Shown: positions 1-64,000 of the stretch, in pieces
Layout: every line of letters starts with the position of its first letter
Position numbering within the stretch: the first letter of the stretch is position 1
Source of the DNA: a virus
Length of the DNA stretch: 64,000 bases
Virus record (IMG/VR): IMGVR_UViG_3300000553_000014
Span: 1-64,000 of that record
Strand: one strand, 5' to 3'
Program-made: the position numbers and the translations under genes
Notes under the pieces: generated by a model
The model's input: the letters and a program-made list of their open reading frames with translations, nothing else
Database searches by the model: none
What the model was told of the DNA's origin: nothing

Positions 1-127
1 ATCTTAAGCAATGCGTATATTTATTTTGCTTAGTACCCATTGGAAAATACATAAAATAAAATATATGATTTATAATAACTTATCTTAAGCAATGCGTATA
101 TTTATTTTGCTTAGTACCCATTGGAAA
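1..127. repeat. 81-bp-period direct repeat (unit A), 2 copies visible, may continue left of the window
   Basis: ATCTTAAGCAATGCGTATATTTATTTTGCTTAGTACCCATTGGAAA at 1 and 82. Confidence 0.95.
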
Positions 128-184
128 TGTATATTAATATGTTTTTATGTAAATATATGTTGTTATTGTTTAGTAAAAATGACC

Positions 185-281
185 TCCAAAAAATGATATG
201 ACCATAATCCGAAGCTCCTATTGTTCAATACAAGAGTAAATCCTTTTTGCGCTTTGGAGTCCTTGGGGATATTTTCTTGGA
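185..281. repeat. 97-bp GC-richer structured repeat B, copy 1
   Basis: Near-identical to 561-657; ends TCCAARAAA...TTTCTTGGR are complementary; inner CCGAAGC/GCTTTGG stem. Confidence 0.9.
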
Positions 282-301
282 AAGATATAACTTACTGTTT
301 A

Positions 302-515
302 CAATCTGTATATTTATTTCACCTAAACCATAATGGAGATTGAGATTAAATAAAATATATGATTAATATAAATTTTACCTTAACCAATCTGTATATTTAT
401 TTCACCTAAACCATAATGGAGATTGAGATTAAATAAAATATATGATTAATATAAATTTTACCTTAACCAATCTGTATATTTATTTCACCTAAACCATAAT
501 GGAGATTGAGATTAA
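302..515. repeat. 83-bp tandem repeat (unit A', related to unit A), about 2.6 copies
   Basis: CAATCTGTATATTTATTTCACCTAAACCATAATGGAGATTGAGATTAA at 302, 385, 468. Confidence 0.95.
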
Positions 516-560
516 TATATAAATTTGGTAATTATAATGTTATACGCATTTATATTGATT

Positions 561-657
561 TCCAAGAAATGATATGACCATAATCCGAAGCTCCTATTGT
601 TCAATACAAGAGTAAATCCTTTTGCGCTTTTGGGGCTTTGGGAGCCTTTTTCTTGGG
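561..657. repeat. 97-bp structured repeat B, copy 2
   Basis: Shares AAATGATATGACCATAATCCGAAGCTCCTATTGTTCAATACAAGAGTAAATCCTTTT with 185-281 (376 bp apart). Confidence 0.9.
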
Positions 658-770
658 ATTGTTTAATAAATGAAAATCAAATATTTAACAAATATAAATA
701 ATTATTGATTTAACTCTGAAATGAAATAATATTCAAATTGTAAAAAATTTCAATTTTTATAAAAATTTAC

Positions 771-800
771 AAATCATAATTATTTTTTATTTTGGATATA
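771..800 (+). promoter_or_regulatory. Phage bipartite promoter motif (weak upstream box)
   Basis: AAATCAT-N15-TGGATATA. Confidence 0.5.
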
Positions 801-898
801 ATAACAAATATTAAATAATTTTTAAATGCTTTTTTCGCAAGTATTTTTAATATATAAACAAATTAAATATTAATTAATTTCAGAATTATAAAAATATA

Positions 899-1000
899 AA
901 TAAAATCTAAAATTGAAATAAATTGGAATTAATAAATGAAAATAAAATCTAAAATTGAAATAAATCGGAATTAATTTACAACAAAATCCGATTTATTTCA
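899..1000. repeat. 42-bp-period direct repeat plus inverted repeat
   Basis: AATAAAATCTAAAATTGAAATAAATYGGAATTAAT twice; TGAAATAAATCGGA...TCCGATTTATTTCA hairpin 956-1000. Confidence 0.8.
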
Positions 1001-1059
1001 GAATAATTGCGAATTTAATAAAATTAAAATAAAAATCAATTAAGTTTATCATAAAATAG

Positions 1060-1067
1060 TGGATATA
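1060..1067 (+). promoter_or_regulatory. TGGATATA box upstream of primase-helicase (no upstream YCAT box)
   Basis: Intergenic TGGATATA about 35 bp before ATG 1102. Confidence 0.55.
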
Positions 1068-1101
1068 AAAATAATATAAAAAGGATATAATTAGGGAAAA
1101 T

Positions 1102-4100
1102 ATGTTGAACAAACTATTAACAGCTCAAGACATAGATAATAACCAAAAATCAATTGAATCTCAAATAAATTTAAACGTAAGTGAATTTGTTAAAACTTTG
1201 CTCAAAAAGAAATTGAAAGAAGTTCGAGACTTAAAGAAAATTTCGGGAGAAGATGGTGGAATTTTAAGCAAAGAAGAGATAAATCACATAAAACTTGAAA
1301 TTATTTCGGGGAAAGTTGTGGAAGAGTTCCGAACCAATCAAAAACAGATTTTAGAGTCAAAACGAGATAATTACTTCATTTTGAGGCAGACCATTCAAGA
1401 TTTGAACGAACTTAACGAGTTTTCAGCTGAAATAGAGCGAAATGAGATTCAAAAGGTCAAAAATTTTTTAGATTTTCGCGGATTGACCACTAAATCTTTG
1501 GGATTTTATGAAAACTATCGAAAGGTGAACGAAATTAGAAATAAAAACATTATATTATATATTAATGAATATAAGAATAAAACACTATCATTCAAAGAAA
1601 ATGAGGAAAAATTACTCATTAATCTCCAAGAATTATATAAAATAGACAAAAGTATTGATGATATTGATTTATATGAACGTTTCAATATGGAATCTAATAT
1701 TGATATGTCAAATAAACTTGCTGATATTTATTTTCATAAATATGCTAATGGTGATAATAATTCAAATTTAATTAATAATTCAGCAACAAATTTAGATAAT
1801 CCATTAGAAAAATTAATATCAACTCAAATTATATCAAATAAAAATTTCGCATTATTATTATTATCAGGAAAACATAATCAAAGAACCTCATTTATTACAA
1901 ACAATGCTGTAACTTGTTTAAAAACTACTTACACAACAACAAAAACTAATCAATACATTTATTCAACCAGAACTTTAGGAGAACTTTTATTAGAAATAAC
2001 TAATGAAAAATTATCTTATCAACAAAAAGTTGAAAGACAACAAATTTATATAACTTATGATGGTTCACGTCCAACTGTTGATGAATATTATAAATGGAAT
2101 GGTTTACAAATTTTTGATATAGATTTAAAATTATGGAATGGAAGTATTGATTTATTGAAAAGAAAACTTTATGAATTATTACAAGATTTTCATTGGTTTC
2201 TTTGGATTTGTAAATCTGCTTCTGGAAAAGGTATACATATTTATACAAAAGTTGCTCCACCTCATCATGTTTATATAAAACCCTCTGATAATGAATATAT
2301 AACAAAATATTGGTATAATGTAAATTATGCACACAAATCATCAATTATTTATGATTGTCTCTATAGATTATCAAATGATGATTCAAACACAATAAAATTT
2401 GGTTTAGATTTTGAAAATAAATTTTTAGATAATGTTGTTGGTAGAATTACAACAGGTATTCGTTTAACTTATGATGCAAAACCATTAATTAATAATAATT
2501 TTATGGATTTACATGTTGGTTTAGGATTAAGTCAAACTTTAGATGGTTTTACATATCAAAAAACAATTAATGAAGTTTTATTTCGTGAAACACCTTTTCA
2601 TAAAAAATTAATTGAAAAAATATATGGATTAATTGTTGATGACCCTGAAAACATAATAGAAAATAAATCAGAAGAAATTGATTTAACAAAATTTATAACT
2701 TTAGGTACTGATATTTCAAAAGTAACCGCAATGCCAAGAAGTTCAATAAATTATACAGTTCGTTATAATGTTTGTAATACTCTCGCAGCTCTTTTTGGCA
2801 AAGATGGATTACCCTTAGCTCATACAATATTAGATTCAACAGTTTGTAAAAATGTTGGAGAAATAAATTCATTTTATTCTTGTGCAATTTCTAATATCAA
2901 AAAACCATCAAAAATGGGATTAGATATTTTAAGAAAATCAGGAGTTATAAAACATATTGAACCAGAAGCTAAACAAATTATTGATGATGTTTATAAAAAT
3001 CATATTAAAAAAATGATTGATAATTCGTTAGATAATAAATTAATTCGTGAACATATTATTCTTGGTAAAAATGAATATTTATCAGATAGACAAGAAATTT
3101 TATTAGACCCGAAAAAAGGTGGATTAACAAATTCCAAAATAAATATAATATTCTCACCACCAGGTTCAGGTAAAACTGAATGGATTAAAAAATTAGCTTC
3201 AGATGGGAAACGAATTCTTTTAGTTTTACCTTATATTTCAGTTATAAAAAATAAAGTTGAAATTGACCAAGAATTAATGAAAATATTTGAATGTTATTAT
3301 GGAAGTAAAGATATAAAACAAATAGAATATGGAATAAATGCAGTTACAACATTTGATAAATTTTCTCGTTCAAATTATGATAAAATTTCTAAAATGTTTG
3401 ATTATATTTTTATTGATGAATCGCATTTATTATTTACATCATCTTATAGAATCGAAGCAACTTCAAATGTTATTAAAAAAATAAAAGAATTATTTTTTAT
3501 TTCATCAAATGACCCATTTGCAGCGAAACTTTGTCTTTTAACAGGTACTGAAACAGGAGAATCATATTTTTTTGGAACTGTTGCAAATATAATAAGAATC
3601 CATAAAGAATCATTAAATAAATCAATGGAATTTCTTATTTGTGATGATTTATTAGATAGTATTACTCGCCTCGCCTGCTCGGCGGCAGAACTAATTCAAA
3701 ATAACCACCGTCTACTTATACCTACAAACAAAGGAGAAATATATTCAGAGAAATTAATTGGAATGATTAGTTCAATCCTTTCCCGTGTACCTAAATATGG
3801 ATATTATAAACGTTCAAACACAGACCAAGAAATTTGTCAATTAATTAATAATCATAATACAATTGGTGATTATGAAATTGTATTTTGTTCAAATTATCTT
3901 AGTGTTGGTGTTGATATTAATGATTACAAGCCCCTCGCCGTTGGCTCGGGAAAAACTGAATTAAATTCAAATAATAATTCTCAAAAAATTGAATTAAATT
4001 CGGGTGAAAATCAAATTAAATCTAAGAATGAATCTGAGGATTATATGAAATTTGCTTCAATTTACCTTGGACCATTTTCAGGGTATGAAATTGAACAATT

Positions 4101-5391
4101 TAATGCAAGAATTAGGAGAACTGGAATTAAATCAATTTATTGTATTCAAACACAAAAAGCAGATGGAACAACTTCTGATGAACTTTTAGAAGAACCAAAT
4201 TTACTTTTACATATAACTGATGAAGATAAAGATAATTTTTTAGATGATAAACAAATTTCAAAAGCTAAACAAGAATTTCTTGCTCAATATGACCCAATTT
4301 TACATAAAATAGTTACACCTGGGTTTAGTTTTATTAATGGTAAAATTAAATTTAATCTTGAAGAGTATGAATTAATTTCATTTGAAAATAAATATAATGA
4401 TTGTATGCAACACCCAGTGAAAGTTGCACGCGAATTATCAAAATATGGTTATAATATTAGTGTTTCAACAGAATATATTGGATTAAGTCCTGAAAAACAA
4501 GAAGAATTAAAAGCTATTGGAATTGAAGCTTCAAAAAATGAAAAAATTAAAAAACATGGATTATTAGTTGGAACTTTTTTAGAATTAATAGAACAAAATT
4601 CTTATATAAATCAACATGGATTAGAATTTACTGATGTTATTGGTTGGATAGGAAAACATCCAGATGCAATAAGAGAAGACCGTGAATTAACAAAATTTAT
4701 TGAAGATGAAAATAACCCTGGAACTAAATTAGAAGTTATAAATTATATTAAAATTGAATTTGATATATTTGCCACTCCAATTTCAGTTAGTTGCAGGAGT
4801 AAAGAAGCATTAGATTTAATGTATAAACCAGCAAAATATTTAATTTCAAAATATTCGGTTACAAAATGCCAAGAAATTATATCACAATATATTGATGAAA
4901 CAGGAATTTTAAAACAAAAACTTTTTAAACGTGCTATAAATTTATTAAAACTTGTAGATTCATCTGATGCAAATGAACTTGCAGACCCTTTAGCAAAAAC
5001 ATTAGAAAAAATGTATGATTTTGTTGATAAATTTGAAACAAATAAAGATTATCGTATTGGATATAATTTATATAAAGCAACAATTGATGAATGGACAAAT
5101 AATTACATTGATATGCTTGGAATTAAAATAAATACACAATATGGATATGATAAATTAAAAGATTCTTTAACAGAAATGTTAGCAGATATTGCAACTAAAA
5201 ATACTTCCAAAAATGGTATAAAATTTATTTATAATAAATTACCAGACCAAGATAGTAGTTCTGTTTTAAATAGAAGAAGTGTAGATTCAATGATTGAAAG
5301 AATGTTTGCAATTACTTCAGATATAATAAATGGAAATAAAGCAAATGATGCTCGAAATAAACATATCATATTAATTCAGCAAAATTTTTGA
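1102..5391 (+). CDS. Primase-helicase: BT4734/VirE-N-like AEP primase, PriCT-like region and SF2 (UL9/origin-binding-like) helicase
   Basis: AEP motifs IFDID, KSASGKGIH, RLTYD; helicase motifs SPPGSGKT, LVLPY, FIDESH, LTGT, LSVGVDIN, EQFNARIR. Confidence 0.85.
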   Translation: MLNKLLTAQDIDNNQKSIESQINLNVSEFVKTLLKKKLKEVRDLKKISGEDGGILSKEEINHIKLEIISGKVVEEFRTNQKQILESKRDNYFILRQTIQDLNELNEFSAEIERNEIQKVKNFLDFRGLTTKSLGFYENYRKVNEIRNKNIILYINEYKNKTLSFKENEEKLLINLQELYKIDKSIDDIDLYERFNMESNIDMSNKLADIYFHKYANGDNNSNLINNSATNLDNPLEKLISTQIISNKNFALLLLSGKHNQRTSFITNNAVTCLKTTYTTTKTNQYIYSTRTLGELLLEITNEKLSYQQKVERQQIYITYDGSRPTVDEYYKWNGLQIFDIDLKLWNGSIDLLKRKLYELLQDFHWFLWICKSASGKGIHIYTKVAPPHHVYIKPSDNEYITKYWYNVNYAHKSSIIYDCLYRLSNDDSNTIKFGLDFENKFLDNVVGRITTGIRLTYDAKPLINNNFMDLHVGLGLSQTLDGFTYQKTINEVLFRETPFHKKLIEKIYGLIVDDPENIIENKSEEIDLTKFITLGTDISKVTAMPRSSINYTVRYNVCNTLAALFGKDGLPLAHTILDSTVCKNVGEINSFYSCAISNIKKPSKMGLDILRKSGVIKHIEPEAKQIIDDVYKNHIKKMIDNSLDNKLIREHIILGKNEYLSDRQEILLDPKKGGLTNSKINIIFSPPGSGKTEWIKKLASDGKRILLVLPYISVIKNKVEIDQELMKIFECYYGSKDIKQIEYGINAVTTFDKFSRSNYDKISKMFDYIFIDESHLLFTSSYRIEATSNVIKKIKELFFISSNDPFAAKLCLLTGTETGESYFFGTVANIIRIHKESLNKSMEFLICDDLLDSITRLACSAAELIQNNHRLLIPTNKGEIYSEKLIGMISSILSRVPKYGYYKRSNTDQEICQLINNHNTIGDYEIVFCSNYLSVGVDINDYKPLAVGSGKTELNSNNNSQKIELNSGENQIKSKNESEDYMKFASIYLGPFSGYEIEQFNARIRRTGIKSIYCIQTQKADGTTSDELLEEPNLLLHITDEDKDNFLDDKQISKAKQEFLAQYDPILHKIVTPGFSFINGKIKFNLEEYELISFENKYNDCMQHPVKVARELSKYGYNISVSTEYIGLSPEKQEELKAIGIEASKNEKIKKHGLLVGTFLELIEQNSYINQHGLEFTDVIGWIGKHPDAIREDRELTKFIEDENNPGTKLEVINYIKIEFDIFATPISVSCRSKEALDLMYKPAKYLISKYSVTKCQEIISQYIDETGILKQKLFKRAINLLKLVDSSDANELADPLAKTLEKMYDFVDKFETNKDYRIGYNLYKATIDEWTNNYIDMLGIKINTQYGYDKLKDSLTEMLADIATKNTSKNGIKFIYNKLPDQDSSSVLNRRSVDSMIERMFAITSDIINGNKANDARNKHIILIQQNF
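3667..3684 (-). other. GC-rich tandem-GA hairpin inside the primase-helicase CDS
   Basis: Minus strand CGCC-GA-GCAGGC-GA-GGCG; run of atypical GC3 codons. Confidence 0.55.
3928..3955 (-). repeat. 28-bp GC-rich hairpin repeat, copy 1 (in CDS)
   Basis: AAGCCCCTCGCCGTTGGCTCGGGAAAAA, identical at 12382-12409. Confidence 0.9.
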
Positions 5392-5454
5392 ATTTCTTTC
5401 CTAATTAACATTGATTAGTATATAAATATCTATTAATCAATTTATTATATTAAG

Positions 5455-7044
5455 ATGAAAAAAACTGAAATTGCTATCAGAAAAAATTTAATATCTGAAG
5501 TTTGTAAAAAGAATCCAACATTTAGTTATCGACAACTCGCATTGGAACTAATTGACACATATCCCCAATATTTTTCTAATTTAAGTAGTACCAAAATTGT
5601 AATTTTAAATTTTAAAAAAAATAACAATATACCTCAACAAACAAAAATTAAAAACCAACATAATCAAGGGACTATTGGTCAAGAAATTATTCAAAATACT
5701 AATAATTCAAATATTAAATCTAAAGAATCTGAAAAAACTGAAAATTCAAAAAAATCTGGAGATTCATTTTCACAAAAAAGTAATAATAATGAAACAGAAA
5801 TGAATTATTCCCAAAAAACTTTTGGAAATAATTCCCAGGAAATTGATGGAAATTTTACAAGTCTTGAAGAATTAATTGAAAAATCTAATATTGATACAAC
5901 TATTTGGGAATGTTATGATTTTCAAATAATTGAAGGACAATGGGATGTTGCAAGTAAAAATAGAGACCAAGACTTAACTTGGAAAATTGTCAATGATTCC
6001 AAAGGTAATCCAATTCAATTAATGGAAGGTCATGCAACACGTAAAAATGATTTTGTAATTCAAAAAAATAAAAAATATCATATTCGTGCAAAGTTTCGTT
6101 TAAAACCTGGTATATATAATAAAGATAATTTCAAATCAGAATTATTAGAAGACATAAAAAACTTAACAAAAATAGAAAATTCAAAAATAGAAATTCTAAA
6201 AATAAACCTTAATTCAAATAAAACACATTTTGCACTTGAAATTAATAGATTTGATTTACATTATGGAAAAATGATATGGGGAGAAGAAACCGCAGGAGGT
6301 TATAATTCTGAAAGTCAAGAAAATAATTATGATGTAAAAAAAGCACAAGAACTTTATAATGAAGCTGGAAAATATCTTCTCAATGAAGCACAAAAGATTT
6401 GTAAAATAGATAAAATCATAATTCCCGTTGGTAATGATTTTTTTAATTCAGATAATAGTATTCCATTTCCTATTACAACAAAAGGCACACCTCAACAAGA
6501 AGATATGAGATGGCAAAAATTATTTAGACAAGGTAGAATATTACTTGCACATGATTTAATGATAATGAAGAAATTAAATCCGAATGCTGTTATTGGTGTG
6601 CCAGTTATTCCTGGTAATCATGATTTTCAAAAAAGTTTTTATTTAGGTGATGCTTTAGAATGTATGTTTTTAAATGACCCACAAGTTGTTATTGATAATA
6701 GTCCAAACCCACATAAATATTGGCATTATGGTAACACTTTAATCGGATTTACTCACGAAGCAAAAAGTTTAAATAGATTAGGAACTACAATGCAAGAAGA
6801 AATTCCTGAAATGTGGTTTAAATCTAAATATCGTGAATGGCATTTAGGACATATTCATCATTCAAAGAAAGTTGAATTACTTACGGAAGAAGACAGACAA
6901 AGTATTACATTTAGATGGATGAGGACTTTAATGCCTTATGATGCTTGGGAAAATACGGAAAATTACAAATCTCAAAAAGGTGCTGAAGCTTTCATTTGGT
7001 CAAAAGACAAAGGATTATATCACATGATTCCTTTTAATATATAA
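5455..7044 (+). CDS. Calcineurin-like metallophosphoesterase with N-terminal HTH-like region
   Basis: DLHYG, GNDFF, PGNHD, FTHE, GHIHH motifs. Confidence 0.8.
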   Translation: MKKTEIAIRKNLISEVCKKNPTFSYRQLALELIDTYPQYFSNLSSTKIVILNFKKNNNIPQQTKIKNQHNQGTIGQEIIQNTNNSNIKSKESEKTENSKKSGDSFSQKSNNNETEMNYSQKTFGNNSQEIDGNFTSLEELIEKSNIDTTIWECYDFQIIEGQWDVASKNRDQDLTWKIVNDSKGNPIQLMEGHATRKNDFVIQKNKKYHIRAKFRLKPGIYNKDNFKSELLEDIKNLTKIENSKIEILKINLNSNKTHFALEINRFDLHYGKMIWGEETAGGYNSESQENNYDVKKAQELYNEAGKYLLNEAQKICKIDKIIIPVGNDFFNSDNSIPFPITTKGTPQQEDMRWQKLFRQGRILLAHDLMIMKKLNPNAVIGVPVIPGNHDFQKSFYLGDALECMFLNDPQVVIDNSPNPHKYWHYGNTLIGFTHEAKSLNRLGTTMQEEIPEMWFKSKYREWHLGHIHHSKKVELLTEEDRQSITFRWMRTLMPYDAWENTENYKSQKGAEAFIWSKDKGLYHMIPFNI

Positions 7045-7135
7045 AAAATTAAAACTTAATTATAATATATAATATATTACTTTTGAGATTCGCCCCTCAA
7101 AATTTTAATTACCATCTTTTTAATTTCATGCTAAC

Positions 7136-7167
7136 AAAAACCTCAGAAATTCTTCTGGGGTTTTTTT
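7136..7167 (+). terminator. Intrinsic terminator
   Basis: CCTCAGAA-ATTC-TTCTGGGG followed by T7. Confidence 0.85.
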
Positions 7168-7205
7168 ATATTAATTTGAAATATATTTCTTTTGGAAAAT
7201 ATACC

Positions 7206-7235
7206 TTTTCACTTTTTGAAATTTTCATGGATATA
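7206..7235 (+). promoter_or_regulatory. Phage bipartite promoter
   Basis: TTTTCAC-N15-TGGATATA. Confidence 0.65.
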
Positions 7236-7285
7236 AGATTTTAATATGGTTAGGAATTTTCTAAAAAATTAAAGCTTAAAATATT

Positions 7286-7543
7286 ATGGCATTTTTTACA
7301 GATGAAGAAAGAAAAGAATCTTTTTCAATAATATATCCTTTTTTTTACTTTTGAAGGATTAATGGATTTATCAACAGGAATAAATATTAGTTGTAATTTT
7401 CCCAATTATAATACAAAAGATATTATTAATAAATATCCTGATAAATATACATAAAATGTTTCATTATATGGTGGACTTTAAATATTCATACAAAATTGAA
7501 TGGATTTCCTGGTTTAGATACAATTAATTTTAATATAAAATGA
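7286..7543 (+). pseudogene. Doubly frameshifted small gene
   Basis: ATG after promoter; extra T in T8 run 7339-7346 and extra TA near 7446; repaired frame ends in an ATGA overlap with 7540. Confidence 0.55.
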
Positions 7544-8169
7544 TAGAAAATTTTTTAAATGAAGTTTCGGAATATTATCCAATAGATTCGAAAGAAAAAT
7601 TTTATAACTTATATGAAAAAGGAATTTTTGGTAATAAATTAAGAAGTTGGAAAACTCTGGATGAATTTAAAAATAAATTCGAAATTCATAAAATGAATCA
7701 AAGTGTTCTACCAAAATCAGTTTCACTTCGTTCAATGCAACAAAACACTGGATTATATACAAAATATAATGTTAAGGTAAACAATATTGAAAAAAATATT
7801 GAAGAATTAATTTCATTAGGTTCAAAACGTGAATGGATTCGAATTAATGAATCTGCTCCTGATGAATTTTTATTAATTCAAGGTGAATTTGGACATTTTG
7901 AATATAATGGAAATAAAAAACCTGAATATGAATTAACTTATAATACACGAAAAGGAAAAATGAGAGATTGTATGATATATGCAAAAACTGTTAAAGGAAT
8001 ACAAGCTCGACAAATTATGGAACAATATTTAAATATTTGGTCATTTACTGATATTATGGAATTAATTGATTTATATCCTAATCATGTAATTGAATTTTCA
8101 ACATATAAATATAATTTAGGAACTTGCCCTAATCGTAATACAATAATTTGGGAAGTTCGTCAATATTAA
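7540..8169 (+). CDS. Hypothetical protein, possibly ATP-grasp-like
   Basis: ORF 209 aa; C-terminal VIEFS...IIWEVR resembles an ATP-grasp terminus (weak). Confidence 0.6.
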   Translation: MIENFLNEVSEYYPIDSKEKFYNLYEKGIFGNKLRSWKTLDEFKNKFEIHKMNQSVLPKSVSLRSMQQNTGLYTKYNVKVNNIEKNIEELISLGSKREWIRINESAPDEFLLIQGEFGHFEYNGNKKPEYELTYNTRKGKMRDCMIYAKTVKGIQARQIMEQYLNIWSFTDIMELIDLYPNHVIEFSTYKYNLGTCPNRNTIIWEVRQY

Positions 8170-8179
8170 TAAATTAAAA

Positions 8180-8437
8180 ATGAAAACAAAAATAAATATC
8201 AGAATTTTTTTAATTCCAATATTATTTGGATTATTAATTTTAATGAATATTATAACTTTTCTTTATTATAAAGAAATAAACAAAAAAGTTAATAACATAA
8301 TTGAAAATCAAATTATTTTACAAAATAATCAAAATCTTATTGAAAAACAATTTAAACTTCAAATGAAAGCTGATTTAATAATTGGTCAAAATATAGATAG
8401 TTTAAATTTAATAATAAAAGGAAATCATGACAAATGA
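8180..8437 (+). CDS. Small membrane protein with coiled coil
   Basis: N-terminal hydrophobic helix. Confidence 0.7.
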   Translation: MKTKINIRIFLIPILFGLLILMNIITFLYYKEINKKVNNIIENQIILQNNQNLIEKQFKLQMKADLIIGQNIDSLNLIIKGNHDK

Positions 8438-8687
8438 AAATAATGATGGAAATACTACGTATGACCATAAATGTCGAATTTTAATTGATGCTGAAAATAA
8501 TTCATGTTATATCAAACAAAGTGAGCATAAAATAATGAATTTTGATATGAGTTCAAGTAATATTCATAAAAAATTTAAAGAAGGATTTGAATATTTAGGA
8601 TTTGGAAATTATATTTCAGTTAAAGATAGAAAAACTGGACAAGTTTCACCTTTAAATGGAAATGCAAATTTCTTTAAAAGAAAATAA
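8427..8687 (+). CDS. Hypothetical protein
   Basis: Coupled ORF in operon. Confidence 0.7.
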   Translation: MTNENNDGNTTYDHKCRILIDAENNSCYIKQSEHKIMNFDMSSSNIHKKFKEGFEYLGFGNYISVKDRKTGQVSPLNGNANFFKRK

Positions 8688-9430
8688 TGAATATTAAAAA
8701 TCTCGAAATTTTTAAAATATATCAAACAAATTTATCAAAAATAAGATATGGTATTAATAAAGATGGTGGATATGTTATTCTTGATAATTTAAAATATGAT
8801 TGTTTTATTTCTTGTGGAATTGGAGATGAGGTTTCATTTGAACATGATTTTATAAAAAATAATTCAAATATTCCTATTTATTTTTTTGATGAAGTTGAAT
8901 CAGAAATTTTACCTATTACTTTAATACATATAAATGGTAAAAATAATTTATCAAAATATATTGATAAATATAATAATATTTTTATTAAAATGGATATTGA
9001 AGGAGATGAAAATTCTTGGATTGAATCTTTATCGGAAATACAATTAAATAAAATTTCACAAATTATTATTGAATTTCATAGTTTTTCAACAGCAACTTTT
9101 AAAGCAATTTCAAAATTATTAAAAACACATTATTTTGTACATATTCATGGAAATAATTGGGGCAAAATTTTGGAAATAAAAATTGAAAATATTGAAGAAG
9201 AAAATATCGAAGAAGAAAATGTCGAAGAAGAAAATGTCGAAGAAGAAAATGTCGAAGAAGAAAAATTATTAATTATGCCTCAAATTTTTGAATGTACATT
9301 TATAAGAAAAACTGAAATTAAAGGAAATGTCAAAGGAAATAAAGAAAAATTACCATCAAAATTTGATTATCCTAATAATTCAAATCAACCTGATATTGAT
9401 TTAAATTTTTACCCATTCGTTTCAATATAA
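8687..9430 (+). CDS. FkbM/Methyltransf_22-like SAM methyltransferase
   Basis: RYG..KDGGY, SCGIGDEVSFE, IKMDIEG, QIIIEFH, HIHGNN. Confidence 0.75.
   Translation: MNIKNLEIFKIYQTNLSKIRYGINKDGGYVILDNLKYDCFISCGIGDEVSFEHDFIKNNSNIPIYFFDEVESEILPITLIHINGKNNLSKYIDKYNNIFIKMDIEGDENSWIESLSEIQLNKISQIIIEFHSFSTATFKAISKLLKTHYFVHIHGNNWGKILEIKIENIEEENIEEENVEEENVEEENVEEEKLLIMPQIFECTFIRKTEIKGNVKGNKEKLPSKFDYPNNSNQPDIDLNFYPFVSI
9185..9259 (+). repeat. In-frame 15-bp VNTR, (EN[IV]EE) x5
   Basis: GAAAATRTYGAAGAA x5. Confidence 0.95.
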
Positions 9431-9439
9431 TTATAAAAA

Positions 9440-9958
9440 ATGAGAAATAAAAAAAATCCTGAATATCCTGAATTTCACACAGAAAAATTTTCTGATGGTT
9501 GGAAAAAATATGTTAAAGAAACTAAAAAAGCTGAAAGTGAAGGATTAAAATTAAAAATTCATGGGCAAAACGAAATAATTAAAAAACAAAAAAATTTAAT
9601 TGAATTGTATATTAAACAAATGGATAAATATCGCGAAACAATTAGAGAACAAGAAATTTTAATTATTAATTGTGCTAAATGTAAATTTCAAATTAAACGT
9701 GAAATTAAATTAAAATTAGAAATACCTGAAGTTGATAATTTTATTTCTGATAAAAAAGATAATTTAAAATTTTTCAATAAACTTGGAGGATTTATTGAAA
9801 CAGATTTACAGGAAATAGCTATAAAATGGTGGTGGGATTTACAAAATGCAACAAGAACTTTGTATGTGAGAATGTATTGTAAAGATGTTGATTATGCTTC
9901 ACCTGCAAAAGTTTTGGAAATATATAAAATAATAAATTTGAATCAAAATCAAAAATAA
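9440..9958 (+). CDS. Hypothetical protein with C-terminal WWxxL module
   Basis: KWWWDL...EIY. Confidence 0.7.
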   Translation: MRNKKNPEYPEFHTEKFSDGWKKYVKETKKAESEGLKLKIHGQNEIIKKQKNLIELYIKQMDKYRETIREQEILIINCAKCKFQIKREIKLKLEIPEVDNFISDKKDNLKFFNKLGGFIETDLQEIAIKWWWDLQNATRTLYVRMYCKDVDYASPAKVLEIYKIINLNQNQK

Positions 9959-9959
9959 T

Positions 9960-10577
9960 ATGGAAAATTTAAATTTTATAGTAAATATCGACAATTGTTT
10001 TGAAACTGAAAATCCTTTAGAAAAACCACAATGGTTAAGTTATTCTCAATTTAAAATATTAAAATCAAAATTTTCTTCTAAAGAAAAAATTATTGTTAAA
10101 TTTGAAACTTCTGAACAAATTGAATATAATGTTTTATATGCCCAAAGTTTAGATAATTTTATTAAATTAAACAGTCAAAATATTCAAATAAATTTAGAAA
10201 CATTAGAAATTTTTAATGGAAATTTTAATTCAGAAATTAGAGATACTTTGTTTGCCGAAAAAGAAAAATTAAAGCAATTTAATAATTTAAATGACCAAGA
10301 AATTTGGTTTGCAAATTTACGTCATATTATACATATATTTTTTAATAGTATTAACAATGGTTCTCCAAAATTAATTAATCAAATAATAATAACAAAATTT
10401 AATTTTTATTTAAATAGTTATATTATTAAAGAAATTAAATCTGAAGAAAATACGTCAAAAGAAATTTTACAACAAATTGTAAAAATTGAAAATTTATACA
10501 AATTTCCAATGAATCAAATTTATATAACATATAATAAAGATACATTTGAAGATTATAATGAAAAATATTTAAAATGA
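9960..10577 (+). CDS. Hypothetical protein
   Basis: ORF 205 aa in operon. Confidence 0.7.
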   Translation: MENLNFIVNIDNCFETENPLEKPQWLSYSQFKILKSKFSSKEKIIVKFETSEQIEYNVLYAQSLDNFIKLNSQNIQINLETLEIFNGNFNSEIRDTLFAEKEKLKQFNNLNDQEIWFANLRHIIHIFFNSINNGSPKLINQIIITKFNFYLNSYIIKEIKSEENTSKEILQQIVKIENLYKFPMNQIYITYNKDTFEDYNEKYLK

Positions 10578-11281
10578 AAAAAATTTACCAAACAATAGTT
10601 GATAAAAATGAAGGTAATTGTATGCAAGCAACAATTGCTTCATTATTAGATAAAACTTTGGATGAAATTCCAGAATTGAGAGAAAAATACACTGAACAAA
10701 ATTGGTTTCATTCTATGTTTGAATTTCTTGATAATTGTGGATATAAATTAGAAGGAACTTGGTATAATAAAAAATTAATGTTATTATTAAATGATATTAA
10801 AGAATCTGATAAGGAATTTAATTTTGAAAATCAATTTGATTTAGTTAAAGATTTACCAGGGGTTAATGGATATTTTTTCGCAACAGTTTTTTCTCCAATA
10901 TATCATGATTTTACCAATATTAAAAATCCACAAGTAAAACATGCAGTTATTATTGATAAATACTTTAATATTGTTCATGACCCAAATCCATTAAATAAAG
11001 GAATTCAATCATATCCATTTCATGATTTAATTGGTTATAATGGTGTTTGTGATATTTTATTAATTTCGAAAAAAATTCAAAAATATTCTTTTATTAAAAA
11101 AGAATTTTTTGGATATTCATTATTATTTTATTGGGAAGATAATAATGGAATTGAAACTATTGAAAGATTTGAAAATTTTGTTTCAAAAGACTCAGCAAAT
11201 AGAAAAATATTTCAAGTTAATGATGAAGCTCAAGCAATTAAAATTATCAATAATAAAAAAGAATTAAAAACTTATATATGA
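10574..11281 (+). CDS. Papain-fold (C39-like) putative peptidase
   Basis: GNCMQATIASLL (Cys), KHAVII (His), VHDPNP (Asp). Confidence 0.55.
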   Translation: MKKIYQTIVDKNEGNCMQATIASLLDKTLDEIPELREKYTEQNWFHSMFEFLDNCGYKLEGTWYNKKLMLLLNDIKESDKEFNFENQFDLVKDLPGVNGYFFATVFSPIYHDFTNIKNPQVKHAVIIDKYFNIVHDPNPLNKGIQSYPFHDLIGYNGVCDILLISKKIQKYSFIKKEFFGYSLLFYWEDNNGIETIERFENFVSKDSANRKIFQVNDEAQAIKIINNKKELKTYI

Positions 11282-11760
11282 TTGAAATATCAGAAAATAC
11301 AAAAATTTGGAAAAGTTTTAATTTATTTCATAAAGAAACAAATAAACCTGAAATAATAACAATTAGTTATGAAGATACTGAATCAGGAGATTTAATTGAT
11401 TATTGTTTTTATTCGAAAAATATTATTTATTTAGAAACTTTAGGTAAATTTTTTCTTCAAAATAGAAAAATTTCAATTATCGATTTTTGTTATACAAAAG
11501 AAAATTCATTATTTAAATTTAATGATTTGTATGAAAAAGCTGAATGTTTTAGAAATCAAAGAAAAATTTCAAGAACTCAATTTTTAAATGAATTAATATT
11601 TATTCTTGACCAAATTAAGACAAATGATTTAGTTATTACTGAAATTATAATGAAAAATAAACTTAAAAATCCTAAAATTATTTTTAATGCTTATTGGGGA
11701 AATTTAGATAAATTAATATTAATCAATACATTAGAAATGCAAAAAATTAAATCAGAATAA
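11278..11760 (+). CDS. Hypothetical protein
   Basis: ATGA-coupled ORF. Confidence 0.7.
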   Translation: MIEISENTKIWKSFNLFHKETNKPEIITISYEDTESGDLIDYCFYSKNIIYLETLGKFFLQNRKISIIDFCYTKENSLFKFNDLYEKAECFRNQRKISRTQFLNELIFILDQIKTNDLVITEIIMKNKLKNPKIIFNAYWGNLDKLILINTLEMQKIKSE

Positions 11761-11762
11761 TT

Positions 11763-12383
11763 ATGGAAGAATTAAAATCACAATTATATTCAAATATTCA
11801 AAAAGAATATAATGGAAAATGTTTCTTAGTTTTTTGGAAAAATCCTAATGGAGTTATTAATATTAATGAAATATTAAAATTCGAAAAACTTGATGAAAAA
11901 AATATAATAACTGAAGTTGAATCAGAAGCAAAAGCTTGGGAATTTGTTAATAATATGGAATTATTAAAATCAAGAATTGATATAATAGAAAAAGAAAAAA
12001 GAAAAAATTCAAATAAACGATTATTAATATTATCTGGTAAAACTATTAATAAAATATTAAAAGCTTTTGAATTATGTTGTGAATTATTAACAAAAACAAA
12101 ACAATTTGAAATATTTGAAGAAAATGTAATTCAATTTGAATGTGAACATTATACAACAAAACCAAAAACATTCGTATTAATTGATAATAGAGATTATATT
12201 AGTGATTCACGTTATACATTAACTATTGATGGATTTTTAACAATTTTTTTAAATACCGAACAATATGTAAGATTAAGAAGTTTTGGGAAAAATCATTTTG
12301 AGTGGTTACAAGATATTGAAAATAATGAAACAGGAACTTTAGAATTTGTTCGGTCAGTTAATGAAATTAACAAAAATAAATAA
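11763..12383 (+). CDS. Hypothetical protein; N-terminus homologous to C-terminus of 10574
   Basis: QLYSNIQKEYNG..W.NPNG...ESEAKA..VNN. Confidence 0.7.
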   Translation: MEELKSQLYSNIQKEYNGKCFLVFWKNPNGVININEILKFEKLDEKNIITEVESEAKAWEFVNNMELLKSRIDIIEKEKRKNSNKRLLILSGKTINKILKAFELCCELLTKTKQFEIFEENVIQFECEHYTTKPKTFVLIDNRDYISDSRYTLTIDGFLTIFLNTEQYVRLRSFGKNHFEWLQDIENNETGTLEFVRSVNEINKNK

Positions 12384-12409
12384 GCCCCTCGCCGTTGGCT
12401 CGGGAAAAA
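12382..12409 (-). repeat. 28-bp GC-rich hairpin repeat, copy 2 (intergenic)
   Basis: Identical to 3928-3955. Confidence 0.9.
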
Positions 12410-12410
12410 T

Positions 12411-12580
12411 CAGATAAAATTTGATAAAATCGGATAAAATTTGATAAAATCAGATAAAATTTGATAAAATCAGATAAAATCAGATAAAATCAGATAAAAT
12501 TTGATAAAATTTGATAAAATCAAATCAAAAATAATTCTTAATAATTCTTAATAATTTTTAATAATTTAAAATAATTTCGA
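12411..12580. repeat. Two adjacent 10-bp-period tandem arrays
   Basis: (CA/TT/CG)GATAAAAT x11 at 12411-12520; ATAATTYNNA x5 at 12531-12580. Confidence 0.95.
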
Positions 12581-12581
12581 A

Positions 12582-12995
12582 ATGCTTTCAAATACAATAA
12601 ACAATTCAGAAAAGGAATCTAAATTTCCAAAAACTGTCAGTTGCGAAACTGATGAATTAATTTATTCAGCATGTTTAATTAAAATAAAACAATGTTTATC
12701 TTCAGATGATTTGTATTATGGTACATATATTGATGGTGAAATACAATATGATAAATGTCATATTATTGGAAAAATGTTTGCATTTGATTATGCAAATGAT
12801 ATAATTTATTTCAAAACTATTGAAGTAAAAATATCTAAAAGAGAATCAGCTAATTTGCGAAAAATACTTGCAAAACAACAAGATTTAATTTCAGATTTAA
12901 AAGCAAATCCTGAATTAATTAATGTTTTGGAATTATTAATTGAAAATGAACCAAATCCAACTTATATTTCTCGTTTTAAATTAGGTGAAAAATGA
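12582..12995 (+). CDS. Hypothetical protein
   Basis: ORF 137 aa. Confidence 0.7.
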   Translation: MLSNTINNSEKESKFPKTVSCETDELIYSACLIKIKQCLSSDDLYYGTYIDGEIQYDKCHIIGKMFAFDYANDIIYFKTIEVKISKRESANLRKILAKQQDLISDLKANPELINVLELLIENEPNPTYISRFKLGEK

Positions 12996-13276
12996 AAGAA
13001 GATTTAATAAAAGCATTTAAAATTGAATTAGAAAATGCTCCAGCTCATTTTGATTTAGGAAAAGATTCATTAGGAAATGTGTATATTGGACAATTTAGGT
13101 TTAATGAAAATGATAAAGAAATATCATATAAAAATATTAAATTTGAATTAGATTCAAATAAAACACATTTACTTAATGATTTAGTTAATAAAATCAAATT
13201 TCGTAATAATAAAAGATTATCAAATCCTGAATATGCTGAAATATTATCAATAATTGAAAGAAAAAAATTCAATTGA
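12992..13276 (+). CDS. Hypothetical protein
   Basis: ATGA-coupled ORF. Confidence 0.7.
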   Translation: MKEDLIKAFKIELENAPAHFDLGKDSLGNVYIGQFRFNENDKEISYKNIKFELDSNKTHLLNDLVNKIKFRNNKRLSNPEYAEILSIIERKKFN

Positions 13277-13442
13277 AACTGTTTTTAGAAATATTACAAA
13301 TCAACAAATTTTAATAATTACTAAAGAATTTGAAGATATTAAATTTTCTGTTAAAGAACATAATGGAAATTTTTCAGATATAGTTTTACATCCAAATGAT
13401 ATTAAAAAAATAATTCAAACTTTAAATGTTTTAATAAAATGA
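13254..13442 (+). CDS. Small hypothetical protein (start uncertain)
   Basis: Fills gap; stop overlaps next ATG. Confidence 0.5.
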   Translation: MKEKNSIETVFRNITNQQILIITKEFEDIKFSVKEHNGNFSDIVLHPNDIKKIIQTLNVLIK

Positions 13443-14212
13443 GAAAAGATGAAGAATTAGACCATATTTGGTTTATTGCAGATACCCATTTTTTACATGA
13501 AAAGATTTTTGAATTTTTTCCTGCAAGAATTCAACAAGCATTAGAAGATAGTATTGGTAAAGATTTTGTTAATCATGACCAATGGTTAATTAATAGAATT
13601 AATTCAAAAGTAGGTAAAAAAGATACTATTTATTTTTTGGGTGATGTTTCACTTGGGTCAAAAATAAAAACAGAAGCTTTACTTGATACTATTGATGGAC
13701 GAAAAATATTAATTGCTGGAAATCATGATAAAAATCTTTTACATTCAACTCGTTTTCAAGAAATAAAACAAATTAAAAATTTCACATTTAATTCAGAAAA
13801 TATTCCGAATTTACATATAGTTTTATGTCATTATCCGATTTCAGTTTGGGAAAGAAAAGAACATAATTCATTACATTTACATGGACATACCCACGGGAGG
13901 TCTTCAGCCCTTCATAAAGAAATTGTAAATAATATAAATTCTTGGGATGTTGGTGTTGATGTGAATAATTATTATCCAATTAGTTTAAAAGAAGTTTTGG
14001 AAAAATTGAAATATAAACATATTCAAAAAATAAAAGAAAATGAATTAATTAAACAAATTAATAAAAATACTCCAATTAAACTTAATTTAGTTGGAAAAAA
14101 TGGATATGGTGAATTTAAAGATAAATTTAAATTTTGTGAATTTACAGAAAAACTTGATACAAAATGTTTTATTGAAGCAAATAATTTAAAATCTGAATCT
14201 AAAAAAGTATAA
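13439..14212 (+). CDS. Calcineurin-like metallophosphoesterase
   Basis: ADTHF, LGD, AGNHD, CHYP, HGHTH, DVGVD. Confidence 0.9.
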   Translation: MRKDEELDHIWFIADTHFLHEKIFEFFPARIQQALEDSIGKDFVNHDQWLINRINSKVGKKDTIYFLGDVSLGSKIKTEALLDTIDGRKILIAGNHDKNLLHSTRFQEIKQIKNFTFNSENIPNLHIVLCHYPISVWERKEHNSLHLHGHTHGRSSALHKEIVNNINSWDVGVDVNNYYPISLKEVLEKLKYKHIQKIKENELIKQINKNTPIKLNLVGKNGYGEFKDKFKFCEFTEKLDTKCFIEANNLKSESKKV

Positions 14213-14214
14213 TT

Positions 14215-14967
14215 ATGGAAAAATATGAAAATTTAAATGAAAAAAATTGTATTCGAACTCATACTGGAATTTATTTCAATGTTTTTGAACCAACCTTAGA
14301 AATGATTGATATTAAAGATATTGCACATGCTTTAAGTATGATTCCAAGATTTGGAGGGCATTTTCCATTACCTTATTCAGTTGCACAACATTCTGTATCT
14401 GTTGCGAATTTATTAGATAGAAAAAATGCTTTTACAGGTTTAATGCACGATGCTTCAGAAGCATATTTATTAGATATTCCAGCACCAATAAAACATAATA
14501 TTCCAGAGTATCAAAAAGCTGAAATAAAAATAATGCAATTGATTGCTAAAAAATATAAATTTCAATTTCCTTTTATTAATGAAATACATGAAGTTGATAA
14601 AAAATTATTAAAAAGTGAATGGAATTTTTTTGTAAATTATAATAAACAAGATAAAAGTTATTTTAAATGTTGGAAGCAAGAATATGCTGAAAAAAGATTT
14701 TTACATGAATTTTATAAATTACAAGAAATACCAATATATTTAACAAAAAAGAAATCAATGATAAATCATAACCCACTTGGTTTGGCACCTGGTGATGAAG
14801 TTATATTGGATGAAAAATTTAGAAATGGTTCAATAGTTATAATTGAAAGTATAACTTTAATGGGATTATTTTCAAATATTTATTCAAAAGAAGTTTTTGA
14901 AAGAGATAATAGAAAATCTACTTGGGAAGTAATGACAAATCGTTTAACAAAAATAAAATCAGAATAA
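14215..14967 (+). CDS. HD-domain 5'-deoxynucleotidase (YfdR/YfbR-like)
   Basis: DIAHALS..PRFGGH, YSVAQHS, LMHDASEAYL.DIP.PIK. Confidence 0.85.
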   Translation: MEKYENLNEKNCIRTHTGIYFNVFEPTLEMIDIKDIAHALSMIPRFGGHFPLPYSVAQHSVSVANLLDRKNAFTGLMHDASEAYLLDIPAPIKHNIPEYQKAEIKIMQLIAKKYKFQFPFINEIHEVDKKLLKSEWNFFVNYNKQDKSYFKCWKQEYAEKRFLHEFYKLQEIPIYLTKKKSMINHNPLGLAPGDEVILDEKFRNGSIVIIESITLMGLFSNIYSKEVFERDNRKSTWEVMTNRLTKIKSE

Positions 14968-15959
14968 TGAAAAAAATTAATATTTGTGATGAATTAATAA
15001 TGAAAATTATTAATCAAGTAATTAATGAAATAACTGATATAAAAAATATAAAAGAAACAAATCTTAATACTTCTAAATGGATTATAAATGACCTTTTTCA
15101 TATTTATTATAAAGGTTCATTAATTATTTATAAAAATTTGGAATTTAAAATTTCAGACAAATCAATGGCACAACTTCAAAATTTAATTTTAAATAAAATT
15201 GAAAAATTAAATTTACAATCAGTTATTGAACAATATGATAAAGAACTTCCAGATTTTCATGAACTTTTAAATATAATTACAAAAGAAAAAAGTTTTAAAG
15301 AAGATTGTCAAGAAATTTGTACTTTACATGATTTAATACAAAAAAGATTGTCAACTAATTCCCAATATGTCCAACCAAAATTTGATAAACAAAATCTTCA
15401 AAATCCAAAAAATATAACAATTTTAGATAAATATTTAGAATCAACTGAAATTTGGATTTGGTGGAATGGTTTAGGATTTGAAAATCAGGAAGAATTGATA
15501 AATAAATATTTTAAATTTCCAAATAAAGAGAAAAATTTTGATTATGAAAATATTTATTGTATTTATGTTTTAGAAAAAGAAAATCAACGTAAAAATACTG
15601 AATATAAAAATATTTGTGAATGGTGGGGAAATTTATCAGAAAATGAAAAACAAAAATTGTGTAAAAAATATTATTCTGATAATAATATTAATATTTCAAT
15701 GACTTATTCTCAAATTTGGACAATTCAAGCAAAAGAATCATGTGAAAATAATATTTTACCTTCAACTTGTGGAAGAGAAAATAATTGTATTAATTGTGAA
15801 AGATATAAACCAAGTATAAAAGAAAAAATAAAATTTGCAGACGTTGATACAATAATATGGTGGGAAAATTTAATTAATTCTGAAAAATTTAAATATCGTG
15901 AAAATTTTTATTATGGTATTGAAAAAATTCAAATTGAAAGAAAATACAAATTAAAATGA
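14967..15959 (+). CDS. Hypothetical protein with three WWxxL repeats
   Basis: Start moved to ATG 14967 (TAATG coupling); WWNGL, WWGNL, WWENL. Confidence 0.7.
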   Translation: MKKINICDELIMKIINQVINEITDIKNIKETNLNTSKWIINDLFHIYYKGSLIIYKNLEFKISDKSMAQLQNLILNKIEKLNLQSVIEQYDKELPDFHELLNIITKEKSFKEDCQEICTLHDLIQKRLSTNSQYVQPKFDKQNLQNPKNITILDKYLESTEIWIWWNGLGFENQEELINKYFKFPNKEKNFDYENIYCIYVLEKENQRKNTEYKNICEWWGNLSENEKQKLCKKYYSDNNINISMTYSQIWTIQAKESCENNILPSTCGRENNCINCERYKPSIKEKIKFADVDTIIWWENLINSEKFKYRENFYYGIEKIQIERKYKLK

Positions 15960-16297
15960 AAATAATATTATTCAAAAGATTAAATTTAAAAACAGAAATT
16001 GAAATAAATTTCAATTTCAAAGTAAGAAAATTCAAATATTTATATGCAAATTTACCTAATTGGGCTGATGATGTTTGTATTAAAACTCCTGGTTCAGATT
16101 CAGGAACTTTACATAAGATTACTGAAATTCAATTAGGTTATTATAAAAATTCCCAAATAACTTTAGTTAATTTACATAATCCAAAATCAGCTGAAATTGT
16201 TTATTTAAAACCAAGAACGAAAGTTTTAAAATTTGGTAATGAGAAAAAACGCGTTAATACAACAAATAGATATTGTCAAATAAAATGTTATTATTAA
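15956..16297 (+). CDS. Hypothetical protein
   Basis: Coupled ORF. Confidence 0.65.
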   Translation: MKIILFKRLNLKTEIEINFNFKVRKFKYLYANLPNWADDVCIKTPGSDSGTLHKITEIQLGYYKNSQITLVNLHNPKSAEIVYLKPRTKVLKFGNEKKRVNTTNRYCQIKCYY

Positions 16298-16307
16298 AAT
16301 ATAAAAT

Positions 16308-16943
16308 ATGCAAAGTTTAATTAGAAAATATTATTCTCAAATAACTAATAGACAATTATTGCTTAATGATAGGAATTTAGATTTACCAATAATTGCAAAA
16401 ACTTCATTACAAAATGAAATTAATATAATAACTGAATTTGTTACAGATTTAGAAAATTTAATAAAAACCGAATATTTATTTTTTGTTCATAATTCACAAA
16501 AACAATTTTTTGAAAAATATGATTTAATTTTAGTTGAAGAAGAACAAAAAGGTACAGAATTAATTCCAAAACCTTATTATGCTGTTATTAATAGATTAGT
16601 TGGAACAGATAAATTATCTATTAGTGTTGGAGGGAAAACTTGGACAATTTCTAAATATTGGGCTAAAAATATGGAATTACTTATTTGTAAAGATGAAGGA
16701 GTTTATAGAAATTTTGATTCAATTGGATATAGTCCAAAACAAAAATGTATAATTGGTTGGAGTTTTTTTGATAGTTGTTCAAATTCTGAATTAAAAAAAA
16801 TTGTTGGAATTTATCCAAAATCTTTTACAGGTTATCCAATGATTTGTAAATCATTTGCAGAAGAATGGTGTGTAAAACAAATGAATAAAATTGAATTAAC
16901 TAATTCTGAATTAGATATATTTATCATAAAACAACAGAAATAA
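16308..16943 (+). CDS. Hypothetical protein
   Basis: ORF 211 aa. Confidence 0.7.
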   Translation: MQSLIRKYYSQITNRQLLLNDRNLDLPIIAKTSLQNEINIITEFVTDLENLIKTEYLFFVHNSQKQFFEKYDLILVEEEQKGTELIPKPYYAVINRLVGTDKLSISVGGKTWTISKYWAKNMELLICKDEGVYRNFDSIGYSPKQKCIIGWSFFDSCSNSELKKIVGIYPKSFTGYPMICKSFAEEWCVKQMNKIELTNSELDIFIIKQQK

Positions 16944-16948
16944 TTTTC

Positions 16949-16978
16949 TGCCCATAATTATTGAAATTTTCGGATATA
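16949..16978 (+). promoter_or_regulatory. Phage bipartite promoter
   Basis: TGCCCAT-N15-CGGATATA. Confidence 0.8.
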
Positions 16979-17008
16979 TAAATTAATAAATTAATAAATA
17001 AAAATAAT

Positions 17009-17101
17009 ATGAATACAAAAATAAAAGAAATTTGGATTAGTTTAGATTTAGCTTTGGTTTCATTATTAATATTATCAATAATTTTATATTTTCAAAAATG
17101 A
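17009..17101 (+). CDS. 30-aa membrane peptide (not in ORF track)
   Basis: MNTKIKEIWISLDLALVSLLILSIILYFQK; first ATG after promoter; TGA overlaps ATG 17098. Confidence 0.6.
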   Translation: MNTKIKEIWISLDLALVSLLILSIILYFQK

Positions 17102-17313
17102 TGGGATTTATTAATTTTTTTATAATTGTAAGTTTTTGCCTTATAAGTATTGATTTATATGAAAAAAGATATAAAATTCGAAAAGGTCCAAATCCAGTTT
17201 TAACAGGAAAATATGCTTTTACTTTATGGCAAATAATAAAAATGTTTATTTGTGGTTGGTTAGCTCATTATATTTTTGTTTTATTATTGGATTTTATTAT
17301 TAAGTATTACTAA
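17098..17313 (+). CDS. Small two-TM membrane protein
   Basis: Two hydrophobic segments. Confidence 0.65.
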   Translation: MMGFINFFIIVSFCLISIDLYEKRYKIRKGPNPVLTGKYAFTLWQIIKMFICGWLAHYIFVLLLDFIIKYY

Positions 17314-18974
17314 TGGGAAATGATGAAAACAAAGAAATATCAAATCCGTATTTAACAGCTGAAGAAAAAGTATTAATATTACGAAATAATACTTTAATTG
17401 GACAGAAAAAAAATTATATTCCTAATATTGGTGATTTTCTTGCGGAAAATTTTAATAAAATTGATGGATTTGATTATAGATGGAGTTCATTAATAACCTC
17501 ATCACCATTATTATTTGAAGATGTTGATTATATTAGAACTAAACAATTTATAATAAATGAAATAACTCCGGAAGAAATACAAGCTTATAAAGAAGGTAAA
17601 TTACGTGAATTATATGCAACATTTGAAAATATGTTAGTTTGTAATTTACAATATTATGATAGAATTATGAATTTTTGTACAATGGTATTTTTACATTATA
17701 TACGATTGTCAGAAGATTCAATAACATCAGAATATTTAGATGAAATATCTTATGTATTAGAAATGACACCAACACAAATTTGGTGTTGTGCTTTATGTGG
17801 CGTAAATAGTACAGAATGGGAATTAAATTATGGTTGGACTTTTAATGGAATTAAACCAATTAAATTATATAAAAATTTACTTACTGGTGAAAAAAGTTTA
17901 TTAGAAATAAATTGGAATATTTTATATCAAAATAAAATATTTTCTAAATTTGTTGAATATTCATCTTTAAGAACAAATACTTTAGGATTTAGACAAACTT
18001 TTTTAGTTGATAAAACATCAAATAGAAAATTATCTTATGTTTGTGCTAAATTTACTAAAACTTCTGTAGCAATTTCTGATGAACAATTATATTCATTAAA
18101 TGAATATATTGCGGAATATGAAAATTTAAATCAAAAATTATATACAAGTTTATTTGAATGTTTGAAAAAAATATTTAATAATGATGAAACACAATTTGCT
18201 ATTTATATTTATACTGATGAATTTTATATTCATACAGCAAAATTCTCAATGAGAGTTCGAAAAGATAATGGTAAAATTTCAAAAGATTATTTATCAAATA
18301 GTTATGAATGTTTCGCAGCTGAAGAATATTTATTTGATTCAGTTAAAACTCAAATTGAATGGGTAAAATATAAATTACCAACACAATTTGAATATGATAA
18401 ACAAATATTAATTAGTTTATTAAAAGAAATGTTGAAAACTAATTATAAACAAATTATGTGTATTCGTAGAATGAATAATTATGGAGTTTTATCCAAAATA
18501 ACATTTTCAGGAATATTCCACATGGTATATATTCAAGAAGAATTAATGTTTAATAATCGGTCAATTAAAACTTCTAAAATTTGTTTATCAAAAGAAAATA
18601 CTGCAGAATATGTAATTAATCGTGGATATTATTTATTTGGACTTGAAGAAGATGTTTATAAAATATCAATAGAAGAAAAATTATCAAGACAAGTACTTAT
18701 TAATCATTATTCAAATTATTGTATACCAATTTTGCAACACATGCAAGAAGTTATAACATTACATAATATGTCAAAAAATGATATTATTGATGTTGTATGT
18801 TCAGGATTACTAAATCCAAATAAGATAAATAATGAAAATATTATGTATACAAATATTAAAGGTATTAATGATAATAAAACAGGTAAAAAATTATTACAAA
18901 ATGCTTTAGATAAACAAAATAAAAATGCTGGTGGAATTAAGAAAAATTATTGGAAAGTAACAACGGGAAATTAA
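17313..18974 (+). CDS. Hypothetical protein (553 aa)
   Basis: Long ORF, no recognised motif. Confidence 0.8.
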   Translation: MGNDENKEISNPYLTAEEKVLILRNNTLIGQKKNYIPNIGDFLAENFNKIDGFDYRWSSLITSSPLLFEDVDYIRTKQFIINEITPEEIQAYKEGKLRELYATFENMLVCNLQYYDRIMNFCTMVFLHYIRLSEDSITSEYLDEISYVLEMTPTQIWCCALCGVNSTEWELNYGWTFNGIKPIKLYKNLLTGEKSLLEINWNILYQNKIFSKFVEYSSLRTNTLGFRQTFLVDKTSNRKLSYVCAKFTKTSVAISDEQLYSLNEYIAEYENLNQKLYTSLFECLKKIFNNDETQFAIYIYTDEFYIHTAKFSMRVRKDNGKISKDYLSNSYECFAAEEYLFDSVKTQIEWVKYKLPTQFEYDKQILISLLKEMLKTNYKQIMCIRRMNNYGVLSKITFSGIFHMVYIQEELMFNNRSIKTSKICLSKENTAEYVINRGYYLFGLEEDVYKISIEEKLSRQVLINHYSNYCIPILQHMQEVITLHNMSKNDIIDVVCSGLLNPNKINNENIMYTNIKGINDNKTGKKLLQNALDKQNKNAGGIKKNYWKVTTGN

Positions 18975-18975
18975 A

Positions 18976-19194
18976 ATGGAAAATGCAATTTTAAAATGGT
19001 CTTCTGAAGTTAAATTAGAAGATATTCAATTAGATAGAGAAATTGAAATTTCTCAAAAACAATATAATATTGTAAATACTAAATGTTCTGGTTTAGTATT
19101 TCATCGAAGTGAATTAGGTAAAAAATTTTTTATTAAACTTTGTTGGGAAAAATACAAAAAAGAAGTTTTTAATATACTTAAAGAAAATGAATAG
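18976..19194 (+). CDS. Hypothetical protein
   Basis: Coupled ORF. Confidence 0.7.
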   Translation: MENAILKWSSEVKLEDIQLDREIEISQKQYNIVNTKCSGLVFHRSELGKKFFIKLCWEKYKKEVFNILKENE

Positions 19195-19540
19195 AGAAGA
19201 AAAACAATTTAATGATTTAATTTATCAATATTATGGACAAAAAGATATGTTTGATAAAATAAAACATAATTTTTGGGCTGTTAGAACAAAATTATTAATA
19301 CATGATAGTTTTAGAAATTCTTTTATAAAAAAACAATTTGAAATGTGTACAACTGTTATTAATATAGCAAATCACACTTCCTTAGAATCATTAAGGCAAT
19401 TTTCAATAAGAAAAGATAAAACAGAAACTTTTGAATATTCAATTAATTTTGGGTACCAAGAACCAATTAAAATAAATTTACAATCTGCAGATGTATTTGA
19501 TGCAGATTTAATTAAAAAACAAATTTTATTAACAATATAA
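19187..19540 (+). CDS. Hypothetical protein, paralog of 19541
   Basis: Shared F.DL.Y..Y, QFE.CT..I, FEYSI...Y..PI. Confidence 0.75.
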   Translation: MNREEKQFNDLIYQYYGQKDMFDKIKHNFWAVRTKLLIHDSFRNSFIKKQFEMCTTVINIANHTSLESLRQFSIRKDKTETFEYSINFGYQEPIKINLQSADVFDADLIKKQILLTI

Positions 19541-19885
19541 ATGGCTAATTTAACAACAAAATATAAAAATAGTCGTGATATGTTATTTGATAATCTTGTT
19601 TATAAAACATATAAACATTTACCTGAAAAGGAATTTTTTGAAATTAGAAATAAATATCTTAGATGTCGCGATTTATTTTTTAATCAATTTTTTAATGATA
19701 GACTTACAACTTATAAATATCAATTTGAAATTTGTACAATTATAATAACTATTGTTCAAGATTCAATTGATGATAAATTAAATACTGATTCTGAAACAGA
19801 ATTTGAATATTCAATTTTTACTAAATATAAAATACCAATAATTACAAATATTAAAAAACAAAATAATGCTAATGAAAAACTTTGA
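19541..19885 (+). CDS. Hypothetical protein, paralog of 19187
   Basis: As for 19187. Confidence 0.75.
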   Translation: MANLTTKYKNSRDMLFDNLVYKTYKHLPEKEFFEIRNKYLRCRDLFFNQFFNDRLTTYKYQFEICTIIITIVQDSIDDKLNTDSETEFEYSIFTKYKIPIITNIKKQNNANEKL

Positions 19886-20795
19886 AAGACAATATGCAGA
19901 TAGTTTGCATAATTTACTCAAATTCGGTAAAAGAAAAAATAATCGTACAGGAATTACAACATTATCAATTCAACATCAATATTTTTATGTTCATCAACCT
20001 GCATTAGATTTTCCAATTTTAAAAGGTAAAAAAGTTTATCCAAAACTTGCATTAAAAGAAATGATGTGGATGTTAAATGGAAAAGATAATGTTAAATGGT
20101 TGAAAGATAGAGGAGTTAATTATTGGGATAATTGGGCTGATGAAAAAGGTTCAATTGGTAAAAGCTATGGTTATCAATTTAGACGTTGGGTAGATAATTC
20201 AAAATATAAAGGAACTGACCAAACAACATTATTAATACAAGAAATGTTAAATAATCCAGATTCAAGAAGATTAATAATAAATTTATGGAATGTTCAAGAT
20301 TTGGAAGAAATGAGATTACCTCCATGTGTTTATAATTATCAATTTGCAATAAATAAATTGAGAATTAATACATACGAAATAGATTTACATGTTTTATCTC
20401 GTTCAGAAGATTCATTTTTAGGTATGCCTTATGATATTATGGGAGCTTCTTGGTTATTGAAAATTTTTACAACATATTTATCTATGGAAACAGGAAATAA
20501 TTATGTTTGTGGAAATATACATTATACCGCAAATGATTATCATATTTATGAAAATCATATTTCACAAGCTTATGAATATTTAAGTAATATAACTAAAAAT
20601 AAAGATGGAATAATTGATGGAATTGCAAATATTAAAATAGAAATTCCTGAAGATTATAAACTTGAAAATAAGGAACTTAATGAAAGATTTGATAAAACTT
20701 TAAAATTTTGGGATGAACGAAATTATTGTGATTTTAAAATAGAAAAAAATTATAAAGAAGTTTATGGTAAAATAGAAGCTAAAGTTGCTGTGTAA
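19866..20795 (+). CDS. thyA: Thymidylate-synthase-fold enzyme (ThyA-like) with Asp at the substrate-specificity position
   Basis: NRTG, EMMWML, PDSRRL, LPPC, RSEDSFLGMPYD, HIYENH. Confidence 0.9.
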   Translation: MLMKNFERQYADSLHNLLKFGKRKNNRTGITTLSIQHQYFYVHQPALDFPILKGKKVYPKLALKEMMWMLNGKDNVKWLKDRGVNYWDNWADEKGSIGKSYGYQFRRWVDNSKYKGTDQTTLLIQEMLNNPDSRRLIINLWNVQDLEEMRLPPCVYNYQFAINKLRINTYEIDLHVLSRSEDSFLGMPYDIMGASWLLKIFTTYLSMETGNNYVCGNIHYTANDYHIYENHISQAYEYLSNITKNKDGIIDGIANIKIEIPEDYKLENKELNERFDKTLKFWDERNYCDFKIEKNYKEVYGKIEAKVAV

Positions 20796-20936
20796 TTTGA
20801 AGTGATTAATCAAATATATACAAAAGTTAGTTTTTATTAGTTTCGAAACCAAAAAATATTTAATAAAGGTGTCACATTCCAGCCCTTTACAAGACCAACA
20901 GCGTGGAGCTATTAAATATTTTTTTATTTAAAAATA

Positions 20937-21137
20937 ATGGGGAATACAAATAAAAAAGTTACATTAACAATGAGTTTTGAAATAACTCAAAATGAAGCAG
21001 AAACTCAAGATTTTAAAGAATTCAAAAATTTAATAGAATCTGGACAAATGCAAAAAGAAATGAAAAGAACTGTTCCTGGAAATAATAGAGATATATTTAA
21101 ACCTAAAAAAATTAAAGCAACAATAACAATCAAATAA
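20937..21137 (+). CDS. Hypothetical protein
   Basis: ORF 66 aa. Confidence 0.65.
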   Translation: MGNTNKKVTLTMSFEITQNEAETQDFKEFKNLIESGQMQKEMKRTVPGNNRDIFKPKKIKATITIK

Positions 21138-21141
21138 ATTT

Positions 21142-21546
21142 ATGTTACATATAGGTGGTGATTATCAAAAAAGAATAATTGACAAAAAGAATTTAATACC
21201 GAAAAATGAACCGGTTTTTTTATTAAGAGGTAAAGATAAATTAGCTCCAGCATTACTTTTAGAATGGGCTAAACAAATAAGATTATTAGGAGGAGACCCA
21301 GAAGTTGCAGAATTAGTTGAAGCTCAAGCACAAAATATGCTTGATTGGCAAAGAAGAGTTTTAAGAACTCATGGTAAATTACCTGATATGCCAGATGAAA
21401 TTAATGATAAAATTTCAAATATTGTTGAAATTGAAATTACAGAAAAAAGTAATGAAATAATTATATCAAATATTGAAGAATTGTCAATTGCTTTTGGAGA
21501 AGATAAATTAATTCAAATTGGTAAAATTTTAACTAAAATAAAATAA
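21142..21546 (+). CDS. Conserved phage hypothetical protein
   Basis: EPVFLLRGKDKLAP...W motif, which I recall from other phage proteins. Confidence 0.7.
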   Translation: MLHIGGDYQKRIIDKKNLIPKNEPVFLLRGKDKLAPALLLEWAKQIRLLGGDPEVAELVEAQAQNMLDWQRRVLRTHGKLPDMPDEINDKISNIVEIEITEKSNEIIISNIEELSIAFGEDKLIQIGKILTKIK

Positions 21547-21547
21547 A

Positions 21548-21748
21548 ATGATAAAAACAACAATAATTGAAACAAATAAATTTGTTGATATAAATAATGA
21601 ATTAAGTAATAATGAATATTTAAAAACAATAAAATTATTTGGAATTAAACTTTATCAATATTATTATAAATTAGATGTTACATTACCTGATAGAAGTGGA
21701 AATATTGTAAAAGGATTTCAAAATGAACAAAATACTGAAGAATCTTAA
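21548..21748 (+). CDS. Hypothetical protein
   Basis: Coupled ORF. Confidence 0.65.
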   Translation: MIKTTIIETNKFVDINNELSNNEYLKTIKLFGIKLYQYYYKLDVTLPDRSGNIVKGFQNEQNTEES

Positions 21749-21750
21749 TT

Positions 21751-22140
21751 ATGAAATTACTTGAACAACATGAATTTTTACAAAAAATGAAACTTGATAA
21801 AAAAATGTTTCATTATAAAGAAGTTTGGACATGGACTGATACAAAAATTCGTTGGATATATAAAGAATATAATCCAAGAGAAAATATTGTTGTTGGTTAT
21901 ATGTTAATTAGGGTTAGAGGTGAAGGATTTTATCTTTGTAATTTTGAAAAACGAAATATTCAAGAATTTTATTATGGAATTGAATATTTTAAAGTTACTG
22001 ATAAAGAAATTGTTGATGCTTTGTTCAATTTAAGAGAATTTGTTGCTATTGATTTTGGAAACACTTCACAATTTTATGAAGATAAGGATATAGATAATTA
22101 TATAATAAAATTTTTACAAGAAAATAATATTCAAATATAA
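21751..22140 (+). CDS. Hypothetical protein
   Basis: Coupled ORF. Confidence 0.7.
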   Translation: MKLLEQHEFLQKMKLDKKMFHYKEVWTWTDTKIRWIYKEYNPRENIVVGYMLIRVRGEGFYLCNFEKRNIQEFYYGIEYFKVTDKEIVDALFNLREFVAIDFGNTSQFYEDKDIDNYIIKFLQENNIQI

Positions 22141-22328
22141 TGAGTGAATGTTTATATTGTGGACAGAAAAATCCCAAAAAATTAAATGGATATTGTATTA
22201 AATATAGTTGTGAAAATCGTAGAAAACAAGATATTGAAAGTCAACAACAATATAAACAAACAGGATTTGATTTAGATAAAATTCATGAACAAAATTTAAA
22301 ATATAATAAAAAGTTTCAAAATAAATAA
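22140..22328 (+). CDS. Small Cys-rich (zinc-finger-like) protein
   Basis: CLYC...C....C. Confidence 0.65.
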   Translation: MSECLYCGQKNPKKLNGYCIKYSCENRRKQDIESQQQYKQTGFDLDKIHEQNLKYNKKFQNK

Positions 22329-22344
22329 TTTTAAATAATTATAA

Positions 22345-25300
22345 ATGACTAAAATCGCACATTATGCGGACATACAAGTTAAGAACCGTGAAAAACCATT
22401 ATATAATGTTTACAGAAATACTCTGAAACAAATAGAATTTCATATTGAACAAACTGAAGTTGAAATCGCAGTACTTGCAGGAGATTTCTTTGAATATGAT
22501 ATTCCAAATGATTCTGAAAGAAAATTAATCAATAATCATTTAGCACATTTATTGAATATTAAAACATTAAAAGAAATTGTTTTAATCGCTGGTAATCACG
22601 ACTTAACTAAAGACAAAAAACAAATTGATACTCTAATTGGTTTCAATCCAATTAGTATTTTCAATGATATGATGAATACTTTAGATAAGAAAAAAGCTGA
22701 AAAAATAATTTATATTAAAGAATCAAAAATTTATCAATCAAAAGTTGATGAAAAAATTAATTATATTGGATATAGTTTAGAAGATGGATGTAATCCAGAT
22801 TTAAGTTTAATAAATCCAGATAAAATAAATATTTGTATTTTTCATGCAATGATTCGCGAATATGTTGATTTACGAAAATTACCCGTAAGAAAAGATATTT
22901 TGAATTCTTTATTTAGTTTGGAACAATTTCCAGCAAATTCATTAATTCTTGCAGGGGATATACATGAAAATTTAAAATTTGATGGATTAAATGACCAAAT
23001 ATTTTACTATCCAGGTTCAACCACGCAACATACACATAATGAAGGCTCTTTTTATAAAATATCAGATGATATTGAAATAAAAATTGGTGAAACTAAATCA
23101 ATAAAAATATTTTCTTTTGATGAACAAGAATTTGGAACACAAGATATTGAATTAGAAAATCCAATTATTTATAATACAATTTCATTAGATTTTCGTATTC
23201 CATATCCAATAATAAAAGGACATCTTGAAAATTTGGAATTAACTTATGGTACATTACAAACATATATTAAAGTTAAATCTTCAAATATTTTTGTTCAAAA
23301 AGAAGCTGAAATTTTTAAAACACTTAGTGATAAAAATGTTAAAGATAAAGTAACAATTTATTTTGAATATGATAAATTTGTTCAAAATTCTATAAGTTCA
23401 GAAAATAAAATTATTAATGAAATTATTGAAGAGAAGAAAAATTCAGTAACAATTCAAAATCCTGAACAAGAATCTACTGATTTAGTAATAAATCAAGATA
23501 ATATTGATGAATTAATTTTAAATCAAGAACAATTAAATAAATTATTTACTTCAGTTCTTGATGAAATGTTAATTTCAACTAAAAGTGAATTTGATGATTT
23601 AACTTTAGATGAAATTAAAATAGATATAATAGGATTATTTGAAAAAGAATTAAATTCAACTACAGCTTTAACAACCAAAAGATATAAAACAATTTTTAAA
23701 TCAATAAAAACTAATTGTTTTATGTCATTAGGTGAAAATCAAGTAAATCTTGATATTCCTGGAATTATTAGAATTTTAGGAACTAATGGTATTGGGAAAA
23801 CAACATTATATAATATGATTCGTTGGGTTATAACTGGATTTGTATATGATGGAATGTCAAAAAATAATGTTGTTAAAAATAATTTAATTGTTTTTAATAA
23901 AAATCTTATTGATATTGATTATGTTAATGTTGAATTATTTGCTAATATAAATAATTTAAACATTTCTATGATTAGAACAGTTGTGAGGAAATGGAAAAAT
24001 AATACAACTGATGAACAAAAAATGTCTTTAAATTGGAAAGATTATGTTGGAGGAATTGATAGAACATTTACATTAAATTTAACAACAGAATTAGGACAAG
24101 TTAAAACATATACTGGAGAACAAGCAGAAAAAAATGTTTTAATTTGGTTTGGACAAACAATTGAAAATATTTTGTTTTTAAATCAAACAAAAATTGAATT
24201 AATGTTAGGATTAAATTCAGATAAACTTAATGAATTAATACTTAATTTTATAGGTGTTGATTATTTAAATAAATTAGAAAGTAATCTTGATATTGTTAAA
24301 GGAGATTTATTAAATATTTCAAAACCAAAGAAAATTCGTGAAGATATTCAAAATGCTTTAATTGATAATAAAATCTTTTTAGAAAAAGCTGAAAAAACTT
24401 TGGAAGAAAAAGATATTGAATTAATTAAAACTCTTGAAGAAGAAAATATTGCAAAAACTTTAGTTAAAAAAATTAACACTGAATTACTTTCCATAGGTAA
24501 TATTCCAGAATTAATGGAAAATAAACAACAAGAAATTAATTTAATTATTGAAAAAATTGAAAATTTTGGAGATATTGAAGAAAAAAAGAAATTAATCGAA
24601 TTTGTAGAAATTAAACCAAAATTAAATGAATTATTAATATCTAATTTTGAAGAAAATATTAAATATAATGATAATTCTATTAATGATGAAATTGAAATTA
24701 AAACCGAATTTGAAAGAGAATTAAAAATACTTAATGAAGTTAAAATTCCTGAAATTATTTCAAATGCAAAAGAATTAATTAATTCTGATTTAAAAACATT
24801 AACTGAAGAATTTAATCAATTAATTAAAGATAAAAAAGATAAATATAATGAAATTCTTGTAATAATTGATTCAAAAGTTCAAGCACTTACAGATAAAAAA
24901 ATAAAAACCGATGAAGAAATAAATGATTATAATACAAATATTGGAGTTTTAACAACAGAAATTTCAATATTAAAAATAAAATTTGAAGATATTAATAAAG
25001 AAATAATTTCAGGAGTTTGTGATAAATGTAAAAGACCTTTTGGAACAAAAGAATCTTGGGATATTCATTTAAAAGAACTTGAAGAAAATAAAATAAAAAT
25101 AACTAAAGAAAAATCTGAAAAAGAAAAAGAAAAAGAAATTATTGATATTGAATACACAGCAAGAAAAACTTTATTATCAAAAATTACATCAGCTCAATTA
25201 TTATTGAAATATGTAAGAGATTCAGCTTTACAAGAAAATAATACTTTATTTGAACATCCTTCTTTAGTAAAATCAGAAAATGTTCAATCAATTAAACCAT

Positions 25301-26439
25301 TAATTGATGAAATTGAATTAAAAATTAATAAAAATCAAAAAGAACAAAAAGAATTTAACAAAAAATTATCTAATTTATATTATATTGAAAAAATACAATA
25401 TAATAAATATGAAGAATGCAAAGAATTAATTAAAGAAAATAATGATAAAATATTTTGGGAAAGTATTGATTATATTATTATTGACCATAAAGCTTTAAAT
25501 TTAAAAATTAAAGAATGTCAAGATAGAATTGATAAATATAATTCAAATATTCAAGATTCTAAAGATTTAATTAAATCACTTAATGATGAACATATAACAG
25601 CTTTAGAAAAATATCAAGAACTTTTTAATGCAAATATCTTAGCAAATAAAGAAATTCAAAAATATAATGATTCAATTGAATCATTTAAAAATGAAAAACT
25701 TAATTTAGAAAAAGATAAAATTCGTTTAGAAAAAGAATATTTACTTTTAGAAAATCAAACAGAAAATTATAATTCAATTAATTTAAAATTAAAAACAGCT
25801 GAAGAAAATGAAACATTAATAACAAAAAATGTTAATAATATAAAATCTGAACAAACACAACTTAAACTTAATATTGTTGAATTTAAAAATCAAAAAGAAA
25901 AAATAAATATTGAATATAAAGATTATTTGAAATATATTAAAAATAATTTAATTTGGAAAATTTATTCAAAATTAATTAAAAATAATTTCAAAGAAATTGT
26001 ATTTGAATATTATCGTAATTTTTTAAACAATACATTAAATTATTTATTAGAAGATGTTAATTTCAAATTATTTTGGAATAAAGATTCTGAATTAATTCAT
26101 CTTTCTTATAAAGATGGAAAATGTACTTTTCAACCTGTTCAACAATCTTCTGGAATGGAAACATGTTTTCTTGGATTAAGTTTAATTTATACTATGCACT
26201 TACTTAATGTAAAAAATACTGTTTCACATTTATTTATTGATGAAATTTCAGGTACTTTAAATTCGGGTAAAGAATTAACTTATGAAGCTAAAAATTATAA
26301 AGAATTATTAGTTATTTTATTATCTAAATTTAATGATAAAAGTGTTTTCATAATTGACCATAATATAGATAATTTATTTGAAACAACAACTTATGAAGTT
26401 AGACCAGAAGAATCTGGTTCTAAATATTTTCAATTATAA
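22345..26439 (+). CDS. sbcCD: Fused SbcD (Mre11)-SbcC (Rad50) nuclease-ATPase
   Basis: ADIQ, AGDFF, AGNHD, FHA, GDIH; Walker A GTNGIGKTT, FLNQ, zinc hook CDKC, SSGME, LFIDE, IDH; long coiled coil. Confidence 0.9.
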   Translation: MTKIAHYADIQVKNREKPLYNVYRNTLKQIEFHIEQTEVEIAVLAGDFFEYDIPNDSERKLINNHLAHLLNIKTLKEIVLIAGNHDLTKDKKQIDTLIGFNPISIFNDMMNTLDKKKAEKIIYIKESKIYQSKVDEKINYIGYSLEDGCNPDLSLINPDKINICIFHAMIREYVDLRKLPVRKDILNSLFSLEQFPANSLILAGDIHENLKFDGLNDQIFYYPGSTTQHTHNEGSFYKISDDIEIKIGETKSIKIFSFDEQEFGTQDIELENPIIYNTISLDFRIPYPIIKGHLENLELTYGTLQTYIKVKSSNIFVQKEAEIFKTLSDKNVKDKVTIYFEYDKFVQNSISSENKIINEIIEEKKNSVTIQNPEQESTDLVINQDNIDELILNQEQLNKLFTSVLDEMLISTKSEFDDLTLDEIKIDIIGLFEKELNSTTALTTKRYKTIFKSIKTNCFMSLGENQVNLDIPGIIRILGTNGIGKTTLYNMIRWVITGFVYDGMSKNNVVKNNLIVFNKNLIDIDYVNVELFANINNLNISMIRTVVRKWKNNTTDEQKMSLNWKDYVGGIDRTFTLNLTTELGQVKTYTGEQAEKNVLIWFGQTIENILFLNQTKIELMLGLNSDKLNELILNFIGVDYLNKLESNLDIVKGDLLNISKPKKIREDIQNALIDNKIFLEKAEKTLEEKDIELIKTLEEENIAKTLVKKINTELLSIGNIPELMENKQQEINLIIEKIENFGDIEEKKKLIEFVEIKPKLNELLISNFEENIKYNDNSINDEIEIKTEFERELKILNEVKIPEIISNAKELINSDLKTLTEEFNQLIKDKKDKYNEILVIIDSKVQALTDKKIKTDEEINDYNTNIGVLTTEISILKIKFEDINKEIISGVCDKCKRPFGTKESWDIHLKELEENKIKITKEKSEKEKEKEIIDIEYTARKTLLSKITSAQLLLKYVRDSALQENNTLFEHPSLVKSENVQSIKPLIDEIELKINKNQKEQKEFNKKLSNLYYIEKIQYNKYEECKELIKENNDKIFWESIDYIIIDHKALNLKIKECQDRIDKYNSNIQDSKDLIKSLNDEHITALEKYQELFNANILANKEIQKYNDSIESFKNEKLNLEKDKIRLEKEYLLLENQTENYNSINLKLKTAEENETLITKNVNNIKSEQTQLKLNIVEFKNQKEKINIEYKDYLKYIKNNLIWKIYSKLIKNNFKEIVFEYYRNFLNNTLNYLLEDVNFKLFWNKDSELIHLSYKDGKCTFQPVQQSSGMETCFLGLSLIYTMHLLNVKNTVSHLFIDEISGTLNSGKELTYEAKNYKELLVILLSKFNDKSVFIIDHNIDNLFETTTYEVRPEESGSKYFQL

Positions 26440-26458
26440 CAAATAATACAAATTTTAT

Positions 26459-27091
26459 ATGGAACAAGAAAATAATAAAATGAATAATTTTAGAAATGAA
26501 CTTGAAATTCTTATTAATAAATATTCATTAGAAAATGGAAGTAATACTCCTGATTTTATTTTGGCACATTTTTTAACTGATTGTTTAAAAGCATTTGATG
26601 GAGCTTCAGAAGCTAAACGTAAATATTATGGGCAAGCACAAGAAGGAACAATTTATCATGAATTACATAAAAAATTTATGGAACATATTCCAGAATCATT
26701 AAAATTAAATGAATGTGGAACAAATGATAATAATTTAGAAAAAATTGTCATAACAACAGGTATTCCTGCAGGTTGTGGATTTACTGGTCAAAGTCATTCA
26801 GTTTTTGTTGAAAAAATGACAACAAATATTGCTCCAATTGAATCAACTGATATTCCTGAAATTACAATGATTAAAAAAATTCCTGATGTAATTTGTCATG
26901 AATCAACAAATGAAATTTGTCAAACTTGTCCTGAAATAATAAATTGTACTGAATGTTTTCCAAATATTGAAAATTGTCAAGTAAAAAAATTTGAAGAATT
27001 AAATAAAATTGAAAATTCTTTTGAAAAAGATTCAATTTGTAAATTTTGTAAAAACAATCCATGTATTTGTGAAGATGATTTACCATTTTAG
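26459..27091 (+). CDS. Hypothetical Cys-rich protein ending in SSB-like DDLPF
   Basis: ENGSNTPDFILA..L..CL motif; CxxC clusters; C-terminal EDDLPF. Confidence 0.75.
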   Translation: MEQENNKMNNFRNELEILINKYSLENGSNTPDFILAHFLTDCLKAFDGASEAKRKYYGQAQEGTIYHELHKKFMEHIPESLKLNECGTNDNNLEKIVITTGIPAGCGFTGQSHSVFVEKMTTNIAPIESTDIPEITMIKKIPDVICHESTNEICQTCPEIINCTECFPNIENCQVKKFEELNKIENSFEKDSICKFCKNNPCICEDDLPF

Positions 27092-27098
27092 TTTTGAA

Positions 27099-27128
27099 TG
27101 CTCATTTTATTATAAATTAATGGATATA
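27099..27128 (+). promoter_or_regulatory. Phage bipartite promoter
   Basis: TGCTCAT-N15-TGGATATA. Confidence 0.85.
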
Positions 27129-27159
27129 AAAATTTAATAAGTAATTTAAAAATATTTTT

Positions 27160-27390
27160 ATGGAAAATTCAGATAAAATTGAATTAACTAAACATAATCA
27201 AAGAAAAATTGAATTTGGTGTTGGTTGTCATACAATTAATAAACCAGGAATGATTGTTGGAGAAGGTTCAAAAATACCTATAGGTATTTATGGACAATGT
27301 ATTGAATGTGGAAAAACTCATACAAATTATTCAAATTATTGTAATACGTGTACAGCAAAAAATTTTAATAATATAATTCTAAATAAATAA
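27160..27390 (+). CDS. Small zinc-ribbon protein
   Basis: CIEC...CNTC. Confidence 0.7.
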   Translation: MENSDKIELTKHNQRKIEFGVGCHTINKPGMIVGEGSKIPIGIYGQCIECGKTHTNYSNYCNTCTAKNFNNIILNK

Positions 27391-27392
27391 TT

Positions 27393-27692
27393 ATGATAAC
27401 AATTGACAAAAAAACTGTTGTAATTGAATTTGGCAAAAATGGAATGGGAGCAGTATCTTTACAAAGTAAAAATACAAGTAATTATGGTGGAGATGATGGA
27501 AATATTTTAACTATTCGAGATTTAGAAGAAGCAGTTAAAATTGGTGAAAATCCTGAAAAAGATTCTCCTGATTTACCTAAAGTTGTTTTAACTTTTTATG
27601 ACGAAAAATCTATTGATGTTGTAATTGAAAATTTAAAACGTATTAAACAAAATTTAAAATTTCCACAAGGAAGTTTTGCTTTAGCTTGTTAA
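27393..27692 (+). CDS. Hypothetical protein
   Basis: Coupled ORF. Confidence 0.7.
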   Translation: MITIDKKTVVIEFGKNGMGAVSLQSKNTSNYGGDDGNILTIRDLEEAVKIGENPEKDSPDLPKVVLTFYDEKSIDVVIENLKRIKQNLKFPQGSFALAC

Positions 27693-27696
27693 AATT

Positions 27697-28491
27697 ATGG
27701 AAGATATATTAACAATAATTCCAATTACAAAAAGACAACTTATTTTAGAAGAAGCTTATGATGTAATTGAAAATAATTTAGAATTAAATTCATTAGATGC
27801 AATATTTGATAATTCAGTAACTTTAAAAATGTTAGAAAATTATAGAAATAATGGTTTTGTTATTACTGAAAATAAAAATGTTTTTCTTGATTATTTTCCT
27901 GAATTAAAATGTCATGATTTTTTAGCTAAAGGTAAATCAGCACTTAAAGTTATAAATTATGCAATACAATATAATATAAATACTTTAGATAATAAAGCAA
28001 CATTTGAATATGCTAACATAATGAAAAAATTAAATTTGTCAAATTATGTTACAAAATATTTAGATATATTAATTGTTGAAATTCCATTAAATGCAAGTGA
28101 ATTTGTTGTTAATGTTAATAATGAAACAAAAGAATTTGAATTAGAATTTCGAATTGAAGAAGATTCAATGCCAAGATTTGTTCATTTAAAAACTGATAAT
28201 GAATTACAAATAATTGGCAAATTTTCTGAATTATGGAAAAATAATCAAATTATTTGGGAAGATATTTTACAAAATAAAAATTATTTTTATAATGAATTTG
28301 GAGATTTTGTTAAAAAAGCAAAACTTAATTGTCAAGCATATTATCAAAAACATAAAAGTACTTTTGAAATTTCAGATAAATTTAAAACATTACCAGAAGA
28401 TTTTTTATTATTAAAAATTGGAGAAAAATCAAATGTTTTTGATAGATTTATTGAATTTGAAAATGAAGGAATAATTAATGATAATGCCTAA
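27697..28491 (+). CDS. Hypothetical protein
   Basis: ORF 264 aa. Confidence 0.75.
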   Translation: MEDILTIIPITKRQLILEEAYDVIENNLELNSLDAIFDNSVTLKMLENYRNNGFVITENKNVFLDYFPELKCHDFLAKGKSALKVINYAIQYNINTLDNKATFEYANIMKKLNLSNYVTKYLDILIVEIPLNASEFVVNVNNETKEFELEFRIEEDSMPRFVHLKTDNELQIIGKFSELWKNNQIIWEDILQNKNYFYNEFGDFVKKAKLNCQAYYQKHKSTFEISDKFKTLPEDFLLLKIGEKSNVFDRFIEFENEGIINDNA

Positions 28492-28828
28492 TCAAATTGT
28501 TAATGCACATTTTAATAAATATGATGTTTATATTGGAAGACCTTCAAAATGGGGTAATCCATATTCACATTTAAAAATTAAAGGAACAATTAAAGTTAAA
28601 ACTCGAAAAGAAGCAATCCTTAAATATATTGAATATATTACAAAAGGTTCAGGAAAACCTTTGTTAAAAGATTTATCTGAACTTGAAGGAAAAATATTAG
28701 GATGTTGGTGTTATCCACAAAGATGTCATGGAGAAGTTTTAATCAAATTATTGGAATTAAAAAAACAAAATGAATTTAGAACAAATAATCAAACGAATAA
28801 AGACAATAAAAACAACAATTCAATTTGA
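28478..28828 (+). CDS. DUF4326 family protein
   Basis: YDVYIGRPSKWGNPY, LEGKILGCWCYPQRCHGEVL. Confidence 0.9.
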   Translation: MIMPNQIVNAHFNKYDVYIGRPSKWGNPYSHLKIKGTIKVKTRKEAILKYIEYITKGSGKPLLKDLSELEGKILGCWCYPQRCHGEVLIKLLELKKQNEFRTNNQTNKDNKNNNSI

Positions 28829-29162
28829 TAATGATAAAGAAATTGAAATAATTATTGATAATTATGATATGTTAAATCATCCTGGTTTAAATATTCAAAC
28901 TATTAATACATTATTGGGTAGAATGATTGGAAATCCAATTGAAACTTATTGTGAAGAAAATCCAATTGAAACTGAAATGCAAAAAGCATTAAATTCAAGA
29001 GAATATAAATTATCAAGTTATACATTTGTTGATACTAAAGAAAATACTATAGGTATTTCATTATATGAAGTTAATTCAATGAAATCAAAATATTTTGAAT
29101 ATCAAACTTATGCAGATGCTTATGATGATTTAGAATTTTGTAAAAAGAAATTTAATTATTAA
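28770..29162 (+). CDS. Hypothetical protein
   Basis: ORF 130 aa. Confidence 0.7.
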   Translation: MNLEQIIKRIKTIKTTIQFDNDKEIEIIIDNYDMLNHPGLNIQTINTLLGRMIGNPIETYCEENPIETEMQKALNSREYKLSSYTFVDTKENTIGISLYEVNSMKSKYFEYQTYADAYDDLEFCKKKFNY

Positions 29163-29185
29163 TGAAAATAAAAATATTTTGGAAG

Positions 29186-29237
29186 TGGATAATTAGGTAA
29201 AACTGATTGTCCATTTTTATTTTAAATAATGGATATA
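29186..29237 (+). promoter_or_regulatory. Terminator hairpin fused to phage promoter
   Basis: TGGATAATTAG/CTGATTGTCCA stem then T-tract; TGTCCAT(29208)-N15-TGGATATA. Confidence 0.8.
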
Positions 29238-29267
29238 ATAATTAATAATAATTAATATTTACAAATT

Positions 29268-29453
29268 ATGAGTGTTGATTTAGAAGTTAATGAAAGATTA
29301 CGAAAAGCAAGAGCTTGTTTATCTAAAGCATATAATGAATTAAATATCGTTCTTAATGAAAATACTCAAGGACATGAAAATTTAACATCTCAACATCTTG
29401 AAGAAATTCAACAAGTTTCAATTGAATTAATCAAATTAAGAAAAAGAATATGA
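29268..29453 (+). CDS. Small coiled-coil protein
   Basis: First ORF after promoter. Confidence 0.7.
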   Translation: MSVDLEVNERLRKARACLSKAYNELNIVLNENTQGHENLTSQHLEEIQQVSIELIKLRKRI

Positions 29454-29731
29454 ATGTTTTAGGAACTATTGAAAAATTAAATGAGAAATTAGTATTTTTA
29501 CCAAAATTAGATATTGATATATTTTTTGACATTTGTAAACCAAATGAACAACATATAAAAGAAAATTCTTTATATTTTCTTGATTTGGAAAATATTTCTG
29601 ATTTACAAGAAAATCAAATTATTTATTGTAAATTTATTTATCTTCCATTAGAATTTGTTAATGAAAATTGGAAATATGATGTTAAAATACAAATTCTTGA
29701 TAAAAATGGACAAAAATATTTGAAAGAATGA
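29450..29731 (+). CDS. Hypothetical protein
   Basis: ATGA-coupled. Confidence 0.7.
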   Translation: MNVLGTIEKLNEKLVFLPKLDIDIFFDICKPNEQHIKENSLYFLDLENISDLQENQIIYCKFIYLPLEFVNENWKYDVKIQILDKNGQKYLKE

Positions 29732-30207
29732 TAACCGAATTTAAAGAAGAATATTGTTGGTTAAGTAATTTTCATCCTTGTAAAATAATTCTTAATAATT
29801 TAGAATATCCTTCAGTTGAACATGCTTATCAATCTGCCAAATCAAATGATATTGAATGGAAAAAATATTGTCAAAATTCAAATAATTATGCTGGCAAAAT
29901 TAAAATAAATTCAAAAAATATTATTAAACATAAAGATTGGGAAGACCATAAAATTACAATAATGTATTTATGTTTAATTCAAAAATTTGAACAAGAACCT
30001 TTTAAAACAAAATTAATTCAAACTAAACATGAAAGAATTAAAGAAGGAAATAATTGGGGAGATAAATTTTGGGGAATTGATATTAAAACAAGTAGAGGTG
30101 AAAATGTTTTGGGTAGATTAATAGAAAAAATTCGAACAAAACTAATACAAGAAAAAAATGGAAAATCAAAAAATACAACAAAAGAAAAATTCAGTATTTC
30201 TGAATAA
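29728..30207 (+). CDS. NADAR (YbiA-like) family protein
   Basis: LSNF, YPSVEHAYQSAK, KFEQ, EGNNWGDKFWG, GENVLGRL. Confidence 0.9.
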   Translation: MITEFKEEYCWLSNFHPCKIILNNLEYPSVEHAYQSAKSNDIEWKKYCQNSNNYAGKIKINSKNIIKHKDWEDHKITIMYLCLIQKFEQEPFKTKLIQTKHERIKEGNNWGDKFWGIDIKTSRGENVLGRLIEKIRTKLIQEKNGKSKNTTKEKFSISE

Positions 30208-30418
30208 ATCTTTAAATAAATATTATTTAACTGATTTAAAACTTCGTAAATTATGTGAATATAAATTTAATTTATTAAATAAAATTCAAATAATTTATAA
30301 CCAAAATGAATTTAAACTTATTTATCCAGATAATTTTGATAAAATGTTAGAATATTTTGATAAATTAATTTCAAATCGTAAACAATTTTTATTAGAAAAA
30401 TATATAAATTTGAATTAA
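30158..30418 (+). CDS. Hypothetical protein
   Basis: ORF 86 aa. Confidence 0.6.
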   Translation: MENQKIQQKKNSVFLNKSLNKYYLTDLKLRKLCEYKFNLLNKIQIIYNQNEFKLIYPDNFDKMLEYFDKLISNRKQFLLEKYINLN

Positions 30419-30420
30419 TT

Positions 30421-30633
30421 ATGATTAAAAAATTTATTAAATGGTTTTTAAAACCAGGAAAACAATATTCTTTTACTTTGCCTCATATATTTTATTATGG
30501 ATGTAATGATTATCATTGGATAAGATTTTATAAATATACTGGGCTAAGTTTTCTTTATGGAACAACAGTTAATTTTGAAAGTTTTTTTACAATTACTTTT
30601 GATAAAAATAAAATTTTAATTGAAAAAAATTAA
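30421..30633 (+). CDS. Hypothetical protein
   Basis: Coupled ORF. Confidence 0.6.
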   Translation: MIKKFIKWFLKPGKQYSFTLPHIFYYGCNDYHWIRFYKYTGLSFLYGTTVNFESFFTITFDKNKILIEKN

Positions 30634-30635
30634 TT

Positions 30636-30908
30636 ATGAATTGTATAATAATAACATGTATAAAATGTATTAAAAGTTACGAACTTTATAAACAAGAACA
30701 ATGTGATAATTGTTCAAAATTTGAATGGATAATATTTAAAACTGAAGAACTTTGTAATGAAGAATACAAAAAACAATTTCCTGAGCAATTTAATGAAAAA
30801 GGAATTTATAAAGAAAATTTACCAAAATGTAATAAACCATTAGAAAATTGTCAAAAATTTTCAAATCATGGATTTAGTGCTTGTCCAGTTTGTCAAGAAT
30901 ATTATTAA
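30636..30908 (+). CDS. Cys-rich small protein
   Basis: CIKC, CDNC, CPVC. Confidence 0.7.
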   Translation: MNCIIITCIKCIKSYELYKQEQCDNCSKFEWIIFKTEELCNEEYKKQFPEQFNEKGIYKENLPKCNKPLENCQKFSNHGFSACPVCQEYY

Positions 30909-30921
30909 TATTAAATAAATT

Positions 30922-31452
30922 ATGGAAAAAACAAAAAATCAATATTTAGCTGAAAAAATAGTTGAATATTATAAATCAATTAGTTTTGAAAAATATAAAG
31001 ATACTGAAATAGGATTAATTGAAGTTTTAGATTCATATAGTAAACAATATGATGAAAAATCTAAAAATGAAATTAAATTAGTTAAAAATATTTTGGGTCA
31101 AAATTTAGAAGATGTTAATTTAGTTATAAATAATTCAGAATTAACTCAAGCACAAAGATGTTGTAAAGATTTTTTTGATATTGAAAAACATATTGCATTA
31201 TTTAAAGAAAGAGAACATTATCGAGAAATTATTGCAGAACAATCTTATGATGTTGGAAGAAAAATTTGGCTTGAATTAGAAGTTGTTGATAAAGAAATGT
31301 CTCATTTTTTATTTAAATGGATGTATGGAAAATTTGAAGATATTTATAATATTCCTTTTGGTTGTAAATTACATGTAATATCTTGGGTTCCTCCTGGTGG
31401 TGAAGTTTTAAAAAATAAATTAATTGAGTTTTTAAATGAAAATTTCAAATAA
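30922..31452 (+). CDS. Hypothetical protein
   Basis: ORF 176 aa. Confidence 0.75.
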   Translation: MEKTKNQYLAEKIVEYYKSISFEKYKDTEIGLIEVLDSYSKQYDEKSKNEIKLVKNILGQNLEDVNLVINNSELTQAQRCCKDFFDIEKHIALFKEREHYREIIAEQSYDVGRKIWLELEVVDKEMSHFLFKWMYGKFEDIYNIPFGCKLHVISWVPPGGEVLKNKLIEFLNENFK

Positions 31453-31455
31453 AAT

Positions 31456-31785
31456 ATGGAAGAAAAAATTAAAAAAAATCAAATTATATCTAATAATATT
31501 TTTCGTTATTTTATTAGAATACAATTTCCTGATATTAAAGACCAGTTAACAAATGATGATTTAGATGCTTTAAATGAAGGATTTAATGAATATTTGAATA
31601 AAATACCTGAAGAAAAAAGAAATAATTTTTTACCAAATAAAGAAACTGATTTAATTGTAAATATAACTAATCCTTTATATTTTAATGGATTTCATCCAGC
31701 ATTTGTATTACATTTTACAGAATTTATTAAAACAGAACAAATGAGAATTGAATTGGAAGAAAATAAATCAGAAAATAAAAATTAA
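31456..31785 (+). CDS. Hypothetical protein
   Basis: Coupled ORF. Confidence 0.7.
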   Translation: MEEKIKKNQIISNNIFRYFIRIQFPDIKDQLTNDDLDALNEGFNEYLNKIPEEKRNNFLPNKETDLIVNITNPLYFNGFHPAFVLHFTEFIKTEQMRIELEENKSENKN

Positions 31786-31786
31786 T

Positions 31787-32145
31787 ATGATAAAATCAGA
31801 TTTTAAAAAAGTTAATAAATTTTTGAAACAGTTAAATTCAACAGAATACCTTTATCTTAAACATACTATGGATGTTGTTGATATGATAAATATTCTTATC
31901 AAAAATATAAATATTCTAAAGAATTATTTTTAGAATATTTTAAAATAAATGAATTTGATTATTCTCATTTTATTTCAGGTGATTGGAATTATAAACTTAG
32001 TGATATTACAACTTGTCAATTTTTATTAAATTATTTTACTCGTCGAACTTTTGAAATTGAAATGGCAACAAAAGAAGAAAATGAAGAAAAAATTAAAAAA
32101 TGTACTGAATGTAATAATCCAAATTTAAATTGTTGTCAATGTTAA
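31787..32145 (+). pseudogene. Frameshifted gene (about 119 aa if repaired)
   Basis: Adding one A to the A5 run at 31901-31905 joins MIKSDF... to ...KELFLEYF...CTECNNPNLNCCQC. Confidence 0.65.
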
Positions 32146-32181
32146 TATATAATAATTATTAACATATTAAATAAATATTTT

Positions 32182-32571
32182 ATGGATTTTGGTTTAGATT
32201 TTGATGGTTCATGTGTAACAAATGATTACCCAAAAATTGGGCAAGATATTGGTGCAGTTCCAGTACTTAAAAAATTAATTGAAAATAATCATCGTTTAAT
32301 TCTTTTTACTATAAGAAGTAATTTTAATGGGAAAACAGATTTAGATGCTGCTGTTGAATGGTTTAAAAATAATGATATTCCACTTTATGGAATAAATGAA
32401 AATCCAACTCAAGCTAATTGGAACTCAAGTCCAAAAATCTTTGCAGATTTTTATATAGATGATTTAGCTGTTGGATGCCCTTTAAAACTTGATAGAAAAT
32501 TATCTTTAAATCCGTTTATTGATTGGAAAATAATGGAACAATGGTTAATTAACGCACAACTAATAAAATAA
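32182..32571 (+). CDS. HAD-superfamily phosphatase (BT0820-like)
   Basis: DFDGSCV, LFTIRS, SPKIFADFYIDD. Confidence 0.85.
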   Translation: MDFGLDFDGSCVTNDYPKIGQDIGAVPVLKKLIENNHRLILFTIRSNFNGKTDLDAAVEWFKNNDIPLYGINENPTQANWNSSPKIFADFYIDDLAVGCPLKLDRKLSLNPFIDWKIMEQWLINAQLIK

Positions 32572-32575
32572 TTTT

Positions 32576-32785
32576 ATGGAATTAAAAGCATTACCTTTAA
32601 ATATTGAATATAATAATCTTAATGAAAATGAACCAGAACATCAACAAATTTGTATAGCTTCAAATGGAAAATTTAATTATATTCTTGGTTTATATGATAA
32701 AGATACAAAACATTTTGTTAATGAAAGAGGTACTGTTCCAAAAGATTTTATATATTGGATAAATATGCCAACAAATAAAAAATAA
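32576..32785 (+). CDS. Hypothetical protein
   Basis: Ends YWINMP (DUF551-like terminus, weak). Confidence 0.65.
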   Translation: MELKALPLNIEYNNLNENEPEHQQICIASNGKFNYILGLYDKDTKHFVNERGTVPKDFIYWINMPTNKK

Positions 32786-32808
32786 ATAAATAAATTATTC
32801 AGAACTCT

Positions 32809-32875
32809 AAAGAAAAATGGGTTGAAATTTTTAAGTAAAAATTTCAACCCATTTTTCTTTGAGTTTTTGGATATA
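32809..32875 (+). promoter_or_regulatory. Terminator hairpin fused to phage promoter
   Basis: Perfect 24-bp stem 32809-32860; AACCCAT(32846)-N15-TGGATATA. Confidence 0.85.
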
Positions 32876-32901
32876 TAACTTTAATTGTAAAATATTTTTA
32901 A

Positions 32902-33084
32902 ATGAAATTAATATCAAGTTTTATATTATTATTATTATTTTGGTGTTCTGTTTTTATTTTTATGATTTTAAATTTTATATTTGTTTTAATATTAAAATTA
33001 TTAAAATTATTAGGGGACTATATTATTTTGATTTTAATTATATTGATAATAATAGTATTTTTTAAATATCATTTTAATTTGTAA
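32902..33084 (+). CDS. Small hydrophobic two-TM protein
   Basis: First ATG after promoter; almost entirely hydrophobic. Confidence 0.6.
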   Translation: MKLISSFILLLLFWCSVFIFMILNFIFVLILKLLKLLGDYIILILIILIIIVFFKYHFNL

Positions 33085-33101
33085 ACAACTAATATTTTTA
33101 T

Positions 33102-35747
33102 ATGTTAATCGAAAATAAATTATTAAAATACTTTAAAGGTGATGAACTTGCATCTTTTGTTTGGGAAAGTAAATATAAGTTTAAAGATGAACAAACACCA
33201 AATGATATGTTTATTCGTCATGCTACTGAAATTGGACAAACAGAAATAAAAAGAATATCAAAATTATTACCAAAAAAATTAAATAAATTTCAAAAATTAT
33301 TTATAAAACAAAATGAAATAAAATTTGATTTATTATCTGATTATGGTAAAAGAAAATATCATTCATTAGTACAATTACATAAAAATCCTGAATTAATTTT
33401 AGATGTTTTTGTTAAATTATGTAATTATTCTAATATTGTTTTAGCTGGTTCTTTTTTACAAGGAATTGGAAGACATGAATTTTATTCTTCATTATCAAAT
33501 TGTTTTGTTCTTGGACAACCTTATGATTCTTATTCAGGAATAAATGAAAAAGGAAAAGAAATTACTGAAGTAATGAAACGTCGTGGAGGTGCGGGATTAG
33601 ATTTATCAACTATAAGACCTGCAGGGTCAGCAGTTCATAATCAATCAACTCTATCTTCAGGTGTTGTTTTATTTGCTGAAGGATATTCATCAAAAACAAA
33701 AGAAGTTGCACAATATGGCAGAAGAGGAGCTTTAATGCTTACATTAAGTATTAAACATCCTGATTCTGTTGCTTTTGCAAAAGAAAAACAAGATTTATCA
33801 AAAATAACAGGAGCAAATATTTCATTAAAAATGCCTAACGATTTTATGTTAGCTGTTAAAAATGATGAAGATTATTTTCAATGTTTTCCAATTAATAAAG
33901 AAACATATAAATTAAGATTTGAAGATTTTGAATATAATAAATTAATTGAAATAAAAACTTTAAAATATACTGAAAATATAATTAATTTTTTTAATTTACC
34001 ACAATATGTTAAAAAAGTAAAAGCACGAGATGTTTGGAAAGAAATTACTAAATGTGCCTGGACAACTGCTGAACCTGGACTTGTATTTGAAGATAACTGG
34101 ATTACTTATGGATTAGATGGAATTTACGAACAATATCGACCTATTTCAACTAATCCATGTTCAGAAATACCTATGCAAGCTTATGATGCTTGTCGATTAT
34201 TATCCAAAAATTTATATTCATTAATATCAGAACCATTTACAGAAAATGCTTCAATTGATTATGTTCAAGCATATAATATGTTTTATGAACAATTAGTAAT
34301 TGGAGATATTCTTATTGATTTAGAAATGGAATATATTGATAGAATTATTAATAAAATTAAAAATGGTAAAGACCCTCAAGAATTAAAAGATTTTGAAACT
34401 GGAGTTTGGGAAAAAATAAAAACAACTGCTTTAAAAGGAAGACGTTGTGGAGCTGGTTTTATAGGTTTAGGTGATATGCTTGCAGCAATTAATGAAAATT
34501 ATTATTCTCCTGAAATAATAACAAAATTATTTAAAATTAAAATGCAAGCTGAACTTGATGCAACAATTGATTTATCAATTCTTTATGGTAGTTTTGATGG
34601 ATTTGATTCAAAATTAGAAAGTTCATGTCCAACAGAAATGTTGAAAATGATTAAAAAAGAATTTCCTCATCAATTTGAAAAAATGATGAAATATGGTAGA
34701 CGAAATGTTTCATGGTCAACCGCAGCTCCAACAGGGTCATTATCAATACAAACTCAAACAACTTCGGGAATTGAACCATTATTTTTAGCATATTATATGC
34801 GAAGAAAAAAATGTATTGACCCTTCTGAACGAATTGATTATGTTGACCCTGCAGATGGTCAAAAGTTTACCGAATATCCCGTTTTACATCCAAAATTTGT
34901 GGAATGGTTTAAAATTGCATTAAAATTTGACCGTCAAAAAGTTGAAAGTTTTACAAAAGCTGACCTTGATTATTTTTTCAAAAAATCTCCTTGGTATGGG
35001 AATTGCGCTAATGATTTGAATTGGGAGCAAAGAGTTGAAATTCAATCAATTGTTCAAAAATATACAACACATGCAATTTCTTCAACAATAAATTTACCAA
35101 AAGATTGTAGTATTGATTTAATTGGAGATATTTACATGAAAAGTTGGGAAAGTGGTTTAAAAGGAAATACAGTTTATCGTGAAGGTTCTCGTGGTGGAAT
35201 TTTAGTAAATAATAATGATAAAATTCCAACAAAATTTGAAGCAAGACATGCTCCAAAACGTCCAAGAACATTACCAGCAATTTATCATACATTAAAATAT
35301 AGAAATAAAACTTATTCAGTTGTTATTGGATTTTTTAATGGATTTCCACATGAAGTTTTTGTTATTTCAGGTTTGGATAATTTACCTCAAAATTTTGATG
35401 AAAATGATACAATTAAAGGTTATATTAATAAAGAAGCAAAAGATTGGTATAATTTTGAATCTGAAACATTCTTATTAAAAGATATTTCAGCAATTGAAAA
35501 AGATGAAAAACTTGTATCATTAATGTTATCAGGATTATTACGTCATGGAGCTCCTTTAAAATATGTGATTAAAACTTTAAATAAAACAAATCCAATTGCT
35601 GGAAGTTTTACACATAAATTGATTAAAATAATTTCAAAATATTTAGTTGATATAAATACAGGTGATTTATGTCCTGAATGTCAAACTGAATTAAAACATG
35701 AAAACGGATGTATTTCGTGTCCAGCTTGTGGTTGGTCTAAATGTTAA
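33102..35747 (+). CDS. nrdJ: Class II (adenosylcobalamin-dependent) ribonucleotide reductase
   Basis: SNCFV, RRGALM, TNPCSEI, APTGSLS, TTSGIEP, KGNTVYREGSR; TSCPD-like region and C-terminal CPEC/CPAC ribbon; no nrdB in window. Confidence 0.9.
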   Translation: MLIENKLLKYFKGDELASFVWESKYKFKDEQTPNDMFIRHATEIGQTEIKRISKLLPKKLNKFQKLFIKQNEIKFDLLSDYGKRKYHSLVQLHKNPELILDVFVKLCNYSNIVLAGSFLQGIGRHEFYSSLSNCFVLGQPYDSYSGINEKGKEITEVMKRRGGAGLDLSTIRPAGSAVHNQSTLSSGVVLFAEGYSSKTKEVAQYGRRGALMLTLSIKHPDSVAFAKEKQDLSKITGANISLKMPNDFMLAVKNDEDYFQCFPINKETYKLRFEDFEYNKLIEIKTLKYTENIINFFNLPQYVKKVKARDVWKEITKCAWTTAEPGLVFEDNWITYGLDGIYEQYRPISTNPCSEIPMQAYDACRLLSKNLYSLISEPFTENASIDYVQAYNMFYEQLVIGDILIDLEMEYIDRIINKIKNGKDPQELKDFETGVWEKIKTTALKGRRCGAGFIGLGDMLAAINENYYSPEIITKLFKIKMQAELDATIDLSILYGSFDGFDSKLESSCPTEMLKMIKKEFPHQFEKMMKYGRRNVSWSTAAPTGSLSIQTQTTSGIEPLFLAYYMRRKKCIDPSERIDYVDPADGQKFTEYPVLHPKFVEWFKIALKFDRQKVESFTKADLDYFFKKSPWYGNCANDLNWEQRVEIQSIVQKYTTHAISSTINLPKDCSIDLIGDIYMKSWESGLKGNTVYREGSRGGILVNNNDKIPTKFEARHAPKRPRTLPAIYHTLKYRNKTYSVVIGFFNGFPHEVFVISGLDNLPQNFDENDTIKGYINKEAKDWYNFESETFLLKDISAIEKDEKLVSLMLSGLLRHGAPLKYVIKTLNKTNPIAGSFTHKLIKIISKYLVDINTGDLCPECQTELKHENGCISCPACGWSKC

Positions 35748-35764
35748 AATAATTAAAATCAAAT

Positions 35765-35826
35765 AAAATGAGCAATTAAATCATAAAACATTTGATTGCT
35801 CATTTTTATTTTATTTTATGGATATA
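35765..35826 (+). promoter_or_regulatory. Terminator hairpin fused to phage promoter
   Basis: AAAATGAGCAATTAAAT/ATTTGATTGCTCATTTT; TGCTCAT(35797)-N15-TGGATATA. Confidence 0.85.
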
Positions 35827-35853
35827 AATAATATTAATAAATAATTATCAATA

Positions 35854-36309
35854 ATGGAACAAAATAAAGAAAATTACGAAGATAAATTGTTTGAACAAAG
35901 AAAAAATGAACAATTAAGTTTAAAATTTGATAAATCAATATTAGCACGAATGTATAATAATGATATTGATTTATTTAGGGAAATGTGTATTGAAAGAAAA
36001 GAAAAAAATTTAGGATTTAAAGATACTTCAGAAACAAATCTTAAAAAAGCATTATTTGCTATTTATGAAAATACGGGAGGTGGTGGTTTATCTAATAAAG
36101 ATTCTAAATACCCAGAAGAACGTATTATGTATTATATTGAACAAGCTTTAGAAGAATTTAAACCAATAAAAATTTGGAAAATTCCTATTATTGCAAGTAA
36201 TGAAAGCGTATCAGGAAAAGTTTTTGAATTAAAAGAAAATTCTGAAATATATAATATAATATTTGAACTCAATAATGGAATAATTCCAAACAAAATTAAA
36301 TTTTTATAA
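35854..36309 (+). CDS. Hypothetical protein
   Basis: First ORF after promoter. Confidence 0.75.
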   Translation: MEQNKENYEDKLFEQRKNEQLSLKFDKSILARMYNNDIDLFREMCIERKEKNLGFKDTSETNLKKALFAIYENTGGGGLSNKDSKYPEERIMYYIEQALEEFKPIKIWKIPIIASNESVSGKVFELKENSEIYNIIFELNNGIIPNKIKFL

Positions 36310-36310
36310 T

Positions 36311-37093
36311 ATGGGACTAAGAAAAATACTTCAAAATTTTATATTTGGTAAAAATTTGACAAAAAATTTAGAACAAAAATTAAATCAAATAAATAATACA
36401 ATTCCAACAATTTCTGGTTTAGATGTTGAACAAATATTTTTATTTGATTTTAAAAATTATGCTTCACAGTATAATACTGGATTTGGTAATCAAGTTGTTA
36501 TTGGTAATGGAATAAATCCAGGACATGGAAATGAAGATTCTGATAATTCTCCAGATACTGATAATAAAAAATATGTTAAATTAAAAGTAAAACCTATTGA
36601 TGTTTTAAATCAATTAGAGACTATTCCAACACCTTTTGATTTAATGTTATTAGATGAAAAAATTGAAATTCTTAAAGAAAAAGAAAAATTAATTATTCAA
36701 CATTATTCTAAACGTGAAATTAACGCATTAATAATTCGTTTAGAAAATCGTAAAAAATATTCGGAATATAAAGAATTTTTTGAAAAATTTCAAAATACAA
36801 CTGATGAAAAAATTGATATTTTATTAGATAAATATGAATTAGTTATGAAAACTTCAGATATTTTTATTCCTGAATTTCCAACTGAAGCAATAAAAATAAT
36901 GACCGAATATACTGAAAAAACTATTGCAATAACAACAAAAAAACCAGTTTTTTATGTTATAGCTGAAAATTCAAAATTTCAAAAAGCTTATAAACAAAGA
37001 GACCCAATATTATTAGCTCAAAGTCCATTTGGATTTTATTGGCAAATACTTGGAGCTTGGGATAAAGAAATGTTAATATTATCTGAACTTTAA
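36311..37093 (+). CDS. Conserved phage hypothetical protein
   Basis: C-terminal DPILLAQSPFGFYWQILGAWD. Confidence 0.75.
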   Translation: MGLRKILQNFIFGKNLTKNLEQKLNQINNTIPTISGLDVEQIFLFDFKNYASQYNTGFGNQVVIGNGINPGHGNEDSDNSPDTDNKKYVKLKVKPIDVLNQLETIPTPFDLMLLDEKIEILKEKEKLIIQHYSKREINALIIRLENRKKYSEYKEFFEKFQNTTDEKIDILLDKYELVMKTSDIFIPEFPTEAIKIMTEYTEKTIAITTKKPVFYVIAENSKFQKAYKQRDPILLAQSPFGFYWQILGAWDKEMLILSEL

Positions 37094-37097
37094 AATT

Positions 37098-37643
37098 ATG
37101 GAAAATTTATTACAAATATTAAAAATTTGGTTTACACAACCAATAGTTTTAATAATAATGATTACATTTTTATTTTGGATATTAATAATAACATTATTAT
37201 TTTGGTTTTTAAAAAATTATGTTACAACACATATAAATTATCTTAATTCTTTGTCAAATGCGACTACAAAGCAATTAAGTTCAGAAATTTCAAAGTCGCA
37301 AAGATATGGTTTAATTAATAATATTAAATTTATGAAAAAATTTTTTCAAAAAATTCTTTTAATTATAACAATTGGAGTTCTTTTTGGTGGAATAACTATC
37401 CTTTGTTTAAGATACCAAGATAACGGTAAAAAAATAACAATCCAAACTCAACAAAAAACTTTGGATTCGCTTGCAAATGTTATTCGATTTAAAGACAATC
37501 AACCAAAAACATTTACAAATGACAGTTTGCTTATAAGTATTAAACAAAATAATATTGATTGTCAAGAGTTAATTAAAACTCAATTATTAATAATGAAAAA
37601 TTTAGATAGAAGAATTAGAATATTGGAGGATTATGAATATTAA
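37098..37643 (+). CDS. Two-TM membrane protein with coiled coil (holin/spanin-like candidate)
   Basis: Two hydrophobic helices; adjacent to muralytic gene. Confidence 0.6.
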   Translation: MENLLQILKIWFTQPIVLIIMITFLFWILIITLLFWFLKNYVTTHINYLNSLSNATTKQLSSEISKSQRYGLINNIKFMKKFFQKILLIITIGVLFGGITILCLRYQDNGKKITIQTQQKTLDSLANVIRFKDNQPKTFTNDSLLISIKQNNIDCQELIKTQLLIMKNLDRRIRILEDYEY

Positions 37644-37657
37644 CTAAAAATTAAATT

Positions 37658-38185
37658 ATGTCAAATTATAAATTACTTGTATTTTTTATAATAGTTGTTA
37701 TATTATTATTTGTTAATTTTGAACTTAACAAATCAGCAAAAAATACTGAATTAAAAAAGTCTGAAATTATTAAAGAAAAAACTGATTGGGATTATTTGCA
37801 AGATGCAATAATTTATACTGAAAGTCATGGAATTGATACAATAAAAGGGGAATGTCATAGTTTGGGGTGTTTGCAAATAACTCCAATTTATGTAAAACAA
37901 GTAAATATTATTTCAGGAGCTCATTATACTTTAGATGATAGAAAAAGTAGAAAAAAATCTATTGAAATGTTTGAGATTTTACAAAATCATTATAATCCTG
38001 AAAAAAATTTATTAAAAGCACTTTATTATCATAATCCTAATTATCCTAAAAAATATGAACAAAAAATATTTAGGAAAATAAATGAATTAAAATTTCAGGA
38101 TAAATGTATTAAATGGGAAAAATATAAAGATTATTATTTTCCGAAATTTAAACCAAAAGATACATGTTTTATATTTCATATTTAA
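37658..38185 (+). CDS. Membrane-anchored lysozyme-like/SLT transglycosylase
   Basis: N-terminal TM; AIIYTES (catalytic Glu), GCLQI motif. Confidence 0.75.
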   Translation: MSNYKLLVFFIIVVILLFVNFELNKSAKNTELKKSEIIKEKTDWDYLQDAIIYTESHGIDTIKGECHSLGCLQITPIYVKQVNIISGAHYTLDDRKSRKKSIEMFEILQNHYNPEKNLLKALYYHNPNYPKKYEQKIFRKINELKFQDKCIKWEKYKDYYFPKFKPKDTCFIFHI

Positions 38186-38242
38186 AAAATGGGCAATCAA
38201 AATTAAATTGATTGCCCATTTTTTTTCATTTTTATGGATATA
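38184..38242 (+). promoter_or_regulatory. Terminator hairpin fused to phage promoter
   Basis: Perfect 17-bp stem 38184-38224; TGCCCAT(38213)-N15-TGGATATA. Confidence 0.85.
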
Positions 38243-38275
38243 AAAATTAATATTAATAACTAATTCACAATAAAT

Positions 38276-39718
38276 ATGCACATTAATAAAGATTTAATTG
38301 AAAGAATAAAAATAACAGCTAAAAAATCATTAGCAAATAAAAGAAAAGTTGGAGCAGTTTTGATTGATGAAAATAAAGAAAATCCAGAAATTTTCGTTAT
38401 TTATTCTGATGGATATAATAGAATTAATGAAAAATTATTACCTTATCCAATTGAAAATTCTAAAAATATAACATTTGATTATGTTCTTCATGCTGAAGAA
38501 GATGCAATAATGAATTATGTAAGAACATTAAAAAATAATAATGTTGGAATACGAAATTTAGTTATGTATAATACATATTCTCCTTGTTATCAATGTTCAA
38601 AAATGATTGTTGAATTAGGAATTAAAAAAGTTGTTTATCTTGAAGAACATAAATCAAATTTTATAACTCCTTCAGTTGAAGAAGGTTATTCTCCAAAAGA
38701 ATTTTTAGAAAAATCTGGAGTTGAAGTAATTCATTATAAAGAAGAAGAAATTGAAACAAAAGAAGTTGAAACAAAAGAAATTGCAATAATTTATCATTCA
38801 AAAGATGCTGATGGGTTTATGTCTGCATTTTTATTACGAAATTATTATAATTTTGATGCTTGCAATATTACATTATTTCCATATTGTTATGAAAAAGAAG
38901 CTGAATGGATGTATGGAAATTTTGATATTTATTTGTTTGGAGATATAACACCAACTATAGAATGGTTAGAAAATAATGTTGAATTATTTAATTCACATAA
39001 AAAAATTATAAAAATTTATGACCATCATGAAACAAAATTTAATGAAATATTTAAAATAATTGATAAATATTCATTAGTTATTGATTATCATTTTTATCCT
39101 GATAAATCAGGAGCAAAAATTGTTTATAATTTTTTACATCCAAATCAAAAATTTAATGAAATAATTGATTTAATATCATTATATGATACATGGCAATTTG
39201 ATGCTAAAGATTTTGACCCTGAATTAAAAGAAAATGTAATTGCATTTGATTTACAATTAAAACAATTAAATAAATCAAATACTTATTGGGAATTTGCAAG
39301 TTTAATGAATCAATTAATTGATGAAGATGAAAAAAGAATAAATCAATTTGTTATTGATTCAATTAAAAAAGGTAAAAAATTATTATCTGAAATGCAAATT
39401 GAAATTCAAAAAATAATAAATTCCGGAATTTATAATGAAACAGGATTATTTATTTATTTTGGCAAACCTGAATATTTTATAACTGAAAAAATATATCAAC
39501 AATATCCTGAAACTAAATTTATTATAGCTATGAATAATAAATTAAATGAAGATAAAATATCATTTAGTGTACGTTCTAAAAAATATAATTGTGTAGATTT
39601 TGTAAGGCGATATTCAAAAGATGGAGGAGGTCATTTAGGAGCTGCTGGATTCAATGTAGAAATGTCAGAAGGTTATCGAATAATAGAAAGTTTAAAAATT
39701 TTAACATTAAATAATTAA
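38276..39718 (+). CDS. dCMP deaminase fused to DHH/DHHA1 phosphoesterase
   Basis: KVGAV, GYN, HAEEDAI, SPCYQC; YHSKDADG, YDHH, SVRS, GGGHLGAAG. Confidence 0.9.
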   Translation: MHINKDLIERIKITAKKSLANKRKVGAVLIDENKENPEIFVIYSDGYNRINEKLLPYPIENSKNITFDYVLHAEEDAIMNYVRTLKNNNVGIRNLVMYNTYSPCYQCSKMIVELGIKKVVYLEEHKSNFITPSVEEGYSPKEFLEKSGVEVIHYKEEEIETKEVETKEIAIIYHSKDADGFMSAFLLRNYYNFDACNITLFPYCYEKEAEWMYGNFDIYLFGDITPTIEWLENNVELFNSHKKIIKIYDHHETKFNEIFKIIDKYSLVIDYHFYPDKSGAKIVYNFLHPNQKFNEIIDLISLYDTWQFDAKDFDPELKENVIAFDLQLKQLNKSNTYWEFASLMNQLIDEDEKRINQFVIDSIKKGKKLLSEMQIEIQKIINSGIYNETGLFIYFGKPEYFITEKIYQQYPETKFIIAMNNKLNEDKISFSVRSKKYNCVDFVRRYSKDGGGHLGAAGFNVEMSEGYRIIESLKILTLNN

Positions 39719-39735
39719 CATATAATAAAAAAATA

Positions 39736-40551
39736 ATGACACAAAACAATCAAGACAATCAAAAAGAATTTAAAAAATTTGACAGAATAGTTAAATTAGA
39801 TTTTTCAAAAATTTTAAAAGAAAAAAAATCGATTTTTGAACCAAATGTAAAAATGACACAAAAAGCTTATGATAAAATTTGTGAAATTTGGAACAAAGAT
39901 GAAAAATCTCGTAAATTTTTAAAACATATTATTTCAGCATTTTTTCCAATTAATAATTGGAATAAAGTAATGTTTAAAAAAGATACAGATATTATTAAAT
40001 GTGCAATTCTTAATCATGATTTGACAGGAATTTCAAATATATCTGAATCATTAGCTGGATATTCAATGAAAAAAATGTTTATAGATGCAAATTGTATTCT
40101 TGAAGGTGATGTAATAAATAATGAAAAGAAATCCAGACTTTATAAAAAAGAAGAACTTGATGAATTAAATTCATTAAGAAATTCATTACCAATTTCAATT
40201 CGTGAAGGGGATTTTGCATATATGTGTGAAAAATCCGATAAATTTATTTCAGGAGAAACTGCAATTGCATTACAACAATTTATTGAACTTCTAATTTTAA
40301 ATGGAGATAAAGAAATGACCAATATGATTAGAAAAATGCGAAATGAATCTATGAAAGATGAATGGAATAATGATTTAGATACAGAATTAAAAATAACTGC
40401 TCATGATTTTGAACAAAAACGTCAAAAAGAACAAAAACAAATTGCAAAAGAAATTTTAGAATCTAAAGCCCCGAAATTAAGTGATAATTTAAATACTTCA
40501 ACATTAAGTAAATTAGAAGAATTAAAATTAAAAATGCAAGAAAATGAATAA
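39736..40551 (+). CDS. Hypothetical protein
   Basis: ORF 271 aa. Confidence 0.75.
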   Translation: MTQNNQDNQKEFKKFDRIVKLDFSKILKEKKSIFEPNVKMTQKAYDKICEIWNKDEKSRKFLKHIISAFFPINNWNKVMFKKDTDIIKCAILNHDLTGISNISESLAGYSMKKMFIDANCILEGDVINNEKKSRLYKKEELDELNSLRNSLPISIREGDFAYMCEKSDKFISGETAIALQQFIELLILNGDKEMTNMIRKMRNESMKDEWNNDLDTELKITAHDFEQKRQKEQKQIAKEILESKAPKLSDNLNTSTLSKLEELKLKMQENE

Positions 40552-42367
40552 TGATGAAAGAATGCAAAATATAATTGGTACACAAATGCTTGCTGATTAT
40601 GTTATTAAAGATTTAAATAAATGGGTTGAAGCTTCAAAAGAATATTATACTGGAGAAGCTATTATGTCTGACCCTGAATTTGATGAACTTCAAGAAAAAT
40701 TACTTAATTATAAAATTCCTGTAATAACAGAATTTATTCAATCAGGTATATATCGTAATGGAACAATTGAAGAAGTTACAGAATATACTCAGGAAATGAT
40801 TAGTCTTTTTAAAATTAAATATGCTGATAAATCATCGATTACAGATATTAAAAAATATTTAATTTTTGCTATTCAATCAAAAATTCCTTTATATTATGGA
40901 CCAAAATTTGATGGTGCTGCGTTAAAAATTGTATGGGAATTTTCTGAAAATATTGAAAGAATTATTCAAATTCAAAGTAGAGGTGGTTTAGATGTTACAA
41001 GATTATTTATTAATCATCCTCAAATTTTAGCAACAAAAAAATATCGTAAAAATATAATTTGTGGAGAACTTGTAATTAATAAAAGAATTTTTATTGAAGA
41101 ATATTCAGATGAATGGGAAAATCCAAGAAATTTTGTTGGTAAATTATTAAAACAAAAAACAATTGAACAATCTATTATTAATAATTTAAGTTTTATTCCT
41201 TGTACAGATGGAATAAATAAAATTAATGATAATGTTTGGAATATTTTAGAACTTCAAAATCTTTATAATCTTGAAAATATAATAAAAAATTATAAATCTG
41301 ATAATTTTCCTTTTTTATGTGATGGAATTGTTATAGCTTATGATACTGAAACTCGAATAATTAAAGATAATTATCCATTAAATATGGTTGCAATTAAATT
41401 TAAAGGTGCTCGAGTAAAAACAAAAGTTACTGGATTTGATTGGACTCAAAAGAAATCTGGAAAATTAACTCCAATGATTTTAGTTGAACATGTTCCTTTA
41501 GAAGGCATAACAATTACAAAAGCAAATGGTTATAATTATCAAAATGTTTTAGATAATCATATTGGTATTGGTTCAGAAATTGAAGTTGAAAAATCTGGAG
41601 ATATTATTCCTGTTGTTGCTAAAGTTTTATCTTATTCAAAAGAAATAAATTTACCAACTTGTGAATATATTAGAAGTGGTAAACATTTAATTGCAGTAAA
41701 TCTTGAAGAATCACGAAGATATAAATTTATTCTTGGATTAAAATTATTAAATATTGATGGTATTGGTGATACTCTTGCAGAAAAAATTGGAGAAATTGTT
41801 AATTTTGATATTATTAATTTATTTGATAATAAACATAAACCAGCAATTTTCCAAACTTTGGGTGGTGGAGCAAATTGGTTAAAATTTTGCGAATTTTATA
41901 ATATTAAATCTTTATATCTTGACCAACTTATTGCAATACTTCAATTTAATGGAGTTGGACCTATTTTAGCTAAAAAAATAGCATTATTAATTACAAAAAA
42001 ATCTAACGATACTTCAAATATGTCTTCAGATATAATATCAAATGTTTGTCGAGGTGAAGGGTTTAAAAAAATTACTGATTCAATTGAAAAATTAAAATCT
42101 GTTAATATTAAGGTTTTAACTCCAATTGAAATTAATGAAGATACTATTACTTTTGAAATGACAGGAAATCCTCCAAATATGACAAAAGAAGATTTTGTTA
42201 AAAAATTAAAAGAAAGATTTCCAAATTCAATTTATGAAGCTCTCAAAAAAGATACAAAATATTTATTTTGTGATAATTTAACATCAAATACATCAAAATG
42301 TAATAAGGCTCGAAAATATAATATTAAAACTATATTATATTCAGATGCTTTAAATGGAAAATTTTAA
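40544..42367 (+). CDS. ligA: NAD-dependent DNA ligase
   Basis: YY.G..MSD.EFD, PKFDG, SRG, GE, NPRN, DGIV, AIKF, SGDIIP, HhH and BRCT-like end. Confidence 0.9.
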   Translation: MNNDERMQNIIGTQMLADYVIKDLNKWVEASKEYYTGEAIMSDPEFDELQEKLLNYKIPVITEFIQSGIYRNGTIEEVTEYTQEMISLFKIKYADKSSITDIKKYLIFAIQSKIPLYYGPKFDGAALKIVWEFSENIERIIQIQSRGGLDVTRLFINHPQILATKKYRKNIICGELVINKRIFIEEYSDEWENPRNFVGKLLKQKTIEQSIINNLSFIPCTDGINKINDNVWNILELQNLYNLENIIKNYKSDNFPFLCDGIVIAYDTETRIIKDNYPLNMVAIKFKGARVKTKVTGFDWTQKKSGKLTPMILVEHVPLEGITITKANGYNYQNVLDNHIGIGSEIEVEKSGDIIPVVAKVLSYSKEINLPTCEYIRSGKHLIAVNLEESRRYKFILGLKLLNIDGIGDTLAEKIGEIVNFDIINLFDNKHKPAIFQTLGGGANWLKFCEFYNIKSLYLDQLIAILQFNGVGPILAKKIALLITKKSNDTSNMSSDIISNVCRGEGFKKITDSIEKLKSVNIKVLTPIEINEDTITFEMTGNPPNMTKEDFVKKLKERFPNSIYEALKKDTKYLFCDNLTSNTSKCNKARKYNIKTILYSDALNGKF

Positions 42368-42704
42368 TATTATGTTAAAACAAAAATTTAAATTTGAATT
42401 AAATGTTTGGGTTACTTTTGAATTAAACAATATTACATGTATAGGTAGAACATTAATTCTTAACCTAAATGGAATTGATACAGAAATGATTGGAGCAGTT
42501 GATTCAGCTGGAATGGTTGGACACATGAAATTTACAGATGTAACAAATATTAAAAAATTAACAATTTTAAAAGAAACTGATGGAGATAGAAAATATAGAG
42601 AAGTTCAAAAAGAAGCACAAAAACTTGATGAAAATTATGATGAACATAGTGCAAAAGTATTAGATTTATTTTTAATTTTTAATAAAGATAAATTAGAAGC
42701 GTAA
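42354..42704 (+). CDS. Hypothetical protein
   Basis: Coupled ORF. Confidence 0.7.
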   Translation: MENFNIMLKQKFKFELNVWVTFELNNITCIGRTLILNLNGIDTEMIGAVDSAGMVGHMKFTDVTNIKKLTILKETDGDRKYREVQKEAQKLDENYDEHSAKVLDLFLIFNKDKLEA

Positions 42705-42721
42705 TTCAAATTTTATTTGAT

Positions 42722-42751
42722 TGCTCATTTTTTCCATAAAATATGGATATA
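42722..42751 (+). promoter_or_regulatory. Phage bipartite promoter
   Basis: TGCTCAT-N15-TGGATATA. Confidence 0.85.
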
Positions 42752-42802
42752 AAATATATAATGTATAAATAAATCAAAATAACTAAAAAATCTTATCAAA
42801 TT

Positions 42803-43750
42803 ATGTTTATAGCAAATTTTACACCACTCGAAAATCAAGTTTTATCATTATTTAATGAAGGAAATAAAACTTTTGATAAATTATTGGAAACAGTTTCATT
42901 TAGTGAAAAAACATTAGTTAATACTTTGGAATTATTGTTATCAAAAAATGTTTTAAAATTTAATGTTGAAAAAAATATTTATGAGTATGATAGTCCAATT
43001 AATGAAGAAATGATTGTTCTTGATGGAAATATTTTATTACCTACAACTATAATTCGAATGCCAGATAAAAATATAATGTATGTAACAAGAGGTTCATGGT
43101 ATAAATTTCCATTAGATTTTGATATTAGACGAATTATTTGGAATGTAAAAGTTCAATCAAAAACTAATTCAACATTAGTTGATTTAATTAAAACTTCAAT
43201 TTTGAAAGAAAGAAAATCAAAAATCATTCAAATGACTGAATATGATTCTTTACGAAATAAAGTTGTACCTTATTCAAATAAAATTGGATTATTGCTAAAT
43301 ACTATTGGTGAAGATGTTACAGATGTTACAATAATTTTTAAAATAAAATTATCTGAAGATGATGTTTCACCAGAACATAGAGGTTTTACTATTAGAACAG
43401 AAATTGCTACACAAGAATTACTTGAACAATTAAAAACTCCTGTTGCACAAAGAGATTATACAAAAATTAAATTAAATCATATTTTTAATTTTAGTGATTT
43501 TATTTTTTCCAAAAATGAAATACCATTAAATTTATCAAATAATGAATTAACTTATTTAAAAATAACTGGAGTTAAAAAACAATTTGAATTTACTTATTAT
43601 AAATTAAATTTTGCAGGAAATGTTCAAAAACTTGATGTTGAAACATTTGATGATTCAACTGAAGCAATTGAAAAATTAAGAGATTTATTCAATACTCTTC
43701 CAACCTTAATCTTAACCGAAAACAATTTTATGTGTGAATTAAGTGAATAA
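42803..43750 (+). CDS. Hypothetical protein with N-terminal winged-HTH-like region
   Basis: TPLENQVL...KTFDKL...SEKTLVNTLELLLSKNVL pattern. Confidence 0.7.
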   Translation: MFIANFTPLENQVLSLFNEGNKTFDKLLETVSFSEKTLVNTLELLLSKNVLKFNVEKNIYEYDSPINEEMIVLDGNILLPTTIIRMPDKNIMYVTRGSWYKFPLDFDIRRIIWNVKVQSKTNSTLVDLIKTSILKERKSKIIQMTEYDSLRNKVVPYSNKIGLLLNTIGEDVTDVTIIFKIKLSEDDVSPEHRGFTIRTEIATQELLEQLKTPVAQRDYTKIKLNHIFNFSDFIFSKNEIPLNLSNNELTYLKITGVKKQFEFTYYKLNFAGNVQKLDVETFDDSTEAIEKLRDLFNTLPTLILTENNFMCELSE

Positions 43751-43782
43751 AATTTAAATCAATTAACTAATAAAGCCATAAT

Positions 43783-44487
43783 ATGTCTGCAATAAAAACT
43801 CTTTTAGGTGAAAAAATAGATTCACCATTATCAGCATTTAATAATTTCATGATTGATATTTCTGATGAATTTAATAATATTTTTTATCCAAATTCTAAAA
43901 AAATAAGTCAATTATTAATAAAAAATCAAATTCTTTTTGAAGATAATACCATAACATTATTTAATTTTATTAAAATAATTTATGCAAATGAAAAATTTGT
44001 ATATCAGTTTTGTGGATTAATTGATGCACATAGATGTGATTTAATTAAAATTTCACTTGAAAACAAATCAAAAATATTTCAAATATTCCAAAAATATTTA
44101 TTTATATATAACGATATTCGTAGTAATTATGATGAAACAATTTCTCAAAAATATGTTGAAAATATATATAATAAAATAATTAAAAATAAATCTGTTGAAA
44201 CTGAAATGTTTTTAATTCCATTTAAAAATAAAATAAATCATTTATATGATGTTAAAGATAAAACATTAGATAAATTATATTCGAAATATAGTTATGTAAT
44301 AACTTTTACTCATAATAAATCAATTATTGAATATAATATTATTAGGGTTTTATCTTCTGATTTAGATGAATCAAAATCAATAGAAAATACAAGATTTTTA
44401 GAAAAAGATTACATTAAAACTGATACAGTGCATTTACGAAATTTAAATCAATTTTTACTTAAACTATTTTATTACGGGGAAATATGA
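43783..44487 (+). CDS. Hypothetical protein
   Basis: ORF 234 aa. Confidence 0.75.
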   Translation: MSAIKTLLGEKIDSPLSAFNNFMIDISDEFNNIFYPNSKKISQLLIKNQILFEDNTITLFNFIKIIYANEKFVYQFCGLIDAHRCDLIKISLENKSKIFQIFQKYLFIYNDIRSNYDETISQKYVENIYNKIIKNKSVETEMFLIPFKNKINHLYDVKDKTLDKLYSKYSYVITFTHNKSIIEYNIIRVLSSDLDESKSIENTRFLEKDYIKTDTVHLRNLNQFLLKLFYYGEI

Positions 44488-46448
44488 TAGAAGAAAATTA
44501 CATAGATGAAGAATTACTTTTAGAAGACCAACAAGAAAAAGATTCATTTAAATCTTTTTATGATTTGAGTTTTGTAACAAAAGATGATATAATTGAAGCA
44601 ATTAAAGTATGTTTAAAAGTATCACCATTAATAAATGCTTCAAATACTTTAGTTAATAGTGTTTATTCAATATTGACATCTCTTTATATTGATAATAAAA
44701 AATATGTTATAATTGAAGCTCCAACAGGTAGTGGTAAAACCATTATTGGATTTATTGTTTACTTTTGTACATTATATTTACATCAAAAATTTGATAGAAA
44801 TATAATTCCTGGAGAAGCTAAACAAGAACCTTTTGAAGCTTTAACATATTTTTTAACATCATCAAAAATGTTACAAGAACAAATTGATAAAGATTTAGAT
44901 AGATTTGAATTCCGTAATCATATTTCAATGTTGAAAGGTACAGTAAATTATAATTGTATTGATGCAACAACTCAAGAAATAAAAAATCAAAAAAAATTAG
45001 CTATAGGTGGAAAATTTGTTGATTTAACAAATGTTTCTATTAAATATTCGGATAGAAGTTGTATTGGATTAAATATGGCTGAAAGAGAAATGTTTTTTTC
45101 TCATTGTAATTCAATTTGTCCTTATCAATTAGCAAGAAGTGAAGCATCTGAAAAATCATGTTCAGTTTTAAATTATGCTTATTTTTTAAATGTATTAAGA
45201 AGTGAATTTAATCCATTTTTTGGAATAAGATATTTAACAATTGCTGATGAAGCTCATTTAATTCCTGATATTGTTTGTAATATATTTAATTATGAATTTA
45301 CACAATATTTATGTAATAGAATTTTAAAAGTTTTACAAGAACTTAATTATACTTATGGAGCTCAATATATTGATGAAATTAGAGAAAAATTAACTCCATG
45401 TTTTAAATTTTTTCAAACAGAATTTGAAAATGATTCAAAACAAAATGCTTTAAAAGTTTTAATACATTTTACAACTTTAGTAGATTTTGAAAAAGAATTT
45501 TCAAAATTAAAATTACTTAAACCAGAAATATTAAATACACATAAAGTTCAATTAAGTAAAATTGATGAAGATTTAAAATCAATTATTTTATGGTTTGATA
45601 ATATTGATAAATTAATAAAAGAAAGACCAGAAGATGTTTATTATGAATCTGAACTTATTGCACATGATAAAGTTTCAGGACAAAAAGTTTATAAACATAT
45701 TGTTAAAGATTTATCTGAAGCTGAAATGGTAAAAAAATATTTTTTATCAAAATTGAATAAAGGAATTTTTATGTCTGCAACTCTTGGCAATATTGATGAA
45801 TTTGCTGAATTAATGGGAATGAAAAAAGAAGAATATTCTGGATTCAGATTAAAATCAACTTTTGATTTTGAAAAATCACCAATATCAATTACAAAATCAG
45901 GTTGGTTAAATTATGCAAATTTTGATAAAAATATTGATAAGGTTTTAATGGATGCAATAAAAATTTGTGAAAATACACATCCAAAAGAAAAAGGAATTAT
46001 TCATACATCAACATTTAAAATCTGTGATTTATTAAAACAAAAAATTCAATTAGGTATTGTTAAAGATACTGAAAGATATTTGTTTTATAAAACTTCAGAA
46101 GAAAAAGAAAATTGTGTTAAAAAATTAATGAATAGTCAAACACCTTATATTATAATTGGACCTTCTTTGTATGAAGGTCTTGATTTAAAAGATGATAAGG
46201 GTCGTTTTAATATTCTGATAAAAGCTCCGTATGCACAATTATCACCATATATTAAAAAGAAAATTGAAAGATTTCCATTTTGGTATAATAGAAATGTACT
46301 TGAAAAAATTGTTCAAGCAATTGGGAGAACAAATCGTTCAGTAAAAGATTATTCAAAAGTGTATTTATTAGATTCTTGTTTTGATAAAATAATTTACGAT
46401 TGTAATGAGGATATAACAAACCGTATAATTTATAAATCTATTTATTAG
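44484..46448 (+). CDS. DinG/YoaA/XPD-family helicase
   Basis: EAPTGSGKT, LQEQ, KG..NY.C, CPY, DEAH, MSATL, EGLDL, QAIGRTNRS..D. Confidence 0.9.
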   Translation: MIEENYIDEELLLEDQQEKDSFKSFYDLSFVTKDDIIEAIKVCLKVSPLINASNTLVNSVYSILTSLYIDNKKYVIIEAPTGSGKTIIGFIVYFCTLYLHQKFDRNIIPGEAKQEPFEALTYFLTSSKMLQEQIDKDLDRFEFRNHISMLKGTVNYNCIDATTQEIKNQKKLAIGGKFVDLTNVSIKYSDRSCIGLNMAEREMFFSHCNSICPYQLARSEASEKSCSVLNYAYFLNVLRSEFNPFFGIRYLTIADEAHLIPDIVCNIFNYEFTQYLCNRILKVLQELNYTYGAQYIDEIREKLTPCFKFFQTEFENDSKQNALKVLIHFTTLVDFEKEFSKLKLLKPEILNTHKVQLSKIDEDLKSIILWFDNIDKLIKERPEDVYYESELIAHDKVSGQKVYKHIVKDLSEAEMVKKYFLSKLNKGIFMSATLGNIDEFAELMGMKKEEYSGFRLKSTFDFEKSPISITKSGWLNYANFDKNIDKVLMDAIKICENTHPKEKGIIHTSTFKICDLLKQKIQLGIVKDTERYLFYKTSEEKENCVKKLMNSQTPYIIIGPSLYEGLDLKDDKGRFNILIKAPYAQLSPYIKKKIERFPFWYNRNVLEKIVQAIGRTNRSVKDYSKVYLLDSCFDKIIYDCNEDITNRIIYKSIY

Positions 46449-46484
46449 AGTATAAATTGTTTTAAATAAATTAATTTGATTGGG

Positions 46485-46521
46485 AAAGAGGTTTCAATAT
46501 TATTTTGATTACCTTTTTTTT
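46485..46521 (+). terminator. Intrinsic terminator
   Basis: AAAGAGGT...ACCTTTTTTTT imperfect stem. Confidence 0.6.
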
Positions 46522-46533
46522 ATTTAATATGAA

Positions 46534-46563
46534 TGCTTATTTTTTATTAAAATAATGGATATA
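46534..46563 (+). promoter_or_regulatory. Phage bipartite promoter
   Basis: TGCTTAT-N15-TGGATATA. Confidence 0.8.
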
Positions 46564-46594
46564 TAAATTATTACAAATTTTAAAAAAATATATT

Positions 46595-47020
46595 ATGTTG
46601 GATATATCAAGTAAAGGAAAACGTGTTATACAAGAAATAAGTACACATATTGCAATAGTAAGTGATAATGAAGAATTTATTGAAATTTATGAAAAAGAAA
46701 TTTCTCCATTTCCTGAAAAACATTTATTATCATTATCAATTGATAATGTTCAAGGAAGATTAAATATATTTAAAGAATTTGAAGAAACTAATCGTCAAAA
46801 TAAAGAAGAATTTTATGAGGCTGTTATTGATATGGAAGAAAATCTTAGAGAACCTTCAAAAGAAAATGGAAATAAAATGGAAATGTTTACAAAAATAACA
46901 AATAAAATTTATACAAGAGCTGATATAATTCATGCTTATACTTCTGGACATCATGATGGAAAATTTGGAATAACTCATGCAAATGGATTAAGTGCTTATC
47001 GTGAACAACAAAAATTATAA
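46595..47020 (+). CDS. Hypothetical protein
   Basis: First ORF after promoter. Confidence 0.75.
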   Translation: MLDISSKGKRVIQEISTHIAIVSDNEEFIEIYEKEISPFPEKHLLSLSIDNVQGRLNIFKEFEETNRQNKEEFYEAVIDMEENLREPSKENGNKMEMFTKITNKIYTRADIIHAYTSGHHDGKFGITHANGLSAYREQQKL

Positions 47021-47023
47021 CAA

Positions 47024-47434
47024 ATGAAAAATAGTCAAATACATAATGGATTTTCACAAAAGGAAGTTCGAAATTTTTTAGCAATATCTTTAATTAAATG
47101 TTTTGAAAAATTAAATAATGAAGCAAATAATAAAACAAATATTGCACAACCAAAAACAAATGATATAAATCCATTTAAATGGCAAGTTTATCTAATTAAA
47201 AAAGAAATTGAAACTTTACAAATAAAACTCGAAATTGCTGAAGAACAAAAAGCAATTTTTTCTTTAATTATTAATAATGGATGGGAAGAATTTGATGTTA
47301 GTGATGAAACTTATAATGATTCAAAATATAAACTTATGTTGAATTTTATTGGTACAAAAAAAGAATATGAAGAATTATTAAATCATATTAATTTAGAAAG
47401 TAATAGTAATAAAGTAATAATGGGGAATGAATAA
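47024..47434 (+). CDS. Hypothetical protein
   Basis: Coupled ORF. Confidence 0.75.
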   Translation: MKNSQIHNGFSQKEVRNFLAISLIKCFEKLNNEANNKTNIAQPKTNDINPFKWQVYLIKKEIETLQIKLEIAEEQKAIFSLIINNGWEEFDVSDETYNDSKYKLMLNFIGTKKEYEELLNHINLESNSNKVIMGNE

Positions 47435-47461
47435 TTTTTAATAATTTAAATAAATAATCAA

Positions 47462-48316
47462 ATGAAAAAAGTAATTTTTATCTTAGTGTTAATGTTAACA
47501 CTACAAATTAGTTATGGTCAAACTTTAAAAACCGAAAAAGAAAAATATAAAGATGGTATAATGACTTATCAAGGTTATGATAAGTCTGAAACAGGAGAAT
47601 TTATTAAACATGGAACTTTTAAATTTGTTGAAAATTTAAAAGGAAAATATGGTAGTTATAATGTTTTAGTAACAGGAACATTTAAAAATGGCTTTCGAAA
47701 TGGTTTATGGACATATTCTATAAAACAAATAGATGCTGAAAATAATAATGGTTCATTTACAACAGGAAATTTATTATATACTCAAATGTTTAAAGATGGA
47801 ATACCTAATGGATTATGTAATTATAATAATACTTATAAAACTCGAGAAATAATTTGTGATTATTATGGTCATTGTAAATGGGGAATTTATAGTAAAATTG
47901 AAAATGAATCAGCAAATTTTAATTTTAAAAATGGTAAAGCTATTGGAATAGTGAAATTTAAAATTAATGGAATTGCAAAAGTTTTGAATTTAAATCAAAA
48001 TGGAATAATAATGGATAAAACATTAAAAGTTTTAAATGGTGCAACTTGGACAATTGAAACATTTAATAATGGAAAATTAACCAGAACAATTGAAAAAATT
48101 GATGGTGGAAGTGTTTTAAGTAATTATATTCCAGATTCAATTAATGTCCGATTAGATACTGTTGGAATTAATTATTTATATACTGATGGTTTAGGTGAAT
48201 TATTTATAAATGATTATTTTAATCATTGGGGAGGTGATAAAACAATAACTGAAAGTGGATATTTGAATAGATTTTATGGTATATGTATTCGACCAAATAA
48301 AATTAAAATTGAATAA
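47462..48316 (+). CDS. Secreted protein with MORN/YwqK-like repeats
   Basis: Signal peptide MKKVIFILVLMLTLQISYGQ; FKNGFRNGLW, FKDGIPNG, FKNGKAIG, FNNGKL. Confidence 0.75.
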   Translation: MKKVIFILVLMLTLQISYGQTLKTEKEKYKDGIMTYQGYDKSETGEFIKHGTFKFVENLKGKYGSYNVLVTGTFKNGFRNGLWTYSIKQIDAENNNGSFTTGNLLYTQMFKDGIPNGLCNYNNTYKTREIICDYYGHCKWGIYSKIENESANFNFKNGKAIGIVKFKINGIAKVLNLNQNGIIMDKTLKVLNGATWTIETFNNGKLTRTIEKIDGGSVLSNYIPDSINVRLDTVGINYLYTDGLGELFINDYFNHWGGDKTITESGYLNRFYGICIRPNKIKIE

Positions 48317-48332
48317 TCATGATTAAATTATT

Positions 48333-48362
48333 TGTCCATTTTATTTAAAAATGATGGATATA
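48333..48362 (+). promoter_or_regulatory. Phage bipartite promoter
   Basis: TGTCCAT-N15-TGGATATA. Confidence 0.85.
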
Positions 48363-48389
48363 TAAATTAATATAAATAATCAAAATTTT

Positions 48390-48620
48390 ATGGTAGAAAA
48401 ATCTGATGAAATAATTTCAAAAGGTCCTAATTTTTCAAAAGTTGAAAATGAGGATTTAATCTTTATATTAAAAGCAAATTTTGATAGAATAAAACGTGAT
48501 GCAAATGATTTAGATAATAAATATATTCATCAAATGTTAAAAGAATATTTAATTCGAAATCTTACTCAAAATAATGAAGTTAAAAAAATCATTGAACGTT
48601 TAGAACAATTAATAAGTTAA
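48390..48620 (+). CDS. Hypothetical protein
   Basis: First ORF after promoter. Confidence 0.7.
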   Translation: MVEKSDEIISKGPNFSKVENEDLIFILKANFDRIKRDANDLDNKYIHQMLKEYLIRNLTQNNEVKKIIERLEQLIS

Positions 48621-48622
48621 TT

Positions 48623-49183
48623 ATGGAAGAAAAAATTATATCTTTAAATGATTTAGATTTTGAAAATTCAATAGCTACATTTGCTGTTAAGAAACGTTAT
48701 TTAATTAATGTAAAAAGAGAAATTTATGAATTTGGTAAGAAAAATTTATATTCAATTTATTTAACAGATAAATATTCTTTATCTTCAAACCAAGATTGTA
48801 AATTAAATGAATTTGTTGGATGGGATATTGAAGATAATGTAAATTTTGATTCAGAAGGAATTAATTTTGTATTAGAACAATTACAAACTAAACCAATTAT
48901 ATTAAAAACTCCTGATTGTCTTGAAGATGAAGATGAATATATTAAATTATCTGGTAAAAAAACATTTGCTGAAGATGTTTATTTTTCCAAAAAAGATAAA
49001 ATTAATTTAATAGCAAAAATAGCTCCAATAGCATATAAAATTGTTGCTCATGACCAATCTTCTCATAATAAAGAATTATTAAATCTTTCTGAAGATGAAT
49101 ATTATAATATTCATAGAGATTTACCAAAAGCAATTGTTTTAAAATCACTTCAAATAGTTAATGAAATTTTAAATATTGTATAA
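48623..49183 (+). CDS. Hypothetical protein
   Basis: Coupled ORF. Confidence 0.75.
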   Translation: MEEKIISLNDLDFENSIATFAVKKRYLINVKREIYEFGKKNLYSIYLTDKYSLSSNQDCKLNEFVGWDIEDNVNFDSEGINFVLEQLQTKPIILKTPDCLEDEDEYIKLSGKKTFAEDVYFSKKDKINLIAKIAPIAYKIVAHDQSSHNKELLNLSEDEYYNIHRDLPKAIVLKSLQIVNEILNIV

Positions 49184-49184
49184 C

Positions 49185-49433
49185 ATGGCAATAATTACAA
49201 AAGTAATAAAATTAGTATTAACTCCAATTTTTAATATTGAAAATGGAAAAATTATTGATGATTTAAAAGTTCAAAAACGTCAATATAATGAACATTCAAA
49301 ATTAGAATTTGAAAATATAAAAACAAAAGAATCTCGTGAAGATACTTTAATAAATGTATCTATTTATGATGATTTGATAATTGAAGATGAAGAAAAATTA
49401 AAAATTCTATCTATGTTTACTAAACCAATTTAA
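49185..49433 (+). CDS. Hypothetical protein
   Basis: Start moved to ATG 49185, just after the upstream stop. Confidence 0.65.
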   Translation: MAIITKVIKLVLTPIFNIENGKIIDDLKVQKRQYNEHSKLEFENIKTKESREDTLINVSIYDDLIIEDEEKLKILSMFTKPI

Positions 49434-49444
49434 AATTAATTTTT

Positions 49445-49615
49445 ATGATATTACTAATATGGTTTTTTACAGTTATTGGTTATATTATATTTATTTTTTG
49501 GAAAATTAGTTTATTTAAACAATATTCGGTATTAAAAATACTGAATAATATTCATTCACATTATAATTTTATCAAATCTCTGAGGGGTGGGAATGTGCTC
49601 AGAGATTATGGATAG
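49445..49615 (+). CDS. Possible 56-aa membrane peptide (not in track)
   Basis: MILLIWFFTVIGYIIFIFWK...; ends TAG. Confidence 0.4.
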   Translation: MILLIWFFTVIGYIIFIFWKISLFKQYSVLKILNNIHSHYNFIKSLRGGNVLRDYG

Positions 49616-49680
49616 ATAGACTGAGTTAACTTAGAAATATATTTTAACTGAACATTTATTAACATTAAAAATTGTAGAAT

Positions 49681-49857
49681 ATGTGTAGTATTTTAGATTT
49701 AGTGAATGAATTAACTTTGGTATTAGAAAATCAAATTAAACAACTTTTATGTAATGTCATTGAAATTGTGATTTTATCAACCAACATTATTTCCAAAAAA
49801 TTATATTTTATATTCTTTGAGCACAATTACACTTATTGCTCATTCGAATATGGTTAG
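49681..49857 (+). CDS. Possible 58-aa ORF (not in track)
   Basis: MCSILDLVNELTLVLENQIKQ...; ends TAG. Confidence 0.3.
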   Translation: MCSILDLVNELTLVLENQIKQLLCNVIEIVILSTNIISKKLYFIFFEHNYTYCSFEYG

Positions 49858-49920
49858 TAGCTTATAATTTAATAGAATAAATAATTTTAAATATATAAAG
49901 AATAAAAATTTTTTAAAAAT

Positions 49921-49962
49921 AAAATCCTCTGAATTTTGAAATTAAAAAATTCAGAGGATTTT
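49921..49962 (+). terminator. Intrinsic terminator (possibly bidirectional)
   Basis: AAAATCCTCTGAATTTT/AAAATTCAGAGGATTTT. Confidence 0.85.
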
Positions 49963-49966
49963 CTTA

Positions 49967-50014
49967 AAAGAAATTCAGTTGGTGAATATAATGGTTCGAA
50001 TCCATTTTTCTTAC
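49967..50014 (+). ncRNA. tRNA-like element lacking the anticodon arm (copy 1)
   Basis: AAGAAA/TTTCTT acceptor, TTCA-GTTGG-TGAA D-like arm, AATGG-TTCGAAT-CCATT T arm. Confidence 0.55.
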
Positions 50015-50035
50015 AAATTAAATATCGAAAATAAA

Positions 50036-64000: not shown

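Follow-up and report, generated by a model that had tools for sequence, protein, structure and literature searches.

Does a phage enzyme that retains the thymidylate synthase (TS) fold of ThyA still act on dUMP, or has it been turned toward dCMP? The question is raised by a gene in the window (the whole 64,000-nucleotide stretch analyzed here, positions 1 to 64,000 of IMG/VR record IMGVR_UViG_3300000553_000014) whose product carries Asp where E. coli ThyA has Asn177. The N177D substitution makes dCMP the substrate, and no positions show a stronger association with cytosine-modified phage contigs than 177 and 147 (PMC8670742). Two laboratory mutants, E. coli ThyA N177D and L. casei TS N229D, are dCMP methylases (cited in PMC8670742). 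The initial annotation of this locus read the Asn-to-Asp switch as specifying dCMP and proposed either cytosine modification of the phage DNA or a route to dTMP through 5-methyl-dCMP, with a deaminase fused to a DHH protein at 38276 as the partner.

Sequence and active site of the ThyA homolog

The ORF at 19866-20795 (+ strand) translates without internal stop codons into 309 aa, and we predict from its translation, PF00303 match, alignment to ThyA, and clade analysis that it encodes a dCMP C5-methyltransferase (5-methyl-dCMP synthase). The frame has another ATG at 19872, and P0002, a database protein identical apart from its length of 307 aa, is in line with it, so translation may start at Met3 rather than at the first ATG. 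Searches of Pfam and PHROGs returned PF00303 (E 1e-61) and PHROG 160 'thymidylate synthase' (E 1.6e-68), and among solved structures, thymidylate synthases come closest (E. coli ThyA, E ~2e-40). The NCBIfam ThyA equivalog NF002497 gave 188.9 bits, far below its cut-off of 327, while TIGR03284 gave 149.8 bits, above its cut-off of 108.35. When positions 19000-23000 were compared by blastn to 50,697 phage records, no match was obtained; tblastn of the protein against phage records found 3983 of them, all below 60% identity (38% for the best among the 40 listed). Hence, no cultured phage anchors this clade. The stretch is present in freshwater metagenome runs, and there is no RNA run among those listed.

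HMMER alignments to E. coli ThyA placed Asp190 at Asn177, Val155 at His147, Ser178 at Gln165, and Glu181 at Cys168, with Ala142 of E. coli ThyA likewise replaced. Asp190 is encoded by GAT at 20433..20435 (+ strand), the final codon of the motif LSRSEDSFLGMPYD that spans residues 177-190. The Asp codon, the change of PCH to PCV, and that of Gln to Ser were thus all read correctly in the initial annotation. Because Asp190, Ser178, and Val155 stand in for Asn177, Gln165, and His147, the protein lacks the residue set of a canonical ThyA; Asp190 is the residue expected at this position in a dCMP methyltransferase. Upstream, at 20316..20330 (+ strand), the segment LPPCV contains Leu151 (Leu143 in E. 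coli, unchanged), the catalytic Cys154 (Cys146), and the altered Val155.

The rest of the active site follows the textbook enzyme. We found matches to Arg21, Lys48, Glu58, Trp80, Trp83, Tyr94, Arg126, Arg127, Leu143, Cys146, Arg166, Ser167, Asp169, Gly173, Asp205, His207, and Tyr209 of E. coli ThyA; that is, apart from the substitutions above, the protein retains every residue that ThyA uses for catalysis and for binding phosphate, deoxyribose, and folate. These include the residues diagnostic of the TS fold (Cys154, Arg27, Arg134, Arg135, Arg179, and Ser180, equivalent to E. coli Cys146, Arg21, Arg126, Arg127, Arg166, and Ser167) and the hydride-transfer set of Leu151 (143), Trp87 (80), Trp90 (83), and Asp182 (169) together with the C-terminal tail IEAKVAV. 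The tail and stop codon, at 20772..20795 (+ strand), are the counterpart of the E. coli lid (Ile258, Ala260, Val262, Ala263, and Ile264), which closes off the folate site (PMC6400193). Unlike E. coli ThyA, the phage protein has ∼27 extra residues ahead of this tail (residues 245-309 versus 227-264).

Conservation among metagenomic homologs

We collected 120 metagenomic homologs, of which 82 carry Asp at the 177 position and 37 carry Asn, the last being a fragment without this column. Both of the nearest relatives (76% and 56% identity) have Asp, and in an alignment of 52 clade sequences, Asp190 is at least 90% conserved, as are A305 and A308 of the tail, I303 being invariant. The occurrence of Asp in the nearest relatives and across the survey, along with its conservation in the clade alignment, indicates that Asp190 is a trait of the clade and not chance or a sequencing slip. 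Other positions vary with it: His147 is found in 1/82 Asp-type versus 31/37 Asn-type homologs, whereas Asp169 is kept in every Asp-type sequence (82/82), position 143 is Leu in 79/82 and Ile in 3/82 (acidic in none), and 63/82 end in a tail of the IEAKVAV form. In the tree, the protein falls within a group of 72 rows (68 Asp and 4 Asn) that is separate from the canonical ThyA group, and the clade looks like a derivation from canonical ThyA apart from that of Xp12. Conservation of Asp177 throughout the clade and the replacement of His147 and Gln165 fit a dCMP-directed enzyme (PMC8670742), as initially suggested.

The deaminase-DHH fusion

The second gene of the proposed system, at 38276..39718 (+ strand), proved to be a genuine fusion of 480 aa. 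Pfam, PHROG, and PDB profiles divide it into a dCMP-deaminase domain (∼aa 6-130) and a DHH/DHHA1 phosphoesterase (∼aa 165-474), with matches to PF00383 (1.2e-14), DHH (1.4e-6), DHHA1 (7e-5), and PHROG 4771 'DHH phosphoesterase' (5.4e-31). Against PDB profiles, the fusion matched the dCMP deaminase of phage S-TIM5 (2.8e-25), and its DHH part matched NrnA-like DHH proteins between 1.7e-6 and 5e-3 (9r7o at 1.7e-6; the B. fragilis 'exopolyphosphatase-related protein' 3w5w at 3.3e-6; NrnA, TM1595, and PggH at 7e-4 to 5e-3). The nearest look-alikes of the DHH domain are viral DHH proteins with no function assigned. Across seven fused homologs, the HAE and PCxxC motifs of the deaminase are intact and invariant, as are the DxD, D, DHH, and GGGH motifs of the DHH family (D177, D179, D223, D249-H250-H251, and G450-G451-G452-H453). 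The joined architecture recurs, since 31 of the 150 best cluster representatives cover both domains, and in the related genome G010 the deaminase and DHH parts occur as split, adjacent genes.

An NrnA-like DHH phosphoesterase fused to a deaminase is the unusual part of this system. The four DHH motifs and GGGH are shared with stand-alone NrnA-like DHH/DHHA1 proteins (nanoRNases, pAp phosphatases, and dinucleotide phosphodiesterases), whereas the likeness to these is weak and the phage domain is joined to a deaminase. In a limited literature search, we found no published deaminase-DHH fusion, and the term 'DHH' does not occur in the main text of the preprint on 5mC-selective deaminases (bioRxiv 10.1101/2024.12.05.627091). 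Like the mSCD-B5-type deaminases of that preprint, the fusion has a PF00383 domain with intact HAE and PCxxC motifs in a genome whose only TS homolog is Asp-type; unlike them, it lies more than 3 kb from the TS gene and is fused to DHH/DHHA1. Selectivity for 5mC is described there as polyphyletic, with no sequence signature reported for it (bioRxiv 10.1101/2024.12.05.627091). Judging from its domains and conservation, the fusion is likely the partner enzyme of the predicted methylase.

Genomic context and linkage

We searched 88 kb of the record, a fragment with a CheckV completeness of 36%. It holds a single PF00303 gene and no ThyX, so the check for a second thyA or thyX, which the initial annotation had suggested, returned none over this length. 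The TS gene and the fusion are on the same strand and in the same block, although they are not adjacent: 17,481 nt separate them (20795 to 38276), compared with 9.5 kb in the relative G002 and ∼8 and ∼9 kb in L136 and L142. With this gap, an in-cis deaminase module, defined as PF00383 within ∼3 kb of an Asp-type TS gene, is not present. Between the two genes, at 33102..35747 (+ strand), is a ribonucleotide reductase large chain (PF02867, 1.6e-64) that belongs to a conserved nucleotide-metabolism/replication block and is 53% identical and colinear in G002. Outside this interval, a gene at 14215..14967 (+ strand) encodes an HD-type protein like phage deoxyribonucleoside 5'-monophosphate phosphatases (PHROG 318, 4.6e-52; a weak YfbR-like Pfam match of 2.3e-4 was below the cut-off). 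It had no BLASTP match in G002 at E 1e-5 and is possibly a further nucleotide-pool enzyme.

G002 is a colinear relative with terminal repeats at its bounds in which 44 ORFs of our record were matched at 29-68% identity, and its genome is probably complete. It contains one PF00303 gene, of the Asp type, with no ThyX found, a full-length homolog of the fusion (36% identical), and a dihydrofolate reductase (DHFR). A genome with DHFR and no dUMP-type TS is consistent with dihydrofolate release by the Asp-type enzyme.

The fusion was found in ten records (our own, G002, L135, L136, L137 (= G014), L138, L139, L140, L141, and L142). A TS gene is visible in four of them (our own record, G002, L136, and L142), and all four genes encode Asp177, Leu143, and a non-His residue at 147, a count to be read with the shared gene order of these records, which makes them not independent. 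The other six are short or end close to the fusion; G014 has no PF00303 gene in 68 kb (30% completeness). The co-occurrence of the Asp variant and a deaminase had been suggested as a check: among 13 related IMG/VR records, a sample picked by similarity and too small for a conclusion, PF00383 is present in 4/9 with an Asp-type and 1/4 with an Asn-type TS, which is no clear difference. Two complete Asp-type phages, G006 and G007, lack any deaminase.

Comparison with characterized enzymes

Xanthomonas phage Xp12 offers a functional model, in which 5mdCMP is made for 5mC-containing DNA and thymidine nucleotides arise via deamination (bioRxiv 10.1101/2024.12.05.627091). The Xp12 methylase shares with our protein the ThyA fold, the catalytic Cys, Asp177, a non-His residue at 147, and Asp169, and both genomes encode a deaminase; Xp12 has a DHFR-like gene, as the present lineage has DHFR in G002. 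However, the two methylases are only 24% identical over 243 residues, and that of Xp12 is placed in another part of the tree at the tip of a very long branch, with Asn at 143 and a different C-terminus where ours has Leu and the IEAKVAV tail. The deaminases differ as well: in the Xp12 record (MT664984), a stand-alone, 158-aa deaminase (44850-45326) adjoins the TS gene (45326-46195), whereas in our record the deaminase is 17.5 kb off and fused to DHH.

The laboratory mutants offer another parallel. Like N177D and N229D, the phage protein combines a canonical ThyA scaffold with Asn-to-Asp and keeps nearly all other residues along with the lid, and as judged from the alignment it is their natural counterpart, although unlike them it also has His147, Gln165, Cys168, and Ala142 changed.

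A proposed pathway and its alternatives

At a probability of roughly 55%, we favor the reading that this folate-dependent, TS-fold enzyme has been retuned from dUMP to dCMP, that the phage DNA contains 5mC, and that the deaminase-DHH protein supplies thymidine nucleotides. In such a pathway, Cys154 would attack dCMP at C6, and 5,10-methylene-tetrahydrofolate would donate its methylene to C5. The intermediate would then be reduced to a methyl group, as the intact hydride-transfer apparatus of ThyA (Leu143, Trp80/Trp83, Asp169, and the C-terminal lid) suggests, giving 5-methyl-dCMP and dihydrofolate. Once phosphorylated to 5-methyl-dCTP, the methylated nucleotide would replace dCTP partly or wholly in phage DNA, and the fusion would draw on a share of the 5-methyl-dC nucleotides to make thymidine nucleotides, such that a very AT-rich phage would need no dUMP-type thymidylate synthase. 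For this phage, the residues, their conservation, the one TS gene of G002, and the linkage to the fusion are observed, and from them we infer the substrate and product of the TS homolog, the 5mC in its DNA, and the substrate of the deaminase.

When seven Asp-type TS homologs were assayed in vivo, five made 5mdC and two made none; deaminases neighboring such genes, taken from within 3 kb of the TS gene, were proposed to yield thymidine nucleotides from 5-methyl-dC nucleotides, and the published deaminase that was tested acted on 5mdCTP and not on 5mdCMP (bioRxiv 10.1101/2024.12.05.627091). The same model joins modified DNA and a route to thymidine nucleotides in one pathway, so the two are not the either/or choice that was first posed. 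The pathway is already in print for phages (Xp12; MetaGPA 2021; the 5mC-selective deaminase preprint 2024), and our finding is real without being new in kind. Several observations count against the favored reading: a DHFR profile had no match at E 0.1 in the 88 kb, the deaminase gene is 17.5 kb distant, deaminases show no clear preference for Asp-type records among the 13 compared, two of the seven assayed homologs gave no 5mdC, and the accessory enzymes and GATC counts taken up below offer it no support.

A previously undescribed arrangement, which we regard as doubtful but possible, would give the DHH domain a role of its own. Its substrates would be short oligodeoxynucleotides released when host DNA is degraded (or pyrimidine dNTPs), and 5'-monophosphates would be its products; methylation of dCMP would then fall to the Asp-type TS, and the deaminase of the fusion would make dTMP from 5-methyl-dCMP, at the monophosphate level. 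The recurrent fused architecture, the split form in G010, and the occurrence of the fusion so far only beside Asp-type TS genes (4/4) would be in keeping with such a salvage-coupled thymidylate machine. If this is true, a phage of 22% G+C would turn host cytosine into thymine without dUMP or dUTP.

Alternatively, 5-methyl-dCMP could be a mere intermediate, with the fusion converting all of it to dTMP (or dTTP), dUMP and dUTP avoided, and ordinary C in virion DNA. This is unlikely, though several observations are in its favor. At 20-25% G+C, the phage requires far more T than C, and the TS gene and fusion are conserved together. In the 88 kb, profiles for MazG, PRA-PH, and dUTPase found no match at E 0.1; hence neither a dCTPase (MazG, PRA-PH) nor a dUTPase was detected, nor was a small P-loop or dNMP kinase, the sole Walker A motif being in an SbcC-like protein. 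MazG and PRA-PH were also not found in G002, and a dUTPase-fold match there was below the cut-off (E 7e-4). With neither a dCTP pyrophosphatase nor a dUTPase-fold gene detected over this length, no enzyme that would keep dCTP out, and so permit C to be fully replaced, is visible. GATC occurs 2 times versus 168 expected, an avoidance suggesting that sequence-specific enzymes of the host still recognize the DNA and that any modification leaves the phage under selection from a host system that reads GATC; palindrome statistics are striking for both GATC and CTAG but are silent on whether C carries a modification. The CpG observed/expected ratio (0.54 in our record versus 1.04 in G002) gives no consistent signal. 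Against ordinary C stand the phages in which this module was studied, Xp12 and the MetaGPA contigs, where the DNA is modified (bioRxiv 10.1101/2024.12.05.627091, PMC8670742), and the complete Asp-type phages G006 and G007, where without a deaminase the product is hardly just a dTMP precursor. The missing accessory genes are weak evidence in so divergent a genome, since the record is a 36% fragment and most ORFs match no family (in one scanned set only 1 of 20 ORFs had a Pfam match, and most other neighbors are without a named family).

It is very unlikely that the enzyme is a dCMP hydroxymethylase or adds another C5 group, leaving 5hmC or a derivative in the DNA. T4 gp42 belongs to the same superfamily and has Asp at the specificity position and dCMP as its substrate, as we predict for our protein. 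However, the marks of a hydroxymethylase are an acidic residue at Cys-3 and the loss of both Trp83 and the C-terminal tail (PMC6400193). In gp42, these are Asp at Cys-3, Val for Trp83, and no tail (PMC6400193), and the D145N variant of T4 dCMP hydroxymethylase loses 5hm-dCMP formation (PMC6400193). The phage protein has Leu151, Trp90, and its entire lid, which does not fit the T4 type, and it is only 24% identical to gp42 over 212 residues. The 5-hydroxy-dCMP synthases RB69 gp48 and DLP3 gp80 are likewise ThyA homologs with Asp177 that act on dCMP, marked by D169N (PMC13326640). Their D169N and L143E are absent from our protein, which has Asp182 and Leu151 and so does not fit this class either. 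In addition, G002 has DHFR yet no other TS, and no glycosyl- or carbamoyl-transferase family was present in the ORFs scanned with Pfam and PHROGs, although the many neighbors without a known family could hide a transferase. By published signature rules, the prediction is thus dCMP 5-methyltransferase and neither hydroxymethylase nor 5-hydroxylase. These rules are based on few tested enzymes, and the Leu143 rule is a correlate and not a law, since the proven Xp12 methylase has Asn at this position. From the initial proposal of '5mC/5hmC', these residues favor 5mC and speak against 5hmC.

Lastly, an ordinary dUMP thymidylate synthase, in which Asp and the other changes are tolerated drift and the deaminase supplies dUMP like T4 cd, is very unlikely. 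In its favor, nothing else in the genome is nearer to a TS, the resemblance to E. coli ThyA (E ~2e-40) is about that of many genuine TS enzymes of phages, dUMP classically comes from dCMP deaminase, and the four Asn-type proteins inside the Asp clade suggest an evolutionarily easy switch. Against it, Asn177, His147, and Gln165 change jointly (His147 in 1/82 Asp-type versus 31/37 Asn-type proteins), a pattern of selection and not of drift.

Implications for the phage lineage

If the favored reading of a dCMP-directed methylase is true, a freshwater phage lineage writes 5mC into its DNA by a nucleotide-level pathway and probably also makes thymidine nucleotides from cytosine nucleotides, bypassing dUMP. 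The range of the Xp12-type pathway would thereby come to include a group of large phages that is both very divergent and very AT-rich. Their enzyme would be a 'natural N177D' ThyA, far closer to the textbook enzyme than that of Xp12 and useful for asking how few changes re-aim a thymidylate synthase. As a candidate source of new nucleotide-pool chemistry, the deaminase-DHH protein is also possibly a tool enzyme, as are the 5mC-selective deaminases already published.

A ThyA homolog with a predicted dCMP-type active site

The ORF at 19866-20795 (+ strand) translates to 309 residues and belongs to the ThyA family by both Pfam and PHROG. A second ATG lies two codons inside it, and the identical database protein, P0002, has 307 aa. 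Residues 9-245 match Pfam Thymidylat_synt (E 1e-61), the protein also matches PHROG 160 'thymidylate synthase', and its closest solved relatives are bacterial thymidylate synthases (TS), with E. coli ThyA at E ~2e-40. To compare individual residues, we used a HMMER alignment to the E. coli ThyA chain 1qqq_A, with numbering counted by hand. The motif on which the initial annotation had based an Asn-to-Asp switch was found at residues 177-190, and the Asp codon is exactly where it had been placed, a GAT at 20433-20435 encoding Asp190, the equivalent of E. coli Asn177. The accompanying His-to-Val and Gln-to-Ser changes were likewise borne out, so that the substitutions relative to E. coli are Ala142 to Arg, His147 to Val, Gln165 to Ser, Cys168 to Glu, and Asn177 to Asp. 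E. coli Arg21, Lys48, Glu58, Trp80, Trp83, and Tyr94 are retained (query 27, 55, 65, 87, 90, and 101), as are Arg126, Arg127, Leu143, Cys146, Arg166, and Ser167 (query 134, 135, 151, 154, 179, and 180) and Asp169, Gly173, Asp205, His207, and Tyr209 (query 182, 186, 224, 226, and 228). The C-terminus, IEAKVAV, corresponds to the tail residues Ile258, Ala260, Val262, Ala263, and Ile264 of the E. coli enzyme. Apart from the substituted positions, the ThyA machinery is thus intact.

Pyrimidine specificity is described as being set at position 177, where Asn to Asp redirects TS to dCMP and yields 5mdCMP; across 433 virome TS homologues, cytosine modification of the contig was associated most strongly with the residues at positions 177 and 147 (PMC8670742). 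The T4 dCMP hydroxymethylase shows three differences from TS, among them Val in place of Trp83. Its Asp145, three residues N-terminal of the Cys, occupies the TS Leu143 position, and the D145N enzyme formed no 5hm-dCMP (PMC6400193). An acidic residue at 143 accompanies non-methyl products, and flavin-dependent 5-hydroxy-dCMP synthases are marked by D169N (PMC13326640). Measured against these published rules, Leu151, Trp90, the tail, Asp182, and Asp190 predict that the query is of the methyl type. T4 gp42 has Asp at 143 and lacks the C-terminal tail, whereas the query has Leu151 and the tail. The proven methylase of Xp12, however, has Asn where the query has Leu, and the position-143 rule is therefore a correlate, not a law.

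Asp177 as a clade character

A protein search over 5.8 billion sequences gave 324 matches at E 1e-10 or better; we aligned the best 120 of these, minus the identical P0002 and plus the query. Position 177 is Asp in 82 and Asn in 37 of these 120, the column being missing in one fragment. Of the 82 Asp-type proteins, 79 have Leu at position 143, 3 have Ile, and none has an acidic residue; every one has Asp169; and a ThyA-like C-terminal tail is found in 63. Position 147 is Val in 51 of them, followed by Met (20), Phe (4), Leu (3), Gln (2), Pro (1), and His (1), compared with His147 in 31 and Gln165 in 32 of the 37 Asn-type proteins. In a FastTree phylogeny of 121 rows, for which support values are local only, the query falls in a group of 72 rows (68 Asp and 4 Asn, support 87), and a separate 37-row group (support 100) contains 33 canonical Asn-type ThyA proteins. 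The Xp12 enzyme and T4 gp42 lie on very long branches. The combination of Asp177 with the loss of His147 is therefore a character of the clade, not a sequencing error or the drift of a single gene.

Four proteins with Asn177 (P0040, P0064, P0069, and P0070; Gln147 in three of the four) are nested within the otherwise Asp177 clade. The canonical Asn-type group in turn includes Asp177 rows, namely the metagenomic P0103, P0113, and P0119 and, on its long branch, the Xp12 reference. The distribution needs at least six changes on the tree, and the Asn/Asp switch seems to have occurred several times in both directions.

Thymidylate and nucleotide genes in the phage and its relatives

The window covers the first 64 kb of an 88,302-nt IMG/VR virus record rated 36% complete by CheckV, the phage has 20-25% G+C, and freshwater metagenome runs contain the stretch. 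A Pfam match was obtained for 1 of 20 scanned ORFs, which indicates a phage very distant from described families, and ARAGORN found zero tRNA or tmRNA genes within the 64-kb window. A check for a second thyA or thyX, as the initial annotation had proposed, returned one PF00303 gene and zero ThyX in the 88 kb. DHFR, MazG, PRA-PH, and dUTPase had no match at E 0.1 over the same sequence, and a Walker A motif scan identified an SbcC-like protein as the sole carrier. A dCTP-removing enzyme and a dNMP kinase were not found, which counts against the predicted 5-methyl-dC pathway, although such absences are weak in a fragment in which few ORFs have a family match.

What the rest of the genome may contain is best judged from G002, a colinear IMG/VR relative (160,875 nt, 30.7% G+C) that has direct terminal repeats. 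It has BLASTP matches for 44 ORFs of the query record at 29-68% identity with gene order kept: helicase-like protein, 553-aa protein, TS, Mre11/Rad50-like protein, RNR, deaminase-DHH, ligase, and helicase, then structural genes. Its single PF00303 gene is of the Asp type; ThyX, MazG, and PRA-PH were not found in G002, and a dUTPase-fold match was sub-threshold only. G002 does have a DHFR gene. Dihydrofolate is the by-product of TS, which needs DHFR, and tetrahydrofolate that of the hydroxymethylase (PMC6400193); a DHFR beside an Asp-type protein as the only TS-family enzyme fits a dihydrofolate-producing enzyme, i.e., a putative methylase. Each of the 13 related IMG/VR records searched has a single PF00303 gene and lacks ThyX, and in three rated 100% complete (G004, G006, and G007) the Asp type is the sole TS.

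Two of these, G006 and G007 (45-46 kb), combine Asp177 with retained His147 and Gln165 (LCHQADD); a dUTPase is present, and a PF00383 deaminase and DHFR were not found in them, a gene combination that differs from that of the query's lineage. In the window, the ORF at 13439-14212 matches PHROG 547 'phosphoesterase' (3.1e-45) and adjoins the ORF at 14215-14967, an HD / YfbR-like protein matching PHROG 318 'deoxyribonucleoside 5' monophosphate phosphatase' (4.6e-52) that has no BLASTP match in G002. Both phosphohydrolase genes (13439-14967) may encode additional enzymes acting on the dNMP or dNTP pools. The 1364-aa ORF at 22345-26439 joins an N-terminal calcineurin-like phosphoesterase to a Rad50/SbcC-like AAA_23 ATPase and looks like an Mre11/SbcD-Rad50/SbcC nuclease in a single fused polypeptide; its G002 counterpart has 42% identity.

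Palindrome and dinucleotide statistics

GATC occurs 2 times against 167.6 expected in the 88-kb record and 0 against 633.6 in G002, and CTAG 0 against 41.6 and 2 against 88.8, respectively. The remaining C-containing 4-base palindromes are close to expectation. The near absence of GATC implies that the DNA is still under selection by some GATC reader, which counts against the predicted 5-methyl-dC pathway. The pattern points to a host system that recognises GATC, exerts strong selection, and is not blocked by the presumed modification of cytosine. At 22% G+C, this phage has a CpG observed/expected ratio of 0.54, with TpG (1.30) and CpA (1.23) in excess; the ratio is 1.04 in G002. The deficit may reflect 5mC deamination at CpG or else ordinary low-GC bias.

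A deaminase-DHH fusion and the predicted route through 5-methyl-dC

As the initial annotation had claimed, the 480-aa ORF at 38276-39718 (Pfam, PHROG) joins an N-terminal dCMP-deaminase domain to a DHH/DHHA1 phosphoesterase. Across seven fused homologues, the HAE and PCxxC deaminase motifs and the complete DHH set (DxD, D, DHH, and GGGH) are invariant. A profile of the seven matches the phage S-TIM5 dCMP deaminase (2.8e-25) and, more weakly, NrnA-like stand-alone DHH proteins (1.7e-6 to 5e-3); within the atlas, the DHH part most resembles viral DHH proteins, roughly 300-370 aa long, without a named function. The fusion is a recurrent architecture, both domains being spanned in 31 of the best 150 representatives of 50%-identity clusters from an exhaustive profile search. 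In record G010 (L052:422-1944), the domains are split into two adjacent genes, a 321-aa DHH/DHHA1 ORF and, after 12 nt, a 181-aa deaminase ORF; this split form is an argument for a joint action of the two activities. The family of the DHH domain predicts cleavage of short oligonucleotides, pAp, or phosphoanhydrides; our preferred guess is that it would supply 5′-monophosphates to the methylation/deamination pathway.

A TS gene is visible in 4 of the 10 fusion-bearing records seen (the query record, G002, and the loci L136 and L142), the remaining 6 being short or cut close to the fusion. In all four the TS is Asp177/Leu143/non-His147 and lies 8-17.5 kb upstream of the fusion on the same strand, although the four are not independent because these phages share gene order. 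In a small IMG/VR sample, a deaminase was found in 4 of 9 Asp-type and 1 of 4 Asn-type records. Both this count and the separation of the TS and deaminase genes in the query record weigh against the pathway described below.

The most likely pathway would start from dCMP, released as host DNA is degraded or derived from dCDP/dCTP through RNR. The ThyA-like enzyme would add a methyl group to C5 of dCMP, with methylene-THF as carbon donor and reductant. Part of the 5-methyl-dC nucleotide pool would be phosphorylated and then incorporated into DNA as 5mC, and another part would be deaminated by the fusion protein to thymidine nucleotides. The same pathway has been proposed for Xp12-like phages in a preprint reporting that a TS homologue is located ≤3 kb from 70% of the deaminases encoded on modified contigs, that 5mdC was made in vivo by 5 of 7 Asp-type TS genes of this kind, and that a model deaminase converts 5mdCTP to dTTP and is inactive on monophosphates (bioRxiv 10.1101/2024.12.05.627091). 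Enzymes of this kind are already known: the Xp12 methylase, the association found by MetaGPA, and the route combining TS with a deaminase have been published. Only for the fused deaminase-DHH protein could we find no description in a limited literature search, 'DHH' being absent from the main text of the preprint. The query itself has 38% identity at most to phage records among the matches listed and 24% to the Xp12 enzyme, and its scaffold is far nearer to textbook ThyA than that enzyme is. By its sequence, it is a new, divergent member of the predicted dCMP-methylase-type ThyA homologues.
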